This document shows, piece by piece, positions 1 through 64,000 of a DNA stretch of 64,000 nt. The stretch lies in IMG/VR virus record IMGVR_UViG_3300035666_000002, one strand, 5' to 3'. Within the stretch, counting starts at the first letter, position 1; each line of letters opens with the position of its first letter. Both the position numbers and the translations under genes were made by a program. This DNA comes from a virus. The notes beneath the pieces were generated by a model. It was not told the DNA's origin. It saw nothing but the letters and a program-made list of their open reading frames with translations, and ran no database searches.

Positions 1-140
1 GGCATCTTACACATTTCTTTATCCCAATTCTTAGGGTCTTGACAAGGATATCTAAAACGATCCCCACCAAATATCGCAAGTGTAAGAGGAAGTAATAATA
101 AAATAAGAAGCCCAAGAAATAGTTTTCTATCGCTCACCAT
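1..140 (-). CDS. Small membrane/exported protein, runs off the window edge (lysis-region protein)
   Basis: Manually translated: MVSDRKLFLGLLILLLLPLTLAIFGGDRFRYPCQDPKNWDKEMCKM. Hydrophobic N-terminus; ATG abuts the endolysin stop; not in the ORF track. Confidence 0.7.
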   Translation of the reverse strand, partial: MVSDRKLFLGLLILLLLPLTLAIFGGDRFRYPCQDPKNWDKEMCKM

Positions 141-761
141 TTATACCCCCAGAACGTGTAGAGCATGTTCGTAATGTTTAATACGATCATCTAAACCTAT
201 CGTCCCACCATTGATTCTTTTTGTTAATGTAAGAATATCACCTTTGTCAGCCCATTGATTGAGTTTGTTGCTTTCCCAAAACCAACAAGCAGATTGTGCA
301 GCACCTTCAAATGTTGTTAGATACTCGGAAGCTTCTTCTGGAGATATTTCAAGTGATGCAGCAAACCAAGTATAATTATGTCTACCAGTAAGTTGAATTA
401 ATCCACGCCCTCTAAAACGATAGCCATCACCTGATGCTTCATCACCATTACCCATACGGCTTGCATAGATTCTATTTGCTATTGCTTCTTGTTTGTTTGA
501 ACGATTTGCGTAATCTTGTGCGATTGCATCATCTGGAAAATATTTTGGAAATACTTTTCTCAATGATTGCCAACGATAGTTCAAATTCTCAACCAGTGCA
601 GTAAATCCTGCGGATTCGTGAGCACATTGCGCTATGAATGCAGCCATTCTGTGTGGTGTATTAATCTCGTAGTCAGGAAATAATTGTTCAAGTGCCTTGT
701 GCCAGTGTGAGACATAAGGATTCTTTGGCAATAATTGTTTTAATTGTTCTTGTGTAATCAT
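141..761 (-). CDS. Glycoside hydrolase family 19 (chitinase-like) endolysin
   Basis: AAFIAQCAHES, ENLNY, YRFRGRGLIQLTGRHNY and TKRINGG motifs typical of phage GH19 lysins. Confidence 0.93.
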   Translation of the reverse strand: MITQEQLKQLLPKNPYVSHWHKALEQLFPDYEINTPHRMAAFIAQCAHESAGFTALVENLNYRWQSLRKVFPKYFPDDAIAQDYANRSNKQEAIANRIYASRMGNGDEASGDGYRFRGRGLIQLTGRHNYTWFAASLEISPEEASEYLTTFEGAAQSACWFWESNKLNQWADKGDILTLTKRINGGTIGLDDRIKHYEHALHVLGV

Positions 762-1021
762 TTGACATCCTCAAAAATCTTTTTTTGTACTTTATACCAT
801 TCAATCCATGCTTTAGATTTCAATGAGCAGTCATGATATAACATATAATTATCAGTTACAGTTTTTGCAATATCACTCAATTTAACTTCTGTTTCTAATT
901 TTTTAAGTTCCGCGCAAGGCTCAAGCAACATATCCGGTGCAGTAGGAAATTTAGGTTTTATTGGCACTGGCGTAGAACATCCCGCTAATAATAAAAGTGT
1001 GCATAATAAAACAATTCTCAT
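758..1021 (-). CDS. Outer-membrane lipoprotein spanin (Rz1/o-spanin-like)
   Basis: Lipobox LLLAGC followed by a Pro-rich segment; adjacent to the endolysin. Confidence 0.75.
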   Translation of the reverse strand: MRIVLLCTLLLLAGCSTPVPIKPKFPTAPDMLLEPCAELKKLETEVKLSDIAKTVTDNYMLYHDCSLKSKAWIEWYKVQKKIFEDVK

Positions 1022-1452
1022 TGTATTTTCTCTGCTGCTTTATTGTGTACATCTACGAATGCAGGAGGTATTTCACATTTATTATCAAATTTAACAACTT
1101 CGCGGTCAACGTACTGGATAATATCTTTACCTTTTTCTTTTATAACTTTCTGTTGAACTACAACTTTTTCAACAATCTTAACTGTTTCAACTGCACCTTT
1201 TGCTTCTGCTTCAGCAAGTTTAGCTTCAACTTCTTTTACTTTTGCAAGCCACGATTCATTGTTTGCTATTGAACCCGCCATATAAACACCAATGACAATA
1301 AAAATAACCGATACGATTTGTATCGGAGCTTTGTACATGTAAAGTGCGGGGATTGGAATGAATTTAAGCAAATAGGTTATTAAGAAACCTATTACACCTA
1401 TAAACAGTATTGCGTAGAATATCCAGTTAGGAAGCCACTCTAATATCCACAT
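1018..1452 (-). CDS. Inner-membrane spanin-like protein (Rz/i-spanin-like)
   Basis: N-terminal TM helices, coiled-coil and a C-terminal Cys (KCEIP); directly upstream of the lipoprotein. Confidence 0.65.
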   Translation of the reverse strand: MWILEWLPNWIFYAILFIGVIGFLITYLLKFIPIPALYMYKAPIQIVSVIFIVIGVYMAGSIANNESWLAKVKEVEAKLAEAEAKGAVETVKIVEKVVVQQKVIKEKGKDIIQYVDREVVKFDNKCEIPPAFVDVHNKAAEKIQ

Positions 1453-1790
1453 TACCGCCCTCGACCATATCTAAGGTACATCATTGCGCCTGTCTGTTCA
1501 TCTTCAAGTACAATGCCTTCTTTCCAGTTTTTATTTGCATATTCTGAAATCTCTTTTGCAATTACTGGATCACCTAGATACGATTCGAATCGTGCATACT
1601 TTCGTTTGAGCATTCTTGCCATTACGAAATTTTTTGTTGGAACTTTAAATACTCTAGAACCTGCAAACTTCTTTTTAATTCCAGGTTCTGCTTGATTGGG
1701 TAGATTTGGATTAGGAACACCAATACCAGCAATCGCACCACCGGCGACTGCATTTGTTGGTACTGCATCTTCTTTAATCTTCATTTGCAA
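1452..1790 (-). CDS. Conserved T4-like hypothetical protein (possible virion protein)
   Basis: IKEDAVPTNAV start and C-terminal IVLEDEQTGAMMYLR, recalled from T4-like phages. Confidence 0.6.
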   Translation of the reverse strand: MQMKIKEDAVPTNAVAGGAIAGIGVPNPNLPNQAEPGIKKKFAGSRVFKVPTKNFVMARMLKRKYARFESYLGDPVIAKEISEYANKNWKEGIVLEDEQTGAMMYLRYGRGR

Positions 1791-2001
1791 ACCTAAATGT
1801 TGTGTCTTTATTTCTTCTATTCATTGTATAGTTTGTTTGCAATCTAATTTCTGGATTTTGAAATGTCCAGCATTGCCCATTATCATCTAGAAACACCACC
1901 CATTCAATATGGTGTTCTTGACTTCTCTCTATCATAAAAAATGCCCATCCGCTTCCTTTTGGTGTCACCATCGGTATCGGTGGGTTCAACTGAATCATCA
2001 T
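1774..2001 (-). CDS. Hypothetical protein
   Basis: 75-aa ORF tightly packed within the operon. Confidence 0.6.
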   Translation of the reverse strand: MMIQLNPPIPMVTPKGSGWAFFMIERSQEHHIEWVVFLDDNGQCWTFQNPEIRLQTNYTMNRRNKDTTFRFANED

Positions 2002-2393
2002 ATAATATTATTCCTCAATACTTCTGCTATTCTCATATCAACTGGAATATCCGAAGAGTGAATATCTCTTCCTTTTATTCCTTTTACTACATTCGGCATA
2101 TTATTTAGAAATAACAAATACGTTTTTAACGCTGAATAATCATCTTCAATAATTTTATAGAACAACATTCTTGTCGCAGGTTCAACTCCAAACACATTAT
2201 ATAAAACAATCAAATGATTTATTACAAGTCTCTCTTTTAACTCACCTTCTTTTCTATACCTACGAAAAAGCCTCTTCAAATAATTGAACTTCTTCATGTC
2301 TTCTCTAAACTCACTCATTATGCAATTAGGTTTGTCATATGCTTTAATTGCATACATGACAAAATTGTCACTTGTTAAATCATCAAAAGACAT
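1998..2393 (-). CDS. Conserved T4-like phage hypothetical protein
   Basis: NFVMYAIKAYDKP...LKRLFRRY...LKERLVINHLIVLYNVFG, recalled as a conserved cyano/pelagi-myophage family. Confidence 0.8.
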   Translation of the reverse strand: MSFDDLTSDNFVMYAIKAYDKPNCIMSEFREDMKKFNYLKRLFRRYRKEGELKERLVINHLIVLYNVFGVEPATRMLFYKIIEDDYSALKTYLLFLNNMPNVVKGIKGRDIHSSDIPVDMRIAEVLRNNII

Positions 2394-2779
2394 TATTTCT
2401 CAGATTCGCCTTCGACTCCTGAATTTAGCATCTCTTCTGCACCTTCTTCATCAGTCACTTCAGCGTAAAAATCGTAATAACCATCATCGGTTGGATAATA
2501 CAGAATGTAAATATACTTATCTGTACCATCAATAGCTTCAACTATTTCTTCTCCTTCAGAACTTAAATCATATATTGGATGAAAATCTAAATTTTCAACC
2601 ATGAGTATTTTTCTGACCAAAGTAATTCCAGTTTCTGGTGTGTAAACTGGATCTTCCAATACAACATTCAACATCAGATTCAACTTTTCAACAACCGAAG
2701 AGTCTAATGAAGATGAATCTACCGGCACATCACCGGTAGATTGCTCATAATCTTCTTTAATAAAGTTTTTAAAATTCAT
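2393..2779 (-). CDS. Acidic hypothetical protein with capsid-targeting-like N-terminus
   Basis: Starts MNFKNFIKE. Confidence 0.65.
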   Translation of the reverse strand: MNFKNFIKEDYEQSTGDVPVDSSSLDSSVVEKLNLMLNVVLEDPVYTPETGITLVRKILMVENLDFHPIYDLSSEGEEIVEAIDGTDKYIYILYYPTDDGYYDFYAEVTDEEGAEEMLNSGVEGESEK

Positions 2780-3369
2780 CAGCTATCTTTAAAAATCGTA
2801 TCATCGGAAGCATCAACAATACCTTGAGTTCCGATAGTACCCATAGCAACAAGAGTTTCGACTTGCGTTCTACCTGCACGACCACCCATTGTTATCGTGA
2901 TAGCAACGTTAGAGTTAGCAACTGTACCTACAACTGGAGAACGTTCGTAGTTACCACCACTATTGATTTGAATACCGGTGATTAACCCTGTTGTAGCATT
3001 TGCAACGATTTGTGCATTGGCTGCTGTTGTTCCTGTACCACCACCAGTAAATGTCAAATAAACTGTACCAGTAATCGAATCTGGTGAATAAGAATTCGCA
3101 TTTGCAGTGAGTGATGCAATAGGACCTGTTCCTTTCATTACAGCAACCCAACCAGCATGTTGCGGTTTGACATTGCTTGTTTGTGCGACGGACTGTTCAG
3201 TAACGTCAACACCGAAGATACCGACAGTACCTTTGTATCCTGTTTGAAACGCGCCGATTTGTGTATTACCAAATACTGTCTCACCATTGGCGCTTGCTGC
3301 AATACCAGTAGAAATACCGGTAAATTTTGGTGCAGCATTAGCTGAATCTGATTTTGCCCAAAGTGACAT
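2779..3369 (-). CDS. Putative virion structural protein
   Basis: G/T/A/N-rich beta-type sequence (MSLW...HAGWV...ETLVAM); own late promoter and AAGGAG RBS. Confidence 0.65.
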   Translation of the reverse strand: MSLWAKSDSANAAPKFTGISTGIAASANGETVFGNTQIGAFQTGYKGTVGIFGVDVTEQSVAQTSNVKPQHAGWVAVMKGTGPIASLTANANSYSPDSITGTVYLTFTGGGTGTTAANAQIVANATTGLITGIQINSGGNYERSPVVGTVANSNVAITITMGGRAGRTQVETLVAMGTIGTQGIVDASDDTIFKDS

Positions 3370-3390
3370 TTAAAATCTCCTTATTTTTTA

Positions 3391-3398
3391 TATTTATG
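3391..3398 (-). promoter_or_regulatory. T4-type late promoter (CATAAATA)
   Basis: One mismatch to TATAAATA, in the intergenic gap upstream of the RBS. Confidence 0.6.
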
Positions 3399-3401
3399 AG
3401 T

Positions 3402-4850
3402 TTATACTTTTACGATTTGTGAAGAGAGTTCAGGTTCAGATTGAAAAGTTTCTGGCTTTTCTTTTTTATTATCTTTACCTTTTTTAGCTAAATCTTTTAC
3501 CATACCTGCCGTCTTTGAAAGGCTTCTTTTAGCAGCAGTGTTCACTTTATCTTCAGCGTCTTCTGGCTCCATATTTTCTTTGATTCCAGCTTGTCTTTTC
3601 GCTGCGGCTTTAGCTAGTTCTTTAACCCTCTGCATAGGATCTTTTTTATTTTCTGAAGAAACTATTGTGGGATTCTTAAAAGGAACTTTTGGCTGACCAG
3701 ATATGAAACGACCCTCATGTGCACCGGATGCTGTAGCTTGTTCGGTAGCCATTTTGATACCTTTTTGTCTACGAGCAATAATATTTTTAGCAAAACTTCC
3801 ATATTCACCTTTTACATGAGGCTTTAATTCTTTAACTTCTGCTTTAGCCTTTTGAACATAAGATTTTTTTGTTTCTTGACTGATTTCATCAAGTTGTTCA
3901 ACTTCTTCTTTTTTCATTCTTTCACGCTTTGCAGCAGCAGTTTCTTTGCCAGATTTAGTGAAACCATATTTTGCATATTTGCCGCTTGCAAGATCATGAG
4001 CATAAGTTCCTGGTGCAGCCGGTGCTTTAATATTCTTTCTGGGTGTCACAATAATTTCACTCTCTTTAATCTCAGCTTGCTTCAAAATGCCTTTCACTAA
4101 AGGAGCTTTTAATTGTTTGTGACGAGGAACGGAAATATGATGTTCAGCTTCAGAATGTGTGTATACATCATGGCTGCCTGATGATCTCGACAACTTCCAT
4201 CCTTTTTTCTTCAAATGGGAATGAACTGCGCGAGTATCCATATTTGCACCAGGCATCTCATCGAGTTGTTCAACTTCTTCACTTACAGACTTCCAGCCAC
4301 CACCTTTTGATTTGTACCACTTAGCAGCCCAACCATTTGCGTAAGCAGAAGGATACACATCAAATTTAGATTTAGCTAGTGCTTTTGCGCGGGACCACAA
4401 TGCAGGATTTGTTGGTGCATTTTTTTCTTCGAGATATTCAACTTCTTCATTCATCGCAGATTTTGCTGCTTCAATAGAAGTGTAATATTTTTGTTTTTTG
4501 CCATTTTTATATAACGCAAATGCATCTTCACCATATTTTTCAATATGATTTTCACCTTTTTTGAATACAACTTCACCACCCGACTCTTTAATGTATTCTT
4601 CGTTCATTTCAGCAGTCATATAGTTTGCAACTGTAGAAATATAATCTTCAGCTAAAGTAATCTTAGACTGGCACCATTCAGGCAAATTAGTGTTTGGCTC
4701 TAGCATATCATGAAGACGTTGAGCATTATGCATGATACTACGAAGATCGGACATAGCCATATCACCTTCGTAGTCGTACTCGCCTCTATCTTCATCCTTG
4801 GATTCGGTGATGCCTCTCACCGAATCTGCAACTTTCGAAAATTTTTTCAT
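3402..4850 (-). CDS. Putative internal-head polyprotein containing a HicA-like RNase module
   Basis: Basic modules separated by EEVEQLDE/IKE/LEE linkers; HicA signature GW..SRSSGSH..Y.H...ISVPRH...ILKQA. Confidence 0.75.
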   Translation of the reverse strand: MKKFSKVADSVRGITESKDEDRGEYDYEGDMAMSDLRSIMHNAQRLHDMLEPNTNLPEWCQSKITLAEDYISTVANYMTAEMNEEYIKESGGEVVFKKGENHIEKYGEDAFALYKNGKKQKYYTSIEAAKSAMNEEVEYLEEKNAPTNPALWSRAKALAKSKFDVYPSAYANGWAAKWYKSKGGGWKSVSEEVEQLDEMPGANMDTRAVHSHLKKKGWKLSRSSGSHDVYTHSEAEHHISVPRHKQLKAPLVKGILKQAEIKESEIIVTPRKNIKAPAAPGTYAHDLASGKYAKYGFTKSGKETAAAKRERMKKEEVEQLDEISQETKKSYVQKAKAEVKELKPHVKGEYGSFAKNIIARRQKGIKMATEQATASGAHEGRFISGQPKVPFKNPTIVSSENKKDPMQRVKELAKAAAKRQAGIKENMEPEDAEDKVNTAAKRSLSKTAGMVKDLAKKGKDNKKEKPETFQSEPELSSQIVKV

Positions 4851-4852
4851 AC

Positions 4853-6259
4853 TTAGTCCTTCTTAGCCATTTTGGTAGCAGTAGCGTACATAACTTCTTT
4901 TGCTCTTTCACCATAACGCTGTTTGAATCCTTCAAGCCCCTTTTTCATAGACTTGACATATTTCTCGCGCTTTTCCATTTCACCTGAAGATAATGTGCGC
5001 TCATCAATTTGTTCGACTTCTTCTTTATTTAATTTACCGGTGCCTCTTACGACACCTCTGGAACCAGCACCAATACCCATTTTTTTAGTAGCTAATTCCA
5101 TACCTGACCTTCTTTTGGCAAATCTAGCTTGATGAGGATCTCTCATTTTCTGGATTTCATCGGAAGCTTTTGAGAGAGCCTTGTGTACGGCAGGTGCGTT
5201 TGTTTTGGAAATAGGATTAGCACCTCTCATTCCTGGAGCACCCTTATTAGTATTTGCCATTAAACGTTTTACTTTTTGATGTTCTATACCTAACTTATTA
5301 TCTTTGTCAAAGGCATCATACTGATCCTTTGCAGCAGCCTTTTTATAACGACTTAAAAGGTTTTTAGATAATTCATCTAATTGTTGATACTCTTCAGTTT
5401 GCATGAAGTTTTCGATATCTTCAATAGTAAATGTTTGTTCAACCGATTCTTGTTTTACAGCCTGAACTGCGGGCTTTGCAACTTCAGCTTTTGCTTTACC
5501 CTGAGATTTATCTTGTGCTTTCTTGATTTCAGCATTGAACTCATCTTGTGAAGCTTCTTCTTTGATTGGATGAAAACCCATCTCTGCATGTCTTTTTCTA
5601 TTTTCTGGAGTATCAACGATAACTTTTTCTCTTCCAGATGTCTTATGAACAAGCATAACTGTTTTTTGTTTTTTCTTTACTGGACCTAAATCATCACTCT
5701 CGGCAATTTCAACTTCTTCTTTTTTCAAACCACCGCGAGCTTCAGCCGATTTAAGCATTGCGATACGATCACGATAACCACCGGTCCCTGACTTCATGTG
5801 CTTAGAGGCTTCCATCTCACCTTTAGTAGGATTCTTGATGTGCTTCATTGTAGTTTTAGCTTGATGACTTTGTGCTTCATCAACCTGCTCAACTTCTTCT
5901 TTCTTCATTCCAGGTTCTTTTTGTGGTGCGCTCCCTGCTTTACCTTTAACTAAAGTACCTTTAGCTTGACGAGCTAGGAATTTAGCAGCACGTTCATCAT
6001 GACCAGGCATCAAACTTGTCATTGGAACTTTACCTTCAGGAGCCTTACGTTCATTTTCTGGATTGTCATAGCCTTTACCTTTGACAACTGCTTCCTTAAC
6101 TGGCTTATGACCAGCACGAAGTTTGGATAGATCGCCAGCATCAATCTTGTGTTTTGGTTCACTCATCTTAGCAATAGCTTTCTGTTTTGATGAAAGTTCT
6201 GCTTCCATGACTTGTTTTACTGCCTCTGCTACTGATTTTAGAATCTTATCGTTATACAT
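4853..6259 (-). CDS. Putative internal-head polyprotein (Lys-rich modules)
   Basis: Linkers EEVEQVDE, EEVEIAE, EEYQQLDE and EEVEQIDE. Confidence 0.7.
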   Translation of the reverse strand: MYNDKILKSVAEAVKQVMEAELSSKQKAIAKMSEPKHKIDAGDLSKLRAGHKPVKEAVVKGKGYDNPENERKAPEGKVPMTSLMPGHDERAAKFLARQAKGTLVKGKAGSAPQKEPGMKKEEVEQVDEAQSHQAKTTMKHIKNPTKGEMEASKHMKSGTGGYRDRIAMLKSAEARGGLKKEEVEIAESDDLGPVKKKQKTVMLVHKTSGREKVIVDTPENRKRHAEMGFHPIKEEASQDEFNAEIKKAQDKSQGKAKAEVAKPAVQAVKQESVEQTFTIEDIENFMQTEEYQQLDELSKNLLSRYKKAAAKDQYDAFDKDNKLGIEHQKVKRLMANTNKGAPGMRGANPISKTNAPAVHKALSKASDEIQKMRDPHQARFAKRRSGMELATKKMGIGAGSRGVVRGTGKLNKEEVEQIDERTLSSGEMEKREKYVKSMKKGLEGFKQRYGERAKEVMYATATKMAKKD

Positions 6260-6279
6260 GGTTGCCCCTTTTTAAGTTT

Positions 6280-7596
6280 TTATCTAGTAACTTCTTCCCA
6301 GTCCATAGAACCATATATGTCTGCACCATTGGAACTTGCGGCTGCGACTAAGGTTAATTCATATGGAGTGTTTGTCAAACCGTTTCTTTCTAACTGAAAT
6401 TTGAATAATGCTTCTTTTAGAATATCAATTGGTGCTGATGCTTGATTAGTTGATGCAGTAAAACCTGAAGCTAAAACTCTACCACCAGTAACCGATCCAC
6501 CATCTATCTTATATTCTACCGCAGAATTATCTCCAGCACTCACCCATGTTCCACCACCAGAGGTATTCGCACCTGCTCTTACTTGCCAATTGTAATATGC
6601 ATTTGAAATTCCCAAAATTGATAATGCTGTTAAAATAACAATCGCATCCAAACGATTAGGTGTTGTTTTTAATCTTATTGAAATAACAGGATAATATGTT
6701 CCTGCTGTGGGCAAATCTACTGGTGATGTAATTGGTACTTGAACTGCTTGTTGTGAGCCAAACAATTCATATCCTCCTTCAGACATTATAGAGGAACAAA
6801 TCTGACTCAGTGTTGAATTACTTGTGGTTATACCTGTATTTTTTATTTCGATTCTTAAAGGTAATGATGCCGTTGTCATATAAGGCACAGTATTTCTATT
6901 ATCATTGTGGAATATATGCACTGGTATCATTTTTCCATCCACAACAAAACCACAACGAACATCACCAACACCTAACCATTCAATGTCCATCCAAAAAATA
7001 TTTGTTTTACTTACATCCAATCCATTAACGTGTTCGGGACCACCAATTTGTGTTGAATAACCAGTACCATCAAACTTATCAATATTCCAATTAGATTGTG
7101 ACACTCTTGTTTCTGTGACTGTGCTTGAAGTATTTGACCTTAACACAAGATAATTTGTTGTGCCATCATTCTCTAAGTATATACCATTGCTTTGATTATA
7201 ATAACCAATTCTCTGACGAAGATTTGCTTTTGGTGCATTCATCGTAACAGAATTCAAAATTAACAGAGATTTACCTGGCTGATATGAAAACACCTTTGTT
7301 GTTTCTCGAATCACCTCAGCATTTGCAGTTGTACCAATAGTCAAATCAATTGTACTTTGATTCTCTACAAAAGTAACCGAACTGTTACCTGCGGTGTTTG
7401 CCGATACCCATAAACCATTATCAGAAAATCTGTGTGAACTATCAAAGAGTGTAAATGGTTGTGAAAAACGTAAACGCCCGAATGCATCCACCATAGCACC
7501 AGATGGTGTTAGACTATCAGACAACATATTCACCTCATAACGGGTGAATACTTGCCCCGAGTCTATTTTATTTTTATCGGTCCTAAACTGTGCCAT
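6280..7596 (-). CDS. Putative virion structural protein, beta-sandwich/lectin-like
   Basis: DAFGRLR...SYQPGKS...WLGVG motifs; S/T/N/G-rich. Confidence 0.55.
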   Translation of the reverse strand: MAQFRTDKNKIDSGQVFTRYEVNMLSDSLTPSGAMVDAFGRLRFSQPFTLFDSSHRFSDNGLWVSANTAGNSSVTFVENQSTIDLTIGTTANAEVIRETTKVFSYQPGKSLLILNSVTMNAPKANLRQRIGYYNQSNGIYLENDGTTNYLVLRSNTSSTVTETRVSQSNWNIDKFDGTGYSTQIGGPEHVNGLDVSKTNIFWMDIEWLGVGDVRCGFVVDGKMIPVHIFHNDNRNTVPYMTTASLPLRIEIKNTGITTSNSTLSQICSSIMSEGGYELFGSQQAVQVPITSPVDLPTAGTYYPVISIRLKTTPNRLDAIVILTALSILGISNAYYNWQVRAGANTSGGGTWVSAGDNSAVEYKIDGGSVTGGRVLASGFTASTNQASAPIDILKEALFKFQLERNGLTNTPYELTLVAAASSNGADIYGSMDWEEVTR

Positions 7597-7599
7597 TTA

Positions 7600-7965
7600 T
7601 CAGCAATTCCAACGGCGTAGAGCCTTGTTAATTGGGCTATCCGGGTCTCTCGCATTTTCTGGATTAGTCAAACGCTTTTTCATACCACCCATTCTTGAGC
7701 AGAAAGATTTGCGGCGTGATGCTCTCTTACCAGTTGGATTCTTTTCAGTGACAGCAGTTTTTAACTTAGAACCAGGATTCTCACGACGATATGCATTTAC
7801 AGCCTTTTGTGAAAGACCATCAGTTCTATCAGCCTTGTTTACTTTTTGCCAATCTTCGTTGACTTCTTCTTTCACACAAGAACCTGGAGAGTATGGCTTT
7901 TTACCCGGTACTGGTTTATGCCCAGGCCAGCATCTCTCTGCGATAAAATCTTTATAGCGTTTCAT
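7600..7965 (-). CDS. Basic putative internal protein (CWxG module plus RRKSFCSRM module, DUF6321-like)
   Basis: MKRYKDFIAE N-terminus; VKEEVNE linker; RRKSFCSRM...ALRRWNC. Confidence 0.65.
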   Translation of the reverse strand: MKRYKDFIAERCWPGHKPVPGKKPYSPGSCVKEEVNEDWQKVNKADRTDGLSQKAVNAYRRENPGSKLKTAVTEKNPTGKRASRRKSFCSRMGGMKKRLTNPENARDPDSPINKALRRWNC

Positions 7966-10670
7966 AGGTAATTTCTCTTTTTAAATGTTGAAAGACTGAT
8001 ACCTTTCTTTTGTAACTCATCTGCTTTTTGATCACCTATGCTTGCACCTGTTTCATCACCAGTTAATTCTTTGATAGGTGTTACTTTACCTTTTTTATTA
8101 ATCTTCTCACCCATATCGCGACCTAGACTTTCTCCAGCACCAGCCATCGAAAGCCCAGGCTCTATGCCTTTGTCGATTTCGTTGATTTTCTGTTTGAAGT
8201 TTTCTTTGATCTTTGTGAGGGTGATTTTGGTCTTTTTACCTGTTTCGGTGCCTCTGTCTTCACTACTTTCTTCGGTTCTTCCTTCTTCACTGGTTCCGTG
8301 ACTTTCGGGGCAACCGCAATGCTCGGTGATGGTAATTCTTCCTTCTTCTCTTCGACTTTGGTCGATGGTGTGGGTAGAATCAATATTTTGTCCTGTGCCG
8401 CTCTTATTGCTCCATCCAATGGATGTGGTTCCGTCGTATTCTTTGGGCGAAACAAATTCTTCAGAAAATTGAACATTTAAGCTCTCCTTTAATTTAACCA
8501 TGTAACCTTTTTCTGCTTTGACCACTTCACCGTTGTTTCGATGTGCATCTTTCGCAGCAGCATTCCTGAGTATATAGATTCTCGGTTTACCATTCAAAGC
8601 AATAAAAACCGATCCGTCATGTTTTACTTTTTTAATGCCAGTATACTCTTCACTAATCTTTCCTTTTCCATAATTGGAGACATTAATAGGTTCTCCTTTT
8701 CTTTCTGGATTAGGATCATGCCTACGTTTTGCGGAAACAGCAGATGCACGTTCTTTTTTACTTAATTGTGCTCTCTTTTCGTTAGACATACATTTTGGTT
8801 TAGCTTCACCAGGTTCTCTAGCACAAGGACCAATTGCTTCACCTTTACTATTGATTCTCTTCCATCCACCTTCTGGATGTTTCGGATTAAACCAATTTCT
8901 CAAATCTTCAAAAACTGGAACTTTTTTGCCTAGAGTTAATGCATCAAATGCTCTCGTATCTGAAAATTCATTTGTTTCTTCTTCTACTTCTTTCTCACCG
9001 TTACCTGTAAGCATACCAAAAGCTTGTTTCAATTCTTCTGGCGTATCAGCAGTAACACTAACAGTTATAGCTTCAAATAATTGTTCGAATTCATTATCCA
9101 AAGACTCTTTCATCTTCAATGGTTGTGAAGAAGCACTTACAGGTATACTTGCTGCCTTCTTTTCCATTTTCTGTTGTTGAACATGGGTTGGATCTTGTAC
9201 CAATTTACCGTGGACAGAATGATGAGTAACTTTTCCGTTCTTACCGTAGCGCCCATAGCCGTAATATTGGAGACCTAGTTTTCTAGCCTCATCAGCAGCA
9301 GTATCTCCGTGAGGAGCAACCATCTCTGTGCCTTTTCTGGGAACACCTAAAGTGTCTTTCTTACTCAATTCACCAGCAATCCATTCTTTTGCTTTTGGAT
9401 GTTCAGCAGGTTTTTTGACAAATTCTTGAACGCCTTTAAAAATGTCAAGCATTTCTTCTTTTTTTGCTTTTACAATTTCAGGTGATGCTGTACGCAAATC
9501 TTCTGAATTATCAAACTCACGATATTTGTCACCAAATATCTTTGCTAACTCAGGTCTTGCAGCTTGAACAGCATCCCATTTTTCTTTACGAATTTCTTCT
9601 GGAACAGTTCTACCACCTCTCTGACCACGTTCAATATTTCTCTGCTTCGATACTTCATCAGCAGTATTGACCATGACCATACCTGTTTCATATCCTAATT
9701 CTTCAAGTTCTTTCTTAATTCTAGCTATTTTCTTAGGATCATCACCTGTTCCATTGATAATAAGCCCGTTTCTACCAAGAAGAGCTAATTTTTGGCGTAA
9801 TTCAGTAATATCTTTGGCACGACCACGAACAACGTTTCTTAATTCTTTTTCCGATTCTGGCATTTTCTTATCAAGATTCTTTTTGTCCATCAAGAATTCA
9901 AGTGCTTTATCGGAGTTAATCTCGGTTAGCCCATGCCCAGCTAGTGTGTTATCAAGAACATAATCTTTACCAGAACCTGGACCACCAGCTAGAAACATTG
10001 CTTTGAAAATACCTTTGTCGTGAACACCTTCAGACAAAATGACTTGAATCATATTTTCAAAGTTTTCTTTAATACCCATACCTTTTCTAACATCCATCAT
10101 CATTTCCCTTGCAATTTTATCTGAAACATTAGATGGAACACCTTGTTTGAATTTAGCAAAATCACTTTTGCTTGCTGCTTCTCTCATTTTAGATGCTGAC
10201 ATTCCCTCAACTCCTTCAGCATCAGGATCTCTTTCGCCAGCAGAATGTACTTGAATTTTCGTGAAATTGAAAAGACCATGAGGACCTTTTACGTTATTGT
10301 AACGATTCAATAAACGTTCATATTCTGAGGTTCTATCTGATCCACCGACCATATGAAGTTCAGTCACACCTTTTTTATACAAAGATGCTGCTTGTGCTAA
10401 AAAGTTTGGTTGTTCAGAAGAAGATACGGAAAAATTGACACCAGGAAAGAAAGCTTTAACGTACTTTAGCTTTTCTTTTGCACTAAGAGGGTTCTTTTTT
10501 GAGTCGTGAGAGTGTGATAGAACGATTAGATGATCGGCATCGTTCTCTTTTGCGATTGCTTTGACTTTTTCCACAAGTTTTGCATGACCTGTGGTTGGAG
10601 GATTCATTCTTCCGAATGCAAAAACGCACTTTTTCTGTGCTTTTTCAGCTAAAAAATCTTTAAATTTCAT
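7962..10670 (-). CDS. Multidomain protein: HxGH nucleotidyltransferase + zeta-toxin-like P-loop kinase + small modules
   Basis: FGRMNPPTTGH...GSDR...MSASKMR (cytidylyltransferase-like); FLAGGPGSGK, INSD and R..RGGR.VPE (zeta/AAA_33-like); MKFKDFLAE N-terminus. Confidence 0.8.
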   Translation of the reverse strand: MKFKDFLAEKAQKKCVFAFGRMNPPTTGHAKLVEKVKAIAKENDADHLIVLSHSHDSKKNPLSAKEKLKYVKAFFPGVNFSVSSSEQPNFLAQAASLYKKGVTELHMVGGSDRTSEYERLLNRYNNVKGPHGLFNFTKIQVHSAGERDPDAEGVEGMSASKMREAASKSDFAKFKQGVPSNVSDKIAREMMMDVRKGMGIKENFENMIQVILSEGVHDKGIFKAMFLAGGPGSGKDYVLDNTLAGHGLTEINSDKALEFLMDKKNLDKKMPESEKELRNVVRGRAKDITELRQKLALLGRNGLIINGTGDDPKKIARIKKELEELGYETGMVMVNTADEVSKQRNIERGQRGGRTVPEEIRKEKWDAVQAARPELAKIFGDKYREFDNSEDLRTASPEIVKAKKEEMLDIFKGVQEFVKKPAEHPKAKEWIAGELSKKDTLGVPRKGTEMVAPHGDTAADEARKLGLQYYGYGRYGKNGKVTHHSVHGKLVQDPTHVQQQKMEKKAASIPVSASSQPLKMKESLDNEFEQLFEAITVSVTADTPEELKQAFGMLTGNGEKEVEEETNEFSDTRAFDALTLGKKVPVFEDLRNWFNPKHPEGGWKRINSKGEAIGPCAREPGEAKPKCMSNEKRAQLSKKERASAVSAKRRHDPNPERKGEPINVSNYGKGKISEEYTGIKKVKHDGSVFIALNGKPRIYILRNAAAKDAHRNNGEVVKAEKGYMVKLKESLNVQFSEEFVSPKEYDGTTSIGWSNKSGTGQNIDSTHTIDQSRREEGRITITEHCGCPESHGTSEEGRTEESSEDRGTETGKKTKITLTKIKENFKQKINEIDKGIEPGLSMAGAGESLGRDMGEKINKKGKVTPIKELTGDETGASIGDQKADELQKKGISLSTFKKRNYL
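8162..8476 (-). CDS. Overprinted Lys/Pro-rich small protein nested in an alternate frame of the 902-aa gene
   Basis: AAGGAGAG RBS 5 nt before the ATG; amphipathic MFNFLKNLF start and histone-like tail. Confidence 0.55.
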   Translation of the reverse strand: MFNFLKNLFRPKNTTEPHPLDGAIRAAQDKILILPTPSTKVEEKKEELPSPSIAVAPKVTEPVKKEEPKKVVKTEAPKQVKRPKSPSQRSKKTSNRKSTKSTKA

Positions 10671-10694
10671 TTCCTGCCTCTACAGCAAGTAGTT

Positions 10695-11141
10695 TTATTT
10701 CTTATTTATCATTTTCACAAAGTCGGAGCAAACTCCATAATATTTTTCTAAAAGATATTTCTCTTTATCCCACACTTTTTCTGGCATGACAGTTATACAT
10801 TTACCCATTGTTATTTTTCCTGGATATGCCCAAATATAACCTTTTGATGTCAATGTATAACTGTCTTTATCGTGCCAAAAGCAATGAAAATAATTCTCCA
10901 TGCAAAAATTTAGTGCATCTATATTTTTACAGTGAACCCATAGTTTATCTTTTCTCTCTTCCAACCAACTTTTAGAAACACTATATTCTGGAGTATCATG
11001 TCCCAAATAAAATCCATTCTCATAAACACGAAAATCTACTTCGACAAAATAATTTCTTAAAGCCTTATCGATATAAGAAGGTTCATTTTCTTTCGTAGAA
11101 TCAGGACCTTCAAGATTCCCGCGATGAGATATTAGAATCAT
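10695..11141 (-). CDS. Glycerophosphodiester phosphodiesterase/PLC-like TIM-barrel protein
   Basis: ISHRGN, VEVD, LGHD, WVHCKN and GVCSDF motifs. Confidence 0.75.
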   Translation of the reverse strand: MILISHRGNLEGPDSTKENEPSYIDKALRNYFVEVDFRVYENGFYLGHDTPEYSVSKSWLEERKDKLWVHCKNIDALNFCMENYFHCFWHDKDSYTLTSKGYIWAYPGKITMGKCITVMPEKVWDKEKYLLEKYYGVCSDFVKMINKK

Positions 11142-12295
11142 TTTAGTACCTTATTCAGTCTAGTGAAATGTCTACCTCCATCAAAAGTAGTATTCAACCA
11201 AATATCAATCATCTTAGTAAACATATTTTCATCAACATATTTTGATGGAATTGCGAAGTGATTGGCACAATTGTGTTTTATTGCATATTCAGCAGTAAAC
11301 TCATCAAAAGTCAAAGCGGAGATTAATCCTTCACAGTGATTTGCTGCGATATTAACACCCTGCCCAGACCTACAAAAAGAAATACCATAATCACAATCAT
11401 TATTATTGATTAATCTAGCTGATTGACTTACATAATCAAAATAATCACATGGCTTATTTACATATGTTCCAACATCAATAACTGGTAAATTTCTATTTAT
11501 CAGAAGCTTTTTAGCAATCTCTTTCATTTCATATCCAGAATGATCGCAAGCTAATGCAATAGGTTTTTCTCCAAATCTAGAGATAACTCTTTTACAGAAA
11601 AACTCAAATGTTTCTGGTGTCCCAAGAATATGCATTTTCTCTGTATTTTCAGCAGTAACATGTAGATTATCACGAATCATTAAATTGTACATTGGTGCAA
11701 TATAGAATTCATTTTTGACCAACATATTCTTTTCGATGACTTCTCGCCCATACTTCAAAAACATTTTACCGCTTTTAAAGTAGTAGAGACCCACATTAGC
11801 TTCTTGTGATATGACTTCTTTTTCGACAACCCTGGTCACTTTTCCAAATTCATCTTTTTCTGTATAACTATGATCTGGGCTATTAGCCAAGAATGTTAAG
11901 AGAAAACCATCAGACTTTTCATCGATGGTTGCAGGATCAAACACAGGTTCAAAATAAACATCTGGTGTATAAATGAAGAGAGGTAAATCGTTATCAATAT
12001 AGTTTTCAGCAAGAACACAGGTTTCAAGTGCTCCTCTAGTTACTTTGTCGACCACAAAGATTTGAATGTCGGATCCGAATTTCTTTTTTAAAATTCTATC
12101 AATACTGAAATTGTAGATATGATCCAATCTAACAATAAAAATTAGATTGCATTCTCTAGTATTGATCGATGATAATGACCAATCAATAACGTGTTTGTGT
12201 TTTGCTAAAATCAGAGGCTTGGGCATTGTATAGCCAGCATCCAAAAATCTCTGTGCTTTACCAGCAATAGGTAGTAACAAATTATACTTTTTCAT
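11138..12295 (-). CDS. Sugar-phosphate nucleotidyltransferase fused to an RpiB-family sugar-phosphate isomerase
   Basis: N-terminal PIAGKAQRF...PKPLI, EK and ANVGLYYF; C-terminal ACDHSG, FCRSGQG..IAAN, HNCAN and FDGGRH. Confidence 0.85.
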   Translation of the reverse strand: MKKYNLLLPIAGKAQRFLDAGYTMPKPLILAKHKHVIDWSLSSINTRECNLIFIVRLDHIYNFSIDRILKKKFGSDIQIFVVDKVTRGALETCVLAENYIDNDLPLFIYTPDVYFEPVFDPATIDEKSDGFLLTFLANSPDHSYTEKDEFGKVTRVVEKEVISQEANVGLYYFKSGKMFLKYGREVIEKNMLVKNEFYIAPMYNLMIRDNLHVTAENTEKMHILGTPETFEFFCKRVISRFGEKPIALACDHSGYEMKEIAKKLLINRNLPVIDVGTYVNKPCDYFDYVSQSARLINNNDCDYGISFCRSGQGVNIAANHCEGLISALTFDEFTAEYAIKHNCANHFAIPSKYVDENMFTKMIDIWLNTTFDGGRHFTRLNKVLK

Positions 12296-12968
12296 TATAT
12301 TTCCTAATCATATTCGAAGTAAAAATGCAGGCATTCTGAATCGCATCTTCTTCAGTTAAATTCATATAGTATAGAGAATACAGAACGCCGGCAGCAAACA
12401 TATCACCCGCACCCAACACATTTGCATTTTTAACTATCATATTTTGCGGTATATTGTATGTATATTTGTTTTCTCTGCTTATATAATCACAACCATATTT
12501 TGTGTGAAAGAATACTCCTCTCTTAATATTACTGACTAGAAAATCTACATTCTGACAATCTTCATCAGAAACAAAGATGTAATCTAATAATTTAATTAGA
12601 TCCTGATCCTTCATTTCTTTACCTTTACAGGTATCAGCAGTTAAAACTCCTTCTAAAAAAGGAATCATTTGTAAATTCTCAAGTTCATTAATATACATGA
12701 AATGGTGAACTCTAGAATTAAGTAGTTTGATTGGTGTGATTAAATGCTCGTTCAAACTTGCAACAGAACTTCGATTGTTTTTCGATCTTTCTATGAAAAT
12801 ATCAGCATATCCCAAAGTCATAGGTGATATTCCTATTTGCAAGCCATTATCAATCTCATTAAAGGCACGAACGGTATTCGCTATGCCTCCTAGATTCATT
12901 GTATTAAAATCGCCATCAAAGATATTATCTACAACTAATTGCCCATAAATTGCAAAATCAAACATCAA
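12282..12968 (-). CDS. PfkB/ribokinase-family carbohydrate kinase
   Basis: C-terminal NVLGAGDMFAAG signature. Confidence 0.75.
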   Translation of the reverse strand: MMFDFAIYGQLVVDNIFDGDFNTMNLGGIANTVRAFNEIDNGLQIGISPMTLGYADIFIERSKNNRSSVASLNEHLITPIKLLNSRVHHFMYINELENLQMIPFLEGVLTADTCKGKEMKDQDLIKLLDYIFVSDEDCQNVDFLVSNIKRGVFFHTKYGCDYISRENKYTYNIPQNMIVKNANVLGAGDMFAAGVLYSLYYMNLTEEDAIQNACIFTSNMIRKYNEKV

Positions 12969-13501
12969 AACTTCTCTTTTTTATCTAATTCATAAACTCG
13001 ATTCAAATGTTCTTTTAAATCGTAAGGAGGTATCATATCTTTAGTAGTAAGGTATTCATACAATTCAGATATTAAATTATTACCGCCATTGTTTTTCAAA
13101 ACGATACAAATATTCTTCAATTCATTTACCGCATCAAATGGGCAAAACTTATATCCTATTAAAGACATCAATCCATAATCGAAAATATCATCACCAACAA
13201 AAAGAATTTCGTCTGAATTCACACCATACTCCTGACATATTTCATTCAAGTAATCTGCTTTGTCGGTGTGAGTTCCATTCTGACGATTGACTATAACATC
13301 AATCTTTCTATTTTCTGCGATTGAAACATTAAAAGGATCACCAGTTAAGAATATGACATTAATTCCTTGTGCTCTAAATCTCTTAATTGCAGTCCAATCT
13401 TTATCACAAAAAGTTTTTAATCTGACAGTTCCATCTCTATCATAATACTTCTTACCATCAGTTAAAACTCCATCAACATCAAGAATTATCAGTTTTATCA
13501 T
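12965..13501 (-). CDS. KdsC/YrbI-like HAD phosphatase
   Basis: LDVDGVLTDG, TG, K and VGDDIFD HAD motifs. Confidence 0.85.
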   Translation of the reverse strand: MIKLIILDVDGVLTDGKKYYDRDGTVRLKTFCDKDWTAIKRFRAQGINVIFLTGDPFNVSIAENRKIDVIVNRQNGTHTDKADYLNEICQEYGVNSDEILFVGDDIFDYGLMSLIGYKFCPFDAVNELKNICIVLKNNGGNNLISELYEYLTTKDMIPPYDLKEHLNRVYELDKKEKF

Positions 13502-14225
13502 TTAATTTAAACTTTCTAAAAGTCACTTGTCTATCGACAAAATTAGATTTTCTGCCATAATGTTTCTCAAGAATTTCTGGATATCTTCTAAACAAATAAT
13601 CGTTCATTTCATTCATTGCAGCAGTCTTATCATAATAACTGTCTCTAAATGGTTGATGAATCATTGCAGAGTGAATGACATATGCGGGCTGTTGGAACAA
13701 ATCGTAAAAGGTTTTATCGATACCCCATGCTATTTCTAGATTCCAGTGCCCAATAAACTCCATCAAAAATTTAAACAAATCTAATCTAAAGAAGCACGAC
13801 CCCATCTCAATAAAATTTGTCTCAGAAAAATCACACGCTGGGTCATTGAATAGTGGCTCATAAATTAAACTAGAATCGTGAGGCATCGATAGTTGCCAAT
13901 ATCCGAAGTTGTATGCTTGTGCATATTTTAATCCAGTATTGAAGTCTTGATATCCAGTAATCAAATCGTCATCAACACAACCGATATACTTGAATCGTTC
14001 AATATCAATAATATCTTTGACCTTCTGCATCAACTGCCACTTATGCCCTTTAATGTGAACAATATGATCATATGATCCTGGCTCAGGTTCAAAATCGTTA
14101 TAAACAATAACGAGAGTTTCATAATCTCTCTCATTATGTACCCATCGCCAATGATCTTCATGTTTCCATCTTGAATCTTTTGGAATGTACATTCCAGCGG
14201 GGCACACTATCAAATTATTAGCCAT
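13479..14225 (-). CDS. Putative glycosyltransferase (DUF707-like)
   Basis: KGHKW, DDD, ETNFIEMG and WGID motifs. Confidence 0.55.
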   Translation of the reverse strand: MANNLIVCPAGMYIPKDSRWKHEDHWRWVHNERDYETLVIVYNDFEPEPGSYDHIVHIKGHKWQLMQKVKDIIDIERFKYIGCVDDDLITGYQDFNTGLKYAQAYNFGYWQLSMPHDSSLIYEPLFNDPACDFSETNFIEMGSCFFRLDLFKFLMEFIGHWNLEIAWGIDKTFYDLFQQPAYVIHSAMIHQPFRDSYYDKTAAMNEMNDYLFRRYPEILEKHYGRKSNFVDRQVTFRKFKLNDKTDNS

Positions 14226-14910
14226 ATTTTGCCTTCACGAAAGGGTGTTTCTTTGGGTGTTCTGGAACATTAGGTCTACATAAAGTATAAAAATCATTCA
14301 CATTACTAATATGATTTTGATTACTCATGAAACTAATATTTTCTGGACCGATTCTTGGAACTAAGAAATTTAGTATACCGTGTGTATCCGGATACATTGT
14401 GCCTCTGGGCCATCCATATGTTTCTCTCATAGCCCATTTAACCTGATCGCTAAATTTGTGATTCCAAATATAGAAACAATCACAAACAAATCTATGCGAT
14501 TGCCACCACATCGGGTCTTCCGGAAAAAATATATTAACTTTGGTGAAATCAATTGGAAAAGTAGTAATCTTTTGATGAAAGAGAATATCAAACCTGGTGA
14601 AAACCACCAAGTCTAAATCCTCTCCATCAAAAGCATTATGCAGAGCAGATTTAGCAGTAAATGCATCCGAACCTTCAAGTTGGCTAAAAATAACTTTTCT
14701 AGGATTTACATAAGACCAAAAGTCTTCTTCGGCCTTTTTATCTTCCATCCTATAGGTGGAGGCATAAATCACAGCTTCGTTTTTCAAATCAACGAAAGGT
14801 TGAATCACATTTTCTTTTATGTTTTCCCAACAATCACGAAAGTCTCTGTAGTAGCCAGTTTTTTTGTCTAGACCATGGGAGATTCCATAAAAACCAAAAC
14901 CTATTCTCAT
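14218..14910 (-). CDS. Hypothetical protein, possible GT-A-like transferase
   Basis: TRFD motif and gene context. Confidence 0.4.
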   Translation of the reverse strand: MRIGFGFYGISHGLDKKTGYYRDFRDCWENIKENVIQPFVDLKNEAVIYASTYRMEDKKAEEDFWSYVNPRKVIFSQLEGSDAFTAKSALHNAFDGEDLDLVVFTRFDILFHQKITTFPIDFTKVNIFFPEDPMWWQSHRFVCDCFYIWNHKFSDQVKWAMRETYGWPRGTMYPDTHGILNFLVPRIGPENISFMSNQNHISNVNDFYTLCRPNVPEHPKKHPFVKAKYG

Positions 14911-16112
14911 TTTTCAATACTAAATTCAGGAAAATATTTAACAAAAACGTCTTTCTTTCCAACTCTATATGTTTGAACTTTTCTTTTCATTTCACCATAA
15001 AAGTTCCATGCAAGAGGAATAAAGCATATTGTATCAAAATATTTGAAATTGTCAAGATGATTCATACCATAGATGGGCACAGAACTTCCGGGTGTAAACA
15101 ATCCTTGTTTCAAAGGATTTTCATCGATGATAAAGTCCAGAGAAGTTTCTGCTGCATTTAGTAGAGTGTTTCCTTTTGCTGGAGCACCTAAGCCAACAGT
15201 AGTAATTCCTTGTTCTTTCATTTCCTGAACAATATTCTTAAATTTCTTCAATATATCGTTACATCGTTCATAATATTGAACATATGTTTCTGGAAAATAA
15301 AGACCAGATTTAGTTTCCAATGCAATTAGATTCTCGATAGTTTTTGGTGCTTTTGAAAACTTAGAGATGATGAAAATGTAACTTGTTCCATGCACAGGAG
15401 ATTTTACAACATCAACTAAATGTAAATCTGCACGTTTACAAAGAGCATCAATAGATTTGATATTATAGAAAGACAAATGCTCATGGTAAATCGTATCGAA
15501 CTCGCCATTTAAAATCATATCAGATTGAGATGTGGTTGCAAAAAGTAAACTATCTTTATGCATTACATTACGAATATTTTGCAACAACTCTAATTGATCA
15601 TAATTATGTGCGAATGCATTTTGACAAACAATCACATCAAAACTTTGGCTAAACTCTTTACCTGTGAAGTAACCACAAACAACCTCATGTCTCTGAGAAG
15701 ATGTTGCATAAAGATTTTCAGCAGGATCCACACCATAAGTTTGTGCTCCCTGATCCTGAAAATAGTTTAACTGACTTCCATCATTACAGCCAATATCTAA
15801 AACTGTGCGAGGTTTGGTTCCAAATTTTTCAGCAGTGAATTGTGAAAACCAATCAAAATATTCCAATTGAGATTTGGCTGTACCGGAAACATACAAATAA
15901 TCCTTAAACATCAAATCAGGATTAACTCGATGCGTCAATTGGACATGGTAACAGTTATCACACCGAACAATTGCTAGAGGATAAGTTTCCTGAACTTCAT
16001 CTCGACTTTTCTTATAAGAGTTTGCAAGGGGCTGTTCTTTTAAATCCAAAACAGGAATTAAAGTGTCGTGCCCACATGCAATACAATTACTAATTGCTTC
16101 TACATTAACCAT
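14907..16112 (-). CDS. NDP-hexose C-methyltransferase
   Basis: CxxC Zn motif, QPLANSY, VLDIGCNDG, FDTIYHEH, HG and GAPAKGNT. Confidence 0.9.
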   Translation of the reverse strand: MVNVEAISNCIACGHDTLIPVLDLKEQPLANSYKKSRDEVQETYPLAIVRCDNCYHVQLTHRVNPDLMFKDYLYVSGTAKSQLEYFDWFSQFTAEKFGTKPRTVLDIGCNDGSQLNYFQDQGAQTYGVDPAENLYATSSQRHEVVCGYFTGKEFSQSFDVIVCQNAFAHNYDQLELLQNIRNVMHKDSLLFATTSQSDMILNGEFDTIYHEHLSFYNIKSIDALCKRADLHLVDVVKSPVHGTSYIFIISKFSKAPKTIENLIALETKSGLYFPETYVQYYERCNDILKKFKNIVQEMKEQGITTVGLGAPAKGNTLLNAAETSLDFIIDENPLKQGLFTPGSSVPIYGMNHLDNFKYFDTICFIPLAWNFYGEMKRKVQTYRVGKKDVFVKYFPEFSIEK

Positions 16113-17134
16113 CTGTCATTCTCCAAATACCAATCACTCACCTGTTTAATTCTTTGAGAGAAGGCAACTTTAGGTTCCCATCCGAGACTTCTCATCAATT
16201 CACCATCAAGTGCATAACGCAAATCATGCCCTGGTCTACTCGAATGAAAATCTACCATTTCATAAATCAAATCTTTTCCTTGTGCTTTAGCAACAAGTTT
16301 AGCAAGCGTTAGATTATCAACTTCTTCTTTACCAACAATATTAAACTTAGGGCATCTTGCATTACCATAATCCATTTCTGGAACTGGCTTGTTTTTGACC
16401 AAGAATAAAAGTGCATCTGCAACATCTGCGGCATGAATATAGAATCGACTGCCTGCTTGAGTTTTAGTATGATCTGAATGAATAAAGATTTTTTCACCTT
16501 TACGCACCCGATCAATACACAAAGGAATAAATTTCTCTGGTGTTTGTCTCTCACCAAATACATTCATTGTATGTGTAATCATCATTGGAAGTTTATATGT
16601 GTTTTCATATGCAACACACAATTCTTCAGCAGCAGCTTTTGATGCAGAGTATGGATTCGTAGAATTATACCTATCACGCTCTTTGTATGCAACACCAGGA
16701 GGTGCAACACCAAAGATTTCGTCGGTACTGAAATACAGGAAAGTTTCTAACTGATATGGAAGTTTTCTTGCAAACTCAAGAAGATGAGCAGTACCGATAG
16801 TGTTATCGAAAATAAATTCCATCGGATGGGTGATCGACCTATCTACATGCGAAGATGCAGCCAAATGAAGAATCACATCAATATTTCCGTGTTTATGGAG
16901 AAAGTTTTGCGTGATAGGATTAATCTCTGCTTTCAAATCATGAAAGACTACATTAACTCTCTTCTGAACTTCTCTATCATAACTCTCCAAAACTTCATGT
17001 AGACGATTTAAATTGCCAGAATAATCTAGCCGGTCAATCGTTGTAATTTTCCAATCTGTGACTCGAATCAAAAGATCAATAACATGGTGTGCAATGAAGC
17101 CTGCACCACCAGTAATCAAAACATGTTTACTCAT
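16100..17134 (-). CDS. rfbB: dTDP-glucose 4,6-dehydratase (extended SDR)
   Basis: TGGAGFI, HLAASSHVDRSI, STDE, YSASK, PEKFIP and RPGHDLRY. Confidence 0.9.
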   Translation of the reverse strand: MSKHVLITGGAGFIAHHVIDLLIRVTDWKITTIDRLDYSGNLNRLHEVLESYDREVQKRVNVVFHDLKAEINPITQNFLHKHGNIDVILHLAASSHVDRSITHPMEFIFDNTIGTAHLLEFARKLPYQLETFLYFSTDEIFGVAPPGVAYKERDRYNSTNPYSASKAAAEELCVAYENTYKLPMMITHTMNVFGERQTPEKFIPLCIDRVRKGEKIFIHSDHTKTQAGSRFYIHAADVADALLFLVKNKPVPEMDYGNARCPKFNIVGKEEVDNLTLAKLVAKAQGKDLIYEMVDFHSSRPGHDLRYALDGELMRSLGWEPKVAFSQRIKQVSDWYLENDRWLM

Positions 17135-17813
17135 TAATAATTGCTCCTGTAGGTGCTATAACACCTTCTAATCCAATAGGTTGAATTTGTACCCATTTAA
17201 ATTTATTTAAATGTTTGTAATAAGAATGCTCAACATCAATATCATATTCCAAACAATCATTAAAAATAATAGGCAGCTTAGATTGAAATGTATCAAACAA
17301 AGAAGCATCCATGTGCCAAAGTCTCAATTCGAAAATTGTATCGACACCCGCTCTCTCTTGTTTGTCTTTTGTCATCCAAGAATTTACCGTGGGAAGAAAC
17401 ACAAATGAGTCTTTAAAATCATCTTGATTTAATACAAAATTATCATTTAACTTGTATCTTCCAGACATCTTATAGTATCGTTTAGTTTCAATTTTATTTT
17501 TTGAATACCAATCGAGTGCAATGATAAAACTCAATGTTTCAGCGAGACTCCTCAAACCAACACTCGAAAAGTGTTTGATTTGAGGATTTGATCCCACATA
17601 CAAAAAATGTACACCCATAAGACCTAGTTGTCCAACATATTCTGATAAAGGCATATCATAAGAAGCATCGAACATAATAATCTTGTTGTTTGGGCAATAC
17701 TTTTGTATTGATTTTACGGTTTCTACCGTCTGTTCAAATCTTTGATGATTATTAAAAACAGATAACTGCTTAACATTTAAAGCAGAACTAACAAAAAACA
17801 CACCATCAACCAT
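17127..17813 (-). CDS. Hypothetical protein, possible glycosyltransferase
   Basis: R..QT..T..SI and K.SGRY motifs; start reassigned to MVDG (17813) to minimise overlap. Confidence 0.45.
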   Translation of the reverse strand: MVDGVFFVSSALNVKQLSVFNNHQRFEQTVETVKSIQKYCPNNKIIMFDASYDMPLSEYVGQLGLMGVHFLYVGSNPQIKHFSSVGLRSLAETLSFIIALDWYSKNKIETKRYYKMSGRYKLNDNFVLNQDDFKDSFVFLPTVNSWMTKDKQERAGVDTIFELRLWHMDASLFDTFQSKLPIIFNDCLEYDIDVEHSYYKHLNKFKWVQIQPIGLEGVIAPTGAIINE

Positions 17814-18642
17814 ATTTCGCCTCAATAACTTTTCGCCATTCTGGTACTCTATCATACTGATGAACGATTGTAAACTCTTTTCCAGTCGAAGTAGTAACTT
17901 TACCTTCGACCATCTTAGGTTCTGCTTCTAAAAGAAAAGGTCTAAACTGTTCTATTTTAGATGGGTCTGCTGTTGTACCTAATTGTGCTGCCCAACCATC
18001 TTCAGAATTCATATATTTGCAAGTGTGCGTATATGGTGTCATAGAAATCATAAAATTAAATGTAGATTGGTCGCAAATAGGAATTGGGCGATTGATTGCT
18101 GCGGTAAAGATATTGATAATCAAATCGCGCATTTGTGTGGCACGACCAGCTAGAACGCCGACGTTGTAGATAGTGTTGTTTTTATATTTTTCGTGAATGT
18201 AGGGACCATAAGTCTCTAAAAGATTCTGATTGCCCCAAGGCTCGTCTTTATACTTCATGCTTTCAGAAGCAAAGACTAAACCTTTATCACCTAAATTGTT
18301 TTCTAGCCAATCGATGGGATTTTGTTGGAATACAACATCTTTGACATCGGTTGTAATAACATAACGATAATCGTTCCTACAGAGATGATCGTAAATGTGA
18401 ATAAATCTTTCTACATGAACAGGAATTCTTCCAGGCTCATATTTAAGATTTCCTTGTTCGTCTTGACCGAATCCAATGACTTTAAATCCCGCTTCAATTA
18501 CTTTTCTTGCAGATTCGTTATCGCAGTTCATTAGAATGAGAACTTTCTCACCTTCAAAACCGCATTTATTGATAGAGTTAACCCAATACTTTAGGGTTTC
18601 CCATGTGTAATTATTCGCACATCCTATAATCAAATCTTTCAT
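17806..18642 (-). CDS. Putative GT-A glycosyltransferase
   Basis: TTDVKDVVFQ (DxxD), N.G...G, DQ and IVHQYDR. Confidence 0.65.
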   Translation of the reverse strand: MKDLIIGCANNYTWETLKYWVNSINKCGFEGEKVLILMNCDNESARKVIEAGFKVIGFGQDEQGNLKYEPGRIPVHVERFIHIYDHLCRNDYRYVITTDVKDVVFQQNPIDWLENNLGDKGLVFASESMKYKDEPWGNQNLLETYGPYIHEKYKNNTIYNVGVLAGRATQMRDLIINIFTAAINRPIPICDQSTFNFMISMTPYTHTCKYMNSEDGWAAQLGTTADPSKIEQFRPFLLEAEPKMVEGKVTTSTGKEFTIVHQYDRVPEWRKVIEAKYG

Positions 18643-18672
18643 AATATAGCTCCTTCATTTTATATAGTACGT

Positions 18673-18984
18673 TTATTGGCCTGGTGTGTCCTTTTTATAC
18701 TTCTTTACCAGGTGTTTTGTGCCCCATTGCCCTGCTCCTGCTACAGGTAAGATATCAGGATTTGGCGACTTCTTTTCTTCACTGACACTTTTATGTAGTT
18801 TAACTCCAGTAACTTTCTGAACTAGATCCCATGCTTCTTTATGTCTTTTATTTTTAACATGATCATCGAAAGATTTCTTTTGATTTTCATTAGCATGTTT
18901 TTTAAATTTAATTAGTTCCATAATACCTATATTACCAGCATATGCTGCTTCATGTAACACTTCAAATTGCTTAAAGTTATACAT
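18673..18984 (-). CDS. Small putative internal-head protein
   Basis: MYNFKQFEVLHE start, VSEE linker and C-terminal YKKDTPGQ. Confidence 0.55.
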   Translation of the reverse strand: MYNFKQFEVLHEAAYAGNIGIMELIKFKKHANENQKKSFDDHVKNKRHKEAWDLVQKVTGVKLHKSVSEEKKSPNPDILPVAGAGQWGTKHLVKKYKKDTPGQ

Positions 18985-20222
18985 TACTTACTCCAGTTTT
19001 TCTGTGCAGTGAAGTTTAGATGGCTGAATTCTAGTCTATCAACTAACTTAACTGCATTTCCTTTTAGTTTATCTACCGCAACGAAACCTTCTGGATTAGT
19101 AATTTTATATCCATCATCGGTTTGAACAAAAGTATTTGTCACTTGTTTTATTTGTTGAAGTTTTTTAATAATCATATTTTTAGCATCAACTAATAGATTT
19201 TGTAATGTGAATATTGCAACCAAATCGGAGTTGTTTCCTCTATAGAATCTCACCAATTCGTTTTTTTCTGCCATTCTCTTTTCTTTTGTGTCTTTCTTTT
19301 TAGCAGATAAAATTTCTTTATTCAGTTTATCTTCAACCCATTTAGTCAACTCAACAGCGTGTGATACTGGGTTAGTAATTTTTTGCCCTGAACGAACTTT
19401 GGTGTTGTTAAATGTTTTAATTTGAGTTTGTATAATGTCTGATGCAGCGATACGATTCATTGATAATGAATTGATTCTAGAAAATACGGTACCTGCTTGA
19501 GATAGAATAGATGTAATTTGTTTAGTTTCTTCTTTGGTAAAAGTTACTGTACCTGAGGCATCAATAAAATATGCATCCCTGAACCAAACATCTTTTGTTT
19601 TCTTTAAATTGTTTATGTCGATATTAAATGATGCCTTCAATGATGCTATAGTTTTACCTGTATATGAAGTATGAAATACAATACCCATCTTAGCTGCTTT
19701 CATCGATTTAGCCAATTTGCTTTCGACTGGTACAGCATAGACAATCGTATTAGGTTTAAATGTCAAATACATTTGCCCATCTATTTCTTTTTCTGCTTCT
19801 CCTAAATCATCTTCACCAAACATCATATCACCTTGAAGAATACCATCGATACCCAATTTAGGAAGATAGGTGAGTGCTGTCTTGAGTTTTTTATTCAAGC
19901 CTTCACCTGGATGATTTCTGTCGATGTCTTCATCAGTATAATTTAGTTTTGCATCAACATTGAAAATGCCTTTAGTTGCAACGAAGAATTTTCCATTTTC
20001 TGGATTAACACCCGCGAAGACTGCTGGCGCACCATCCCATTTTGTTGTGACATTTACTTTCGAATCTGCATTACCTGCAAGCATGTCTCTTAAAGATCGC
20101 AAAAAATTAATCGCATCCCTTGCACCAGGAACACCGCGATTGATTACTTCATCTTCGATATGTTCTAGATGAACATTCTTTCCTTCCTTCGAAGACTCAA
20201 CTATAAAATCTTTGAAGTTCAT
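18984..20222 (-). CDS. Conserved T4-like protein (DUF6267-like) with ligase-type KxDG motif
   Basis: KNVHLEHIED, TTKWDGAP, QGD, PEGFV and KLVDR; MNFKDFIVE N-terminus. Confidence 0.7.
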   Translation of the reverse strand: MNFKDFIVESSKEGKNVHLEHIEDEVINRGVPGARDAINFLRSLRDMLAGNADSKVNVTTKWDGAPAVFAGVNPENGKFFVATKGIFNVDAKLNYTDEDIDRNHPGEGLNKKLKTALTYLPKLGIDGILQGDMMFGEDDLGEAEKEIDGQMYLTFKPNTIVYAVPVESKLAKSMKAAKMGIVFHTSYTGKTIASLKASFNIDINNLKKTKDVWFRDAYFIDASGTVTFTKEETKQITSILSQAGTVFSRINSLSMNRIAASDIIQTQIKTFNNTKVRSGQKITNPVSHAVELTKWVEDKLNKEILSAKKKDTKEKRMAEKNELVRFYRGNNSDLVAIFTLQNLLVDAKNMIIKKLQQIKQVTNTFVQTDDGYKITNPEGFVAVDKLKGNAVKLVDRLEFSHLNFTAQKNWSK

Positions 20223-21001
20223 ATTTCTTCAGCCTTAGAACCAATTAATTTTTTCGGCATAATTAAAACCCTAACACTTTTATAGGTTACTCCATCTACT
20301 TCATAATTTCTTCCTGAAGAATAACGAGCACCTATAATAGTTGTGTATCCGTTCTTCATGAATTCTGAAACATCTGGGTTGTAGCTTGCGTGTGCGGTAA
20401 AATCTAATTTGTGTGCATTTCCAACAACAGACATTCTAACATCACCTTGACCTATTAGATGAATGTTATCTATTCCAAATCTAGTTTCACCGAACTGAGG
20501 ACCGTATATAGACTTACCTATTAATTTTCTATCCTTAACTACTGCATAGAATCTTTTTTTAGCTCCGACAATAGTATTGTGATAGCCACTCAATTTTCTC
20601 AAAAAATCAACCACATTCTTGTCTTTTGAGATAGAACCTGTCTTTTGGCCGTCAGCTTTCGGAGTAATACCGCTATATTGTTGAAAGCCTCCAGCATCGG
20701 ATCCCATTTTATGAGATATGAAACATACATCTTCGAACTTCTTGGTCTTAGCATTAAATGTAACTAGAGCAATATCAGCCTTAGGAGTGCCTTCTACTTT
20801 ATTTGCCCCGTAAATATTTTTAAATGTATGTCGCCCAGCTTTCACAGTAATTGGAGATCCTATTTTCATAATATACCCATTAATTTGTTCTAAAACTGCT
20901 AGTTCACCTCTTTCTGTAGGAGAAGGAGAATTTAAAACATAAGATTTATCTAGTGTACTATGTTTAAATAACAGTCCGTGAACTTTTAACGATCCGGGCA
21001 T
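20219..21001 (-). CDS. Putative PD-(D/E)XK-like nuclease
   Basis: E...PKADI...FISHK pattern. Confidence 0.45.
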   Translation of the reverse strand: MPGSLKVHGLLFKHSTLDKSYVLNSPSPTERGELAVLEQINGYIMKIGSPITVKAGRHTFKNIYGANKVEGTPKADIALVTFNAKTKKFEDVCFISHKMGSDAGGFQQYSGITPKADGQKTGSISKDKNVVDFLRKLSGYHNTIVGAKKRFYAVVKDRKLIGKSIYGPQFGETRFGIDNIHLIGQGDVRMSVVGNAHKLDFTAHASYNPDVSEFMKNGYTTIIGARYSSGRNYEVDGVTYKSVRVLIMPKKLIGSKAEEI

Positions 21002-21024
21002 AAAGACTCCAATAGTTTATTGGG

Positions 21025-21032
21025 TATTTATA
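21025..21032 (-). promoter_or_regulatory. T4-type late promoter TATAAATA
   Basis: Exact consensus overlapping the gp41 stop, upstream of 21001. Confidence 0.75.
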
Positions 21033-22428
21033 CTTTTACTCCTCCAAATTTAGATCCAAAGTCTTTTCTATCTCTATTTCCAAATGTATTGATGGGCTTA
21101 TCATCATCCATTCCAGAGTCAATCAAGTCTTGTGCATTAGATTCTACATCATACAGTCTCATTTTAGCCCTGTCAACTCCAATGACAAATTTCTTATTGA
21201 CACCTGGATCATTGTATCGATTTTTCAACTGTTTGACCATCATCTGCCCAAGTTGTTGCAATTCCTCTGTGCTGATAAGTGCAAACATGAAGTCAGCCGT
21301 CGCTGGAAGACCAAATGATTCACTAGTATCTTCTAGCCCAACGTCAGAGTTACTGAAGCCAGATCGAGTTGTTTGTGTAGCAGAAACGATTGGAACACCA
21401 AACTCTACAGCAAGACCACGAAGTTCTTCAGCAATTGATTTGATATAGGTATAAGAATTGACACTGCTTCCCATCTTCAGCCGACTGGAACAACAGATAT
21501 TCAAATAGTCAATAAAGATAATCTTTGGTCTGAAATTCTTCTTCAATTGAAGTTCATTTAACAATGAACGGAAATGTAATGCACTAGCTGATGCAGTCGG
21601 ATATTCTTTGATAATAAGTTTACCTTGAGTTTTACTTTGGAGTGCAGAAAATCTTTTGGTGTAATCTTCTTTAGGAATTACATGCAAATCGTTAATGCTG
21701 ATGTTCAATAGGTTTGCATCGATTCTTTCTGCAATTTTTTCTTCAGCCATCTCCATTGTGATATACAAAACATCATAACCCTGAGAAATACACGATGCAG
21801 CAACATGACACATGAAGAGAGACTTACCAACACCAGTCCCAGCAAGAGCAATATTGAGTGTTTTGTTAGGTAGCCCACCTTTTGTAATCTTGTTAAAGTA
21901 ATCCAAGTCGAACGGAATTCGTTCTTCTTTTTGATGGTAGAATTCAAAACGTCTTTCATAGTCGTTAATATAGTCATGCCCAACATTGTTATCGAAAGAA
22001 ACACCCAGTGCATCGGAAAGAATCTTGGGAATTTCACCTTTTGATTTATTAGTTTTCTTATCATCAAGAATACTAACTGATTCCATGATTGCATTATACA
22101 ATGCTCGATCTTGGCAAAACTTTTCAGTTTGTTCAGTTAGCCACTGAGTTTCTGTAGGTTCATCTTTGTGCTTGTGAATCTCATTTACAAGATCCACACA
22201 ACTCCTCACCTGCTCTTCAGTTAAAGTTTTAGATTCTACAAAATTAATTACCAACGCTTCTTTCGTTGGCATCGTTTTGTATTTCTCAATGAAGTCTTTT
22301 ACTTCTTTGAAAATATATTTTTCTGTAGAGTCGGAAAAATATTCATGATTGATGAAAGGCATAACCTTTCGAGTGTATTCTTCATTATAGATCAGATTTT
22401 TCAGAATAGAATGTTCGAGGCGATTCAA
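21028..22428 (-). CDS. gp41: Replicative DNA helicase (gp41, DnaB-like)
   Basis: AGTGVGKS Walker A, IDYLN, SATQTTR, SESFGLPATAD and KNRY. Confidence 0.97.
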   Translation of the reverse strand: MNRLEHSILKNLIYNEEYTRKVMPFINHEYFSDSTEKYIFKEVKDFIEKYKTMPTKEALVINFVESKTLTEEQVRSCVDLVNEIHKHKDEPTETQWLTEQTEKFCQDRALYNAIMESVSILDDKKTNKSKGEIPKILSDALGVSFDNNVGHDYINDYERRFEFYHQKEERIPFDLDYFNKITKGGLPNKTLNIALAGTGVGKSLFMCHVAASCISQGYDVLYITMEMAEEKIAERIDANLLNISINDLHVIPKEDYTKRFSALQSKTQGKLIIKEYPTASASALHFRSLLNELQLKKNFRPKIIFIDYLNICCSSRLKMGSSVNSYTYIKSIAEELRGLAVEFGVPIVSATQTTRSGFSNSDVGLEDTSESFGLPATADFMFALISTEELQQLGQMMVKQLKNRYNDPGVNKKFVIGVDRAKMRLYDVESNAQDLIDSGMDDDKPINTFGNRDRKDFGSKFGGVKV

Positions 22429-22753
22429 AATTACCTTCCATTAAAATAATTTCAGAGAGAATGTCACCAAGCATTGTAACAAAATTTTCGTCTTTTTCCA
22501 AGTCCATTTTGTTAAGATTACCAGAGTCAACGACCATATATCCAAATCGAAGTGTAGCTAGGTAACCTTGCTCTTCTACAGCAGCATTCGTATAATAATA
22601 TAAAACACCAGCATAAGGACCTTTAAGAATCCTTATGCCAGTTAAATCAGTATCGGGAAAATCGTGAAACTGAAAGTCTTCATCAAGCTTCAGTTTCTTG
22701 GGCTTCTTCCAAAACTGAAGCATTTCCCATAATGTTTCCGTAAGCGATTTCAT
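22385..22753 (-). CDS. Head vertex assembly chaperone gp40-like
   Basis: Lies between uvsX and gp41 as in T4; I.IL.G.Y.G..Y.Y and GDIL motifs. Confidence 0.55.
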   Translation of the reverse strand: MKSLTETLWEMLQFWKKPKKLKLDEDFQFHDFPDTDLTGIRILKGPYAGVLYYYTNAAVEEQGYLATLRFGYMVVDSGNLNKMDLEKDENFVTMLGDILSEIILMEGNFESPRTFYSEKSDL

Positions 22754-23747
22754 ATTTCTTTCTCACATATTCTTTAAACTCTGGATTATTTAACATTTCT
22801 TTCCAGAATTCTTCGGTCTGTGTTGCATCGAATCTATATTTCTTGTCAGAAATTTCACCTGTTTCTTTGTTAACTTTGGAATACCACCCATTACTTGGCT
22901 TAATTACAAAGTCACCTTCAAGTGCTACATCCAGGAGCCCGGAGTATTTTTGAATACCACCTTCGAACGAAACAGAGATAGGAATTTTTGATTTTTCTTT
23001 GACATAGCGAGATTTCTCCACATTAATAATAAAGTTATAACCAGTAATTTCAGTGCCATCTTTTTCTTGTTGGCGACCGAGAATGAAAATGTTGTCTGCT
23101 GAATAATATGAACCTGTACCACCACCAACAATATCTTTCGGAAACATACCAATTTCTTTGTAAGTGTGATTCACTACAACCATTGGAATATCTTTCAGTG
23201 TAAGGTGGGGAGTGACCATGCGAAACAAACTTTTAACTTGTTTCGCTCTGCTCATATCAGCAACAGACTTTTGGTCCAGTGCATCTTCAACTTCTTTCTT
23301 TGAAGCAAGATTACCAATCGAATCGACGATAATCATCACACGTTCACCCCGTTCAATTGTTTCCAATTGTTTCATGATATCAAACTTTAATTGTTCAATA
23401 TCGGTAATGGGTGTGTGAAGGACTCGTTCAGTATTGATGCTGAATGTATTAAAGTAAGACTGAGGAGTACCAAACTCAGAGTCATAAAACAATAGAACAG
23501 AATCTTCATATTTCTCCATGTACGATTTAGCCATTAAAAGACTAAATGCTGATTTAAAATGTTTAGAAGGACCAGCCCACATAGTTAAACCTGGAGTAAG
23601 ACCGCCATCCAGTCTACCGCTCAATGCTACATTTACCATAGGGATTCCCGTAGGAATCATATCTTTCTCATTAAAGAATTTCGATTTCGAAAGAATCGAT
23701 GCATCTTTAATTGTAGAATTCTTTTTGATTTTATCCAATAAACTCAT
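22683..23747 (-). CDS. uvsX: RecA-like recombinase UvsX
   Basis: NVALSG, GPSKHFKS, YDSEFG, DSIGNLAS and VGGGTG. Confidence 0.97.
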   Translation of the reverse strand: MSLLDKIKKNSTIKDASILSKSKFFNEKDMIPTGIPMVNVALSGRLDGGLTPGLTMWAGPSKHFKSAFSLLMAKSYMEKYEDSVLLFYDSEFGTPQSYFNTFSINTERVLHTPITDIEQLKFDIMKQLETIERGERVMIIVDSIGNLASKKEVEDALDQKSVADMSRAKQVKSLFRMVTPHLTLKDIPMVVVNHTYKEIGMFPKDIVGGGTGSYYSADNIFILGRQQEKDGTEITGYNFIINVEKSRYVKEKSKIPISVSFEGGIQKYSGLLDVALEGDFVIKPSNGWYSKVNKETGEISDKKYRFDATQTEEFWKEMLNNPEFKEYVRKKYEIAYGNIMGNASVLEEAQETEA

Positions 23748-23756
23748 AATATTTCC

Positions 23757-26300
23757 TTAGAAAAAGCTATCTAATGAATTTGTTTTTTCTGCTGACCAAC
23801 CGATACAATCTAGAATAATTTTGATTGGCTCAAGAAACGACTTCTCAAATTGTAAATCATAATCAACGTAATTGTCAAGACCAAACTCTGAAGGCAATCT
23901 ATTGGGATACGAAATAACTGTATCATCAATAGGATTAGGCTTCTTTAGATATGTGAATTTTAATTTCTCACCTTCTTGAATAAGAGGATATTTTTTAGAA
24001 AGACCTTTCTTATTCAACATATGGTTATAAAGAAGCGCACCCTTTACATGAATCGGAGTTCCTTTAGTATATATGGACTGTCTGTCTGAATATTTGTCTA
24101 GACCATTGACTGAACGAGGAAAAGATATCTCTTCAGGAGGCAATTTATCGAATTCTTTTTTGAAGTTCTCAATAAATTTCTGAACAGAATCTTCGTTTGA
24201 TGTTACTGTCAACTTAATTACTTCTTTCATCCTCTCACGAATAGCAGAGGGTGTAGAAGATTTAACCATCTCTAGACCCATGACTTTCATTTGAGGTTCT
24301 TTGTATTGAACGCCTTCATTATTATAAACATTCAGAATATAACGCTTCTTTGCAGTCCAGATACCTTTATCGGAAAGACCTTCACGTTTCATTTGCATTT
24401 TTTGAGCGTATGCATGAGCATAGTCAGCAAGTTCAGAGTAACTCTTATCAATAAACGGTTGAAATTTATCCTCACAGACACGATCCATGAAGGAGACAAT
24501 TTTCTCAGTCTCTTTCTTTTCAGAAAAAACTTTGTTAACAAGTTCACCAAGGCGCAAATAAATCGAGTCTGTATCCGAAGCAATGACATAATCGACACCA
24601 TCAGTTTTCAAAAGTGAGTTCATATATTGATTTAGTCGATTCTCAATCCAACGAATTGACAACTGCCCAGCCATTGTAACTGCAAGTGCTTGCCTCAAAT
24701 CGAAGAAACGGAAATATTGTGAACCCATCGCACCATAAGCGGAGTTCAGAGAAACTTTTTTAGCAAGTTGCAGATTATCATAACGAGCAATACGCTTTTT
24801 GATTTCTACTTTCTTACCTGCATCTTTCTCATTTTCATATTCTTGTTTTGCTTGAAGCATCATCTTCTTAAACTTCTTGCGATCTTCATACATATCTTCA
24901 AGCATCTTTGGCAAGAAACCTTGTTTGTCTGTACGGAAGAATTGCCCATTGGGTGTCAAAGTAACACCACTCAAAGAATCTGTATTGATTTCTTTGTTCA
25001 GAAGTTTTTCAACAGTAACACCACGACTAATGATATCAAACATCTCCTGATCATAATCTTTAGGATCAATCAAAGTCTCTGGTGAGATGTTGTATTGCAT
25101 CATCAAGTGTGGGTACAGACTATTCAAATCGAACGATGCAACCCAATTGTGCATACCGATTTGAGGTTCTTTAACATATGCACCTTCGAAACGTTCATCT
25201 TTTTCACTGATTTCTCTGGGTGGTACTACAATACCCTTTTCAATTAGGTTATTATAAATCAGAGCATCCCACATTCTTGTCTGAGCAAAAATGTCATCAT
25301 AGTTCGATTTCGTATCATATGCGAGAGTCAGACCCAATTCGATAAGTTTTAGTTTATCTTCAAGTTTCTCAATTAGTTCAACGTCTTTAATATTATACTC
25401 GATGAATTTTTGATAGTTCAATCGATACAACTGGTGAAGATTATCATACTCATCATACGACAATTTACTTTCACCAAGTTCAACGTTTGCAATATTGTCC
25501 AAACGATAATTCTCCTGTGACTTACCACCAGGAGCGTACCATTTGTATAGTTCAATGTAATCGAGAGAACTCACACCTAGAATTTCATATGCTGTTAACT
25601 CTCGCCCTTTGATATTGGTATTTCTTTCGTTGACCATATTCCAAGGTGAAAGCTTCTTCATTTCATCTTCACCAAGAAGTTTAGTGAAGCGATTGATGAG
25701 ATATGGAATATCGAAGAACTTTGTATTCCAGCCTGTGATTACATCAGGATAATCTTCTACCCAATCTTTGAGAAAGCTTTTACATAGGGTCCATTCATCA
25801 GCACATTTAATATAGGATACATTACTTTGTTGATTATGAAATTCTTGGCAGCCATAGACTTTCATTTCTCCATTGAGTTTTTTGATTGAGATTGCTGTAA
25901 TTGGCTCATTTGCTTTGTATGGGTCAGGAAAGCCATTTTCCGAACCGACTTCGATGTCGATAACTGCAATGTTAATTTTCGACTGATCCCATTCGACCAT
26001 TCCTTTGAATTCATCAGCAATAAAGGCGTATTCATAACGTGTGTTTCCATAAATTTTAAAATTGTCAACTTCATCATATCGTTTGATAAAATCTCTACAT
26101 TCTCGAATAGAATCAAATTTGACTTCTTCGAGAGGTTGATCATGAAGAGTTTTCCAAAGATTATTTTTCTTTGTATCTGCAAGCAAAAACATTCTGGGCG
26201 TGTAAGCCACTTTAAGTCTTACACGCCGACCGTTGTCAACACCTCGATACAGAATGTGATTGCCTACACAAAGAACATTTGTGTAAAATTTATTCATCAA
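23757..26300 (-). CDS. gp43: Family B DNA polymerase gp43
   Basis: DIEV exonuclease motif, SFDLNSLYP, KKVSLNSAYG, SDTDS and KKRY; uninterrupted. Confidence 0.98.
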   Translation of the reverse strand: MMNKFYTNVLCVGNHILYRGVDNGRRVRLKVAYTPRMFLLADTKKNNLWKTLHDQPLEEVKFDSIRECRDFIKRYDEVDNFKIYGNTRYEYAFIADEFKGMVEWDQSKINIAVIDIEVGSENGFPDPYKANEPITAISIKKLNGEMKVYGCQEFHNQQSNVSYIKCADEWTLCKSFLKDWVEDYPDVITGWNTKFFDIPYLINRFTKLLGEDEMKKLSPWNMVNERNTNIKGRELTAYEILGVSSLDYIELYKWYAPGGKSQENYRLDNIANVELGESKLSYDEYDNLHQLYRLNYQKFIEYNIKDVELIEKLEDKLKLIELGLTLAYDTKSNYDDIFAQTRMWDALIYNNLIEKGIVVPPREISEKDERFEGAYVKEPQIGMHNWVASFDLNSLYPHLMMQYNISPETLIDPKDYDQEMFDIISRGVTVEKLLNKEINTDSLSGVTLTPNGQFFRTDKQGFLPKMLEDMYEDRKKFKKMMLQAKQEYENEKDAGKKVEIKKRIARYDNLQLAKKVSLNSAYGAMGSQYFRFFDLRQALAVTMAGQLSIRWIENRLNQYMNSLLKTDGVDYVIASDTDSIYLRLGELVNKVFSEKKETEKIVSFMDRVCEDKFQPFIDKSYSELADYAHAYAQKMQMKREGLSDKGIWTAKKRYILNVYNNEGVQYKEPQMKVMGLEMVKSSTPSAIRERMKEVIKLTVTSNEDSVQKFIENFKKEFDKLPPEEISFPRSVNGLDKYSDRQSIYTKGTPIHVKGALLYNHMLNKKGLSKKYPLIQEGEKLKFTYLKKPNPIDDTVISYPNRLPSEFGLDNYVDYDLQFEKSFLEPIKIILDCIGWSAEKTNSLDSFF

Positions 26301-26593
26301 AACTTGGGAATAGCCGATGCGATTTGAATACCAGAACCGAACATCTTATTATACTCGTTTGTTAGTTCGGTAACGGGCGTATTAATGGTCAAAATATCTT
26401 GACTGTAGAATGTGATACCAGTGTCAAACTCTTCACTGTATTCCAAAAATGGAATGAATCCCATTGCAGGACCATCTTTAGTGGGTTGAACAATAACTTG
26501 CACTGGTTTCTTAATGATGACATTATCACCTTTAGGTGTTAGGTCACCAATAAGAGTTTGATTGGTTTTGAATGTGATGAGTTTGATAGTCAT
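26297..26593 (-). CDS. Conserved T4-like hypothetical protein (Sm-like fold)
   Basis: IKLI...Y.KMFGSGI pattern upstream of gp43. Confidence 0.6.
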   Translation of the reverse strand: MTIKLITFKTNQTLIGDLTPKGDNVIIKKPVQVIVQPTKDGPAMGFIPFLEYSEEFDTGITFYSQDILTINTPVTELTNEYNKMFGSGIQIASAIPKF

Positions 26594-26817
26594 GCTGGCA
26601 CCTTTTCACTCTCATCAAAAACTGCTAGTGTGAGCCAGCGTTTAGGAAAAAGAAGCTCCCTAGATTCAAAATCCCTAGGATCAAAATTAGGGTCATTAAC
26701 TAGACCAATTAGCTCAATCTGATTATCGTATTCCCTACGATAAAAAGCATACCGTTGCGCGGGAATGAGTTTGTATTTCTTAACAAGATACTCAGCAGCT
26801 TTAACAATATTATCCAA
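26590..26817 (-). CDS. Hypothetical protein
   Basis: ORF packed within the operon. Confidence 0.55.
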   Translation of the reverse strand: MDNIVKAAEYLVKKYKLIPAQRYAFYRREYDNQIELIGLVNDPNFDPRDFESRELLFPKRWLTLAVFDESEKVPA

Positions 26818-27109
26818 TTTGAATATTACTCCATTGTTTTAGTTTATCAAACTTAGCACTTTTAGCAATCAAGACTTTGTTTTGTGAAACAATTTGTCTA
26901 TCAATCAACAGTTCAATCATAGCTAGGAGATCACCAACCTCTTCTTCTAAATGCTCACGATTCGTTTTCGGCTTACCTGGTTTGTAATTGTCGATACCGA
27001 ATCGCTCACATTTACTGACAGCTTGAATCACTTCCGCACACTCTTCTTGAACAATCAAAAGAAGTTCTTTGATATCGCTCATTTTAATTGATTTTAATGA
27101 AGTTGTCAA
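26810..27109 (-). CDS. MazG-like NTP pyrophosphohydrolase
   Basis: EECAEVIQAVSK...LEEEVGDL. Confidence 0.8.
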   Translation of the reverse strand: MTTSLKSIKMSDIKELLLIVQEECAEVIQAVSKCERFGIDNYKPGKPKTNREHLEEEVGDLLAMIELLIDRQIVSQNKVLIAKSAKFDKLKQWSNIQIG

Positions 27110-27629
27110 GTTGAGGTGGTTGCCAACCCTCAGGTTTCATAACTTTACCTGCTTCGTTTTTGACAACTTTGCCTGTTTGAACATCGATTTTAGCAAGGTT
27201 GCTTCTTGCTACTTCGTTCCATGCACCGTAGACATCAAAACCTTTCATCTTGCAATAACCGAGAATAACCCAAATCATATCCATACATGCATCGAGTTGT
27301 TCAACATCATCTTGTTTTTTCAGACCATCTTGAAATTCCCAAAACTCTTCTTTGATGAGATTTCGGTAAAGACTAATATTTTCAGGAGATGTTTTTTGAT
27401 CACAAGCTTCGATAAACGTATGAACATCCGCATAAAAATCAGTTTCAATTTTTTTCAATATAATTACTCCATCTTTTTCAGAAATATCAAGTTTGGTTCC
27501 CTCAAACCATTTCATCTCTTCACAGAGTTCATCTGGCAATTGTAGAATAGCAGAACCATCATCAAGAAGTTCAACGACTTCTCCTGTGTAAGTTTTAGCT
27601 TTCAATTGATACTCTCTTCCATTCATCAT
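27084..27629 (-). CDS. AbrB/MazE-like N-domain fused to a MazG-like (PRA-PH/dUTPase-type) pyrophosphatase
   Basis: DGSAILQLPDELCEEMKWFEGTKLDI; LIKEEFWEF...DACMD, EVARSNLAK and GKVMKP. Confidence 0.75.
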   Translation of the reverse strand: MMNGREYQLKAKTYTGEVVELLDDGSAILQLPDELCEEMKWFEGTKLDISEKDGVIILKKIETDFYADVHTFIEACDQKTSPENISLYRNLIKEEFWEFQDGLKKQDDVEQLDACMDMIWVILGYCKMKGFDVYGAWNEVARSNLAKIDVQTGKVVKNEAGKVMKPEGWQPPQLDNFIKIN

Positions 27630-27948
27630 TCACTTTAACCCAAAGACGATTATCTTTACCAACAGACATCTCAACTTTATTTTCATATTCTACATTAGAA
27701 AACACACTGTATGGGCTGCCTTCTAGAGCAGAAGGTTCTTTCTTTTTAGGATTTCCCTGCAACATTAGTGTCGTTGGCGTTTCTGGTGCAAGGTGTGAAA
27801 TGTCTTGTTTAGGCTGTTCAGGTGCAGGAACATATTTTGTTTCGTGATAGTTTTTTTCAACAACCATCTTGCCTGCTGCTACACCACCAACAATTGTTCC
27901 AAAGATTCCAGCCCCTCTCAAAAATCCTCTTCGTGTATTAATACTCAT
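27595..27948 (-). CDS. Protein with twin-arginine (Tat)-like signal
   Basis: NTRRGFLRG followed by a hydrophobic stretch. Confidence 0.55.
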   Translation of the reverse strand: MSINTRRGFLRGAGIFGTIVGGVAAGKMVVEKNYHETKYVPAPEQPKQDISHLAPETPTTLMLQGNPKKKEPSALEGSPYSVFSNVEYENKVEMSVGKDNRLWVKVNDEWKRVSIES

Positions 27949-28403
27949 GTTTTTTTCACCTCAATATTACATTTTTTTAAAAATTCAATGCCATCTTCAC
28001 TCCGATATGTATTGCGATAATAAACAGATTTGATTCCGCTTTGATATATTAGTTTAGCACAATCTAGACATGGAGAGTGGGTAATAAACATAGTAGCACC
28101 ATCACCCGATTCTGTGGACTTGGCTAACTTAGCAATTGCATTCGTTTCAGCGTGGAGCACCTCTGGTTTGGTTTTCCATTCATGTTTATATTCGTTGTTA
28201 AAAACGCCTGGTTCGATTTCTTTTCTATAGACAAGTAAATCCTCACAATCATTGTCCCAACCAGAGGGCATTCCATTATAGCCAATCGAAATGATGCGAT
28301 CATCTTTTACAACAATCGCACCAACATGAAGACGCCGAGCGGTTGAGAGTTCAGAAAAAGTCTCAGCGACCTTCATGTATGCATTAACAAATTTTTCTTT
28401 CAC
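27945..28403 (-). CDS. cd: dCMP deaminase
   Basis: VGAIVV, GYNG, HAETNAI and PCLDC. Confidence 0.93.
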
Positions 28404-28534
28404 AGGACCTCAAACTCATCTTTACCAACACCACACTCTGGGCAAAGCCAGTCCTCAGGCAGTTGTTCAAAAGGAACATCACTGTGTTCTTCATGAACAT
28501 AACCACAAACTACACAAACATGATCCGATCTCAT
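28400..28534 (-). CDS. Rubredoxin (44 aa, not in ORF track)
   Basis: Manually translated [44 protein letters not shown]; two CxxCG motifs and F..LP.DW. Confidence 0.9.
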
Positions 28535-28977
28535 AGAGCCTCCAATACTTTTTTGTATGCATTTGCATGGCGTTCTTCAACTTTTTTCAGAGCAGCAAAG
28601 CGTTTTTCTGCTTTTTCTAGGATTATTTTGAAGTGTTCAGCATGTTCACGAGATTCGTTCGCTTGTTGTCTTGCTTCAAGCATAGCTTGTTCGTTACCTT
28701 CGCGTTCAGCTTCTTCTTCCATTTGAGGATACATCTCTGTATACTCATACGTTTCACCATCGATTGCTTTTTGCAAACACTGTTTGGTGTTAGGTCGACC
28801 AATCAAAAGTTCTAGGTGTCCCCATGCATGTTTGATTTCTTGATTGGCTGTTTCTTCGAAGTGTCTTGCGACATCTTCATATCCTTCCTCACGGGCGATC
28901 TTAGCAAAATATCGGTACTTGATATGTGCCATAGATTCACCAGCAAGTGCTTTTTCTAGGTTTCTTAGGGTTGACAT
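28531..28977 (-). CDS. rbr: Rubrerythrin (ferritin-like di-iron domain)
   Basis: [26 protein letters not shown] and E..H. Confidence 0.9.
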
Positions 28978-28986
28978 TATTTTCCT

Positions 28987-29766
28987 TTAAATATCAGTAA
29001 ATAGCAATTCGAATTCATCAGCGCGGTCTTCATACAAAATATAGCCACGAGGATTACATAAAATGCGAGTTTCACCAATCATATAATCAAAAACATCATG
29101 AGTGTGCCCATGAGTCCACAATTTGATTTGTGGATGGTCAAGAATAAACTCCGACAAGTCTGAAGAATATGCACCGTTGGTAAGAACATCTCTTTCATAA
29201 CGAGGTTTCACCGACTGCTTTGATGGCGCATGATGACCAACAACTACGAACTTACCTTCAGGTTTAGAATCAATGACACTTTTGATATAGTGCATTGTAT
29301 TCACGTGCTCATTATACACAAACATTGAAGTAAGTTTTTCTCGATCTTCAATCGCACCACTATTACGAATAATACGAAAATCATTCATTACACGACTAAC
29401 ATGCCACAATGTATTTGGATCGTTTTTGTTCATATCGGTCCAAAGAGTAGCACCAATAAAAGTGTAGCCATTGATCTCAACCGATTGTTTTTCTAGAAGA
29501 TGAATATTTTTAAATTCTTCTAGCTCATCACGAAGAAGATTTTCGGTCAATGTGTAGTCACCATTGTAATGTTCATGGTTTCCCATGATATAGATTACAT
29601 TTGGAAACTTTTCTGAGCAAGTACGGAAAAATTCTTTGTCTGTAGGATGGAATCCGTTAGCGACACAAATATCACCAGACAGAATCAGAACTTCCGCGTT
29701 CTCAGTATTGTCCAATACAATGGTGCCGAATTCCAGATGTACATCGGATGCGAGTGCGATTTTCAT
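28987..29766 (-). CDS. Calcineurin-like metallophosphoesterase
   Basis: SDVHLE, GDI, GNHEHY, HHAP, HGHTH and NPRGY; start placed at MKIA after an AGGAG RBS. Confidence 0.9.
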   Translation of the reverse strand: MKIALASDVHLEFGTIVLDNTENAEVLILSGDICVANGFHPTDKEFFRTCSEKFPNVIYIMGNHEHYNGDYTLTENLLRDELEEFKNIHLLEKQSVEINGYTFIGATLWTDMNKNDPNTLWHVSRVMNDFRIIRNSGAIEDREKLTSMFVYNEHVNTMHYIKSVIDSKPEGKFVVVGHHAPSKQSVKPRYERDVLTNGAYSSDLSEFILDHPQIKLWTHGHTHDVFDYMIGETRILCNPRGYILYEDRADEFELLFTDI

Positions 29767-29789
29767 AATATTTTTACTCCTTTCCACAC

Positions 29790-29818
29790 AATATAGCATG
29801 GAAAGGAGCCCTTGTCAA
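29790..29818 (-). promoter_or_regulatory. Sigma70-type early promoter
   Basis: TTGACA-17-TATATT with extended -10 TG. Confidence 0.7.
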
Positions 29819-29821
29819 GAA

Positions 29822-30271
29822 TTATTCTTGTAGAAGTTTAGATTGTTGTTTTCCTGCAACAATAGGAATACGCTTAGGAAGCTCTTCCTCTGGAATCACG
29901 TTCTCCAGTTCAACTGTCAGGATTCCGTCGCTTAGGACCGCTCCATTCACTTGGACAGTCTCAGCAACCTGAAAGCTTTTCTTGAAAGAACGAGTGGCAA
30001 TTCCTCTGTGCAGAAAGTAACGTTTATCACTTAACTCATCTTTCTTTCCCGTAATAGTCAAAGTACCCTTCACAATGTCAATTTCAATTTCATCCTGTGA
30101 AAAACCTGCAACAGCTAATTCAACGAGATACTTATTTTTTTCTTTCACGTGTTTTACGATGTTGTGAGGTGGGTAGGAAACCTTTTCAGTAGACACTCTT
30201 TCCAGAGCATCGAAGATACGGTCGAAACCTACGGTTGAAGGAAAGTAAGGTGTAAATGTATTGATTGTCAT
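29822..30271 (-). CDS. Small heat-shock protein (Hsp20/IbpA family)
   Basis: GFDRIF, YPPHNI, ELAVAGF, HRGIA.RSF and GILTV; true start likely 30271 after AAGGAGA. Confidence 0.93.
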   Translation of the reverse strand: MTINTFTPYFPSTVGFDRIFDALERVSTEKVSYPPHNIVKHVKEKNKYLVELAVAGFSQDEIEIDIVKGTLTITGKKDELSDKRYFLHRGIATRSFKKSFQVAETVQVNGAVLSDGILTVELENVIPEEELPKRIPIVAGKQQSKLLQE

Positions 30272-30293
30272 AGCTTTCTCCTTGTTTAAGCGA

Positions 30294-30353
30294 GTTAAAA
30301 AAACCACCCCGAAGGCGTGGTGGGTAGTTTTATCTAGGGTACCCAGCCTAGAT
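30294..30353 (-). promoter_or_regulatory. Structured hsp20 5' leader: H-type pseudoknot, UUCG hairpin and U-tract
   Basis: AUCUAGG/CCUAGAU stem; loop UGGGUA pairs with downstream UACCCA; then CCAC-G-CC-UUCG-GG-GUGG and U7. Confidence 0.55.
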
Positions 30354-30371
30354 CCCATCCCGAGGATATCT

Positions 30372-30581
30372 TTATTTAGTCAAAGGCTTGAAGGCTGCCT
30401 CATTGACCCAATATTTTCTACCTGGATCACTCTCTTTGAAAACCAAAATGAAAGTCATATCACCTTCAATACGCTTCAATGCCTTTTTGTCGGTGAAAAC
30501 TTCCTCGTTTGTATAAAGATTTTTCAATTTAACAAAGGGTTGTCTTACGTGATTCATTTTAATTCTGAGTCTTCTTTCCAA
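30372..30581 (-). CDS. Hypothetical protein
   Basis: Small ORF after regA; start may be at an internal Met. Confidence 0.55.
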   Translation of the reverse strand: MERRLRIKMNHVRQPFVKLKNLYTNEEVFTDKKALKRIEGDMTFILVFKESDPGRKYWVNEAAFKPLTK

Positions 30582-30960
30582 TGTTGTACTTACTTACAAG
30601 TTCCCAATCTTCTTTATCTCTATAAGAAATAATTTTTATTTGATGAATCGGAGCAATCTTATCTTCCATAATAGAAGGATTCACTATCTTAACTAGTCCC
30701 CATTCTTCCAAGAGTTTAGCAATAGCATTTCTTCTCTCGATATCATTATCAGATATATTAGCAGGTTTTCCATCTAATGCAAATAACTCCTTGAAGTGAA
30801 CAATGTAGTATTGCCCTTTTTTGTGTAGTATGTGGCATGACTGATAGAGAGTTCTTTCTTTCCTAGAAGAGACACCTATCCGTGTCAGTGTTTCTTTCAC
30901 TTTCAAAAAATCATCTTGTTCCTTTAGAGAAACTTCAACAAATGTCGTTAAGTCTACCAT
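30559..30960 (-). CDS. regA: Translational repressor RegA
   Basis: DDFLKVKETLTRIG, LYQSCHILHK and YIVHFKELF. Confidence 0.97.
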   Translation of the reverse strand: MVDLTTFVEVSLKEQDDFLKVKETLTRIGVSSRKERTLYQSCHILHKKGQYYIVHFKELFALDGKPANISDNDIERRNAIAKLLEEWGLVKIVNPSIMEDKIAPIHQIKIISYRDKEDWELVSKYNIGKKTQN

Positions 30961-30961
30961 A

Positions 30962-31345
30962 TTACTTCCCCATTCCGCCAGGATCTGTTTTTTCTTTTAA
31001 TTGTCGAATCTGATCTTCACTAAGCAGACGGAGGGCTTCTTGTGCTTTAGATGTTGATAGGCCGTAATAAGCCTTGATACATGCTATGTCTTCACTTTTT
31101 TCAGCCTTAACCCACTTATTGAAAGGGCGCTTTCTTGCCCTGACGGTATTTAGTAAAAAATCATTCTGCAATTTTTTATCTAGAAATGGCCTAATATTCA
31201 TCTCATTCGCAAAATAGATACAATCTTTGTGATATGAGAGTGCTTTATTTGTCAGATATGGTTCATAGGACTTCTCAGACAGTTCATCAACAATCAGTTG
31301 TTTTTTTCCTTGTAAAATTTCATTCACGTAATCGAAAGGGCTCAT
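30962..31345 (-). CDS. gp62: Clamp loader small subunit gp62
   Basis: Synteny gp45-44-62-regA; ANEMN and YYG.S..KA. Confidence 0.9.
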   Translation of the reverse strand: MSPFDYVNEILQGKKQLIVDELSEKSYEPYLTNKALSYHKDCIYFANEMNIRPFLDKKLQNDFLLNTVRARKRPFNKWVKAEKSEDIACIKAYYGLSTSKAQEALRLLSEDQIRQLKEKTDPGGMGK

Positions 31346-32274
31346 TTGAATTCTACACTCACCATCAAATCAGTCAGACAAGCAACAGTATTGATTTCTG
31401 CATCAGCAACGAATGCTTGTTTGTACTGGTAATCTGCAAGAAGAATTACAGCCTGTGGAATGCTCTGTGGTTGTAGAATATCATACAAATTATCATAAAT
31501 CTTACGGAATAGAGTTGTCGGATCGACATCATTCATAGCAACCCACTTACGAATCGATCCAAAGTCTTTCTCTTTTAGATATTTGATAATCTCTTGAATT
31601 GAAACATCACCGATCTGAGCAAGAATTCCAGTGTCAATCTTTCCGAATTTAGAATATCGTTGAAGTTCATTAATGGTTCTACGAAAATCGGGAAAATGTT
31701 TCTTGACAACTTCAGCAATTACTTTGCTATCAAATTCGACATTCTCTTGATTCAGAATGTTGGTGATTCGTTTAAAAAACAAACCAGCCATCTGAACCTT
31801 TTCTTCATTACGAAGAGTGAATTCTACAACAGAACACCTCGAATGAAGAGGGTCGATGATTCGGTTCTTGAAATTGCAAGTGAAGATGAAGGAGCAATTG
31901 TCAGCAAACTCTTCCATAGCATTACGAAGTGCTGGCTGTGTCGAATTGGGATTTAGATAATCTGCTTCATCGATGATGATGACTTTGCGACCACCCGTGA
32001 AAGAAATGGTCGAAGCAAAGTTTTTAATCTTGGTACGAAATACATCGATACCAGACTCATCAGAACCGTTAATGATGATGTAATCAGCATTGATTTCATT
32101 ACACATAGCTTTAGCAATGGTTGTCTTACCGACACCTGCACCACCGCTCAAAAGCAAATGTGGAATCGTTCCACTTTTTACATACTCCTCGAAAGGCTTT
32201 TTCAGCCTTTCGGGAAGAATACAATCATTAACGGTCTGTGGGCGATACTTCTCCGTCCAAAGTATATGTTCCAT
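31342..32274 (-). CDS. gp44: Clamp loader large subunit gp44
   Basis: WTEKYRP, GVGKTT, DEAD and SRC. Confidence 0.97.
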   Translation of the reverse strand: MEHILWTEKYRPQTVNDCILPERLKKPFEEYVKSGTIPHLLLSGGAGVGKTTIAKAMCNEINADYIIINGSDESGIDVFRTKIKNFASTISFTGGRKVIIIDEADYLNPNSTQPALRNAMEEFADNCSFIFTCNFKNRIIDPLHSRCSVVEFTLRNEEKVQMAGLFFKRITNILNQENVEFDSKVIAEVVKKHFPDFRRTINELQRYSKFGKIDTGILAQIGDVSIQEIIKYLKEKDFGSIRKWVAMNDVDPTTLFRKIYDNLYDILQPQSIPQAVILLADYQYKQAFVADAEINTVACLTDLMVSVEFK

Positions 32275-32303
32275 GATACCTCATAATATAAAAAGTCACA
32301 AAA

Positions 32304-32978
32304 TTATTCGTTTGTCGAACCAATGTCAGTTGCTACCCAATACTGAATGTCCTTTTCAGTATGTTTGAAGCTTGCAATACCACGGAAAGAAATTGATACT
32401 TGATAAGACCCAGGAATCATCCGAAGATTTTCCGTCTTAAAAAGCATATTGTATTTTTTGCCATCACCATCAGCGATTTCGATTTCACTTGAATGTGCTG
32501 ATGAATTTTTGCTGTCAAGTTGAGCAACAACAATTTTTGTTCCATCAGATTTGATAGCAATATGTGGGCTACCCAATACGGAAGCCGACTTCAAAACAGT
32601 GTCAAGATCGTCTGATGACAAGGTGAAAGATACATCAACAGAAGGCATAGAAATAGTTTTATCTGGTGCATTCTTGATCATCTCAATAGAGCAAAGCTTG
32701 TAACTGGTACGCTTTTTTCCGCTCTTGAGATTTGCAGCCTTGTTATTATCATCCAGTTCAATTTCTGTATTGTCATCATGTAGAGACAACACGGAAAGAA
32801 AACGATTCAAATCGTAAATTGCAAAGTTTGAAGGAATCGTTTCGCTGATTTTTGTTTCAGCCATGATTTGCTTTTGAGTATCGCAAGTTCTCAAAATATT
32901 TCCTGAACGAAAAACAATACCATCATTAATCGATGCAAAATTTTTCAGAACAGAAAGAGTTTCTTTAGAAAGTTTCAT
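32304..32978 (-). CDS. gp45: Sliding clamp gp45
   Basis: MKLSKETLSVLKNFASIN, IYDLNRFL and YWVA. Confidence 0.95.
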   Translation of the reverse strand: MKLSKETLSVLKNFASINDGIVFRSGNILRTCDTQKQIMAETKISETIPSNFAIYDLNRFLSVLSLHDDNTEIELDDNNKAANLKSGKKRTSYKLCSIEMIKNAPDKTISMPSVDVSFTLSSDDLDTVLKSASVLGSPHIAIKSDGTKIVVAQLDSKNSSAHSSEIEIADGDGKKYNMLFKTENLRMIPGSYQVSISFRGIASFKHTEKDIQYWVATDIGSTNE

Positions 32979-32990
32979 TATATAACCTCA

Positions 32991-33362
32991 TCATTTATCA
33001 ACAGAATACAGTATATCATGTTCATACAAAAACATCAAGCAACACATAGCGTGTGCTAGGTGATGTTTACCAGATTCGGGGTCTAGTTTCTCATTTTCTT
33101 TCCATGCCCACAAATGTCGTTGTAGTGCATCAAAATACCTACGCTTAGAATCTGGCACCAATTTCCAATTGTCACGCTCATACTTTTGAGCACCAAATGT
33201 CAATACATCAACGGTAGCTTTGAGTGCAAGAGGAGGAAGAAGCCCATATTCTAATTTACTACCATCAAACTTTCTACCACCTTCAGTGGCTACTTGTGAA
33301 CGAGCAACTTCATCCATGACATTAGTAGACTCAAAAAGTTCATATTGATCATCTTTCATCAT
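32991..33362 (-). CDS. dATP/dGTP diphosphohydrolase domain protein (DUF5664-like)
   Basis: GRKFDGSK, VLTFGAQKY..NW, A..RH, DPESG..HLAHA. Confidence 0.85.
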   Translation of the reverse strand: MMKDDQYELFESTNVMDEVARSQVATEGGRKFDGSKLEYGLLPPLALKATVDVLTFGAQKYERDNWKLVPDSKRRYFDALQRHLWAWKENEKLDPESGKHHLAHAMCCLMFLYEHDILYSVDK

Positions 33363-34174
33363 AGTCTCCCAGTAAGTTCAGCAATCTTAGGCATATTGCC
33401 AGTGAAAGGATATGTTCCAATATGCTGAGTTCTCATCCAAGGGCACAAATAGATTTGACCTCCGATCTTTCTCCACAATTGACAAAACATATAGTCTTCA
33501 GAAAGATAACGGTCAGAACCACCACCTGTTGCACTCTCTTTAGTGTCGATGATAGTGTCAAAGTATGCATGAATATATCGTGAGCCATCGAAGTGTGCCT
33601 GCCCAACGTGATCTGGTTTGTATCGAAGTTGTGGATAAGCTTTCTCCATCTGTTCGAATACATGCCGCTTGATCAACATGAATCCAGTACCAATCTCTAG
33701 AACTTCTAGAGGATCAGTGACAGTGAATTGTTGAGTTCCTTTTACCACATTGAATACATAATCGCCAACAAGATTTTCTAATTCACCTGGGTTCATATCT
33801 GGATGTTTTCTTGCAGCTTCAGCAATATTAGCCCAGTTGATTGATTTTTTCGGATATGGACCACCAATCACGTCCTTATCTAGTGCTAGAAGAGCAATTA
33901 CATCTTGAGGATTGTAATGAATATCAGAATCGATAAACAATAGATGGGTACAATCTGAACGGAGAAATTCATCTGTTAGATAATTTCTAGCTCTGGTGAT
34001 CAAAGATTCGTTGAACAGAAATGAAAATCTTGTTTCGACTCCATACTTTGACATAATACCTTGAAGATCAAGACAAGACTTCACATACATGCCATGAGCC
34101 ATGCCACCATACATGGGTGTTGCAATAAACAGTTTGCTTTTTTTCAAGTCATCAATTTTTACTTTAATTTCCAT
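33359..34174 (-). CDS. GT-A-fold glycosyltransferase-like protein
   Basis: ATPMYGG, ESLITRARN, FIDSDI, GTGFM, SEDY.FC and H.G. Confidence 0.7.
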   Translation of the reverse strand: MEIKVKIDDLKKSKLFIATPMYGGMAHGMYVKSCLDLQGIMSKYGVETRFSFLFNESLITRARNYLTDEFLRSDCTHLLFIDSDIHYNPQDVIALLALDKDVIGGPYPKKSINWANIAEAARKHPDMNPGELENLVGDYVFNVVKGTQQFTVTDPLEVLEIGTGFMLIKRHVFEQMEKAYPQLRYKPDHVGQAHFDGSRYIHAYFDTIIDTKESATGGGSDRYLSEDYMFCQLWRKIGGQIYLCPWMRTQHIGTYPFTGNMPKIAELTGRL

Positions 34175-34184
34175 AATTCACCAT

Positions 34185-34225
34185 AAAAAATAAGGAAGCG
34201 ATACTATTATATATCGCCTCCTTAT
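34185..34225 (-). terminator. Intrinsic terminator-like hairpin with TATAAT in the loop
   Basis: ATAAGGAGGCGATA / TATCGCTTCCTTAT followed by a T-run. Confidence 0.6.
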
Positions 34226-34242
34226 CAAGGATTAGTTAGGTA

Positions 34243-34527
34243 TTAGGCGAATGTGCGAACATTCTTCTCACGAAGAGAACGGTAACCAGCAGCAACAACT
34301 TCTTTGCTAGGCTTGCCCATACGATAGAAGGAAATCTTACGACCATCAGCAAGAGTTTTGCGGTTGGTATAGATAGGATATCCTTCTTCACGAAGTTCGT
34401 GAATACGGGCTGAAACGTTCGTAACACCAAAACGATTACGAGCAGAAGCTACAGTAAAAGTATTAAACCCTTCAGCTTTAGTAAGGGCATTTAGCATTTT
34501 TTGTTTAGCAGACATTTTAGTCATCAA
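34243..34527 (-). CDS. Small winged helix-turn-helix DNA-binding protein
   Basis: FTVASARNRFGVTNVSARIHELREEGY.I...YR. Confidence 0.75.
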   Translation of the reverse strand: MMTKMSAKQKMLNALTKAEGFNTFTVASARNRFGVTNVSARIHELREEGYPIYTNRKTLADGRKISFYRMGKPSKEVVAAGYRSLREKNVRTFA

Positions 34528-34571
34528 ATTATCTCCATAGTTAAGTTAAAAAGAGCAGTGCTCTAGGACAA

Positions 34572-34613
34572 ATAATAACAAAACCTGAGAACCTTGTCAA
34601 TAGGTTCTCAGGT
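34572..34613 (-). promoter_or_regulatory. Sigma70 promoter with -35 in the loop of a 12-bp inverted repeat
   Basis: TTGACA-17-TATTAT; arms ACCTGAGAACCT/AGGTTCTCAGGT. Confidence 0.7.
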
Positions 34614-34620
34614 ACAGTTA

Positions 34621-35769
34621 TCAGAAAGGAACCTCGTCAGTTTTTTCTACCGATGGTTGAACAACTTCAGGCTTTTGAAGCTTATTGTAAAGATCAAGAA
34701 ACGCAGCCTTAGTATCATCATCAAATCGATTCAAGCACAATTCGATAGACTTAGCTTTATCGCCGTGAACAGAGTAGGTACGGCAGATATGAACTAGGCG
34801 ACGGGTCGAAATAATCTCATCAACACCACCTTCCTTGAAGGTCTGGCGAATAACATCAGCCCAGTTAACAAGAAGATCACCAAAATCATCATCTTTACGA
34901 CCGAATGATTCAAGTTCCTTCTTGATAATTTTTTGTTCGACCTTGACAGGAGGAAATTCTTGTTCGTAGGTGTTCAGAAAACGTTCCAAGAATGCTTCGT
35001 TTAGAACATTGGTGAACATATATCGACCGTCTTCACTGCCTTTACCTTTGGTGTTTGCAGTGGCTACGATAGTGAAGCCTTCAGCAGGGCGAACAAGTTC
35101 ATTCTTTTTCTTCAAAAGAAAGGGTTTACCTTCAAGTACCCGTTGCAAGCAGGAGAGATTCTGAGCACCGTAGTCAATTTCATCGATACAAAGAACAGCA
35201 CCTTGACGAGCAGCAACAGTCACGGGACCATCACGCCATTCCATTTGACCGTTGATTAGAACATAGTTACCGAGAAGATCGGACTCATCGGTATCGGGAG
35301 TCATCGATACACACACAAACTTACGTTTGGTTTTAGCGCAAGCTTGTTCGACGGACATTGTTTTGCCGTTACCGGAATGTCCAGAAATAAAGACAGGAAA
35401 GAATTGGTTGCTCTTAAAGATAGAAACCAAATCATTGAAGTTACCAAAAGGAACATAGTTATCGTATACTTTTGGTACCAAATCTTCAGTTTCAAGATCG
35501 GTAGTAACACTAGAGATACGATTACCCGATTGTGTATTTTTACTCATGGGAATTACCTGAGCGGTCGAAGCCATCTCAACGATAGCAGAAGAAGGAACAC
35601 GGAACATACCGCGACTCACTCGATTCGAATCATCATTGGTGAACCAGTGAGGAAATGCAATAGAATTTTCTGAGCAAATCGAAGCAATATCTTGCCGACT
35701 CAGAATGGTTTTACCAGAAGCAGACAGAAGATCGAGAACCATTTGGCGCTTATTAGCACGTGAACTCAT
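34621..35769 (-). CDS. CobS-like/MoxR AAA+ ATPase
   Basis: GHSGNGKT, LCIDEID, ATANTKG and AFLERF. Confidence 0.9.
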   Translation of the reverse strand: MSSRANKRQMVLDLLSASGKTILSRQDIASICSENSIAFPHWFTNDDSNRVSRGMFRVPSSAIVEMASTAQVIPMSKNTQSGNRISSVTTDLETEDLVPKVYDNYVPFGNFNDLVSIFKSNQFFPVFISGHSGNGKTMSVEQACAKTKRKFVCVSMTPDTDESDLLGNYVLINGQMEWRDGPVTVAARQGAVLCIDEIDYGAQNLSCLQRVLEGKPFLLKKKNELVRPAEGFTIVATANTKGKGSEDGRYMFTNVLNEAFLERFLNTYEQEFPPVKVEQKIIKKELESFGRKDDDFGDLLVNWADVIRQTFKEGGVDEIISTRRLVHICRTYSVHGDKAKSIELCLNRFDDDTKAAFLDLYNKLQKPEVVQPSVEKTDEVPF

Positions 35770-35798
35770 GATATAGAAACTCCTCAGAAGATATGATC

Positions 35799-35839
35799 AT
35801 TATATGATGCCTGGAAGGTCCTGTCAAGCGACCTTCCAG
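35799..35839 (-). promoter_or_regulatory. Consensus sigma70 promoter with -35 in the loop of a 10-bp inverted repeat
   Basis: TTGACA-17-TATAAT; arms CTGGAAGGTC/GACCTTCCAG. Confidence 0.8.
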
Positions 35840-35852
35840 ACTGTTGTAAAAA

Positions 35853-38072
35853 TCATACAGCGATTTGCTGAATGAATTTGTTAACGAACACTCGGCTAAT
35901 TTGCTTTTTAACATTAGCCTTCAGAAAAGCTTTTTTGATTTGGCTAGTTTTGGCACCCTCTTGAATATCCAATTCATAATCTTCAGCAGCAAGATTCGAA
36001 TCACCAGGAACGAAATAGAATTTTGAGTAGCCTTTGTTATTCGATTCGAGATGTTTATTCTCACGAACAATTTTTTGCAACTCTTTGCATTTTTCTTTAA
36101 TTTCAAAGAAACGATTTTCAAACAATTCTTGAATATGTTTTCCGTTTTCATCATGATAACGCCGAAAAATCGCTTCACGGGTTTCATGTTGATTGCCAGT
36201 AATATAGAAACCGATAATTTTTGAATCAGTAACTTTGGAGTACCAACTCAAAACAGATTCGAAAAGTTTATCACCTACAACATCGAATTGAAGTTTATTT
36301 TTCTTATCAGTCAAAACAACATTTTGTTTTTCAGAATTAAAAATTTTATAATGCTTATCTAGATTGTAACAGTGAATATTATCGGCATCGCCATCATGAA
36401 TCAGAATTGTATTTACAATATCCAGATTGTTCATCTTACGAAAATCATTAGTCAAAGGTTCGAGAGCAACCATTGCTTCAATCAAAGGAGTATTGGACAA
36501 TTCTTCAGAATAGGGGCGAAAAATAGTTCGCGAGTAACGACCACCATAAGAGTTCGATAGCGCAAGAACATTCTTCATACAGCGAGTGTATTCGGAAGCT
36601 TTCATATTTGAATTCAAATACTCTCGCAAGTAAACATGAGTCAAATACAATTCTTTATCGTTGGAAGAAAATCCGTTCAAACCCATACCCTCATTCGGAA
36701 AATCAACATTACGACAAGCAACATTATTTCCGAAACCGTACACCACAAAAGGAATATTAACTTTGCGACAGAATGCGGTCAAAATTAGAACTTGCTCAAG
36801 TGCATGTTTCATACAGTTGATCATCGATCCTGACCGATCAAACATGATAACGATACCATGAGACTTACCTTTTGGAACTTTTGTAAGTTTACGGAAAAGA
36901 TTATCTTCAATTTGATATTTGTAGATACGATTTACATCGATATCGCCAGTCTCAGAAATTTTCTGTTTGGAGAACTTCGATGCAGATTTACGCATCTCAA
37001 ATTCTTTGGCTAACAAACTAATGTAACGGTCATTTTTATTCTTAAACTCGGTATAATACTCAGAAATTTTCTGTTGAATTTCTTCATGAGTCCAACATGC
37101 ATTCATCAACTCATGGACACGCTTATATGGAGTAACGATTTTGTTTAGAATTGGTTTAGGAATATCAACATAAACATAGTCGCGACTTTCTTTCGAAAGC
37201 AACTTTGATTCATTATTGCGAAAAGCTTCATCTGTAACACAAACGGGTTCGAAGTTGCGCTCGCCAGAAAAAGGTGACGATTCTTTGAATCGATTTAGAA
37301 TATATTCATCATTCTCGGTCGATTCTTCTCCATCACCATCATCGGACTTGCGAGACTTGTTAGAGATATCGGAACTTTCCTCCGACTCATCTTCTTCCTC
37401 ATCACCATAATCATCAAAATCAAAATCATCACCGAAGTCAGAATCATCCATATCTTCGAACGAAGAGGAGATTTTCTTCATCTGCTCCTGCATCAATTCT
37501 TTTTGTTCTTCCTTCGAGTAATCATAGATGGCACCAGTTACACGAACAACATCTTCCCAAGTTTCACAAGATTCGACCTGAGAAACGAGAATTTGCTCTT
37601 CATCAGTAAAGGTAATACCTTGATTAACACCAGCTTTGGTGTACAAATTCAATCGATCAATGAAAGGCATATCATCAATCTTTCGATCTTTAATGCCAAA
37701 AAAATCCTTATCGATCAAGCTTTGATAAGCCTTAACAAAGGAAGGGCGAAGACCAGGGTAGCGCCGCTTGATTTTTTTCTCGATACGAGAATCTTCAACC
37801 ACATTCAAAAAGTGCTTGAAGTTTTTATTGAACTTGCCAGTTCCCATGACTGCATTATGCCAGCCCTCTTCTGGAGTTTCTAATGCATGACCGACTTCGT
37901 GACCTAGAAGAAGATCATAAAGTTCACCAGACATATTTTCCCAGATAGGGCAGTAGAGTGTGCGATTCTTCAAATCGAACATAGCCGTTTGAATCTTTTG
38001 ATGTTCGACTCGGATGTTCTCACTAGCCATAAGCTTGGCTAGTTGAGATTTAGATTCTTGGGTGAATTGCAT
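35853..38072 (-). CDS. CobT-like protein: metallopeptidase-like N-domain + acidic linker + vWA domain
   Basis: HEVGHAL, NVVED.RIE, DRSGSM MIDAS, TPL and DGD. Confidence 0.85.
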   Translation of the reverse strand: MQFTQESKSQLAKLMASENIRVEHQKIQTAMFDLKNRTLYCPIWENMSGELYDLLLGHEVGHALETPEEGWHNAVMGTGKFNKNFKHFLNVVEDSRIEKKIKRRYPGLRPSFVKAYQSLIDKDFFGIKDRKIDDMPFIDRLNLYTKAGVNQGITFTDEEQILVSQVESCETWEDVVRVTGAIYDYSKEEQKELMQEQMKKISSSFEDMDDSDFGDDFDFDDYGDEEEDESEESSDISNKSRKSDDGDGEESTENDEYILNRFKESSPFSGERNFEPVCVTDEAFRNNESKLLSKESRDYVYVDIPKPILNKIVTPYKRVHELMNACWTHEEIQQKISEYYTEFKNKNDRYISLLAKEFEMRKSASKFSKQKISETGDIDVNRIYKYQIEDNLFRKLTKVPKGKSHGIVIMFDRSGSMINCMKHALEQVLILTAFCRKVNIPFVVYGFGNNVACRNVDFPNEGMGLNGFSSNDKELYLTHVYLREYLNSNMKASEYTRCMKNVLALSNSYGGRYSRTIFRPYSEELSNTPLIEAMVALEPLTNDFRKMNNLDIVNTILIHDGDADNIHCYNLDKHYKIFNSEKQNVVLTDKKNKLQFDVVGDKLFESVLSWYSKVTDSKIIGFYITGNQHETREAIFRRYHDENGKHIQELFENRFFEIKEKCKELQKIVRENKHLESNNKGYSKFYFVPGDSNLAAEDYELDIQEGAKTSQIKKAFLKANVKKQISRVFVNKFIQQIAV

Positions 38073-38096
38073 TTCGTTTCCTCACGTTATGAAACG

Positions 38097-38146
38097 ATTC
38101 TACACAGTTCAGAATGCTTTGTCAACACTGTTGTAAAAATACAACA
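38097..38146 (-). promoter_or_regulatory. Sigma70 promoter plus upstream palindrome TGTTG-N8-CAACA
   Basis: TTGACA-17-TAGAAT; palindrome at 38129-38146. Confidence 0.75.
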
Positions 38147-39475
38147 CTATCGTCCTACTTGATTCAGGTACTTATCTTTTGTTTCTTCCCAAGTCATGTA
38201 AATGAGGTCATCATAAAATAAGGTTTCATCTGACACTTTTTCTTTCTTCTTCAGAAAACCGATTCGTCCTCTTGCATGTTTTTCTTTCCAGATTTTGACC
38301 AATGCTTCGGTGCTGCTATCAAAAGTCTTTTTCATATCTTCGAACTTGCATTCTTTTCTGAGAAAATCAGAAGTCTTATCGTACAGAGGTGTAAAATAAA
38401 TTCCTCGCGCATGTTCAGAGCGAACTAATTCTTTTGGTACACCCATCTTTGAGTAGGTAAAGTTCAGCGACCGATTCTTGTGGTCTCTTTTAAAAGGTTG
38501 ACCAGCAGGATTGGTTGCCACATACCATTCAAAATATCTTTGCGTATGATTTACTTTCAACCATTGCTCAATGTCTTTACGTGTTTTCTTGCTTGGTTCA
38601 AAAGAAACAGAACCAGCAGTGAAGCCCATAGGCTTCCAATGATCCAGATTATCATACTGGCTCAGACCGTTTGCTTTTGTTTTACCATAGAGAGAAGTTG
38701 TTGTGACACCAACAAGCTTATCACCATAAACTTTTTCCCATAGATGCTGAACTTCATCAGACAAACAAAGCAGTGCTAGAAGTTTACCACCCACATAGTT
38801 ATAACCTAGAGGCTGAAAAGGAACAATGGTCGAACCGATTGCAGTATGATTAATCATTCGACCTTGTGTTTTGATTTCTCTCGACCAACCGATAAAACTA
38901 TCTCTTGGTGTTAGATCGAGAAAGTCGGATGAAATACAAATAACACCGAGATATTTTTTTGATGTACGATCTTTAACAAAGAAGTTCAGATTTCTTCCGA
39001 TGTTGCTGTTATTCTTCATCGTTGAGATGAATGTGCGAGCGGTGTTCCAATACTCAGGAAGATTCGATCTTTTTATTTTGATATCGACAGTATCACCATC
39101 AACAGTTTCTTTCTGAATGATTGTTGAATCATCTGTCCATTCAAGATATGGATCAAGACTCATATAATCATCCGGGCTAGTTGGCTTCCAGATATTCGAT
39201 TTAATGTGATCGATCATATCACCTTGTTCAGGATTCACAAGTTGTTTTTCCGAACCAAAGAGAGTATTCGTTTCTACAACGGGATATTTTTCTTGGACTT
39301 CACACCATTTTTGATAGAGAGTATACTCTTTAACGTCCATTTGTGAAACATAGGACAGTTCACGAATAACTCTTTCGGTCAGTTCTTTTTCATCAATCGT
39401 CTGGAAAGACTCGGAAGGATTAGCTTCCGACCATTCTTTCCATTGTCTCTTAACATCATCAGTCCAATTTTCCAT
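38147..39475 (-). CDS. DUF4338 / Druantia DruA-like protein
   Basis: GR...F.V.D, LG.I, RD..IGW, P.QPLGYN..GGKLLA, TTTSLYG.....SQY and G.T.G. Confidence 0.7.
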   Translation of the reverse strand: MENWTDDVKRQWKEWSEANPSESFQTIDEKELTERVIRELSYVSQMDVKEYTLYQKWCEVQEKYPVVETNTLFGSEKQLVNPEQGDMIDHIKSNIWKPTSPDDYMSLDPYLEWTDDSTIIQKETVDGDTVDIKIKRSNLPEYWNTARTFISTMKNNSNIGRNLNFFVKDRTSKKYLGVICISSDFLDLTPRDSFIGWSREIKTQGRMINHTAIGSTIVPFQPLGYNYVGGKLLALLCLSDEVQHLWEKVYGDKLVGVTTTSLYGKTKANGLSQYDNLDHWKPMGFTAGSVSFEPSKKTRKDIEQWLKVNHTQRYFEWYVATNPAGQPFKRDHKNRSLNFTYSKMGVPKELVRSEHARGIYFTPLYDKTSDFLRKECKFEDMKKTFDSSTEALVKIWKEKHARGRIGFLKKKEKVSDETLFYDDLIYMTWEETKDKYLNQVGR

Positions 39476-40462
39476 TCAATTTCCTATGATTTGATTCAAT
39501 CTCTCAGAGAATCTTTCGTAATACCACTCTTCAGAATATTGCTTACTAATATAATTTAGGAAAACTTTTTCTTTATATTTTTCAATCTCTGGTATTTTAC
39601 TATAAAGTTCTTCAACAGAAGAAACTCTCTGCCAAGGATCAGCGACTAGAGTGTTGTCTTCATCATAGTTTTTCCATACAAAAGGAAAAATATCACAAGC
39701 GATAGCTTCATGATATCGACTCGTAGTTGCTTTACTATCAAGCCAATTAAAACAAAGAGTAGACTTACCTTCTTCCAAGATGGGAACCAGATTATACATC
39801 GAATCAATTTTTTTGTCAGGTACAATTGAGTTGTACTTGCCGATAAAGTAGGAAGATATTTTGTTATCTTTTTTAATGCGTTTGAAAACTGTATGTCTCT
39901 CATCTCCACTTTCGATGTTATCAATCAGTTTTCTTTTGTCGCATCCCCAATAAACAAAATCATAATTTCTTTCAGTTTCAAACAGTTTGATACCTCGTCT
40001 TTGTCGGATAAAAAAGTATTTCATTCCGTGAAGACCACCAGGAATATCCATCTCATCAAAAGTAGAAAACTTTCCTATCAGATGCCCAGCAAAAGTTCTT
40101 TTTCGATACAGTTCTTCATTGTCTGCTCGGTCACTACGCACAATTACAACATGTTTATTGTGAAGATGACCTCCAATTTGATTTACAAATTCATCCGATC
40201 TTTCTTTGTGTCTTTGGTCAACATAACCTTTGATGTGTTGAAAAAATTCATTCTCACTGGGAATCAAAATGACATCAGAATCAGCAATGTCATCTAGTTT
40301 TTTTCTATTAGCGGCACCCCAGCCGAAATTACAAACACCATAATCGTGTTGAGGGTTTCGTACCATATACTCTTTGAAAAGATAATAGAAAGAATCCATA
40401 ATATCATGGAGAGGTTCTTTGTAATTAGTACCGCTTCGCAATCTAGCAATAGTCAATTTCAT
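39476..40462 (-). CDS. T4 beta-glucosyltransferase-like GT-B enzyme
   Basis: YDFVYWG...SGDER and TTSRYHEAIACD.....YD......PWQRVSSVEEL align by eye to recalled BGT motifs DVIYGG..RSGQR and TLRVWETMASD...FD...FYVNNRAEL. Confidence 0.6.
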   Translation of the reverse strand: MKLTIARLRSGTNYKEPLHDIMDSFYYLFKEYMVRNPQHDYGVCNFGWGAANRKKLDDIADSDVILIPSENEFFQHIKGYVDQRHKERSDEFVNQIGGHLHNKHVVIVRSDRADNEELYRKRTFAGHLIGKFSTFDEMDIPGGLHGMKYFFIRQRRGIKLFETERNYDFVYWGCDKRKLIDNIESGDERHTVFKRIKKDNKISSYFIGKYNSIVPDKKIDSMYNLVPILEEGKSTLCFNWLDSKATTSRYHEAIACDIFPFVWKNYDEDNTLVADPWQRVSSVEELYSKIPEIEKYKEKVFLNYISKQYSEEWYYERFSERLNQIIGN

Positions 40463-41046
40463 CGTTTGGACTTTTTAATTCGATTAATTAATTTCACTTG
40501 TTTATCTTTAGCCATCTTTAATGCAAGAGGACCTACATGCTCAGTGTAAACTATTCCATTCATGTGGTCAAGTTCATGTTGAAAAACGTGGGCTGTAATA
40601 CCATCAAAAATTTCATTACGCAATTTTCCGGTTTCATCATTAAATTCCACTTCGATTTTCTGATATCTAGGTACATACAAAAACAAACCAGGATAAGATA
40701 AACATCCTTCTCTCATCTTAACTGGATCGCCATGCTTTTCGGTGATTCTAGGATTGAAGCAGACGATTTGCTCTTCTGGGCTACCCATAACAAAGACGCG
40801 GAACTTATAGCCACATTGATTGGCTGATAAACCTAACCCGCTATTGTCAACCATAGTTCTTTTCAGTCGCTTAATAAAGGTTTGAATTTCTGGTGTTGTA
40901 ATTTGATCAACATCGAATTCAGACAACTGCTCTGAAAGAACTTTCACATTTTCGTTAAAATTATGAAAGATAGGTAGAGGCTCAATAGGAGCCGGTTGCG
41001 TCACCCTAGTTGGTGATGTATTAATAACTAGATATTCGTCACTCAT
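40459..41046 (-). CDS. def: Peptide deformylase
   Basis: GLGLSANQ, EGCLS and QHELDH. Confidence 0.95.
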   Translation of the reverse strand: MSDEYLVINTSPTRVTQPAPIEPLPIFHNFNENVKVLSEQLSEFDVDQITTPEIQTFIKRLKRTMVDNSGLGLSANQCGYKFRVFVMGSPEEQIVCFNPRITEKHGDPVKMREGCLSYPGLFLYVPRYQKIEVEFNDETGKLRNEIFDGITAHVFQHELDHMNGIVYTEHVGPLALKMAKDKQVKLINRIKKSKR

Positions 41047-41215
41047 CTATCCATTCCTCTGCAAAATCTTCAGCTTGTTGTTCGGTATAAAAAAATTCAG
41101 TTTTCAAAAAATTAGTTTGTTTATCGTGGCAAAGGACCATGAATCGAACACAGTCATCTACACGATATATTTTTGTGATTTTAGTATCACCATAGTATAC
41201 ACTTAACTCTATCAC
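41039..41215 (-). CDS. Small hypothetical protein (58 aa, not in ORF track)
   Basis: GTG start overlapping the gp46 stop; MIELSVYYGD...EQQAEDFAEEWIDE fills the gap exactly. Confidence 0.65.
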   Translation of the reverse strand: MIELSVYYGDTKITKIYRVDDCVRFMVLCHDKQTNFLKTEFFYTEQQAEDFAEEWIDE

Positions 41216-42924
41216 ATTACTATCCTTGAGAAATTATTTACCTTTTCAAATCGTATCATATTCCTAAATTTGTCTTGTAAGATATCTCCTTTGTGTGAGA
41301 TAACAAACAGGTTAACATCCTCAAGCATATGCAAAATTTGCATCAAGTATTCAGTTCCATTTGTATCCAAAGAAGAATCGAAAACCTCATCTAGAATCAG
41401 AAGATTTGTATTGGCGGAGTTCTTTAACTTAGCCACAGCGCGCCAAGTCAACATCAGTGCCATGTCGATTCGCTGTTTCTCACCTTCACTGAATGAAGCA
41501 TAACTAAATTCGTCCCTATGCCTAGATTTTATTGTCTCTTTAAATGATTCATCAAGATTAAAATTAACAAAGAAATCTAAAGAAGACAAATTTTTATTCA
41601 CAAGTTTGTTTATAATAGGTAGGTATTGTTTAATAATCTTAGTTTTGATTCCAGTATCTTTCAAAAGAATCGATGCGGTTTCAAGATAATTCTTATCTTC
41701 TATAAGAGTCTTTTTTGTTTCTTCCAATACAGCAATTTCTTGTTGTATGGCTTTCAATTTAAATTCATCTTCTTCAATATCTTTTGTATCATTCTTCAGC
41801 GATTCAATTTCTTTCTTCAGTTTTTGAATATACTTCATAGACTGATTGATTGACATAGAATTGGATGCAGTTTGTATCTGTAAGTCTTGAACTTCTTTCG
41901 AGACAGAATTTATTTCTTTCAATCTATCTTGAGTAGTTTTTATCTGGAAAGATATTTGTTCAAGACCTTTTTTCAATTGATCTTCTTTTTCTTCCAATGT
42001 TTTAATTTGATCTTGTTTAAACCCTTCCTGAATGACCTGCTTACAAGTTGGGCACGAATCATTCAGACAGAAAAAATCTTTATCTTTTTTATGCTTAGAA
42101 AGATTTGTTTCAATTTTTGTTTCGTACTGAAAAAGTTTCTTCGAAGTATTTTCGGTAGTGTCTTTATCTAGAATTGAATTCTGAAGAGATAATACTTTTT
42201 CTGACAGTTCGATTCCAACTTGTTGGAGATCATTAATTTGTTTTTGTGTTGCATCAATCTCTTGCTGTTTTTTATCAATCAGATCAGTATTATTTTGCTG
42301 TAGTTTGTTTACATGTTCTTGCTGAAGTTCCAGAAGTGCTTCTTTTTTCTCTATAGAATTTCTAACAATCTGTAGCTCATCTTTGTTGTTCGAAATCTTT
42401 TCTTTCAATACATTATTCATAGTTGAAAAGATTTGAATGTCCAACAAGTCTTCAATAATCGCTCGTCTGTCAGCAGCAGAAAGTTGCATGAAAGGTGTGA
42501 ACGATGCGCTACCTAAAATTACAATTTGTGTAAATGATTTGTAATTCAGTTTCAGTATCACCTTTTCAAGGTGTTCTTGATAATCTTTTGATGCTGCATC
42601 TTGATTTAATAGATCACCATCAATATAAATTTCAAAGATGTTCGGCTTCATTCCTCGAACGATTCTGAAATCTTTACTACCAATAGAAAATTCACACTCA
42701 ACCAAACAATCTTTTTGATTGATAGAGTTGACTAACTGAGGTTTATTGATATTTCTAAATGCTTTTCCAAATAGAACAAAACACAATGCATCAAGCATTG
42801 TGGATTTACCAGCACCATTTGAGCCTACTACAAGCGTATTTGTATTACGACAGAGATTTATTTCTGTGAAGTAGTTGCCTGTAGAGAGAAAGTTTTTAAA
42901 TTTAAGAGTCTTAAAAAATATCAT
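41212..42924 (-). CDS. gp46: Recombination ATPase gp46 (Rad50/SbcC-like)
   Basis: GSNGAGKST, CPTC zinc hook, FSEGEK and LILDE. Confidence 0.97.
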   Translation of the reverse strand: MIFFKTLKFKNFLSTGNYFTEINLCRNTNTLVVGSNGAGKSTMLDALCFVLFGKAFRNINKPQLVNSINQKDCLVECEFSIGSKDFRIVRGMKPNIFEIYIDGDLLNQDAASKDYQEHLEKVILKLNYKSFTQIVILGSASFTPFMQLSAADRRAIIEDLLDIQIFSTMNNVLKEKISNNKDELQIVRNSIEKKEALLELQQEHVNKLQQNNTDLIDKKQQEIDATQKQINDLQQVGIELSEKVLSLQNSILDKDTTENTSKKLFQYETKIETNLSKHKKDKDFFCLNDSCPTCKQVIQEGFKQDQIKTLEEKEDQLKKGLEQISFQIKTTQDRLKEINSVSKEVQDLQIQTASNSMSINQSMKYIQKLKKEIESLKNDTKDIEEDEFKLKAIQQEIAVLEETKKTLIEDKNYLETASILLKDTGIKTKIIKQYLPIINKLVNKNLSSLDFFVNFNLDESFKETIKSRHRDEFSYASFSEGEKQRIDMALMLTWRAVAKLKNSANTNLLILDEVFDSSLDTNGTEYLMQILHMLEDVNLFVISHKGDILQDKFRNMIRFEKVNNFSRIVM

Positions 42925-43991
42925 TCTGTAGTTTCAATAGTCAAAGATTCAACATAAAGTTCTCGCATTAAATTTTTCAGTTTATTACCATCAATATTTA
43001 ATGATGCACCATCAATATATTTTGATAGAATCGTCATGGTATCTTCAGCTTGATCGACCAATTCTTCATCATCAGTTGATTCGAATTCCATAACGTCTTC
43101 AACAATAGACAAATCAGATACTCCCACTTTATAAAGTTCATTGACAACAGTATCAAATAGGAAAGAATTCTTTTTGTTGCAAACAACTATCTTAACATAA
43201 GTGTCTTTGTATTGCCCATAATCAAAAGACTTCCAGTGATCGAAGTCTTCTTTGCTGTCATCATAGTATATTTTATGAAACATTTTATATGGATTTTCAA
43301 CAAATGTCAAATCCCTATTTTCAGTGTCGAAAACGTGAAAGCCTCTTCTATCTCCTTGATCAGCCCAAGTAATTTCATATTGATTGCCCAAATAATAAAC
43401 GGTGCCGTCATTTGACTTATGGTGAAAATGACCAGAAAGAACCAGATCAAATCTATCGAAAACATTTCGTTCTATCCCTGTATGGCAAATATTGCCTCTG
43501 TCCATTTCGAAACCGGATATCTCAAAGTGCCCAAAAACAACTTGACTTTTTGTATTCTCAAGAAATCGCATCGACTCTTCGTAATTGGAAGAATTGATCC
43601 AAGGCACTAGAGAGATTGAAAGATCATCATAGTTTTTATCTAGAGGTGAAATATAAACATTGATGTTATCATAATGATTGAACAATTCGTGTATTGCATT
43701 TATTTCATTGGTATTTTTGTATGTTACATCATGATTGCCAACAATTACATCCATAGTTATGTTTTCACGAACCAGCACATCAAAAAATCTTTTTCTCCAT
43801 TGATTCAGTATCACATAGTTAATAAATTTTCTTCTATCAACAACATCACCCAAATGAACGATATGTTTGATGTTATGCTCTTTCAAATAAGGAAAGAATA
43901 CATTTTCCCAAAACTTGAAGAAAAATTCATTAAACAAGAGGCTGTCTCCTCTCGCTCCAGCATGAGTATCATTTATAAGTGCAATTCGCAT
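42921..43991 (-). CDS. gp47: Recombination nuclease gp47 (Mre11/SbcD-like)
   Basis: DTHAG, GDVVD, GNHD and SGHFH. Confidence 0.96.
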   Translation of the reverse strand: MRIALINDTHAGARGDSLLFNEFFFKFWENVFFPYLKEHNIKHIVHLGDVVDRRKFINYVILNQWRKRFFDVLVRENITMDVIVGNHDVTYKNTNEINAIHELFNHYDNINVYISPLDKNYDDLSISLVPWINSSNYEESMRFLENTKSQVVFGHFEISGFEMDRGNICHTGIERNVFDRFDLVLSGHFHHKSNDGTVYYLGNQYEITWADQGDRRGFHVFDTENRDLTFVENPYKMFHKIYYDDSKEDFDHWKSFDYGQYKDTYVKIVVCNKKNSFLFDTVVNELYKVGVSDLSIVEDVMEFESTDDEELVDQAEDTMTILSKYIDGASLNIDGNKLKNLMRELYVESLTIETTE

Positions 43992-43997
43992 TAATAC

Positions 43998-44426
43998 TTA
44001 CCATTTATCTTTAATAGATTCAGCTTCTTGTACACGTTTGCGAAGTTCGGTTGTAGAGAAACTGTGTCTTCTTTTATTATAGAAGATCGGCATATTCATT
44101 TCTTTCCCGGTAAAAGTTTTATCCCGATATTCTTCACCAACAATTCTAACATCAATTGGATAAGAATTCAAGATGTCTATGAGGTCTTTTTCCGTAGCAT
44201 ATACAACAATTTCATCAATATACTTGCAAGCCTGAAGTTGAACGTATCTTTCAAATATTGATTGTATAGGTTTGTTCTTTTCTGACCTGTCCAATGTTGG
44301 ATCGGTTTGCAATCCAACAATCAGATAATCACATTGTTCTTTTGCATCTTTTAACATCATGATATGCCCAGCATGAAATAAATCAAATGTTGAGCAAGTG
44401 AATCCTACTTTCAAATCATCCTTCAT
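43998..44426 (-). CDS. TagD-like (glycerol-3-phosphate) cytidylyltransferase
   Basis: FDLFHAGH, LIVGLQTD and R.H..STT. Confidence 0.85.
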   Translation of the reverse strand: MKDDLKVGFTCSTFDLFHAGHIMMLKDAKEQCDYLIVGLQTDPTLDRSEKNKPIQSIFERYVQLQACKYIDEIVVYATEKDLIDILNSYPIDVRIVGEEYRDKTFTGKEMNMPIFYNKRRHSFSTTELRKRVQEAESIKDKW

Positions 44427-44961
44427 TTGTTAGTTCTTCTTCAAAAAATTGTTCTAGACCTTTTTTGTTTTTCTTTTTGTTTCTTTTCTTCTCTTCAAAA
44501 TTGTGAATGAATTCGGAAATGTTATCGTAGATTACGAATTGTTTCATATTTCCATCAGAGTCTTCATAAAGCTCACCCTCATCCAAAATACCAAATTGTT
44601 CCGTCGCCTTATACTTCACATACATCTGCTTCTTTTCTTTTTGAATCCTACGAAGAAAAGCATAATAAATTATCTGTGTAAAGTAGGCAAAAGGATTGTT
44701 AGATTTTGTTGGGTCAAAATTTCTAAAATACATAATGCAATTTTCGATGCCATCACAAATCATTTCTTCTCTAAATGAGTATGAGATAAAGTTCGGTTTT
44801 CTGGAAAGATGTTCAGCAATCTTCAGAAAACATTCACCGATATAGTTGGGTACAATAGGTTCATTTTTATTTTCTTTCTTTGCTGTGTCACAATCTTCTT
44901 TGTACTTGATTAGAGCATTTAAAAAATCTTCATTGTTGACGTAGTGTTTACTTTTTGTCAT
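44416..44961 (-). CDS. gp55: Late-transcription sigma factor gp55
   Basis: HYVNN, IGECFLKIA, NF..Y, NPFAYFTQI and AFLRRI. Confidence 0.96.
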   Translation of the reverse strand: MTKSKHYVNNEDFLNALIKYKEDCDTAKKENKNEPIVPNYIGECFLKIAEHLSRKPNFISYSFREEMICDGIENCIMYFRNFDPTKSNNPFAYFTQIIYYAFLRRIQKEKKQMYVKYKATEQFGILDEGELYEDSDGNMKQFVIYDNISEFIHNFEEKKRNKKKNKKGLEQFFEEELTNEG

Positions 44962-44983
44962 TCATTACTTCCTATTATTTTGC

Positions 44984-45012
44984 TTGACAAGAGCCAGGCA
45001 TAGACATATAAT
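44984..45012 (+). promoter_or_regulatory. Perfect sigma70 consensus promoter on the + (antisense) strand
   Basis: TTGACA-17-TATAAT. Confidence 0.7.
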
Positions 45013-45032
45013 GCTGGTGTCCAAGCTTGAGA

Positions 45033-45446
45033 TTAATGTAAGGTATGTCCTTTAGAAGTTTCTTCTACTTCTAGCAATTCTTCCTCATCGTATTCTTCTT
45101 CTGAGAGTGCATCTTTTTGATCAAGAAGAGATGTGTCAATCAGCTTTTCATTCATTTTAATAATTTCATTACACTCATCAACTGCTGATAGATAATATTC
45201 AACTAATGAACTCTTTGGTTCAAAAATAGAAACGATCCTATGTGCGTGTATTTTAGCAGAGTTGATTTTCAAAAGTTCAGCAGGCATCCAAGGGCTCATC
45301 ATGACCATAGATTTACCTGGAGTAATTCTTTTAAAGAAAAGAGTCATCGGGTTATTCATCACAATGGTGTCCGTTTCTTCCTCAATTTGATACGAAGTAA
45401 TGATATCTTCTCCATCTTCAAGCCTTATTATTTTTATATTATCCAT
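45033..45446 (-). CDS. Conserved T4-like hypothetical protein (Sm-like fold)
   Basis: IIRL..GEDII...PW; lies between uvsW and gp55. Confidence 0.7.
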   Translation of the reverse strand: MDNIKIIRLEDGEDIITSYQIEEETDTIVMNNPMTLFFKRITPGKSMVMMSPWMPAELLKINSAKIHAHRIVSIFEPKSSLVEYYLSAVDECNEIIKMNEKLIDTSLLDQKDALSEEEYDEEELLEVEETSKGHTLH

Positions 45447-46902
45447 GTTTTAACTCGATGTTATAGAACTTATAATTAAACTTCTCTTCATCATATATTT
45501 TAACTCTTTCTATAAAATGATTCAAGGTAAAATTCGTATGTTTACCTACTCTTAAATCATCCGCAATGTCAAATAAAGTTGCAACTTCTTTGTTATCTCC
45601 TTTTCTGAGACCTCTTCCTATTGATTGAAGGTTTCTGATTCTGGATTTTGAAGGTGAAGCAAAAATAACATTGTGGAGATTTCGAATGTTAATTCCGGTA
45701 CTAAACGTTCCGTAAGAAGCAATGATGATTGCATCATTTTGTTTTTCAGTAATTGCTCTTATGGATTCGCGAGTATCGACTTCCGTTCCTCCGTAGATGA
45801 AGAAAACTTTTCTATCTTTAGCTTCTGTTTCGACAATACTAAACAGTTGTTTTCCTTGCTTCTCAACAAACTGAAACAGAACTAATGAATTACCTTGAAG
45901 AGATAAAACAAGATTCTTAATGAAGTTGTTTCTGTGAGCATTCATTACTATGTATTCTATCTCTTTTTGATAGTCCCACTTTCTGCTTTGTTGACAAATA
46001 TCTTCTGGATATTTCAATATCAAACATTTAATTTTAAAATCAGATAAAACTTTATTGTCGATCAATTCTTTTGTTGTCGTTACTTTGAAAGTTGGACCAA
46101 ACAAACCTTCTAGAACAAGCTTGTGCGTTTTAGTTCCATCAAGAGTTCCTGTGCAACCAATTCTATACCTTGCGTTTAGAAGTCCGGTCATGATTGTTGC
46201 TAGTGATTTCGCTTTAAATTGATGTGCTTCATCACCCAAAACAAAATCAAATTGTTCGAAGTAAGATTTGTCCAGATTGTAAATAGACTGCCAAGTTGTA
46301 ATTGTTAGAAATTTGTTTGTGTGTTTTTCTTTTCCGGAATATTGACGATGACAAAATGATTCGACATCGTATCCATAGGATTTAAAATCAGTATACATTT
46401 GTTCCACTAGAGATGTTGTAGGAACAATTAGTAGACCTTTATTGCATTGCTGCTGAATGTATCGTACAATCAGATATTGTATGAATGATTTACCAGATGC
46501 GGTTGGTGATAAAAGTAATATTCTTCTACTTCTTATTGCTTGAACAAAAGCGACCTTCTGATAATCTTTTGGCTGAAAAGGTATGTTTAGAGTTGATATA
46601 AACTCTTCTGCTTCTTTTAATGAAAAATTTTCTTCTAACTCAACATTCTTATCAAACGTGACACTATATTTTCTATCAGAGCAGAATTTTTTGATGTATG
46701 GAACTAATCCATAATAAATTTGATTAGTTTTTAAATCAAATAAACGTATTTTTCCGTCCCACAATTTATTTCTATAAGCAGGAACAAATTGATAACCTGG
46801 GACTTGAAACGTGAAGTAGTCTGAGATTTCTTGGCTCGTACTACGTTCACATTCTAATTTGATGAAAGCTTCATTTACTTTCGTTACAGTAACATCATAC
46901 AC
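45439..46902 (-). CDS. uvsW: SF2 DNA helicase UvsW
   Basis: WDGKIRL, PTASGKS, DEAH, TGT and QSIGRGLR. Confidence 0.96.
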   Translation of the reverse strand: MYDVTVTKVNEAFIKLECERSTSQEISDYFTFQVPGYQFVPAYRNKLWDGKIRLFDLKTNQIYYGLVPYIKKFCSDRKYSVTFDKNVELEENFSLKEAEEFISTLNIPFQPKDYQKVAFVQAIRSRRILLLSPTASGKSFIQYLIVRYIQQQCNKGLLIVPTTSLVEQMYTDFKSYGYDVESFCHRQYSGKEKHTNKFLTITTWQSIYNLDKSYFEQFDFVLGDEAHQFKAKSLATIMTGLLNARYRIGCTGTLDGTKTHKLVLEGLFGPTFKVTTTKELIDNKVLSDFKIKCLILKYPEDICQQSRKWDYQKEIEYIVMNAHRNNFIKNLVLSLQGNSLVLFQFVEKQGKQLFSIVETEAKDRKVFFIYGGTEVDTRESIRAITEKQNDAIIIASYGTFSTGINIRNLHNVIFASPSKSRIRNLQSIGRGLRKGDNKEVATLFDIADDLRVGKHTNFTLNHFIERVKIYDEEKFNYKFYNIELKHG

Positions 46903-47329
46903 CTTGAATAAATCTTTCCCATTCTATAAATGATCTAAGTTGAAATGTCCTACTATGTAGTTCTTTCAGGATCATCTCACAGCAACTAACGATCTCGTCA
47001 TGTAATGTTTTGTTTGCAATACATTTTTGAATATCGACATCACCTTCAAGATAAGTTGATATGTCACTTTTCAAGACAAATGGAAATTGATCCCATCCGA
47101 ACTTTTTCAAGTCCTCATGGCTCATTTTACCTGAATAGTATTCCCACTTTGTTCTCTTCATTTGATTGTATTTAAACTCCGCTTCTTTCGACAAAAGTTT
47201 GTGTCTCGAAAGAATGTTTAGATATTTGCTATGAAGTTTGGGAATATCAAGAAGTGCTTTACCAGGTTCGGTTCTATCAATTTGACTGTCTTTTTCCCAC
47301 TCAGACATCAATTCATCAAGTTTAGACAT
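46895..47329 (-). CDS. uvsY: Recombination mediator UvsY
   Basis: IPKLHSKYL, YYSGK and IEW..F..G. Confidence 0.9.
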   Translation of the reverse strand: MSKLDELMSEWEKDSQIDRTEPGKALLDIPKLHSKYLNILSRHKLLSKEAEFKYNQMKRTKWEYYSGKMSHEDLKKFGWDQFPFVLKSDISTYLEGDVDIQKCIANKTLHDEIVSCCEMILKELHSRTFQLRSFIEWERFIQGV

Positions 47330-47359
47330 AATAATCCTCCTAGACGGAGTATATACTAA

Positions 47360-47896
47360 TCAAAAAAGTTTTTCAATATTAAAATAGGTATATCTGAATG
47401 ATGCGTCTGCGGTGATAACACTTTCTGGTGTGTCTTGGGTAGACAACATGAAAGATGATAGTGATGTTGGGAAAACGTTGTAAAACTTAAAACGATAGTA
47501 TGGAGTAAACGACGAAGAATATATCGTTAAAGTTGCATCTGAAAATTGAGGTGTAACTGGATTACTAAACTTGGAAAGTTTATCTAAGTTGGCATACTCT
47601 TCAAAGTTTTCTGGAAAAGTCATACCTCGAATCCAATCATGAATTTCTACCCACGAACGCATTTCTTCATCCATCGCAAAGGTAACATTCAGAATATCAT
47701 AGATTGCTTTTTCACCTGGAGAGTACATTTCAACAAAAGGTGTGGCAATAGGTATTTCACCTAATGATAAACCAGGAACACTCACCATTTGACAAAAGAA
47801 TTCCATATTAGGAATCCTTTTAAATGACAAATGAAACTTATTAGGGTGTAAAAAGTTTTGATTTGTTGGTGTTGTAGATAGTGCGGTATTAGCCAT
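47360..47896 (-). CDS. gp3: Tail completion/tube terminator gp3-like
   Basis: F.CQ.V..PG, DE....W.EI.DW, SDATL and FP..LS. Confidence 0.85.
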   Translation of the reverse strand: MANTALSTTPTNQNFLHPNKFHLSFKRIPNMEFFCQMVSVPGLSLGEIPIATPFVEMYSPGEKAIYDILNVTFAMDEEMRSWVEIHDWIRGMTFPENFEEYANLDKLSKFSNPVTPQFSDATLTIYSSSFTPYYRFKFYNVFPTSLSSFMLSTQDTPESVITADASFRYTYFNIEKLF

Positions 47897-47920
47897 ATTT
47901 TATATAGTTTGATATATCTT

Positions 47921-47928
47921 TATTTATG
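47921..47928 (-). promoter_or_regulatory. T4-type late promoter (CATAAATA)
   Basis: Upstream of the gp3-like gene, just after the gp23 terminator. Confidence 0.6.
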
Positions 47929-47931
47929 TAT

Positions 47932-47964
47932 AAAAAAAGAGGAGAATCTTTCGACTCTCCTCTT
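47932..47964 (-). terminator. Rho-independent terminator after gp23
   Basis: AAGAGGAGAGTC-GAAA-GATTCTCCTCTT followed by a T-run. Confidence 0.9.
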
Positions 47965-48006
47965 AAAGGGCAGAACCCTAACTTCTATCTCTCTAAGGAG
48001 ATTTAA

Positions 48007-49353
48007 TTACATAAGATTTGCGATCTTGAATGCTCTGTAGTAGTTGTTGCTTGTTACAGTAAGAGCACCGTTGCCTTGTGTAGTACCTTCAGCAAATGGG
48101 TTAGCAACTAGACCATAACGTGTCTTAAAGCCGATCTTTGGCTGGAAGGTGTTAGTGTCAACAGCGCGAACCATTTGTAGAGGAACGTATGGGCAGTAGA
48201 AAAGACCTGCGTCATAAGCATTCGAACCTTTGAAGCCGATGACTGCAAACTCAGATGTTGAACCTGTTGGGAAGTATGGGTCGATGTAGACCTTGATACG
48301 ACCGAAGAGAGTACCAGCAAATGTGTTGCCTGTATCATCAACTGTTAGGCTAACTTGCCCACCAAGAGCAGAGTTGTAATCAAGAATACCAGCCATTGCA
48401 AGAGCCGATGCTACGTCTGACGAGCAGATCATAACATTACCTTTACCACGACGAGTCAACTTAGCGATTTGATTAGCTTCACGCTCGATTTGGAATGCAA
48501 GACCTTTAACTTTCTCAACCATCCAACGACCATTTGAATCTGTGTCTAGGTCGAATGTACCAACAGTTGTTGTACCAACTTTACATCCAACTTTTGCAAC
48601 AGTGTAAATGGTGCGAAGAACTTCACGATTGATCTCAGCAAGAATTTCTGAAGAAAGAATATTGCTGAGTTCTGTTTCTGCGTCAAGACCGTGAACTGCT
48701 TTAAGGTCTTGTGCAAGTTCCATCGAATACTCTGCTTTAAGAGCGCGTGTCTTAGCAGTAACGGTAACTTTTTCAATGCTGAAACCCATCTCGTTAGGTG
48801 TCAAACCTTCAGCAACAGCAGTGGCCATGGCACCAACGGTGTTAGCATCAAACACGCCGTATGGGCGATCCGATGTTGAAGCCTTCATTGCAAGAGATTG
48901 CTGACCAGAAGCAGATGCAGCACCAGAATGTGCAGTATTAGCTTCATTGTAGAAAGCTTCTTGACCGAATACACTGGCTGTAGCAGTACGGTCTGTGCCG
49001 TATGTAGTACGCATTGCGAAGATCATGCCTGTAGGACCAGTCATAGGCTGAACACCGCAAACGTCATAAGCGATAAGGTTAGGAAGCGAACGACGAACCA
49101 AGCTGATAAGGATTGGGTCGAAACCGGCAACAGGACCTGCATTCTGAGCATCAGCACCACCGAAACCGCCTGTACCAGCAGAGTTGGTTGGAGCAGCTTC
49201 AGTAATAACGCCTGCTTCTTTTGCCATTGCTTGAATTTGGTTTTCAAGAACGACAGCGGTAACTGCGCGTTTGTAAGGATCGGTGATCTTTGGAAGATCA
49301 GCGTGTTCTAGGACCGGAGCCCATTTCTTTTGAAGTTGTTCGGAAAGATACAT
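48007..49353 (-). CDS. gp23: Major capsid protein gp23
   Basis: KWAPVL, GVQPMTGPTG, ELAQDLKAVHG and QPKIGFKTRYG. Confidence 0.98.
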   Translation of the reverse strand: MYLSEQLQKKWAPVLEHADLPKITDPYKRAVTAVVLENQIQAMAKEAGVITEAAPTNSAGTGGFGGADAQNAGPVAGFDPILISLVRRSLPNLIAYDVCGVQPMTGPTGMIFAMRTTYGTDRTATASVFGQEAFYNEANTAHSGAASASGQQSLAMKASTSDRPYGVFDANTVGAMATAVAEGLTPNEMGFSIEKVTVTAKTRALKAEYSMELAQDLKAVHGLDAETELSNILSSEILAEINREVLRTIYTVAKVGCKVGTTTVGTFDLDTDSNGRWMVEKVKGLAFQIEREANQIAKLTRRGKGNVMICSSDVASALAMAGILDYNSALGGQVSLTVDDTGNTFAGTLFGRIKVYIDPYFPTGSTSEFAVIGFKGSNAYDAGLFYCPYVPLQMVRAVDTNTFQPKIGFKTRYGLVANPFAEGTTQGNGALTVTSNNYYRAFKIANLM

Positions 49354-49375
49354 CTAAATCTCCTTGTTTTTTTAA

Positions 49376-50395
49376 TTAAATTCTTGTTGTTTTTGAGATT
49401 GACTGAACGATAGAATTCATGAAAGAGTCGGTAACGACTGCTTTCTGACCGTCTTCTACTTGTTCGTTAAGTTGATTTTCATCGGCTTTCTTTACACCTG
49501 AAGGAAAATAATTCTCGCGAATTGTCTCAAGTTTTGTTCTATATTCTTCCTCTGTGGAAAAATCTACACTCTCTGCGAGCGATTTAATTTTTTCAACTTG
49601 AGTTGCGGTTAAGCCTTCGCATACTTCATGTGTTACTACTTCTTTAAAAGCTTCAATGAGAGCAGCACGATACTCTACACCACGCTCAACTTCTTCGTTA
49701 AGTTTGCTTTCAAGTTCGTCAACTTTACTTGCCAATTCATCAACGAGGTCAACTTTTTCGGCAGGAACATCAATATAATGTTCTGCAAATAGGTTACGAA
49801 GACCACCAATGAAGTCTTCAGTAATTTCTGTACGAATACCTTTTTCGATTGCGATTTCGTTTTCTTCCATCCATTCTTCGACAACGTAACCAAGGTAATC
49901 ATTTACTTTGTTTGTAAGGTCTTCTTTAAGGGATTCGATTGCTTCTTCTAACATAGAAGCATACTGACCTTCAATCTCTTCTTGAATTTGTGCTACGCGA
50001 TCTTGTACGCGAGCTTCGAAAATTGTGGAAACTTTTGTTTTGAATTCTTCAGAGATTGTTGCATCATCAGAAAACAATGCATCAACATCCTCTTTCATCT
50101 TCTTTTTCCATTCCATCTTTTCGTCGATTTGTTCCTCTTCAGAAACAATCTCTTCATTTTCAACTTCTGTTTCTTCCATTTTAGCGGAAGCATCAGAAGA
50201 TTTAGTTGTAGGTGCAGTTGCAGACTTGGATGTGAAAGTCATTTTGTGCGAATTATCATCAGGCTTAGCATTTTCTGGTGTTGGTCCACCAGCTACTTGA
50301 ACTTCGCCATCTAGCTTTTGTGAAGGCATAGCATTCTTACCCTTACCAGCAGCAAGAATTTCCGCAGCAGCCTCGAAAAGTTTGTTAGTAGCCAT
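49376..50395 (-). CDS. gp22: Prohead core scaffold protein gp22
   Basis: Acidic coiled-coil, EEF..K..TIFEA, YL.YV.EEW; synteny. Confidence 0.92.
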   Translation of the reverse strand: MATNKLFEAAAEILAAGKGKNAMPSQKLDGEVQVAGGPTPENAKPDDNSHKMTFTSKSATAPTTKSSDASAKMEETEVENEEIVSEEEQIDEKMEWKKKMKEDVDALFSDDATISEEFKTKVSTIFEARVQDRVAQIQEEIEGQYASMLEEAIESLKEDLTNKVNDYLGYVVEEWMEENEIAIEKGIRTEITEDFIGGLRNLFAEHYIDVPAEKVDLVDELASKVDELESKLNEEVERGVEYRAALIEAFKEVVTHEVCEGLTATQVEKIKSLAESVDFSTEEEYRTKLETIRENYFPSGVKKADENQLNEQVEDGQKAVVTDSFMNSIVQSISKTTRI

Positions 50396-50418
50396 TAGGA
50401 ATCTCCTTTGTGTTTATT

Positions 50419-50426
50419 TATTTATA
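50419..50426 (-). promoter_or_regulatory. T4-type late promoter TATAAATA
   Basis: Exact consensus upstream of gp22. Confidence 0.8.
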
Positions 50427-50429
50427 ATT

Positions 50430-51083
50430 TTAAAGTTTTGATAAAAAGTTTTCGAAGAGGCGAATCGCCACTTGTTCAATATCTTTTCTTGAGGCTTTTT
50501 GTATAGCATGTTTGGTTCTAGCAATGTCAACTTCAACAAAACGACCCTCAACAAACAACCATTCTTTATTTTCCATAATACCATTTACGAAAGCACCTGG
50601 TGCAGAAGGATCTGCTACCACATCAGCAGCGGTAGCCAATCTAAAATCATCAGCAACAATGCTGATGCCGTCTTCACCTGGTATCAAAGAACCCATACCT
50701 CTTGAAGATACACCTAAGCTAACACCCGACTCGATGAAATTTTTTACGATGTTGCCATAAGGTGTATCGAGAACTTTTGCTTTACCGATGAATCTATTTT
50801 GATCGTCTTCAACTAAAGATTCAATCTTGATGCAAACTCTTTCTAAATTTAAATTGGGTGTGTCAGGATGACCTAACTCACCAAGAGCACGGTTTGCATC
50901 AATATATTCATTAGTGTAACGCTTAACTTCTTCTCTTAGAGTAGATATTCTATATTTTCTTCTATTTCTGTTAGCTTCTTCACCAACAAGAAATGGACCT
51001 TGAATATAAAGATTCTTTTTTCCTGATTCTGTAGTTTCGGTTAAATACTTAACCTCTTCTACGCTTTCTTTTATAAGCTTCAT
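50430..51083 (-). CDS. gp21: Prohead core protease gp21
   Basis: NRNRR.Y, ALGELGHP, GVSSRG.GS and D.VADPS. Confidence 0.96.
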   Translation of the reverse strand: MKLIKESVEEVKYLTETTESGKKNLYIQGPFLVGEEANRNRRKYRISTLREEVKRYTNEYIDANRALGELGHPDTPNLNLERVCIKIESLVEDDQNRFIGKAKVLDTPYGNIVKNFIESGVSLGVSSRGMGSLIPGEDGISIVADDFRLATAADVVADPSAPGAFVNGIMENKEWLFVEGRFVEVDIARTKHAIQKASRKDIEQVAIRLFENFLSKL

Positions 51084-51439
51084 ACGTTCTCCAAATTAGT
51101 GGAGTAGGTTGCGGTCTTTGACATTTCAATAACGATAGAACCACCAGTTGCAATCGTAACCACAACATTACCTGTGTTCGTGTTTGCAATAGAATAACCT
51201 AACTCATCAAATTTCATTTGACCTGATTGGGAAAGTGACAGCATAGGAGTAGGAGTTGCTCCTCTTCCTATGGTAATATAACCATTCGAAGACCAAAGAA
51301 TTCGTTTGATATTAGCTGCACTTACAGTTTCTAAGTCGGTATTAGAAGATAAGTTATTAAGAGTAATTGTATATGTACCAGGATCGACCGCACGAATGAT
51401 ACTGGTACCTCTTAAATTGTTAACTACTTCGTATGGCAT
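51080..51439 (-). CDS. Hypothetical head-region protein
   Basis: Beta-rich small protein upstream of gp21. Confidence 0.55.
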   Translation of the reverse strand: MPYEVVNNLRGTSIIRAVDPGTYTITLNNLSSNTDLETVSAANIKRILWSSNGYITIGRGATPTPMLSLSQSGQMKFDELGYSIANTNTGNVVVTIATGGSIVIEMSKTATYSTNLENV

Positions 51440-51440
51440 T

Positions 51441-51875
51441 TTATTTTATTCCCATTGATTTGCGGCGGCGCATAGACATTTTTCTTTTTAACAAAGTTCT
51501 ATTCAGTCTTGCTCTGCCTTTTGTTTTCCAGTATCTCTTTAATTTTCTTGCTTTTTGTATTCTTTGTGCTGCTGGTATTCTTTTAACTGTACTGCCTGAA
51601 ATTCTAAATCCTTTTACAGCAGAGCGTCTAACATTTCTCTGAACTGTTATTTGTCCTTTTGCATTTCTTCTAATGCGTCTTCTTATTCTTTGTATTCTTC
51701 CTTGTCTTACTATATTACCTTCAAGCAATTCTGAAATGTCATCTCCGTATATATCTGCCGACATTTCTCTTCTTTTTTCTTCCAATCTTTTAGAAGCAAT
51801 AGCATTCAAATGTGCAAAAATATCTTCTTTTAAAGAAGTTAATTTGTTTTCTAAAATTTTATTTACTATACTCAT
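51441..51875 (-). CDS. Arg/Lys-rich prohead core protein (gp68-like)
   Basis: Highly basic C-terminal half after LLE; lies between gp20 and gp21. Confidence 0.55.
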   Translation of the reverse strand: MSIVNKILENKLTSLKEDIFAHLNAIASKRLEEKRREMSADIYGDDISELLEGNIVRQGRIQRIRRRIRRNAKGQITVQRNVRRSAVKGFRISGSTVKRIPAAQRIQKARKLKRYWKTKGRARLNRTLLKRKMSMRRRKSMGIK

Positions 51876-52633
51876 TTAGATTTACTGAATGCAAAGTCTG
51901 CTGCTTTAGAAAAATGTGCAGGTGACTTATGAACCATATCTGCAAACTTCTTTTTATTTTCATCATTCAAAGCTTTATGCACTTGTGTAATAGCTGATGC
52001 AGTCAAATGATCTACCTTTCTTGTTTCACCTGAAGCAAATTTTACTGTTTGTGCAGATTTGCCATGAACTATCTTATGAAGAGTGTCCATGACTGCTTCT
52101 GTTTGAATCATGCCTGCCTGATCGTCAACAAAAGGAACAACAAAATCTTTATCCAATTTATCGCTATGATAAACAGCAACTTTTATATTATTTGGATATA
52201 AACGTACACCTGTTCTTTTCAAAATAAGAACATAAGGAGGTTCTTTAGTAATCGCTTCACTGATATCAAATTGTTCTTTTACTTCTTTCTTTTCATCTTT
52301 GTCGAAATGTAATCGGTGAGCTTTTACTTTTTTACCTGATTTTGAAAGTTTATAGTCAGCAGTATCAACATCCTCTTTAACTGCGGTTCTAGTTTGACGG
52401 AAAATTTGTGGATTGTTTGTAATAACATCCACCATTTTATTAAAAAGATTTTGAATGATAGCTCTATCAGCAGGAGTAAAAGAAGGTTTTTCTTCTCCCA
52501 TCTTATCCAAAATTTGATGCATTCTCTGTACTTGTGCTTTGTTACCTAAACCAGCACGAACTAAAGCATCAAACTTGCTATAGTCTTTTTTTTCTTCTTC
52601 GAGGATTTGTTTAAAATCGTCTAAAGATTTCAT
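51872..52633 (-). CDS. Putative internal-head/core protein
   Basis: MKSLDDFKQILEE start; VKE/ISE/QTE-delimited modules; head operon. Confidence 0.55.
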   Translation of the reverse strand: MKSLDDFKQILEEEKKDYSKFDALVRAGLGNKAQVQRMHQILDKMGEEKPSFTPADRAIIQNLFNKMVDVITNNPQIFRQTRTAVKEDVDTADYKLSKSGKKVKAHRLHFDKDEKKEVKEQFDISEAITKEPPYVLILKRTGVRLYPNNIKVAVYHSDKLDKDFVVPFVDDQAGMIQTEAVMDTLHKIVHGKSAQTVKFASGETRKVDHLTASAITQVHKALNDENKKKFADMVHKSPAHFSKAADFAFSKSK

Positions 52634-52830
52634 TCGGTAGTTTCGCCTTCTTCCGTTTCCACTTCTTGTTCAGGTTCTTCTTCTCGCCCATTAAAAAGTG
52701 TAGAAGCAACTTCTTGTTTTTTGGCTTCAAGTGCTTCTAGTGCGCGAGTAGAAAGCAATTCTTCAAGTGCATCTTTAGCTTCTGCTGATTGACCAGCAGC
52801 AAGCATATCTAAAAATTGTCTTGCATCCAT
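52630..52830 (-). CDS. Prohead core protein gp67-like
   Basis: Short acidic protein immediately after the portal. Confidence 0.65.
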   Translation of the reverse strand: MDARQFLDMLAAGQSAEAKDALEELLSTRALEALEAKKQEVASTLFNGREEEPEQEVETEEGETTE

Positions 52831-52839
52831 AATATCTCC

Positions 52840-54504
52840 TTATCTATTATTTAGAACTCGACTAAATCGTTTTACAACACTATCAAGTTCTGGTGTGTCC
52901 GACTCTTCATCTCCTCTTTCTGCAACATTATTTTCTGGAGGAAATTGTTCAGGTGTCACTTCTTCTTGTTGACCTTGTTGCATCATTTGATCTGGTTGAC
53001 CAGGTATCTGTGGTTCTGGTTCAGAATCAATTTCTTTTTGCATTTCTTTTATTTCATCATCATCTAAATGAAGCACATGTTTTTTAACCCACATTTGTGA
53101 AAAATAACGACCAACATACGGATCAACTAATCCTAAAAGCTGTAATCTATTTTGCCAAAGTTCAGCTTCTTTTAGCTCGGTAAAATTGTTATCTTTTTTG
53201 TATTCATAGTAGACAACATCTCTAAATTCTTTCCATTCTTCTTTAGTACAAATACCTTTTAGAACTAATTGTGTTTCTAAGGCTTCATCGAAAATTCTGG
53301 AAAATTTATTACGAATCTTTTCGATGAATTTGTTAAATTTTAATTCATCTCTAGTAACTTCTGTTGTTCTTCCCAAACCAACCAAACCACCACTCTGCGC
53401 TTCTAGTCTGGAGTAAGGAACATTCATAGACTGATACAATTTTTTCTGGAAGTAGAGAACATCATCCATTTGCCCAAGATTCTGCCCAGCAGGTAAAGTT
53501 GTAATTTCTGTACCTTTACCACCTTCTCTACGAGGCAACCAAAAATCTTCAAGCATCGAAAGATGTTTTCTGTCATCTCGAAGTTCACCGGTCTGTGCAT
53601 CGTAAACCATTTTGTTACGATACTTGACCATAATGTCGCGAATATATTGTTCAGCTTTACCTTTTGGAAGATTACCAACGTCAATGTAAAATACTCGACG
53701 TTCTGGTGCTCTGCTGATTCGATAAATGACCGTAGCATCCTCAATCATTCTTAATTGATTGAGTGGCTTGATTGCTTTGTGTAAAAATGAAATGACGAAT
53801 GTATTTTTTGCATCCATCAAACCTGAATTAATATTGATTACAGATTCGGGAGCAATTCTTAATCCTTGATTTGCTGCTGCGGTAAAAGACTGAGTGGTTG
53901 TGCCTCGATCATTATAGATATAATATTCGGCTATGGATTTAATTATTTCTGCACCAGTCTTTGGATCTCTTCCTTTTTGAACTTCACGAACTTTACGAAT
54001 CTTTCTCGGATCGATATAGCGAAGTTCTTTAATACCTTCTTTAGGATTATTCTCATTTACAATTACATGATAATAAATTCTTCCGTCAATATACCAACGT
54101 CTGAATATATCATCAGCTAAATTTGAGAAGTTTAGCATTTTTAAAATGTTGTCAAACTCTTCTCGAATTTTTTTCTTAATGGATTCTGGTTGCTTCAAAT
54201 CGTCCATAATAATTTCAACAACTCTTCCATCTTTGTCATGTGAAATTGCTTCATCGACGATTTCTGTAATTGCTTGATCACATTCCGGATGATTCGACAT
54301 CTCTCTATAACGAGTTATAAGTTCTAGTTCATTACGAACAGAACCTTCTAGGTCAATATAGGTTCCAAAATGTGCATTTTGTGTGATGGTAACTGCACCA
54401 TCGTCGAGAGAATCGGTAGGTAAAGCGAACGAGGCCTGTTCAGGAATTTCTTTCTGAACTATATCTTTTTGCCCTAATGTGAAACCAAATAGTTTTATTG
54501 CCAC
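52840..54504 (-). CDS. gp20: Portal protein gp20
   Basis: WYIDGR, YRISRAPERR.FYIDVGNLP and EDFWLPRREGG. Confidence 0.98.
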   Translation of the reverse strand: MAIKLFGFTLGQKDIVQKEIPEQASFALPTDSLDDGAVTITQNAHFGTYIDLEGSVRNELELITRYREMSNHPECDQAITEIVDEAISHDKDGRVVEIIMDDLKQPESIKKKIREEFDNILKMLNFSNLADDIFRRWYIDGRIYYHVIVNENNPKEGIKELRYIDPRKIRKVREVQKGRDPKTGAEIIKSIAEYYIYNDRGTTTQSFTAAANQGLRIAPESVININSGLMDAKNTFVISFLHKAIKPLNQLRMIEDATVIYRISRAPERRVFYIDVGNLPKGKAEQYIRDIMVKYRNKMVYDAQTGELRDDRKHLSMLEDFWLPRREGGKGTEITTLPAGQNLGQMDDVLYFQKKLYQSMNVPYSRLEAQSGGLVGLGRTTEVTRDELKFNKFIEKIRNKFSRIFDEALETQLVLKGICTKEEWKEFRDVVYYEYKKDNNFTELKEAELWQNRLQLLGLVDPYVGRYFSQMWVKKHVLHLDDDEIKEMQKEIDSEPEPQIPGQPDQMMQQGQQEEVTPEQFPPENNVAERGDEESDTPELDSVVKRFSRVLNNR

Positions 54505-54525
54505 TTATTTTCCTTTTTCATTATT

Positions 54526-54550
54526 AAAAAGGAGGAGCAATTGCTCCTCC
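54526..54550 (-). terminator. Rho-independent terminator after gp19
   Basis: Perfect palindrome GGAGGAGCAATTGCTCCTCC followed by T5. Confidence 0.85.
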
Positions 54551-54554
54551 CTTA

Positions 54555-55100
54555 TCAAACTACTGCGTCCTCTATTGATTCCCACCACTGATATGTCAAG
54601 TTGACTGAGAATTCTTCGATGGTATCGTTAGAACCCCAATCAACATCAATAGCGGAAATGTCTGTTGGAAATAAGCCAATAAATTTATATTTTTTGAGAA
54701 TGTTTCCTGCTTTCCCATACTGACGAACTTCACCATCTACGCTATAACCTAAAGCAGTTGCAGCAGCAGGATTTCTAACATTCAAACTGTGGCTATTAAT
54801 TCCATTTAGCCATCTTTCAAAAGCATTACGAATTACAAAGTCTTCATCATTGATAATTGTGACTGTCCAATCTGTGAAGGTTCTGTTACCAGCAAATTTA
54901 AGTTCGCGACCGAAGTATTGAACTGGAACAGCACCAATAGTAGAACCAGGTAACTGAGCAGTCTTACACATGAACGACATTTTTGTTTGTGCATTTCCTG
55001 GCAATGAGAAGGCTGGGAAAGGAAGCGTAACCTCAAATAGATTTGGGCGTGCTCCATCTCCCTGCATCTGAGAGCGGAATTCGTTAATGTTAAAAGCCAT
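54555..55100 (-). CDS. gp19: Tail tube protein gp19
   Basis: ARPNLFEV, GR..K.AG.RTF..WT.T..NDEDF and FP. Confidence 0.95.
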   Translation of the reverse strand: MAFNINEFRSQMQGDGARPNLFEVTLPFPAFSLPGNAQTKMSFMCKTAQLPGSTIGAVPVQYFGRELKFAGNRTFTDWTVTIINDEDFVIRNAFERWLNGINSHSLNVRNPAAATALGYSVDGEVRQYGKAGNILKKYKFIGLFPTDISAIDVDWGSNDTIEEFSVNLTYQWWESIEDAVV

Positions 55101-55128
55101 TTAATTTATCTCCTATCTCTCTTATTTA

Positions 55129-56802
55129 TTAGAATCTTCCGACAACTTCTTCAAACGCAACACCCGTTCTAACAGCAACGAAATTGAGTTGAATAAAGTT
55201 AATCGAACGAGCAGGTTTAATATAGATGTCACCGATAAATTCATTGCGATCAATAACTTCAGGTGTGTTATTTGTAATATCGCAAACAACACGGAAATCA
55301 TAAATGCCGCGGCGACCCTGGACTTCTCTTAGGTATGGCTCAACAAGATTTACAAAGGCTGCGCGAGTAAATTCATCATTGAATTCAAACAGAGATGAAC
55401 GTGCTGCGCGAGCAATAGATTTCTCAAGAACAATAAACAAACGACGAACATTGATTCTGTCAAATGCACTTGGTCTGCTTAAAAGAGTCTTATCGCCATA
55501 TAGAATAGTACCTTCACCCGGGAAAGTAACTACAGGATTGACACCAACTTTGTACAAAGCATCTCTATTAGCTTTGGTTGGATTCCATGCTAACTTAACA
55601 ACATTCTTGATAATTCCTCTGTTTACGCCTGCTGGTGAGAACCAAGGATCACGCTCACTGTCGGTACGAGCGCAAAGCCCTGCAATGTCTCCGTTTAATG
55701 GAATCCAACGATAAACATCGTTATATTTGTCGTATTGGTATTTCCATCCGCTATCCATCACTGCATAGGAAGATTTTGTGTAAGTTCCAGCAGTAGAAGC
55801 AACATCGGTATCTTCACTGCCAGAATTGTCAACTACATCACTAAATTCTGGTGAAACAAACACGACACAATCTTTTCTCGATTCTGCTATACCAATTAAA
55901 TAATTTGGTGTATCGGTACCAGTTGTTGCTCCTGCCATCAGAAGAGATACATCTACAGAGTCAGGATTTTCAAACAAATCTAAAGATGTATTGACATTAG
56001 CTGCCGAAGCTACAGCATCTACACCACCAGCTAAGTTATATATTGCATTAGCGGCAACAGGTGCTGAGGTATAACTTGCGATATTGGTTGTTGCCTGTCC
56101 CCAATTCGTATTACCTACATGCCCACCCCACCAGATATATTTTGATCGACTATTTAAAACATCTTTATAATAGTTGCTTGATCCATCAGAATTTTTAGCA
56201 TCACTCGCTTTAGATACATAACCAAATTTTTCAAGAACAGTATTCGCTGTTCCAGAAATTGCTCCGGATCTATCAATTACAATAATATGTAACTCATCAT
56301 CTGTTGAACTATTTCCGGAAGCATAAGCAGAAGTTCCTGGTGTAGAATCGAATTGGTTTTCATATGTCCAACCAGAATATGAAGATGAATCTACGAAAGA
56401 AACACGTATCGAATTTCCTAATGTTCCTGGGTATTTTGCGTAAAATAAGTTTGCGGAGTTAGCACTATGATTTACAAGATAATCATTTTCGTTTTCAATC
56501 AAGACTGGAGTTCCGGTGGAAATAGTAGCGTTTAGAGCACCACTTCCAACTGATCTGATAACTCTTAAATCTGTACCATATGCAAGGAAGTTTGCACATG
56601 TGAAAAATGCATTTGCTGTATTATCATCAGGTTTACCAAAAACCTGTGCTAATTGGAGTTCGTTGTTGATAACCGTAACTTCGTTGACTGGTCCCCACTT
56701 GAAATATCCAGCAAAACCACCCACGGTAGTTGCAACAGACGGTACAACTGTTGTCAAGTCTACTTCGGAGACATTAACTCCTGGTGACAGTTGAAAAGCC
56801 AT
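55129..56802 (-). CDS. gp18: Tail sheath protein gp18
   Basis: SPGV...E.D, WFSPAG..RG, GDKT and FDRINVRRLF. Confidence 0.97.
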   Translation of the reverse strand: MAFQLSPGVNVSEVDLTTVVPSVATTVGGFAGYFKWGPVNEVTVINNELQLAQVFGKPDDNTANAFFTCANFLAYGTDLRVIRSVGSGALNATISTGTPVLIENENDYLVNHSANSANLFYAKYPGTLGNSIRVSFVDSSSYSGWTYENQFDSTPGTSAYASGNSSTDDELHIIVIDRSGAISGTANTVLEKFGYVSKASDAKNSDGSSNYYKDVLNSRSKYIWWGGHVGNTNWGQATTNIASYTSAPVAANAIYNLAGGVDAVASAANVNTSLDLFENPDSVDVSLLMAGATTGTDTPNYLIGIAESRKDCVVFVSPEFSDVVDNSGSEDTDVASTAGTYTKSSYAVMDSGWKYQYDKYNDVYRWIPLNGDIAGLCARTDSERDPWFSPAGVNRGIIKNVVKLAWNPTKANRDALYKVGVNPVVTFPGEGTILYGDKTLLSRPSAFDRINVRRLFIVLEKSIARAARSSLFEFNDEFTRAAFVNLVEPYLREVQGRRGIYDFRVVCDITNNTPEVIDRNEFIGDIYIKPARSINFIQLNFVAVRTGVAFEEVVGRF

Positions 56803-56852
56803 TTTCTGTTCTCCTTATTTTATAGAACTTTTTTATTTTCCTATTTATTATT

Positions 56853-58487
56853 TTAGAAAGTTGAAGGTATATACCCACGATTTCTTACTGTTGTCCACAA
56901 ATCTCTTCCATCAGATTCTCTTTCTTCTTGTAGACCGTCATTTAATTCACCTATAGGCAACATTTCTTCTTCTAACTGAAGATTTCTTTCTTCTAAAAGT
57001 CTCTGACGAACATCTGAATCCGTCAATTCTCTGAAATAGCTTTGAACTGTTAACCAAGAAAACAATACTAAAGTCATTACAATATCATCATTATTTCCTT
57101 CTTCTGCCTTGTACGAATCTTTATCTCTTACAAAAGTATTAAATTCTGCGATGGTATCAAAATCATTCGTAACTAACTTATCCGTTTCAATTAGAGTTTT
57201 TAAGTTAGCACATCCTATTTTCTTTACCGATTTGGATGTCTTAATTCCATATGATGCTCCTTTTTTAAATCCTGATGCTATATGAACACCTTTTATGTCG
57301 TGACTTTCTATTCTGAAAATGTTTTCATACTCTAAATCATAATGTAAAATGTCAACAACTTGTTGCCCAACATTATTTGTTTCTACAAGTATAAATGCTC
57401 GATTATATCTATTCGCTATATTATAGACATATGTAGGAAAAATCAAAGGTGATATCTTATTGTCTCTATATTTTGCAACGTGCTTATAAGGAAGCTCGGT
57501 CACATCCAATATTGAAACAACGGAATAATCTCTATCAACTCCTTCAGCACAATCTACTATAGCAATATACGTATGCCCTTTCTTAGGTTCTTCGTAGATA
57601 TCTATATTTTCTTCTTTTTTAATCGGATTTGTGAATACTAAAGTTTTAAGTTTAGCTCCAGGAATTAATGTCGCACTTGATCCTATAAATTCAGTTTCAA
57701 ATTCTTGTCTGAACTGTTCTTCGCTTGTGTTGCGAATGGTTTCTTCTCTCCACTTTTCATCTCTTCCTGGAACCATCGACCAATGAACTTCAAAAGGAAC
57801 ATAAAGTGAACGTTTCTCTACGGCATCCGTCCACATCTTATAGAACTGATTTAGACCATTCGGTGTTGAGACAATGATAACTTTGGTTGTATTACCTGAA
57901 GATATAACAGGGTACGTAGCAGTAAAGAATTCCACTGCCATGTTTTGTGGGACGAAGGCAAATTCATCTAAGAAAATTAAATTGTAAGAACCACCTCGAA
58001 CACCTGAAGAACTTGTAGCATAAGCAGAAATTTCGGAACCATTTTCAAGAACAATGTTGCCTTTATTCCACTCCAAAATTCCTTGTTGGAGCCAAATCGG
58101 AAGAAATTCATAAGCATACTTTATTCTTCCTAAAATATCTCTAGCAAGATCACCTTTATTCGCTAAGATAGCAATCTTATAATCATCAGTAAATAGAATC
58201 GACCAAAGCATGAATGCTGCAACGGTAGTAGTCTTACCTACCTGACGAGGCATCTTACATATGGAGAAACGATTACTATGAAAACCTTGAACCATTTCCT
58301 CTTGGAAAGGCCACATTTCAAAAGGAACAAGACCTTTATCTACGTTAACAATTCGAACGTACTTTTTGATAAAGTAAAGAGGTTCTTTAATACATTTAGT
58401 AATCTCAATTAGTTGATCTCGGGAGTATTCAATTTCTACTCCCGATCTTTTTAAATTTGGATTACCTAGATAGCCACCTGCTGACAT
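56853..58487 (-). CDS. gp17: Terminase large subunit gp17
   Basis: YLGNPNLK, RQVGKTT, LDEFAF, STPNG and DD.VM. Confidence 0.98.
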   Translation of the reverse strand: MSAGGYLGNPNLKRSGVEIEYSRDQLIEITKCIKEPLYFIKKYVRIVNVDKGLVPFEMWPFQEEMVQGFHSNRFSICKMPRQVGKTTTVAAFMLWSILFTDDYKIAILANKGDLARDILGRIKYAYEFLPIWLQQGILEWNKGNIVLENGSEISAYATSSSGVRGGSYNLIFLDEFAFVPQNMAVEFFTATYPVISSGNTTKVIIVSTPNGLNQFYKMWTDAVEKRSLYVPFEVHWSMVPGRDEKWREETIRNTSEEQFRQEFETEFIGSSATLIPGAKLKTLVFTNPIKKEENIDIYEEPKKGHTYIAIVDCAEGVDRDYSVVSILDVTELPYKHVAKYRDNKISPLIFPTYVYNIANRYNRAFILVETNNVGQQVVDILHYDLEYENIFRIESHDIKGVHIASGFKKGASYGIKTSKSVKKIGCANLKTLIETDKLVTNDFDTIAEFNTFVRDKDSYKAEEGNNDDIVMTLVLFSWLTVQSYFRELTDSDVRQRLLEERNLQLEEEMLPIGELNDGLQEERESDGRDLWTTVRNRGYIPSTF

Positions 58488-58921
58488 TACTTAGTTAAAC
58501 TCTTCAACATCCAAGCGTGTTTTTGATGTGCATCTAAAAGTTCTTGTAGAAAGTTGCTTATCGCAGACTCATCAGCAACATCAGCAGCAGCAATACCCGC
58601 TCTCAAATGAAAAATATATTTGTCATTAGATTGTGCTAAATCTCTTAACATTGTCATAGCATCAGGAATATTTTCGTTTTCCAAAACATCAGACAATTCG
58701 TGTATTCGTGATAAATTTGCTGGAGCATAAGCACCCAACATACGGATCTTTTCAGCAATCAAATCTGTTTGATTCCAAACGGCAGTATAAAATTGCCCAA
58801 GAAAATCGTGGTATTGTAAAAAGTCCGGACCTTCTACATTCCAGTGAAATGAATGTGCCTTAAAATAAAGACCAAAATTTGTTCCTAAAATGGTTCTCAT
58901 TTGTTCAATTAAAGTTTCCAT
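58487..58921 (-). CDS. dps: Dps-family DNA-binding ferritin-like protein
   Basis: KAHSFHWNVEGPDF..YH, D..AE.IR.LG and H.K..WML. Confidence 0.92.
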   Translation of the reverse strand: METLIEQMRTILGTNFGLYFKAHSFHWNVEGPDFLQYHDFLGQFYTAVWNQTDLIAEKIRMLGAYAPANLSRIHELSDVLENENIPDAMTMLRDLAQSNDKYIFHLRAGIAAADVADESAISNFLQELLDAHQKHAWMLKSLTK

Positions 58922-58923
58922 TT

Positions 58924-59310
58924 TTATCCTATCTGTTTTATTTGTTTAATTAAATCTGCTGTAGATCCAACGAAAACTGCTTTGTCAACATTGACAACCG
59001 AAGTCTCTTTTACTGGAACTAAATCTCTTTTCTTCTTTTGCAATTCAATCAAGTCTTTATTGATATCAGACATATTTTTTATCAAAGTGGCTGCAACTTC
59101 ATATGCTCTAGGATGATCCGTTGCTTTTGCTACTTCTAATATATTGTCTACTGCAATCTTACCTTTTTCTGCTAAATCTCTTATATTTTGTCTAGCGAAT
59201 TCAAAATCTGAATCTACTTCTGTAGGTATCACTTCTGGTAAAGAAGATTCTCCTTTACCTAAAGGTTCGATATCAAATAATCTGGATAAATTTTCATCTG
59301 TTTTTTTCAT
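58924..59310 (-). CDS. gp16: Terminase small subunit gp16
   Basis: DFEFAR.N, HPRAYEV and FVGSTADL. Confidence 0.92.
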   Translation of the reverse strand: MKKTDENLSRLFDIEPLGKGESSLPEVIPTEVDSDFEFARQNIRDLAEKGKIAVDNILEVAKATDHPRAYEVAATLIKNMSDINKDLIELQKKKRDLVPVKETSVVNVDKAVFVGSTADLIKQIKQIG

Positions 59311-60314
59311 GATAAGTTATTGGGAAATTCTTCTATGGTTTCAATAAATCCAAAATCATCATCTGGTGTAGCACCAAAAGGATCAACTTCAGTTACTATA
59401 GACACACTTTTTATTGGATTCAAATCTATCGTATCAACAGTATATGTGGCGTTCGAAAAGTCACCTACAACAATATCATTCTCTTCTAAAGATTCAGACA
59501 TATCAGAAACAACTAAAGTTCCTATGCTGTTATTTGAGAAATAAACAACTGTTCCTGTTTTGTTTTTTGAAACTACCCGAATAGTTTCTCCTGTAGTGTA
59601 AACACCATTACCAGTATTCATATCAACATAGACTTTTTGTATATTTGTATTTCTACTGTCGGTATAAATGTTAGTGTTTGCTCTCTTTATTATCTTATCG
59701 TTACCAAAGTTAACAGGCGGAAATATATAACCTTTCATCGTGAAAGTTAAGTTCCAGATAACTAAGCGAGTTGATGACATATCTCCTTCATATTCTATTT
59801 GAGGAGAAACTGAATCTAAAGTGATAGGTAAGTCAAATTTTCTTCCCAAAGACGGAATCAAATCTGCTGTAACCGTAAAGTCAGGTGTAAAGAAAGGTAA
59901 AATCTGTTCGAGTATCTGTGTACCATCTTCTTGATTTCTTACGAAAATGCTCAAGTCGAATTCGAAATTATATGGTATCGGAGAATACTGAGAGTTTACG
60001 GAATTAGTAACAGAATTAACTGCGAAATTTTTATTCAGAGTATTCATCTTTCTAGATGAATCGTAGTTGATACCTACCAAATCGAATGCAATTCTAGGTA
60101 CATAAACATTTATTGATTTCGTCAAGTCTGGGTCGGAAAATAAACGAGTTATATATTTTTCTTTTGAACCATAAGAAAGCGGAACTCTAGTTCTCTCGAA
60201 TTCTTCCGTACCTGCTTTGTTATATCTGACTAAAGTTATATCATTGAAAAGAGTTCCGAAAGCAGTAATCATCTTTCGAATTGTTCTATTATAAAAATGT
60301 GAATTTCCTAACAT
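59307..60314 (-). CDS. gp15: Tail sheath stabilizer/completion protein gp15
   Basis: FG.LFN.I, VPL.YG.KEK, QILEQILPFF.P and F..KG. Confidence 0.93.
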   Translation of the reverse strand: MLGNSHFYNRTIRKMITAFGTLFNDITLVRYNKAGTEEFERTRVPLSYGSKEKYITRLFSDPDLTKSINVYVPRIAFDLVGINYDSSRKMNTLNKNFAVNSVTNSVNSQYSPIPYNFEFDLSIFVRNQEDGTQILEQILPFFTPDFTVTADLIPSLGRKFDLPITLDSVSPQIEYEGDMSSTRLVIWNLTFTMKGYIFPPVNFGNDKIIKRANTNIYTDSRNTNIQKVYVDMNTGNGVYTTGETIRVVSKNKTGTVVYFSNNSIGTLVVSDMSESLEENDIVVGDFSNATYTVDTIDLNPIKSVSIVTEVDPFGATPDDDFGFIETIEEFPNNLS

Positions 60315-61219
60315 TATGCCTCACCAAAAGGATTTTTCTCTGTCCAATCCAAAATAGAATCTGCTTCAGTTTCAATAATTTTATTATCTGAAATATCTTC
60401 AAATACATTTTCATCAACTTGTGTGTCGGTATCTGCAAGTAGTACACTTCTGAGTGTCGAACTTGTATTACCTTTAATTTCACCTGTATTAAAGGTGCCT
60501 TGAATTCTTATTACATTTACGTGAGTATGTGGCTCATAAGAATGAACGATAGCTTGAGCGTTCGCTGTTGCTAATGTTGTCCCTTGATAAATGATTTCAC
60601 CGGGAACAAACGATCCTGTACTTGCTGGGAACACAGAATTATTAGCTAAGAACAATCTGGTTCTACGATATTCGTCAAATGCTTGACCATCCACTTCTTC
60701 AACACCAGTTGAAATAATCTCTTCACTGAACACATATTGTTTCATCTTCAACGCATAAACATAAACATTACCTCCGCGACCTCTACCTAATGTGTAGAAC
60801 ATAGCTTGGTCGTTTTCGTGCTCAACAAAAGTAATCTCGAAAAAGTTTTGCACAAGAGGGATGTATACCAAATCACCTTCTCTAGGTCTTGTAAGTGGCA
60901 CAGTATATTTAAATCTTCTTCTTGAAACTAATAGTGTAACCTCATCTCGAATTTCTAATCCAAATTTTGAAATGAAGTCACCTTCACCGTCCATGCCTGT
61001 GACGTTTTCCATATACATCTCAAGACCATGTGCAGTTCTATATTCTTTTAATGGATCTTCACCATAAAGCATATCGACTTGATCACGACTTGTTCTAGGT
61101 AAGTAATAGACATCCATGCCATGAATCTGCATAGCTTCAATGACCAAATCTTCAACTAGTAATTGCTCACTAGTTATTTGATGTTGTGGAAAATTATTGA
61201 AATAAAAATTAGTAGGCAT
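60314..61219 (-). CDS. gp14: Neck protein gp14
   Basis: G.DVYYLPR, SKFGLEI.DE, RP.EGDL.Y.P and NPFG. Confidence 0.93.
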   Translation of the reverse strand: MPTNFYFNNFPQHQITSEQLLVEDLVIEAMQIHGMDVYYLPRTSRDQVDMLYGEDPLKEYRTAHGLEMYMENVTGMDGEGDFISKFGLEIRDEVTLLVSRRRFKYTVPLTRPREGDLVYIPLVQNFFEITFVEHENDQAMFYTLGRGRGGNVYVYALKMKQYVFSEEIISTGVEEVDGQAFDEYRRTRLFLANNSVFPASTGSFVPGEIIYQGTTLATANAQAIVHSYEPHTHVNVIRIQGTFNTGEIKGNTSSTLRSVLLADTDTQVDENVFEDISDNKIIETEADSILDWTEKNPFGEA

Positions 61220-61220
61220 A

Positions 61221-62174
61221 TTAACCTATGAATATTTCGCTTGGCATGGAAAGAGTGCTCTTTGCATCTTCTTCCAGCGATTCAATTTCTTCTTTAGCTT
61301 CTTGCATAATTCTTGGACCATCAAGCGTCACACCACCAGGCATTTGAATACCTGCAAATTTACTTAGGTTTGAACCCCACTGATATTTGATTTTAGCTGT
61401 AGCATATGCTTTTAAAAATCTATCATTCCAAACATCCGGAAATCCTGTCACAGTCATTGCATTTCCGCTGGAACTTGTGGCATACGATGAGCTAACATTC
61501 AAAGAAGTGTCACTATCTATTGTTATAATTCTTTTTGATTCATTAGCAATTACGATTTCATCACCAATTGAAACTTCGGAAGTAAATGACGTTCCGCTAC
61601 CCACAACTGTATTCGAAGAAGTAGAAATCGTTGCGGTTCCAGTTAAAGTTTTATTGTCTGGTGATATGTATCTATAACATTCAATGATGATATATTCATC
61701 AGGTTTAACATCTCTCGTCCAATCTATATCAAGATACAACCTGTCCATCTTTCTATTGAATCTAATTTGAGGTGTTCCAGAGAATAAAAGATTCAAAGTT
61801 CGAATATGTTGCATTGTAATTTCATACGAAACATAGGAAACAGAGGTAAAATCGTAAAGGTCGTGTAATCTAAGTTGATATCTCAAATCAAACATATTAA
61901 CTGACGAATTCGATTGATCAAACGGCAAAATACCAACAATAAATTGTATTGCATCTGGGCAAGGAATCCACTGACGATCTATATCAGTCTGTGTCAACTT
62001 GTGTTTCAAATACATTTGCTGAGTGCCGTCATAGTGATAATCATTGAAAAATGCTAGTGCATCATCAATTCTATCTTCTACCTGATCGTCATCTACGTTA
62101 ATTTGAATAACAGGATGACCTAAACGGCGCAAGCAATAGTCTCTAAACTGCGATCTTGTTGTTATTTTTGCCAT
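61221..62174 (-). CDS. gp13: Neck protein gp13
   Basis: YCLRRLG.PVI.INV, QWG.NL.KF and PGGVTL.G. Confidence 0.94.
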   Translation of the reverse strand: MAKITTRSQFRDYCLRRLGHPVIQINVDDDQVEDRIDDALAFFNDYHYDGTQQMYLKHKLTQTDIDRQWIPCPDAIQFIVGILPFDQSNSSVNMFDLRYQLRLHDLYDFTSVSYVSYEITMQHIRTLNLLFSGTPQIRFNRKMDRLYLDIDWTRDVKPDEYIIIECYRYISPDNKTLTGTATISTSSNTVVGSGTSFTSEVSIGDEIVIANESKRIITIDSDTSLNVSSSYATSSSGNAMTVTGFPDVWNDRFLKAYATAKIKYQWGSNLSKFAGIQMPGGVTLDGPRIMQEAKEEIESLEEDAKSTLSMPSEIFIG

Positions 62175-62197
62175 ATAATACCTACAGTTTTATGAGG

Positions 62198-62205
62198 TAT
62201 TTATA
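62198..62205 (-). promoter_or_regulatory. T4-type late promoter TATAAATA
   Basis: Exact consensus upstream of gp13. Confidence 0.8.
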
Positions 62206-63475
62206 TTCTCAACGGACCAGGTAATCTAGGCATACCTTCTTTTATGGCTACAAGCCAAGCGTCCGTGACGCAAACGTTAAGATTTTTCAGCCAATCATTA
62301 GGAAACCATGTTAGTTTTCTATATTCCTGAAATCGAATAGTTTTGTTTTCGATAAAATTGGCCAGATATGCGTCTGTGTAATACAAGAAACTATTCTCAT
62401 TCCAATAACTAACATGAGTGGGATCCTGAAATGCACCTCTTCCGTCTGTACTTGGAACTTGAATAAAAGCCCAACCTCCAGGAGCTAAAACTCTATGAAT
62501 CTCTTTCATTATTTCAGTTTTGTCTTTTAAATGTTCAAGAATATGACTGGCATTAATGACTCCAACAGTGTTGTCTGGAAGAGGAATGCCATTATTTAAA
62601 TCGTGAACGATGTCTGCATCCGATCTTAAATCAATTGCAACATAATTAGGATAAGGATTCAATCCTCCACCCAAATCTACACACAACAAATTCTTGTCTT
62701 TTGCATCTTTTTCAGCTAGTTTCTGTGCATACTGAGCAAACAATTCTACAGTCTTAACTTGAATCGCTTCGTTTCTTTCCAACCAAGTATTGTTTCCTGT
62801 GATTCTATAAATGTAAAGAACTTTAGGAACTCGTTTCATTTTTGTTGTTAGATATGTTCGAATACAAAGTTCATGATCGTCACAAATTGAAAGTGTTGGA
62901 TTGTGCCCTCCGAGCTTTTGATAAACTGATCTTTTCCAACTTCTAATATGATCGGGAGCATACCAAATATAACCCAGAGAATGTGAAGATGGCTCAAAAC
63001 TATCCATCGCAATTAATTGCTTGCCTTTCCAATCAAATGTTCTGTGTGTCCATCCATAACTTTGATCATAAGGAACAAATTCATCTTTCATATGAAGAAC
63101 AGCATTATCACTGTAAACAAAACCTACATCAGGTTCTTGGAAAGCAATAAACAATTCTTGTAAACAATCCGGTGTCAACAAATCATCATGATCAACTTCA
63201 ACAAGAATGTTGCCGGTACCAGAGTTAAAAGCTTTATTCTTAATTGCTCCAACTTTTGTTTCACCACTTCCATCATAAAAAACTTTTACTTTAGGATCTT
63301 TTACTATTACTTCAGGTAAAAAATCTTCTGTGCATTTATTGTTTAAGTATAGAACCCATTCCCAATCTGTGTATGTTTGTGCTTTAATTGTGTCGTACAA
63401 CTCAAGCAAAAAAGGAATATTATTAGGGTCGTGTTCAGGTGTGATAATGCTAAATTTCATAATATACTCACTCAA
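62201..63475 (-). CDS. GT2 glycosyltransferase fused to a SAM-dependent methyltransferase
   Basis: SIITP, QTY..WEW, DHDD and DD; DLGGG, SHILEH, HRVLAPGG and DPTH. Confidence 0.85.
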   Translation of the reverse strand: MSEYIMKFSIITPEHDPNNIPFLLELYDTIKAQTYTDWEWVLYLNNKCTEDFLPEVIVKDPKVKVFYDGSGETKVGAIKNKAFNSGTGNILVEVDHDDLLTPDCLQELFIAFQEPDVGFVYSDNAVLHMKDEFVPYDQSYGWTHRTFDWKGKQLIAMDSFEPSSHSLGYIWYAPDHIRSWKRSVYQKLGGHNPTLSICDDHELCIRTYLTTKMKRVPKVLYIYRITGNNTWLERNEAIQVKTVELFAQYAQKLAEKDAKDKNLLCVDLGGGLNPYPNYVAIDLRSDADIVHDLNNGIPLPDNTVGVINASHILEHLKDKTEIMKEIHRVLAPGGWAFIQVPSTDGRGAFQDPTHVSYWNENSFLYYTDAYLANFIENKTIRFQEYRKLTWFPNDWLKNLNVCVTDAWLVAIKEGMPRLPGPLRI

Positions 63476-63998
63476 AGAAAAATAAATGTGTCAATCTTCC
63501 ATTTTGTTCATTTTGCCCAAAATAAGGACCAGCAGAATGAATCGCTCTCGCATCCATAATTAGAAGTCTATTGTATATATTTCCAATATTATCGACAGTA
63601 TCGAATTTGGTGCTGTCATAAAAACCATAAGAAAAGGAGTTGTCGATACCCTCTTCGGTCGAATGTCGAAGCCCGGTTATTTTCGATTTGTGCGATCTGG
63701 TACCGCTTTCTAAAGGAGCATTGGGTGTCAAGTAAATCATGCCTGCCCATCTTTGTTGATCATAATGATAAACTTGAGGATCATTTGATGTCGTTATTTG
63801 AAAAACTCCATTATAGCCATCATCCCACAAAGTAATTGTTTCACCTATAATTCTTTCAAATGTTCTCTTAATCGAATGTGGTCTATACGTATCTTTTGAT
63901 CTGAGACCTTTATACCATCTTATGTCTGCTTGATATTCAACACTTAAAGCATAATTTCGAATTTCATCAGGATTGTCATAAAAATTATCAACGACAAA
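63468..63998 (-). CDS. 2OG-Fe(II) oxygenase-like protein (DUF6445-like), 5' end beyond the window
   Basis: Frame stays open to the edge: VVDNFYDNPDEIR..AL...YKG.RS; HYD, AG.IYL.P, N..NR...H and R....FF. Confidence 0.7.
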   Translation of the reverse strand, partial: FVVDNFYDNPDEIRNYALSVEYQADIRWYKGLRSKDTYRPHSIKRTFERIIGETITLWDDGYNGVFQITTSNDPQVYHYDQQRWAGMIYLTPNAPLESGTRSHKSKITGLRHSTEEGIDNSFSYGFYDSTKFDTVDNIGNIYNRLLIMDARAIHSAGPYFGQNEQNGRLTHLFFFE

Positions 63999-64000
63999 AA

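Follow-up and report, generated by a model that had tools for sequence, protein, structure and literature searches.

Acidic linkers ending in a T4-type head-protease motif join exchangeable modules in neighbouring genes of an uncultured T4-like phage

Introduction

The internal proteins of phage T4 are the classic proteins injected together with phage DNA, and are known as single proteins from a few coliphages. Each of IPI, IPII, IPIII and Alt begins with a ten-residue address ending in (I/L)-x-E, and is cut once. The T4 capsid targeting sequence is MKTYQEFIAE, and the internal proteins are basic (PMC8442874). They are diverse and fast-evolving, and have been linked to anti-restriction (PMC3012670, PMC9026906, PMC8442874). 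The T4 prohead protease gp21 cuts after Glu; Asp at that position in the targeting sequence blocks processing (PMC9026906; PMC5694885). Proteins of the core, gp22, gp67 and gp68, are also gp21 substrates, cut at a number of internal (I/L)-x-E positions to give short fragments (PMC5694885; PMC8442874), but these are conserved, structural, and largely expelled after cutting.

Three other described systems bear on what follows. Polyvalent proteins combine two to fifteen unrelated domains in one polypeptide, which by prediction accompanies the DNA (Iyer et al. 2017, PMC5512222). They use release by an embedded peptidase and carry large enzymatic anti-restriction domains, and an analogy to viral polyproteins has been drawn for them. 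The terms HicA, cyanophage and linker do not appear in that paper, which mentions T4-like phages once, about ARTs outside genuine polyvalent proteins. Ejection proteins of the giant phages phiKZ and SPN3US are head-internal and are cut by the prohead protease after Glu at a three-residue motif, A/S/G-x-E, in some cases at multiple positions (PMC5694885); they bear long propeptides, not strings of cargo modules. In Synechococcus phage S-SM1, the virion proteome (Sullivan et al. 2010, PMC3037559, Suppl. Table 8) included the T4-GC190 cytidylyltransferase (count 25), T4-GC119 (13) and T4-GC1453, T4-GC1454 and T4-GC1455 (12, 10 and 7), counts that report presence in purified virions and say nothing on processing state. 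These proteins are annotated as hypothetical or structural, and a modular, linker-joined build or possible processing is not described there. Our literature searches on the linker strings, on PSAYANGWA and on DUF6321 found no paper, and those on prohead-protease polyproteins returned only the polyvalent-protein paper and unrelated work.

Here we analyse a 64,000-nt stretch of DNA (the window) from an uncultured T4-like water phage. A first-pass annotation had interpreted two of its genes as encoding modular cargo that is cut by gp21 inside the head and injected; we find this interpretation partly supported.

Two proteins built from unrelated modules

Genes A and B are neighbours on the minus strand, 2 nt apart; all features located below are likewise on the minus strand. 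ORF A (4853..6259) encodes a modular protein of 468 aa with >2600 relatives, and ORF B (3402..4850) one of 482 aa with >5000 relatives. The predicted pieces of A are residues 1–12, 13–128, 129–187, 188–296, 297–420 and 421–468, and those of B are residues 1–16, 17–142, 143–198, 199–322 and 323–482. Two of the B pieces are subdivided by shorter sites: 17–142 has an inner border at I-K-E89, and 199–322 consists of HicA and a second part after I-K-E263. Each protein holds five or six modules of 25–125 aa, unrelated in sequence and fold, within the two to fifteen unrelated domains that define polyvalent proteins. The modules had been described as basic. Of the nine pieces above 40 aa in length, seven fit this (pI 9.3–10.2, or 9.9–10.7 with the linker removed) and two are acidic.

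Some modules could be followed through the family. The helical-hairpin module at the C-terminus of A (residues 421–468; 4856..4999) is a fixed feature of A-type proteins: its group, cluster 2, was C-terminal in 81 of 84 instances. It is 53% identical to the N-terminus of S-SM1 T4-GC119 (E 4.5e-7). The KNAPTNP...PSAYANGWAAKWY module of B (residues 143–190; 4281..4424) is modelled as two helices, belongs to phrog_27331, and shares 76% identity with part of S-BM3 T4-GC119. Paralogy had been suggested for the two modules placed after QLDE linkers. Compared pairwise they are only weakly alike (E 0.03), but both belong to a wider set of modules starting L-S-x-x-T-L-x-S-Y-x-x-K-A, represented by 84 module instances in 18 clusters. 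Clustering was done on modules stripped of linkers; when linkers were kept, single-linkage chained everything together through the common linker.

Pfam found no domain in A and HicA alone in B. Searching modules by profile and structure had been proposed as a check, and HicA was again what it identified: it was the sole match when whole-protein models of A and B were compared with the PDB by Foldseek, the remaining modules having no significant fold match. Fold searches found no peptidase fold in either model.

The HicA module (B 199–263; 4062..4256) is bordered by QLDE and I-K-E. It matched Pfam PF07927 over B residues 209–261 (E 5.5e-13, 49.2 bits against a cut-off of 27), and its modelled dsRBD-like alpha-beta3-alpha fold superposed on 6g26 (6g26_E, TM 0.84) and 5yrz with TM 0.84–0.86 and rmsd 1.4 Å. 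The histidine of its G-S-H motif aligns with the conserved His of 1whz. The earlier identification of a HicA within the polyprotein is therefore upheld by a Pfam score above the curated cut-off, a fold match and a conserved histidine, all three being shared with the HicA of HicAB toxin-antitoxin pairs. Unlike in those pairs, there is no adjacent HicB: the flanking genes (A upstream and the ORF at 2779–3369 downstream) gave no Pfam match. The phage module is instead embedded between two predicted cut sites, and it shifts between genes B and D in relatives.

A conserved acidic linker between modules

A and B together contain seven linkers of the general form EEVE-x-(I/L/V)-x-E, all ending in (I/L/V)-x-E. 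Such a recurring acidic linker had been noted at first pass, and its frequency is far above expectation: in 20,000 composition-preserving residue shuffles, motifs averaged 0.003 per protein and never exceeded 1, whereas B has 3 and A has 4. Elsewhere among the 77 minus-strand ORFs of the window, EE[VIY][EQ] occurs twice in gp22 and once each in two other ORFs.

Stretches of pLDDT <50 in the AF2 models, set between modules that fold with confidence, contain or adjoin five of the seven linkers and each of the three shorter I-K-E sites (B 87–89, B 261–263, A 232–234). EEVEQVDE (A 121–128; 5876..5899) lies inside the low-confidence stretch 97–128 and EEVEQIDE (A 413–420; 5000..5023) inside 400–420, while for EEVEIAE (A 181–187; 5699..5719), which has a 7-residue register, the stretch 182–197 begins within the linker. 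In B, EEVEYLEE (135–142; 4425..4448) and the first EEVEQLDE (191–198; 4257..4280) coincide with stretches 136–143 and 189–200. The other two linkers were modelled within or at long helices: EEYQQLDE (A 289–296; 5372..5395) at the start of one, and the second EEVEQLDE (B 315–322; 3885..3908) within helix 305–347.

Conservation of the linker extends over thousands of metagenomic relatives. To describe its end, linker contexts were anchored on EE[VI]E alone; this gave 266 unique contexts, 246 of which continue with a hydrophobic residue and then x-E. Within the 8-residue register, P3 was I (82), L (80) or V (32), P2 was D (125), E (58), N (8) or others, and P1 was Glu in 195 of 197 and never Asp. 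The 7-residue register had Glu at P1 in 49 of 49. For both registers together, P1 was Glu in 244 of 246 contexts and Asp in 0, while the preceding residue varied among D, E, N and Q. By these counts the linker is conserved as a unit, and its final three residues obey the T4 gp21 rule (Glu at P1; I, L or V at P3). Codons for the P3 Leu vary (TTA, CTC, CTT, TTG, CTA), so the constraint is on the linker peptide. Cutting alone does not explain the strict conservation of EEVE-Q, because gp21-type recognition needs just three residues; the AGVITE site in gp23 of this phage is not acidic.

Head genes and the prohead protease

PHROGs confirmed gp21, gp22, gp23 and gp20 in the window. The gp21 orthologue, already named at first pass and our proposed cutting enzyme (50430..51083; phrog_207, E 4e-69), is 38% identical to T4 gp21. 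Its triad, H72, S126 and D154, is invariant in 70 homologues, and judging by this His/Ser/Asp triad the orthologue is intact. Two further sites named at first pass are present. The gp22 protein has a linker-like SEEEQIDE at residues 85–92. In gp23, I-T-E (residues 50–52; 49198..49206) is the predicted maturation cut: I-T-E52/A aligns with L-T-E65/A of T4 gp23, whose propeptide is 65 residues (PMC5694885). A complex prediction pairing gp21 (70-homologue alignment) with a 51-residue segment of A (100–150) scored 0.00; it was run without controls and weighs neither way.

A gene cluster with T4-like addresses

Upstream of A lie three more genes. Gene C (7962..10670, 902 aa) starts MKFKDFLAE and encodes a cytidylyltransferase, a zeta/AAA_33-type kinase and small modules. 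Gene D (7600..7965) starts MKRYKDFIAE and encodes a Cys-Trp mini-module, a KEEVNE linker and DUF6321. Between D and A is a 438-aa protein (6280..7596) matching phrog_1645, 'virion structural protein'. The starts of D and C are near-copies of the T4 capsid targeting sequence, that of D identical at 7 of 10 residues. Defined as an N-terminal stretch of ~10 residues in which position 4 is aromatic, position 7 hydrophobic and positions 8–10 read (I/L)-x-E, an address is present in both D and C. The N-termini of A and B were checked against the canonical targeting sequence and neither has one. Each start, MYNDKILKSVAE in A and MKKFSKVADSVRGITE in B, is a conserved peptide specific to its family and has an (I/V)-x-E further on; in many B-type proteins no (I/L/V)-x-E lies near the N-terminus.

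A late-promoter-like motif, ATAAATA, is found 32 nt before gene C (10703..10709), and the next one downstream is at 3391–3397, after B. Between C and B we found neither an ATAAATA motif nor a terminator. All ten ATAAATA matches are on the coding strand, and the motif stands 21–39 nt before gp22, gp19, gp18, gene C and the ORF that follows B. The cluster is probably preceded by a late-promoter motif of T4 type. As a promoter of A and B, the perfect T4 late sequence, TATAAATA, was set aside, since it is not directly in front of either; the seven-base core, ATAAATA, stands ahead of gene C. The proposed delivery platform also takes in neighbouring genes C and D.

The S-SM1 virion proteins T4-GC119, T4-GC190 and T4-GC1454 (PMC3037559) have modules in common with A, B, C and D. 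For GC119 the matches are to D (E 8e-22), C (1.5e-12), A 432–467 (4.5e-7) and, weakly, B (0.006), and the N-terminal domain of gene C is 40% identical to T4-GC190. As in the cluster described here, GC190 has a T4-like address (MKKFSAFLNE), and GC1454 has a linker (KKEEVENVEE). The linkers of GC119 are less canonical and less regular. The S-SM1 virion proteins adjoin a cytidylyltransferase gene, the same as in this phage.

Module exchange at linkers

Relatives show extensive rearrangement, with 172 architectures among 246 proteins. We counted clean indels, that is, indels with conserved flanks: in 56 of 94, both borders fell inside a linker, against 3.1 expected, while for ~40% the borders were not both in a strict linker. 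Module borders in relatives thus coincide with linkers, one of the outcomes on which the first-pass interpretation had been staked. Two other ways of mapping borders were rejected: BLAST HSP end-points were too noisy, and global alignments of loosely related pairs, where 59 of 817 events fell at linkers, were dominated by alignment artefacts.

Individual cases are explicit. The gene D of relatives has an extra module or the HicA module inserted between its linkers: relative L003 has a module inserted exactly between two linkers, and relative L006 has its HicA module in D, not B. Short relatives place a MKTFKQF-type start directly before the same modules, for example in the order address, EVEILDE, HicA, EEVELDE, DUF6321. 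At linkers, modules come and go, change order and pass from one gene to another; the linker also marks where they are exchanged in evolution.

A cargo model and its alternatives

Since the linkers end in a T4-type head-protease motif, the modules are probably loaded into the capsid and cut there. We lean towards seeing A and B, along with C and D, as head cargo polyproteins that are expressed late, loaded into the capsid and cut apart within it. C, D, the 438-aa virion protein, A and B would be transcribed as a single late unit. Their products would enter the prohead core through N-terminal address peptides: T4-type capsid targeting sequences for C and D, and for A-type and B-type proteins their own conserved N-terminal peptides, which we assume to be addresses. 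The activated gp21 orthologue would cut after the Glu of the (I/L/V)-x-E that ends each acidic linker, freeing about ten small, mostly basic modules, among them the HicA RNase, and leaving an acidic tail on each module. The freed modules would stay with the DNA as T4 internal proteins do, and like those may enter the cell alongside it. That A and B are themselves packaged, and that their linkers are cut, is inferred, as are the retention, injection and function of the pieces.

The conserved linkers could be read otherwise. Perhaps A and B are packaged but stay uncut, as whole polyvalent chains, the linker being a soluble spacer and recombination junction and its likeness to a gp21 site incidental or of use for occasional trimming. 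Polyvalent packaged proteins are a known theme (PMC5512222), the S-SM1 data show virion presence and not processing, two linkers were modelled as helical, EEVE-Q is conserved beyond what gp21 needs, and the conserved GAAGAAGTTGAA core could serve as exchange microhomology. Yet a mere acidic spacer should accept Asp as its last residue, where we saw Glu in nearly every context and never Asp, next to a freely varying D/E/N/Q; nor would it limit P3 to I, L and V or, given the variable Leu codons, be constrained at the level of peptide. An active gp21 in the same head would moreover meet dozens of exposed consensus sites. We regard uncut chains as unlikely. A different outcome of cutting is that A and B are expendable core or scaffold, like T4 gp22, gp67 and gp68, and so not delivered effectors: after cutting at the linkers, most of the small pieces would be gone from the head by the time DNA is packaged. 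The linker-like site in the phage's own gp22, the multiple cutting of T4 core proteins into short fragments, and the lack of an enzymatic fold found in most modules all fit this. We nevertheless think it decidedly improbable, as module content differs widely between close relatives, which is unfit for a structural scaffold, and as folded domains of enzyme or toxin type are present (HicA in B; in C a cytidylyltransferase and a kinase). Mature S-SM1 virions yielded relatives of the modules, and the basic pieces resemble retained T4 internal proteins.

It could also be that A and B are late cytoplasmic proteins that are never packaged, with modules acting in the infected cell and linkers cut by another protease or left uncut. 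That A and B have no canonical targeting sequence speaks for this. But they share a unit with address-bearing genes and a virion-protein gene, and homologous modules occur behind T4-like addresses and in S-SM1 virions, making a purely cytoplasmic role very improbable.

Taken as head cargo, the locus resembles the T4 internal proteins in several respects: gene D has the same type of address, the protease is orthologous, the cargo is basic, diverse and fast-evolving, and the genes are probably late. It differs in having up to six or seven modules per chain instead of one, a conserved 7–8-residue acidic linker at every junction, and different N-terminal peptides on A and B. The system, first put forward as a candidate new one, is not wholly new: it extends the T4 scheme of targeting sequence, gp21 and internal proteins, while linker-joined modular chains set it apart. 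With T4 core proteins it would share cutting at several internal sites, but A and B differ from them in being combinatorially variable and in having folded domains such as HicA. As in polyvalent proteins, many unrelated domains stand in one chain; neither an embedded peptidase nor the usual domains for anti-restriction or DNA modification were found in A or B, the modules are tiny, and release would be by a separate head-maturation protease at a fixed linker. Unlike for A and B, repeated linkers or module shuffling are not reported for the phiKZ and SPN3US ejection proteins.

A broader reading, which we offer tentatively and with some doubt, is that the linker doubles as gp21 cut site and as junction for swapping, duplicating and moving modules. 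The chains would then form a combinatorial delivery platform of wild T4-like phages in lakes and oceans, with which populations could quickly reshuffle a repertoire of small injected effectors (HicA RNase, helical DNA-binding modules, Cys-Trp mini-domains) to counter the defences of their hosts. If the chains are cut as predicted, the T4-like phages abundant in oceans and lakes hold a large stock of small injected proteins that are unannotated, re-assort rapidly and are all freed through one conserved peptide. This would provide a sequence rule for finding phage-delivered effectors in metagenomes, explain several DUF families (DUF6321, T4-GC119 modules), and offer a natural multi-cargo design for protein delivery by phage capsids.

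Occurrence in cultured phages

A nucleotide search of phage genomes gave just one match, of 170 nt, in two Synechococcus phages. In cultured phages, whole-protein tblastn matched no more than single modules. Cultured carriers include the Methylophilales (OM43) phage Melnitz, in its genes 18, 20 and 21, and Synechococcus phage S-SM1.

Gene row and putative late promoter

By gene content, the window comes from a T4-like myophage: PHROGs profiles identified the major head protein gp23 (48007-49353), the gp22 scaffold, the prohead protease gp21 (50430-51083), the portal gp20, the tail tube, the sheath and the large terminase, all on the minus strand, and gp23 has ~64% identity to cyanomyoviruses (Kyanoviridae). 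The modular proteins A (4853-6259, minus strand, 468 aa) and B (3402-4850, minus strand, 482 aa) are encoded in tandem, 2 nt apart, at the end of a tightly packed row ordered C, D, a 438-aa protein, A, B. Gene C (7962-10670, 902 aa) combines a cytidylyltransferase, a zeta/AAA_33-type kinase and small modules; D (7600-7965, 121 aa) is a DUF6321 protein; the 438-aa protein belongs to phrog_1645, annotated 'virion structural protein'.

The motif ATAAATA is depleted in the window, with 10 matches where 23 were expected. All 10 are on the coding strand (sites at 3391-3397, 10703-10709, 21025-21031, 47921-47927, 50415-50425, 55123-55129, 56842-56848 and 62198-62204), and nine are followed by a start codon within 20-40 nt. 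The spacing is 21-39 nt for gp22, gp19, gp18, gene C and the ORF after B, among others. ATAAATA is thus the putative late promoter. Because neither ATAAATA nor a convincing terminator was found between C and B, the row from C to B is probably one late unit.

Linkers and modules of A and B

The first-pass annotation had described a recurring acidic linker in A and B, proposing that gp21 cuts there inside the head to free small injected modules, including a HicA RNase. All seven linkers were located: EEVEQVDE (A 121-128), EEVEIAE (A 181-187), EEYQQLDE (A 289-296), EEVEQIDE (A 413-420), EEVEYLEE (B 135-142) and two copies of EEVEQLDE (B 191-198 and 315-322). Shorter I-K-E sites are also present. 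Residue shuffling (20,000 shuffles of each protein) gave a mean of 0.003 linker motifs per protein and a maximum of one. Outside A and B, among the 77 minus-strand ORFs of the window, the start EE[VIY][EQ] occurs only in gp22 (two copies) and in two other ORFs (one copy each).

AlphaFold2 models of A and B, made with fragment alignments, show small confident folds separated by stretches with pLDDT <50. Two of these stretches in B (136-143 and 189-200) fall at linkers, and two lie by I-K-E sites (81-91, at I-K-E89; 264-274, after I-K-E263). Three in A (97-128, 182-197 and 400-420) fall at linkers as well, and a fourth, 234-238, follows I-K-E234. For the other two linkers, B 315-322 and A 289-296, the models show the beginning of a long helix that runs on into an L/I-S-x-x-T-x-x-S-Y-x-x-K-A module. 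Among the nine inter-linker pieces of more than 40 aa, basic ones predominate: seven have pI 9.3-10.2, and two are acidic. The HicA domain of B proved genuine (Pfam E 5.5e-13): its model superposes on HicA crystal structures (TM 0.84-0.86, rmsd 1.4 A), and it has the conserved G-S-H histidine. Fold searches with the models matched no other A or B module to a solved fold.

Exchange at linkers

We split 246 proteins at their linkers, removed the linkers and clustered the pieces. Modules recur as whole units in 172 different architectures. A-type proteins vary in the middle and keep their ends, a module at the N-terminus and a helical hairpin whose position is C-terminal in 81 of 84 instances; by cluster number, the module order is 1-5-27-12-2 in the window and 1-5-27-17-12-2, 1-8-2 or 1-5-9-18-23-31-2 in others. 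Among 94 non-redundant indels of at least 25 aa with conserved flanks, from pairs of close relatives, both borders fell within a linker in 56, against 3.1 expected under random placement. The syntenic 155-kb scaffold L003 has an extra module in gene D, inserted exactly between KEEV-x-E and KEEVELDE. A 145-kb contig, L006, maintains the order C-D-436 aa-A-B and has the HicA module in D, behind an N-terminal address peptide of capsid-targeting type and a Cys-Trp mini-module; its B lacks HicA. From these architectures, indels and two loci, module borders in relatives coincide with linkers; the first-pass annotation had named a mismatch between the two as grounds for rejecting its reading.

A 112-aa ORF downstream of the cluster (1452-1790) is fused behind an address and a HicA module in the relative P0320, so it belongs to the same exchangeable module pool.

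Conservation of the linker

B has >5000 metagenomic relatives and A >2600, at query coverages of 10% to 100%, and nearly all carry the same linker. To avoid circularity, contexts were anchored on the N-terminal EE[VI]E alone and the downstream residues tabulated; 246 of 266 unique contexts continue with a hydrophobic residue and then x-E. Counting back from the predicted cut, the 8-residue register has I (82), L (80) or V (32) at P3 and D (125), E (58), N (8) or another residue at P2; its P1 residue is Glu in 195 of 197 contexts and never Asp. All 49 contexts of the 7-residue register have Glu at P1. If the linker were a plain acidic spacer, D and E would be expected to swap as freely at its last position as at the preceding one; at a Glu-specific protease site they would not. 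T4 gp21 cleaves after the Glu of (I/L)-x-E, and a T4 targeting sequence with Asp at the corresponding position keeps targeting while processing is blocked (PMC9026906; PMC5694885). Across the window and one relative, five codons are used for the P3 Leu, so the constraint acts at the peptide level; the GAAGAAGTTGAA core is well kept at the DNA level too.

Head protease and address peptides

The window protease is a true gp21 orthologue on sequence grounds, with 38% identity to T4 gp21 and residues H72, S126 and D154 invariant across 70 homologues. I-T-E52|A of the window gp23 lines up with L-T-E65|A, where T4 gp23 is known to be cut during maturation (PMC5694885). Some gp21 homologues (P0369, P0375, P0387, P0392 and others) are 560-590 aa long, their protease match split around a ~370-aa insert that may be an intein or homing element.

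The T4 capsid targeting sequence is MKTYQEFIAE (PMC8442874); D begins MKRYKDFIAE and C MKFKDFLAE, and three more window ORFs have similar starts. The canonical address is absent from A and B, each of which has its own conserved N-terminal peptide. Short relatives place MKTFKQF- or MKSFTQF-type starts directly before the same modules, as in address-EVEILDE|HicA-EEVELDE|DUF6321.

Besides C and D, T4-like address starts were noted at 2393-2779 (MNFKNFIKE), 18984-20222 (MNFKDFIVE, on a 412-aa DUF6267 protein), 18673-18984 (MYNFKQFEVLHE) and 51872-52633 (MKSLDDFKQILE), so the head of this phage may hold many additional proteins.

Cultured relatives

Purified virions of S-SM1 contained the T4-GC190 cytidylyltransferase (25 counts), T4-GC119 (13 counts) and T4-GC1453, 1454 and 1455 (12, 10 and 7 counts) (Sullivan et al. 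2010, Supplementary Table 8, PMC3037559). S-SM1 GC190 begins MKKFSAFLNE and matches the N-terminal domain of C at 40% identity; GC1454, encoded next to it, has KKEEVENVEE inside. S-SM1 GC119 has modules in common with D (E 8e-22), with C 590-664 (1.5e-12) and, at 53% identity, with the C-terminal module of A (E 4.5e-7); its match to B 160-194 is weak (E 0.006). The GC119 protein of S-BM3 contains EEYIEE|KNVPTNPALW, with 76% identity to a B module.

Genes 18, 20 and 21 of the Methylophilales phage Melnitz (L010 5959-10320) and genes 190-192 of S-SM1 (L009 2270-5346) encode multi-module proteins with address peptides and KEEV-type linkers. Both phages are cultured and are possible laboratory systems for work on the predicted linker cleavage.

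Interpretation

We lean slightly towards reading A, B, C and D as head cargo in polyprotein form: once in the prohead core, they would be cut by gp21 after the linker Glu, and the small basic proteins released would be carried with the DNA, which would extend the scheme of the T4 internal proteins. Presence in the virion is likely, cutting at linkers is reasonably probable, injection is an even call, and a role in host takeover or anti-defence is speculative. Several points sit awkwardly with this reading: A and B have N-terminal peptides of their own in place of the canonical address, the EEVE-Q part of the linker is conserved beyond the needs of gp21, the gp23 cut site is not acidic, and each released piece would retain an acidic tail.

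It is rather unlikely that A-D are polyvalent proteins, packaged but uncut. That they are expendable core proteins is less likely again, and late proteins left unpackaged are improbable.

Much of the scheme has precedents: internal proteins and their capsid targeting sequence, processing by gp21, core proteins cut several times, polyvalent proteins that are packaged (PMC5512222), and the detection of T4-GC119 and GC190 in virions (PMC3037559). We found no description in the literature of a fixed protease-type linker joining many tiny cargo modules, of module exchange at such a linker within and between genes, or of aquatic T4-like phages carrying this build so very widely.

Other features of the locus

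Directly upstream of gene C (10695-18642) is a sugar-nucleotide/glycosyltransferase gene set, syntenic in L003 (1-5482), that includes a dehydratase, a C-methyltransferase, a PfkB kinase, an RpiB-like protein and a HAD phosphatase. Gene C also contains, in another reading frame, a 104-aa ORF (8162-8476, minus strand) that may be a conserved overprinted gene. Its counterpart in the matching position of L003 (7568-7873) is open over 101 aa; the two start alike (MFNFLKNLF / MLRFFKGLL ... HPLDG) and have K/P-rich tails.

What the first reader, a model, noticed from the sequence alone, without database searches (positions are those of the whole stretch)
4062..4256. Intact orphan HicA toxin domain embedded between two predicted cleavage sites
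Seen: a 65-aa module MPGANMDTRAVHSHLKKKGWKLSRSSGSHDVYTH...ISVPRHKQLKAPLVKGILKQAEIKE, bounded by QLDE and IKE. Known: HicA RNases have a dsRBD-like fold, a catalytic G-S-H histidine and a VPxH motif, and are normally paired with HicB; no hicB is recognisable in this window. Inference: a virion-delivered RNase, possibly kept latent in the polyprotein until head maturation, or a decoy that titrates host HicB.
Basis: partly seen in the sequence, partly recalled or inferred. Interest (0 to 1): 0.8.

Follow-up and report, generated by a model that had tools for sequence, protein, structure and literature searches.

The report
Antitoxin-less HicA in phage head-cargo protein
An uncultured marine T4-like phage carries a real HicA RNase-toxin domain with no antitoxin, as one cassette in a string of small modules joined by the cut-site motif of its own head protease; it is probably packed in the capsid, cut free and injected, but none of this has been measured.

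Summary
Window 4062-4256 (minus strand) encodes residues 199-263 of a 482-aa ORF (3402-4850).

**HicA identity.** It is a true HicA: Pfam PF07927 scores 49 bits against a cutoff of 27. The AF2 model matches solved HicA toxins at TM 0.83-0.88. The two residues essential for toxicity (Gly, His) are present.

**No antitoxin.** No HicB was found in the window, the overlapping contig or three complete relatives.

**Cassette behaviour.** The module is mobile in a very large metagenomic family.
- It occupies any position in 130-1097-aa proteins.
- It always starts at Met directly after [LIV]-x-E (40/40 loci; P1 Glu invariant, with synonymous codon variation).
- It is under purifying selection (dN/dS 0.16).

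**Link to the head.**
- The phage has a gp21-type protease.
- Its capsid protein's …VITE|AAP aligns with T4 gp23's E65|A66 cut site.
- A neighbouring small ORF starts MKRYKDFIAE, 7/10 identical to the T4 capsid-targeting sequence.
- In relatives, HicA follows such a leader directly.

**Verdict.** This is most likely a T4-internal-protein-like, protease-processed head cargo. Packaging, cleavage and RNase activity are all inferred.
- The "latent until maturation" idea is unsupported.
- The "HicB decoy" idea is unlikely.

This scan flagged the same architecture on other genomes. Rating: new variant of a known kind; interest about 0.6.

The parts
4062..4256 (-). HicA module (aa 199-263 of the carrier protein); predicted free fragment of 65 aa, pI 10.0, net charge +6
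   Evidence: Translation; Pfam PF07927 at 49-54 bits; AF2 plus Foldseek to solved HicA structures; fragment charge
4170..4178 (-). Codons GGC AGC CAT = Gly225-Ser226-His227, the HicA catalytic turn
   Evidence: Aligns with G22-S23-(H24A) of B. pseudomallei HicA 4c26. G22 and H24 are required for toxicity (PMC3969222). His is invariant in 34 aligned HicAs and in 40 unique loci, using CAT and CAC codons
4257..4280 (-). Acidic linker EEVEQLDE (aa 191-198) ending in L-D-E; predicted protease cut directly before Met199
   Evidence: [LIV]-x-E directly before the module Met in 40/40 unique loci. P1 Glu is invariant with 22 GAA / 18 GAG, and P3 L/I/V is encoded by six or more different codons
4062..4070 (-). 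I-K-E (aa 261-263), predicted cut at the C-terminal end of the module
   Evidence: Glu at this position in 35/40 loci, with V/I/M/L at P3. The other five have an [LIV]-x-E within about 14 residues downstream
3402..4850 (-). 482-aa carrier ORF. Contains a 16-aa leader ending I-T-E, a conserved acidic 'PEW' helical module, variable cassettes and a conserved C-terminal tail. Junction motifs end at aa 16, 89, 142, 198, 263, 322 and 425
   Evidence: Whole-module gains and losses at the linkers in alignment A2. All seven junctions lie in segments of pLDDT below 50 in the full-length model
4803..4850 (-). N-terminal leader MKKFSKVADSVRGITE (aa 1-16); candidate capsid-targeting propeptide
   Evidence: Length fits the 10-19-aa range of T4 IP propeptides (PMC9026906). 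The leader family MK[KE][FA]S..[VI]..S[IV]R recurs across homologues. Only 2/10 identical to the T4 CTS, so this is suggestive only
4853..6259 (-). Neighbouring 468-aa modular ORF with the same acidic linkers (EEVEQVDE, EEVEIAE, EEYQQLDE, EEVEQIDE); its stop codon is 2 nt before the HicA carrier's start
6280..7596 (-). Virion structural protein homologue (phrog_1645), 20 nt upstream of the modular ORFs on the same strand
   Evidence: E 1e-135; annotated 'virion structural protein' in S-RIM8 and S-SRM01; synteny in 49 loci
7600..7965 (-). 121-aa ORF (DUF6321) beginning MKRYKDFIAE, 7/10 identical to the T4 capsid targeting sequence MKTYQEFIAE
   Evidence: null maximum of 4-5/10 over 156 ORF N-termini and 459 internal-Met decamers; T4 CTS sequence from PMC8442874
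7962..10670 (-). 902-aa cytidylyltransferase + P-loop kinase (Zeta_toxin/AAA_33) protein with leader MKFKDFLAE. In relative P0134 the HicA cassette is inserted exactly at this protein's ...TPIKE|LTGDE junction
50430..51083 (-). gp21-type prohead protease (38% identical to T4 gp21; GVSSRG-x-GS and GEL-x-HP blocks conserved)
   Evidence: phrog_207, E 4e-69; alignment to T4 gp21
48007..49353 (-). Major capsid protein. Its propeptide junction ...GVITE52|AAP aligns with the T4 gp23 ...FLTE65|A66 maturation site
49376..50395 (-). Scaffold (gp22-like), rich in L/I-x-E (13 sites), including SEEEQIDE|K, which resembles the cargo linkers

Best explanation
The HicA domain is one cargo cassette of a T4-internal-protein-like head protein.

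**Proposed mechanism.**
1. The 482-aa precursor is made together with the adjacent virion gene and recruited into the prohead core. Recruitment would use its N-terminal leader and/or the conserved acidic 'PEW' module.
2. The phage's gp21-type prohead protease cuts it after the L/I-x-E junctions.
3. This frees a 65-aa, strongly basic HicA (Met199 to Glu263) that stays with the packaged DNA.
4. HicA is ejected into the next host cell and acts as an antitoxin-less endoribonuclease at the very start of infection. Its target would be host mRNA (shut-off) or a host defence RNA.

**Shown here.** HicA identity, fold and catalytic residues; purifying selection; absence of HicB; cassette-like mobility with protein-level conservation of the junction motif; a T4-type protease with T4-type specificity at the capsid-protein site; T4-type targeting leaders in the same gene block.

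**Inferred.** Packaging, cleavage, ejection, RNase activity and its target.
For: **1. Genuine, probably active HicA.**
- Pfam 49 bits against a cutoff of 27.
- AF2 pLDDT 82.8; Foldseek TM 0.83-0.88 to HicA crystal structures.
- Gly225 and His227 align with G22 and H24, which are essential for toxicity.
- Median dN/dS 0.16 over 543 pairs; His kept in 40/40 unique loci.

**2. No antitoxin.** No HicB (PF15919, PF05534) in G001 or in three complete terminal-repeat genomes, each with exactly one embedded HicA. None among the window's small ORFs.

**3. Cassette behaviour.**
- In 105 of 121 homologues the module starts at positions 15 to 469, always at Met after (L/I)(D/E)E, with different neighbours.
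- 77 of the 86 best 50%-identity clusters are proteins longer than 160 aa.
- Whole-module indels occur at the linkers, and a different module fills the HicA slot in P0080.

**4. Junction constrained as protein, not DNA.** P1 Glu is 40/40 with 22 GAA and 18 GAG. P3 L/I/V is 40/40 with six or more codons.

**5. Protease premise.**
- A gp21 homologue is present.
- MCP ...VITE|AAP aligns with T4 gp23 E65|A66.
- gp21 cuts after L/I-X-E (PMC9026906).

**6. Targeting.**
- orf121 starts MKRYKDFIAE, 7/10 identical to the T4 CTS against a null maximum of 4-5/10.
- In L016/L021 a 17-aa leader MKSFTQFINEEVEILDE directly precedes HicA.
- Any protein fused to the T4 CTS is retained in the T4 capsid (PMC8442874).

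**7. Context.** The gene is tightly packed with, and syntenic to, a virion structural gene in 49 loci.

**8. Structure and charge.**
- The full-length model is beads on a string, with all seven junctions in low-confidence segments.
- The HicA fragment has pI 10.0, like the basic T4 IPs.

**9. Precedent.** T4 RegB is a toxin-fold (RelE/YoeB) RNase with no known antitoxin (PMC3014915).
Against: - There is no direct evidence that this protein is in virions or is cleaved. No cultured phage in the collection carries the embedded module, so no proteome can be consulted.
- The carrier's own leader is only 2/10 identical to the T4 CTS.
- The plain L/I-x-E count in the carrier (1.9 per 100 aa) is not above the proteome range. 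Only the extended acidic linker is specific.
- No T4-type late promoter TATAAATA lies upstream.
- The C-terminal boundary is mostly V-x-E, which is not the canonical L/I.
- A ribosome-independent RNase delivered with the genome would also threaten the phage's own early transcripts.
- The HicA cassette also occurs inside a cytidylyltransferase/kinase enzyme (P0134), and that protein's packaging is itself unproven.
Confidence: 0.5

Rival explanations
1. Unprocessed cytoplasmic multi-domain protein. The acidic stretches are simply flexible or helical linkers of a modular host-takeover protein. HicA acts in cis inside the producing cell, for example to degrade host or early phage mRNA in the way T4 RegB does. 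The protein is never packaged.
For: - No proteomic evidence of packaging, and the carrier's own leader is weakly CTS-like.
- No late promoter was found.
- HicA also occurs fused inside a metabolic-looking enzyme.
- The RegB precedent is a cytoplasmic phage RNase of toxin fold.
- N-terminally extended HicA can remain toxic.
Against: - A generic linker would not need an invariant P1 Glu and a P3 L/I/V kept through synonymous codon change.
- The same motif marks the MCP maturation site.
- T4-type CTS leaders lie in the same block and sit directly before HicA in relatives.
- The gene is syntenic with a virion gene in 49 loci.
Confidence: 0.2
2. Packaged and processed, but not an enzyme in practice. 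The basic dsRBD-like HicA fold serves as a nucleic-acid-binding internal protein that helps condense or accompany DNA, like the basic T4 IPs, and RNA cleavage is irrelevant.
For: - The fragment is very basic (pI 10.0), as are most sister fragments.
- The HicA fold is a dsRBD-like RNA-binding fold with a positive surface (PMC3969222).
- The T4 IPs are basic, DNA-associated proteins (PMC8442874).
Against: - The two residues needed for toxicity but not for folding (Gly and His of G-x-H) are kept in essentially all of the more than 100 diverged copies. The one exception is P0012.
- dN/dS is 0.16 across the whole domain.
Confidence: 0.12
3. An internal translation start at Met199 produces a free HicA-led protein independently of proteolysis. 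The invariant Met would be a start codon rather than a P1' residue.
For: - Met at the first module position is 40/40.
- T4 itself uses internal starts in genes 17 and 21 (annotation; PMC9026906).
Against: - There is no Shine-Dalgarno-like sequence at a suitable distance upstream; the sequence there is ...CAACTCGATGAG ATG.
- An internal start would yield HicA still fused to the downstream modules.
- The Met may simply be a relic of a captured free-standing hicA gene. The closest free forms (P0178, P0181) have related N-termini: MVGASMGNTR (P0178) and, internally, MFGANVKTKE (P0181).
Confidence: 0.05
4. One reading: a decoy that titrates the host's HicB antitoxin.
For: - The domain keeps the overall HicA fold that HicB recognises.
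- No cognate phage HicB exists.
Against: - Sequestering HicB would unleash the host's own HicA and favour abortive infection.
- A decoy has no need for the invariant catalytic Gly and His.
- The host is unknown, so no host HicAB can be named.
Confidence: 0.03

Closest known systems
Phage T4 internal proteins IPI, IPII, IPIII and Alt (capsid targeting sequence plus gp21 processing, ejection with the DNA)
   Same: - Same type of phage, with a gp21-type protease whose MCP cut site aligns with T4's.
- Short N-terminal leaders ending in L/I-x-E; one neighbour is 7/10 identical to MKTYQEFIAE.
- Basic cargo fragments.
- A hypervariable locus with only the targeting and processing signals conserved (PMC3012670; PMC9026906).
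- Alt is an enzyme cargo cut at both ends, as predicted here for HicA.
   Different: - T4 IPs are single-cargo proteins cut once, and Alt is cut at its two ends. Here several unrelated cassettes are strung in one precursor with a repeated extended acidic linker (EE-x-E-x-L-D-E).
- The cargo is a TA-type RNase toxin, not reported for T4.
- There is also a conserved acidic PEW module and a conserved C-terminal tail.
- Packaging is unproven here.
HicA toxins of type II HicAB toxin-antitoxin systems (e.g. B. pseudomallei HicA 4c26/6g26, E. coli HicA 6hpb, T. thermophilus TTHA1913 1whz)
   Same: - Pfam family, dsRBD-like alpha-beta3-alpha fold, G-x-H catalytic turn, V-P-x-H motif and basic surface.
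   Different: - It is not a free-standing ~60-aa gene but an internal segment of a 482-aa ORF.
- No HicB is adjacent or anywhere in complete related genomes.
- It sits in a lytic T4-like phage next to virion genes.
- It forms its own sub-clade, at most 58% identical to the nearest free-standing forms.
T4 RegB endoribonuclease
   Same: A T4-type phage uses a small RNase with a TA-toxin fold (RelE/YoeB) and no known antitoxin to inactivate mRNA (PMC3014915).
   Different: - RegB is an early, free, cytoplasmic protein with a different fold.
- It is not linked to head genes or to protease motifs.
Proteolytically matured ejection and inner-body proteins of giant phages (phiKZ, 201phi2-1, SPN3US)
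   Same: Many head-internal proteins are cut C-terminal to Glu by a gp21-related protease, with redundant sites, and are then ejected into the host (PMC9026906; abstracts).
   Different: - The motif differs (S/A/G-x-E, from my own knowledge).
- Those cargoes are large proteins, not shuffled arrays of 50-100-aa cassettes.
- No HicA has been reported among them.

Membership tests
HicA_toxin (Pfam PF07927) | Profile match above the curated gathering score | tested here: met
   49.2 bits for the full protein and 53.7 bits for the module, against a cutoff of 27; profile positions 3/4-58 of 58
HicA_toxin (Pfam PF07927) | dsRBD-like alpha-beta-beta-beta-alpha fold | tested here: met
   AF2 pLDDT 82.8 with elements H8-18, E21-26, E29-33, E40-44, H51-61. 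Foldseek top seven hits are all HicA, TM up to 0.88, rmsd 1.3-1.6 A
HicA_toxin (Pfam PF07927) | Gly and His of the beta1-beta2 G-x-H turn, required for toxicity in B. pseudomallei HicA | tested here: met
   Gly225 and His227 align with G22 and H24. Both are kept in 40/40 unique loci
HicA_toxin (Pfam PF07927) | Endoribonuclease activity and growth arrest on expression | not testable with these tools
   Needs expression and an RNase assay of the module against a His227Ala mutant
Type II HicAB toxin-antitoxin system | Small free-standing toxin gene in an operon with a HicB antitoxin | tested here: not met
   The domain is internal to a 482-aa ORF. No PF15919 or PF05534 match in G001 or in five related records, three of them complete. 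No HicB among the window's small ORFs
T4-type internal (CTS-targeted, gp21-processed) head proteins | Genome encodes a gp21-family prohead protease with L/I-x-E specificity | tested here: met
   phrog_207, E 4e-69. 38% identity to T4 gp21, and the MCP site VITE|AAP aligns with gp23 E65|A66
T4-type internal (CTS-targeted, gp21-processed) head proteins | N-terminal 10-19-aa capsid targeting propeptide ending in L/I-x-E | tested here: inconclusive
   The carrier has a 16-aa leader ending I-T-E, but it is only 2/10 identical to MKTYQEFIAE. The neighbour orf121 is 7/10 identical. In L016/L021 relatives, HicA directly follows MKSFTQFINEEVEILDE
T4-type internal (CTS-targeted, gp21-processed) head proteins | Actual cleavage by the prohead protease | not testable with these tools
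   Only motif presence and its protein-level conservation are shown
T4-type internal (CTS-targeted, gp21-processed) head proteins | Presence in the mature virion and ejection into the host | not testable with these tools
   No cultured carrier of the module exists in the phage collection. No paper was found
T4-type internal (CTS-targeted, gp21-processed) head proteins | Hypervariable cargo with conserved targeting and processing signals; basic mature products | tested here: met
   Module shuffling at conserved linkers. The HicA fragment has pI 10.0, and five of the seven post-leader fragments are basic

The most novel reading that the evidence does not exclude
Marine and freshwater T4-like phages run a general 'cargo-cassette' system. 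Unrelated small effectors, among them an antitoxin-less HicA RNase, are recombined as cassettes into head-targeted polyproteins. The prohead protease then dices these at a dedicated acidic linker into separate injected effectors. A virion would therefore deliver a customisable toxin and anti-defence arsenal ahead of any gene expression.
Probability: 0.4. Interest if true: 0.8.

Novelty: new variant of a known kind. Interest (0 to 1): 0.6.

Why it matters
If the reading is right:
- Abundant ocean phages deliver a pre-made RNase toxin with their DNA. That would be a way to hit host mRNA or RNA-based defences before any phage gene is expressed.
- A type II toxin would be used offensively by a lytic virus without any antitoxin. 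The control would presumably come from sequestration in the capsid.
- The T4 internal-protein paradigm (one leader, one cargo) would extend to multi-cargo polyproteins with a defined linker 'grammar'.

The family is very large. More than 5,000 database proteins share modules with the carrier, and the module itself defines 86 clusters at 50% identity with E of 1e-10 or better. The hypothesis is directly testable by virion proteomics and a simple protease assay. The linker and leader rules could also help annotate many 'hypothetical' phage proteins.

Tried and rejected
- **Close DNA relatives among 50,697 phage records:** none.
- **tblastn of the carrier and of the module against cultured phages:** only two short non-HicA modules hit cyanophages, and only free-standing hicA genes of temperate phages hit the module. 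No virion proteome can therefore be consulted.
- **T4 late promoter TATAAATA:** three hits in 64 kb, fewer than expected by chance, and none upstream of this block. The sigma-70 and terminator scan was uninformative.
- **Plain L/I-x-E density as a statistic:** not enriched in the carrier. Dropped in favour of the extended linker and its conservation.
- **Pfam on each predicted fragment:** only a sub-threshold DUF5872 hit for aa 143-198, and a non-significant Phi29-scaffold hit for the PEW module.
- **The single HicB_lk hit in G004** (15 bits, three stop codons) is noise.
- **P0204** (2457 aa, low-complexity repeats) was ignored as compositional noise.
- **A Z-base (PurZ) pathway near the PF18909 gene** was looked for and not found.
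- **Not used:** sequencing-run and read-laying tools, because RNA coverage cannot show proteolysis; and complex prediction, because no binding claim is made.
Full report
**1. The observation**

It is not a gene of its own. It forms residues 199-263 of a 482-aa ORF, window 3402-4850 (-). It is preceded by ...EEVEQLDE and ends ...AEIKE.

Pfam calls HicA_toxin (PF07927) at E 5.5e-13 and 49.2 bits against a gathering score of 27. The match covers profile positions 4-58 of 58. PHROGs places it in phrog_353 'toxin'.

An AF2 model built on an alignment with 33 free-standing relatives has mean pLDDT 82.8 and the alpha-beta-beta-beta-alpha order. Its seven best PDB matches are all solved HicA toxins:
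- Burkholderia 6g26/4c26
- Thermus 1whz
- Streptococcus 5yrz
- HicA3 4p78
- E. coli 6hpb

TM-scores reach 0.88.

The G-S-H turn (aa 225-227, nt 4170-4178) aligns with G22-S23-H24 of B. pseudomallei HicA. G22 and H24 are the two residues shown to be required for toxicity, and 4c26 is the H24A mutant (PMC3969222).

**2. What genome this is**

The window is part of an uncultured T4-like myovirus of 33-39% G+C. Identified genes include:
- major capsid protein 48007-49353
- scaffold 49376-50395
- gp21-type prohead protease 50430-51083
- portal, tail tube, sheath and large terminase
- DNA polymerase and helicases

The capsid protein is about 63% identical to those of marine cyanomyoviruses. A 57-kb IMG/VR contig (G001) holds the identical gene and is estimated to be 34% complete.

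**3. No antitoxin**

- No HicB family (PF15919, PF05534) is detectable in G001.
- None is detectable in five long related records, three of them complete genomes with terminal repeats (162, 172 and 214 kb). Each of the five has exactly one embedded HicA. The one sub-threshold hit (15 bits, three stop codons) is noise.
- Pfam scans of the window's small ORFs outside the part covered by G001 also give no HicB.

So 'orphan' is right.

**4. The module is a mobile cassette in a huge family**

The large-database search returned 5,127 proteins at E of 1e-3 or better among 8,000 scored. Nearly all of the top 120 carry PF07927.

In 105 of 121 proteins the full module is present:
- It starts anywhere from residue 15 to residue 469.
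- It always begins MPGANM... or MPESSM... directly after (L/I)(D/E)E.
- Its upstream and downstream neighbours differ from protein to protein.

An exhaustive phmmer of the module against 1.84 billion cluster representatives found 86 clusters at E of 1e-10 or better. Of these, 77 are proteins longer than 160 aa. The nearest free-standing HicAs (P0178, 69 aa; P0181, 88 aa) are at most 58% identical.

An alignment of 17 colinear homologues shows whole modules gained or lost exactly at the acidic linkers, and an unrelated module in the HicA slot of P0080. A 'frame' stays constant: the N-terminal leader, an acidic helical 'PEWxQSKITLAEDY' module and a C-terminal ...EPELSSQIVKV tail.

In 49 IMG/VR loci the gene order is conserved: cytidylyltransferase/kinase, small ORF, virion structural protein, modular ORF(s), orf196, orf128, orf131. 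The modular ORFs therefore occupy a fixed, variable slot next to a virion gene. In the window they are separated from it and from each other by only 20 and 2 nt.

**5. Selection**

- Across 40 unique module DNAs, median dN/dS is 0.16 (543 pairs with usable dS).
- The catalytic His is invariant, encoded by both CAT and CAC.
- The only exception seen in the wider protein set is one cluster with Tyr (P0012).

This argues for a working active site rather than a mere basic RNA-binding fold.

**6. The junctions**

gp21 of T4 cuts after L/I-X-E. T4 internal proteins carry 10-19-aa N-terminal targeting propeptides, and Alt is trimmed at both ends (PMC9026906).

The specificity premise could be tested here:
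- The window protease is 38% identical to T4 gp21, with the catalytic blocks conserved.
- The capsid protein's ...GVITE52|AAP aligns exactly with T4 gp23 ...FLTE65|A66.

At the HicA N-terminal junction:
- P1 is Glu in 40/40 loci, with 22 GAA and 18 GAG.
- P3 is L/I/V in 40/40, encoded by six or more different codons.

The constraint therefore acts on the protein, not on a DNA recombination signal.

At the C-terminal junction, Glu is present in 35/40 loci with V/I/M/L at P3. In the other five an [LIV]-x-E lies within about 14 residues downstream.

The extended linker EE-x-E-x-[LIV]-[DEA]-E occurs three times in this ORF, twice in the neighbouring 468-aa ORF and once in a distal ORF (61221-62174). 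The scaffold has a near-match, SEEEQIDE|K. The plain L/I-x-E count is not enriched and is not used as evidence.

The full-length AF2 model is beads on a string (pLDDT 51, pTM 0.21). HicA is the best-defined island, and all seven proposed junctions (16, 89, 142, 198, 263, 322, 425) fall in segments below pLDDT 50, which make up 53% of the chain.

**7. Targeting**

The T4 capsid targeting sequence is MKTYQEFIAE, and any protein fused to it stays in the capsid (PMC8442874).

- The small ORF two genes upstream (7600-7965, DUF6321) begins MKRYKDFIAE, 7/10 identical. The best match among the other 155 ORF N-termini on both strands and 459 internal-Met decamers is 4-5/10, and the 4/10 cases include the scaffold and the protease.
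- The 902-aa cytidylyltransferase/kinase protein begins MKFKDFLAE.
- Relatives of orf121 begin MKSFISFITE, MKSFKDYMTE and MKTFKELMLE.
- In the L016/L021 sub-clade HicA sits in this small-ORF slot directly behind a 17-aa leader: MKSFTQFINEEVEILDE|MPGAN....
- In P0134 the HicA cassette is inserted in the 902-aa homologue exactly where the window protein reads ...TPIKE|LTGDE....

The carrier's own leader (MKKFSKVADSVRGITE) has the right length and ends I-T-E, and it belongs to a recurrent leader family. But it shares only M-K with the T4 CTS. Its targeting role rests on context, not on identity.

**8. Best explanation and its limits**

Taken together, the most economical reading is a T4-internal-protein-like head cargo. 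The precursor would be recruited to the prohead core and cut at the L/I-x-E junctions. That would release a basic (pI 10.0, +6) 65-aa HicA, which is ejected with the DNA and cleaves RNA in the newly infected cell.

T4 offers two precedents:
- enzyme cargo cut at both ends (Alt)
- a toxin-fold RNase without an antitoxin (RegB; PMC3014915)

I put about 0.5 on this.

Nothing here shows packaging, cleavage, ejection or RNase activity. No cultured phage in the collection carries the embedded module. A PEW-module protein does exist in the syntenic slot of pelagiphage HTVC008M, gp132, which also has ...EQLDE|AKSK, but I know of no virion proteome for it.

The 'latent until maturation' idea has no support:
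- The model shows nothing packed on HicA.
- His-tagged HicA stayed toxic.

Sequestration in proheads, or simple tolerance late in infection, would do as well. The 'HicB decoy' idea is unlikely, for the reasons given under rivals.

**9. Comparison with known systems and novelty**

- The domain is a member of the HicA family by profile, fold and catalytic residues.
- It is not a member of a HicAB toxin-antitoxin system.
- The carrier works like a T4 internal protein or Alt. It differs in being a multi-cassette polyprotein with a dedicated acidic linker and a toxin cargo.

Full-text searches found no paper describing HicA embedded in T4-like head proteins or polyproteins. The library lacks most subscription journals, so this is not proof of absence.

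This scan has noted the same architecture on other genomes, with similar unverified verdicts. My tests were run independently of those notes.

I rate it a new variant of a known kind, interest about 0.6: a large, coherent and testable pattern whose key mechanistic steps remain inferred.

Noticed in passing
window 7962-10670 (-): A 902-aa protein fusing a cytidylyltransferase-like domain (aa 8-206) with a P-loop kinase (Zeta_toxin/AAA_33, aa 223-371). It has a long modular C-terminal half and a CTS-like start, MKFKDFLAE. In relative P0134 a HicA cassette is inserted at its ...TPIKE|LTGDE junction. It may itself be a head-packaged enzyme.
   Followed up: partly
window 7600-7965 (-): A 121-aa DUF6321 protein starting MKRYKDFIAE, 7/10 identical to the T4 capsid targeting sequence, followed by an RCWPGHKPVPGK motif. 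Homologues occur in more than 500 cyanophage and pelagiphage records. It is a candidate single-cargo internal protein.
   Followed up: partly
window 18984-20222 (-) and 2393-2779 (-): Two further ORFs start with the same kind of leader. The 412-aa DUF6267 protein starts MNFKDFIVE|SS... and the 128-aa ORF starts MNFKNFIKE|DY.... They may belong to the same targeted set, or the leader may partly reflect AT-rich start-codon context.
   Followed up: no
window 38147-39475 (-): A 442-aa phage protein with a DruA domain (Druantia defence protein, PF14236; E 1.8e-20, aa 143-373). A defence-system domain is unexpected in a lytic phage.
   Followed up: no
window 32991-33362 (-): A PF18909 domain (N-terminal domain of dATP/dGTP diphosphohydrolases, E 3.5e-33). 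No PurZ-like gene is nearby; the neighbours are an AAA_5 ATPase and the sliding clamp and clamp loader. There is therefore no evidence for a Z-base pathway.
   Followed up: partly
window 11138-12295 (-) and 12282-20222: A nucleotidyl-transferase + RpiB (ribose/galactose isomerase) fusion sits at the edge of a lower-GC block (33-35%) of unannotated ORFs. This may be a sugar or nucleotide-sugar modification island.
   Followed up: no
window 40459-41046, 58487-58921, 29822-30358, 27945-28403 (-): Auxiliary genes typical of marine myoviruses: peptide deformylase, a ferritin-like protein between the large terminase and a small-terminase-like gene, Hsp20, and dCMP deaminase.
   Followed up: no
L060 (Pelagibacter phage HTVC008M) 4770-5888: gp132 (372 aa) lies in the syntenic slot after the cytidylyltransferase and a small ORF. 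It carries a PEW-like module (DVEEWVQNKITKATDY) and ...IDLEQLDE|AKSK, but no HicA. It is a cultured handle for testing packaging and cleavage.
   Followed up: partly
window 61221-62174 (-): This 317-aa ORF, far from the cargo block, contains one copy of the strict acidic linker motif EE-x-E-x-[LIV]-[DEA]-E.
   Followed up: no

What the first reader, a model, noticed from the sequence alone, without database searches (positions are those of the whole stretch)
38147..40462. BGT-like glycosyltransferase coupled to a DUF4338/DruA-like gene: putative DNA hypermodification or anti-defence module
Seen: the two ORFs abut with no gap (39475/39476), just downstream of gp47-gp46-def. The first aligns by eye with T4 beta-glucosyltransferase C-domain motifs; the second has DruA-like motifs. 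Known: BGT glucosylates hmC in DNA, and DruA belongs to the type I Druantia anti-phage system. Inference: DUF4338 may be a GNAT/Mom-like base-modifying enzyme working with the GT to install a new modification, or a defence component repurposed by the phage. No other dru genes are present.
Basis: partly seen in the sequence, partly recalled or inferred. Interest (0 to 1): 0.74.

Follow-up and report, generated by a model that had tools for sequence, protein, structure and literature searches.

The report
BGT-like glycosyltransferase beside DruA-family gene
A T4-type phage related to the phages of SAR11 bacteria packs into one operon a small sugar-transferase distantly related to phage T4's DNA-glucosylating enzyme and a DruA-family (GNAT-fold, weakly Mom-like) enzyme; both probably modify nucleic acid, but related phages show they are separate modules, not an obligate pair.

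Summary
On the minus strand, a 328-aa ORF (39476-40462) ends TGA directly before the ATG of a 442-aa ORF (38147-39475). Both lie in the chain gp47-gp46-58aa-PDF-GT-DruA.

The "coupled module" reading fails. Of 71 relatives with the DruA gene and enough upstream DNA, 65 lack the GT and have PDF overlapping DruA directly. Mosig and cyanophage S-SSM7 have DruA but no GT. Distant GT relatives sit beside cupin-type hydroxylases and a PLP-like gene, never DruA.

I read this as two independent, probably nucleic-acid-modifying enzymes, with the GT an accessory cassette. Earlier notes of this scan, unchecked here, report DruA-family genes in other T4-like phages, often with a mini tRNA-Gly. None is in this window. 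Acceptor, donor and product are unknown.

The parts
42921..43991 (-). gp47-like recombination nuclease subunit (SbcD type); first gene of the overlapping chain
   Evidence: Metallophos E 7e-9. Syntenic with gp47 in HTVC008M and Mosig.
41212..42924 (-). gp46-like SbcC/Rad50-type ATPase
   Evidence: AAA_23 and SMC_N matches. Overlaps the gp47 gene by 4 nt.
41039..41215 (-). 58-aa ORF (GTG start) bridging gp46 and PDF, overlapping both; no family
   Evidence: ORF list, sequence, no Pfam hit.
40459..41046 (-). Peptide deformylase. In most relatives this gene overlaps the DruA gene directly.
   Evidence: Pep_deformylase E 4.8e-38. ATGA overlap with the GT start. PDF-DruA median gap is -1 nt in 57 relatives without the GT.
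39476..40462 (-). BGT-like compact GT-B glycosyltransferase (P0002, 328 aa); an accessory cassette inserted between PDF and DruA
38147..39475 (-). DruA/DUF4338-family protein (P0001, 442 aa): acidic N-terminal extension (1-135, pI 4.3) plus basic GNAT-like core (about 136-442)
38129..38146 (-). Short AT-rich hairpin (7-bp stem, 4-nt loop) directly after the DruA stop codon; possible end of the transcription unit
   Evidence: Read from the sequence. Not reported by the terminator scan, so it is weak.
38097..38125 (-). Sigma-70-like promoter TTGACA-17-TAGAAT in front of the next gene (phrog_459 peptidase, 35853-38072)
   Evidence: 11 of 12 consensus matches. A consensus match only; the region as a whole has no more such matches than shuffled sequence.

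Best explanation
The locus holds two separate enzymes that probably act on nucleic acid. They are co-transcribed, and probably translationally coupled, within the phage's DNA-metabolism operon gp47-gp46-58aa-PDF-GT-DruA.

(1) P0002 is a minimal GT-B glycosyltransferase and a distant relative of T4 beta-glucosyltransferase (CAZy GT63). It keeps the nucleotide-sugar-binding Arg/Glu motif of BGT and an invariant acidic residue after strand 4, where BGT has its catalytic Asp100. Its N-terminal (acceptor) domain is basic. I infer that it transfers a sugar from a nucleotide-sugar onto phage DNA after replication, probably onto a hydroxyl-bearing base. Acceptor and sugar are unknown. It is an accessory cassette, inserted between PDF and DruA in a minority of relatives and gained or lost several times.

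(2) P0001 is a phage-lineage DruA/DUF4338 protein: a GNAT-fold transferase whose nearest, weakly matched solved relative is Mu Mom. I infer that it transfers an acyl or aminoacyl group onto DNA or RNA. It is the conserved gene of the locus, normally overlapping PDF, and it works without the GT.

Shown here: gene structure, homology, fold and distribution. Inferred: substrates, chemistry and biological role, probably protection of phage DNA from host nucleases.
For: GT identity:
- The model is very confident.
- The family profile finds only BGT among 177,635 PDB sequences (E 2.5e-4), with R249/E252 on BGT R269/E272. hhalign gives E 1.7e-4 over the C-domain.
- Language-model features and the Atlas fold search both reach viral PF09198 clusters (score 0.96; TM 0.70 over 298 residues).
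- R189, R249 and E252 are invariant and D111 is D or E in 41/41. The N-domain has pI 8.9.

GT link to DNA:
- Family member P0324 is fused to ParB_N and an N6/N4 DNA methylase.
- The gene sits among replication and recombination genes.

DruA identity:
- PF14236, the PADLOC DruA model and annotated plasmid DruA genes all match.
- The core motifs are conserved from phage to bacterial DruA.
- An exhaustive fold search gives only GNAT-superfamily rows, with Mom 8bv8 first. Foldseek's weak hits are all GNATs too.
- DUF4338 was called a GNAT in PMC10853773. A cyanophage homologue was annotated Mom-like from its structure in PMC12801897.
- A ParB_N-DruA fusion exists (L056). Cyanophage copies lie between the clamp-loader genes gp44 and gp62.

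Independence of the two genes:
- 65 of 71 relatives lack the GT, and in these PDF and DruA overlap.
- The DruA tree needs 3 to 6 changes of GT presence.
- Mosig and S-SSM7 have no GT-family gene.
- Loci with distant GT relatives hold no DruA.
Against: - No enzyme that would make a hydroxylated base is evident. HTVC008M (GT+) and Mosig have no ThyA-type hydroxymethylase. The window has no Asp/Arg-hydroxylase, JmjC or PLP-like partner.
- P0002 does not reach Pfam PF09198 even at E 1. Part of its high Z may come from both proteins being minimal GT-B enzymes.
- The GT family's recurrent partners (Asp_Arg_Hydrox, JmjC) belong to families that mostly hydroxylate proteins.
- SAR11 hosts rarely carry restriction-modification systems (PMC7029224), which weakens an anti-restriction rationale.
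- Nothing here shows any modification of the DNA.
Confidence: 0.55

Rival explanations
1. One reading: the DruA-like GNAT and the GT act in sequence in one hypermodification pathway. For example, the GNAT puts an acyl or aminoacyl group (possibly hydroxyl-bearing) on a base and the GT glycosylates it.
For: There is no intergenic base and translational coupling is probable. In the window's subclade the GT always sits directly before DruA. No other acceptor-generating enzyme was found in the window. Both families have ParB_N fusions, pointing to DNA as a common substrate.
Against: 65 of 71 DruA-bearing relatives lack the GT. Mosig and S-SSM7 lack it genome-wide. GT presence changes 3 to 6 times on the DruA tree. 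Distant GT-family members occur with hydroxylase and PLP-like genes and without DruA. In HTVC008M a JmjC/cupin gene lies between the two. Adjacency follows simply from insertion into a fixed PDF-DruA junction.
Confidence: 0.12
2. The GT does not act on DNA. It glycosylates a protein (possibly a hydroxylated residue), a host envelope component or a small molecule.
For: Its family's conserved partners are Asp_Arg_Hydrox and JmjC/cupin oxygenases, which typically hydroxylate proteins. A weak share of family members hits Glyco_trans_1_2 (10 of 41, best E 4e-4). PMC7029224 argues that pelagimyophage GTs modify the host surface, and notes that R-M is rare in SAR11. Scan notes on the same genome, not checked by me, report a collagen-fibre operon with hydroxylases and GTs.
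Against: The similarity is specific to the DNA enzyme BGT by structure, sequence profile and language-model features. One member is fused to ParB_N and a DNA methylase. The gene is in the DNA-metabolism operon. The N-domain is basic.
Confidence: 0.25
3. The DruA-like gene is a captured Druantia component used as a decoy or inhibitor (anti-defence by mimicry), not an enzyme.
For: It is truly homologous to DruA of type I Druantia. The pelagiphage lineage has an extra acidic N-terminal region (pI 4.3).
Against: The GNAT-type core residues are invariant across phage and bacterial members, which argues for retained catalysis. The family comprises thousands of phage clusters fixed in replication and DNA-metabolism modules. 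No other dru gene is among the neighbours identified.
Confidence: 0.08

Closest known systems
T4 beta-glucosyltransferase (BGT; CAZy GT63; Pfam PF09198; PDB 1qkj, 1nzd)
   Different: Only 10-13% identity. No PF09198 match. The related complete genomes have no dCMP hydroxymethylase, so the acceptor cannot be assumed to be 5-hmC. The sugar donor is unknown. Distant members are linked to cupin-type hydroxylases and a PLP-like protein, which T4 lacks.
T4 alpha-glucosyltransferase (AGT; PDB 1y8z, 1xv5)
   Different: It is larger (400 aa) and scores lower than BGT. hhalign is not significant (probability 8%).
Phage 5mYOX/TET-dependent DNA glycosyltransferases (Pyle et al., bioRxiv 10.1101/2023.12.21.572611) and base J JBP+JGT
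   Same: The logic 'oxygenase makes a hydroxyl on a base, then a GT adds sugar' matches the GT family's recurrent pairing with 2OG/cupin oxygenases.
   Different: The oxygenases here are Asp_Arg_Hydrox or JmjC types, not TET/JBP. None is in this window. No C5-methyltransferase was looked for in the window. The Tet_JBP search was uninformative because no control genome matched.
DruA of type I Druantia (Pfam PF14236 / DUF4338)
   Same: True homologue: Pfam and PADLOC models match. Identity is 22-25% over 90% of the core to annotated plasmid DruA. Invariant core residues are shared.
   Different: It is not in a druABCDE operon. It belongs to a large phage lineage with its own N-terminal extension and an invariant C-terminal Arg. 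The function of bacterial DruA is itself unknown.
Mom of phage Mu (Pfam PF25680; PDB 8bv8; PMC13219725)
   Different: There is no significant sequence or profile similarity. The catalytic residues R111, S124, D149 and R151 could not be mapped. The model quality is poor. The donor and target are unknown.

Membership tests
T4 BGT family (GT63 / PF09198) | Compact GT-B fold (two Rossmann-like domains, about 350 aa) superposable on BGT | tested here: met
T4 BGT family (GT63 / PF09198) | Match to the Pfam model PF09198 at its gathering score | tested here: not met
   No hit for P0002 at E 0.1. None of 41 family members hits it at E 1.
T4 BGT family (GT63 / PF09198) | UDP-binding Arg/Glu motif of the C-domain (BGT R269, E272; R191/R195) | tested here: met
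   The profile alignment puts R249/E252 on R269/E272. hhalign places K176/R177 and R189 at or within one position of R191 and R195. R189, R249 and E252 are invariant in 41/41.
T4 BGT family (GT63 / PF09198) | Catalytic base equivalent to BGT Asp100 | tested here: inconclusive
   D111 is D or E in 41/41 and D114 is D in 39/41, both in the loop after strand 104-109. No residue-level superposition or significant N-domain sequence alignment was obtained.
T4 BGT family (GT63 / PF09198) | 5-hydroxymethylcytosine acceptor made by a phage dCMP hydroxymethylase | tested here: inconclusive
   No Thymidylat_synt-family gene in the complete genomes of HTVC008M (GT+) or Mosig. The window's own genome is not held beyond 64 kb.
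T4 BGT family (GT63 / PF09198) | Glucosylation of DNA | not testable with these tools
   Needs nucleoside LC-MS or an enzyme assay.
DruA / DUF4338 (PF14236) | Match to the family models above threshold | tested here: met
   PF14236 at 73.7 bits against a cut-off of 27. PADLOC PDLC00002 E 1.3e-17. tblastn to annotated DruA at E 1e-9 to 3e-10.
Type I Druantia system | DruA encoded with DruB, DruC, DruD and the DruE helicase in one operon | tested here: not met
   The neighbours are PDF, GT, phrog_459 peptidase, CobS, gp46 and gp47. The same context without dru genes is seen in more than 100 related contigs.
Mom family (PF25680) | Match to Mom-family sequence models | tested here: not met
   No PF25680 hit for P0001. 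BLASTP is not significant. hhalign gives E 0.46 and 0.044 at about 1% probability. My own Mom HMM finds nothing in the window.
Mom family (PF25680) | GNAT fold closest to Mom, with an HTH-like insertion | tested here: inconclusive
Mom family (PF25680) | Aminoacyl-tRNA (Gly-tRNA-Gly) as donor and adenine N6 in dsDNA as acceptor | not testable with these tools
   Biochemistry as in PMC13219725 is needed. No tRNA gene lies in the window.

The most novel reading that the evidence does not exclude
The BGT-like family is a third, undescribed route to glycosylated phage DNA. In this route a cupin-type oxygenase (Asp/Arg-hydroxylase or JmjC class) and a PLP-like enzyme prepare the acceptor, rather than a dCMP hydroxymethylase or TET/JBP. 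In this phage clade the cassette has been dropped next to a Mom-like DruA enzyme, so the DNA carries two independent hypermodifications, or the GT glycosylates a hydroxyl-bearing aminoacyl group installed by DruA.
Probability: 0.15. Interest if true: 0.85.

Novelty: new variant of a known kind. Interest (0 to 1): 0.5.

Why it matters
If the GT acts on DNA, it marks a family of T4-BGT relatives in abundant aquatic myophages that lack the T4 hydroxymethylcytosine pathway. The family holds about 130 clusters at 50% identity and Pfam does not detect it. That would imply an unknown acceptor base and probably a new DNA hypermodification.

The family's conserved partners (Asp/Arg-hydroxylase or JmjC, plus a PLP-like protein) give a concrete gene set that can be rebuilt in E. 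coli.

The DruA-family gene is one of the most widespread unexplained genes in marine T4-like phages, with thousands of clusters. It shares ancestry with a component of the Druantia defence system whose function is also unknown, so finding its chemistry would inform both sides.

The cultured phages HTVC008M (GT+, DruA+) and Mosig (GT-, DruA+) provide a ready natural comparison.

Tried and rejected
- The structure prediction of the DruA-like protein used a 23-sequence alignment of two clades and gave a poor model (pLDDT 58.6). Foldseek against the PDB then found nothing at E <= 0.001.
- Sequence links between DUF4338 and Mom were sought by BLASTP, Pfam, hhalign (profile against sequence and profile against profile) and my own HMM. 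None was significant.
- A mini tRNA-Gly next to DruA was reported by earlier scan notes in other phages. ARAGORN and Rfam find no tRNA anywhere in the window, and the 74-nt gap after DruA holds only a hairpin and a promoter-like site.
- Partners of the distant GT relatives were sought in the window with tblastn and custom HMMs: Asp/Arg hydroxylase, PLP-like protein and HTVC008M's JmjC gp105. None was found. Ten further mid-sized window ORFs scanned with Pfam held no oxygenase.
- The Tet_JBP (PF12851) search of related genomes found nothing, but no control genome matched either, so it is uninformative.
- The window's own assembly is not held, so the rest of the genome could not be searched.
- The genome-contig scan with the DruA alignment returned mostly phage-like contigs binned into MAGs, not bacterial Druantia loci.
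- Complex prediction was not run. I do not claim that the two proteins bind, and the distribution data already argue against obligate partnership.
Full report
**What is there.** The window is part of a T4-type myophage whose nearest cultured relatives are the Pelagibacter phages HTVC008M and Mosig EXVC030M (66-68% DNA identity locally). All genes around the finding lie on the minus strand. They form an unbroken chain:
- gp47 (42921-43991)
- gp46 (41212-42924)
- a 58-aa ORF (41039-41215)
- peptide deformylase, PDF (40459-41046)
- a 328-aa ORF, P0002 (39476-40462)
- a 442-aa ORF, P0001 (38147-39475)

PDF and P0002 overlap by ATGA. The TGA stop of P0002 is followed at once by the ATG of P0001. 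After P0001 come a short AT-rich hairpin and a TTGACA-17-TAGAAT promoter-like site in front of the next gene, a phrog_459 peptidase. The 'first' gene of the finding is the higher-coordinate one.

**The glycosyltransferase.** P0002 matches no Pfam family. It belongs to a small, almost purely viral family of 131 clusters at 50% identity. The family has invariant G173, R189, G208, C237, R249, E252 and P260. An AlphaFold2 model built from 41 family members is very confident (pLDDT 95.7, pTM 0.92) and shows a two-Rossmann GT-B fold.

Several lines tie it to T4 BGT in particular:
- Foldseek against the PDB ranks the two T4 DNA glucosyltransferases first (AGT 3.2e-7, BGT 3.4e-7). Other GT-B enzymes start at about 4e-5.
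- A profile of the family searched against all 177,635 distinct PDB sequences finds only BGT (E 2.5e-4). It aligns the motif T-x-R-Y-H-E-A with BGT T-L-R-V-W-E-T, so R249/E252 fall on the UDP-binding R269/E272.
- hhalign extends this over the whole C-domain (E 1.7e-4). It places K176/R177 and R189 at or within one position of BGT R191 and R195.
- Language-model features and the Atlas fold search both reach viral clusters that are 100% PF09198 (score 0.96; TM 0.70 over 298 residues).
- In BFVD one of the top three hits is annotated DNA beta-glucosyltransferase.

D111 is acidic in all 41 members and lies in the loop after strand 4. BGT has its catalytic Asp100 in this region, but I could not get a residue-level superposition. 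The N-terminal domain is basic (pI 8.9). No member reaches PF09198 itself. This is therefore a distinct family related to GT63, not a member of the Pfam family.

**What the GT family keeps company with.** One member, P0324 (808 aa), carries the GT region (28% identity, E 4e-26 to P0002) fused to a ParB_N domain and an N6/N4 DNA methylase domain. This is the strongest contextual hint that DNA is the substrate.

I looked up five distant family members. In all five the GT lies within a few genes of two partners: an Asp_Arg_Hydrox (PF05118) oxygenase, about 380 aa where complete, and a roughly 250-aa PLP-enzyme-like protein. These are L084, L085, L086, L087 and the contig of P0321. The partner proteins are mutually homologous. 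In HTVC008M the gene between the GT and DruA homologues is a JmjC/cupin protein (JmjC_2 E 1.8e-7). The recurrent partner of this GT family is therefore a cupin-type oxygenase, not DruA. This suggests a 'hydroxylate, then glycosylate' logic.

None of these partners is in the window. The complete genomes of HTVC008M and Mosig also lack a ThyA-type hydroxymethylase. The acceptor in this phage is unknown.

**The DruA-like gene.** P0001 matches PF14236 (E 1.8e-20, residues 143-373) and the PADLOC DruA model (E 1.3e-17). Its core also finds annotated 'Druantia anti-phage system protein DruA' genes on Pseudomonas, Ralstonia and Nitrosococcus plasmids (22-25% identity over 90% of the core). An alignment of pelagiphage-type, cyanophage-type and bacterial members keeps these residues invariant: G160, G177, R191, P222, G229-G230-K231, S261, Y274, G284 and W396. 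That pattern argues for a conserved catalytic core.

The phage lineage is very large, with over 3,500 and over 6,600 clusters at 90% identity found with the two queries. In cyanophages S-SSM7 and S-SCSM2R the gene lies between the clamp-loader genes gp44 and gp62. One member is fused to ParB_N (L056).

Three papers bear on this:
- DUF4338 was classed as a GNAT domain by Aravind's group (PMC10853773).
- A cyanophage homologue was annotated 'methylcarbamoylase mom' from a predicted structure (PMC12801897).
- Mom transfers glycine from Gly-tRNA-Gly to adenine N6 in dsDNA (PMC13219725).

No sequence or profile method links P0001 to Mom significantly. 'Works like Mom' is therefore a reasonable hypothesis, while 'is a Mom' is not established. 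The pelagiphage lineage adds an acidic N-terminal region (pI 4.3) to a basic core (pI 9.3-9.6).

**Are the two genes a functional pair?** In contigs found with the GT as query, the order gp47-gp46-PDF-GT-DruA-peptidase is constant. That sample is biased towards the GT.

I then seeded the search with the DruA family. Of 71 viral contigs with a 51-76% identical DruA homologue and at least 1.2 kb upstream, only 6 carry the GT. The other 65 lack it, mostly as gp47-gp46-PDF-DruA. In these, PDF and DruA overlap or abut (median gap -1 nt, n = 57).

On a tree of 82 distinct DruA sequences, GT presence needs six changes, of which at least three are forced by well-supported branches. This is a quick maximum-likelihood tree, because the careful search did not finish. 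The window's nearest DruA relative (L095, 73% identity) has no GT. The complete genomes of Mosig and S-SSM7 contain DruA but no GT-family gene (tblastn). The loci of distant GT relatives contain no DruA.

So the conserved linkage is PDF-DruA. The GT is an accessory cassette inserted precisely between them, and it has been gained or lost repeatedly. The zero-gap junction reflects tight operon packing, not a dedicated two-enzyme system.

**Interpretation.** The best reading (about 0.55) is that these are two independent enzymes, both probably acting on nucleic acid. One is a BGT-related glycosyltransferase that most likely glycosylates phage DNA on an unknown acceptor. The other is a GNAT-fold, possibly Mom-like, transferase that is the conserved gene of the locus.

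The main rival for the GT (about 0.25) is a non-DNA acceptor. This is suggested by its protein-hydroxylase-type partners and by the view in PMC7029224 that pelagimyophage GTs remodel the host surface. That paper also notes that SAR11 rarely has R-M systems. A decoy role for DruA keeps about 0.08.

**Relation to earlier notes of this scan.** The same stretch was flagged in an overlapping window (e1-5705720). Several follow-ups on other T4-like phages described DruA-family enzymes accompanied by a miniature tRNA-Gly and named Mom as the closest relative. I reached the Mom match independently but found no tRNA in this window. Notes on the same genome report a 27-tRNA array, including tRNA-Gly, about 70 kb past the window's end. 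I could not check this.

**Novelty and verdict.** The fold assignments are new for this gene pair but not new in kind. BGT-like GTs and Mom-like or DruA-like GNATs are known classes, and the DruA-Mom link in cyanophages is already in print. What is new is:
- a Pfam-invisible family related to BGT, in phages without an hmC pathway;
- that family's conserved partnership with cupin hydroxylases and a PLP-like protein;
- the demonstration that the GT is a mobile accessory cassette in a conserved PDF-DruA junction.

Interest is moderate (0.5). It would be high if nucleoside analysis reveals a new glycosylated base.

Noticed in passing
L084:5651-9932, L085:1623-4058, L086:3981-8602, L087:640-3505: Distant members of the GT family always lie near an Asp_Arg_Hydrox (PF05118) oxygenase (about 380 aa where complete) and a conserved PLP-enzyme-like protein of about 250 aa. 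In L084 the GT is fused to ParB_N and an N6/N4 DNA methylase. This trio looks like an undescribed modification cassette in its own right.
   Followed up: partly
L001:6939-7466 (HTVC008M gp105): The 175-aa 'hypothetical protein' between the GT and DruA homologues of HTVC008M is a JmjC_2/cupin protein (E 1.8e-7). It has no homologue in the window or in any other fetched locus.
   Followed up: partly
window 38147-41046 and loci L092-L170: In 57 relatives without the GT, peptide deformylase and the DruA-family gene overlap or abut (median gap -1 nt). This PDF-DruA coupling is the conserved feature of the locus and is unexplained. Mom uses aminoacyl-tRNA, so a link to translation chemistry is conceivable.
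   Followed up: partly
L056:1160-2914: A 584-aa protein fuses a ParB_N domain (E 5.4e-6) to a DruA/DUF4338 domain (E 1.1e-13). This supports a DNA-directed role for the family.
   Followed up: no
window 43998-44426 (-): A 142-aa cytidylyltransferase-like protein (CTP_transf_like, E 5e-17) lies directly upstream of gp47 on the same strand. It could be a nucleotidyltransferase for NAD or sugar-nucleotide synthesis, and so might supply a donor for the GT.
   Followed up: no
window 32991-34174 (-): A 271-aa protein has a borderline Anp1 (GT62, GT-A mannosyltransferase) match (E 1.3e-6, 28.5 bits against a cut-off of 28.8). Next to it is a dGTP_diPhyd_N (dATP/dGTP diphosphohydrolase N-terminal) protein (E 3.5e-33). 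Both lie just upstream of the gp45 sliding-clamp gene, so a second glycosyltransferase-like gene sits in the replication module.
   Followed up: no
window 12282-13501 (-): A HAD hydrolase (E 6e-9) and a weak PfkB-type sugar-kinase match (E 2.5e-4) lie side by side. They may be part of a sugar-nucleotide (heptose-type) pathway, as described for pelagimyophages in PMC7029224.
   Followed up: no
window 38147-39475 (P0001 residues 1-135 and C-terminus): The pelagiphage-type DruA proteins carry an acidic N-terminal extension of about 135 aa (pI 4.3) that the cyanophage-type proteins lack. Nearly all phage members end in an invariant Arg (...IIR or ...VGR) as the last residue.
   Followed up: no
L082:3938-4588 (Synechococcus phage DSL-LC03): A bona fide Mom-like gene (tblastn to Mu Mom, E 1e-4) exists in a Kyanoviridae cyanophage, next to a gene annotated as a type II restriction endonuclease. 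True Mom relatives and DruA-family genes are therefore separate lineages within these phages.
   Followed up: no
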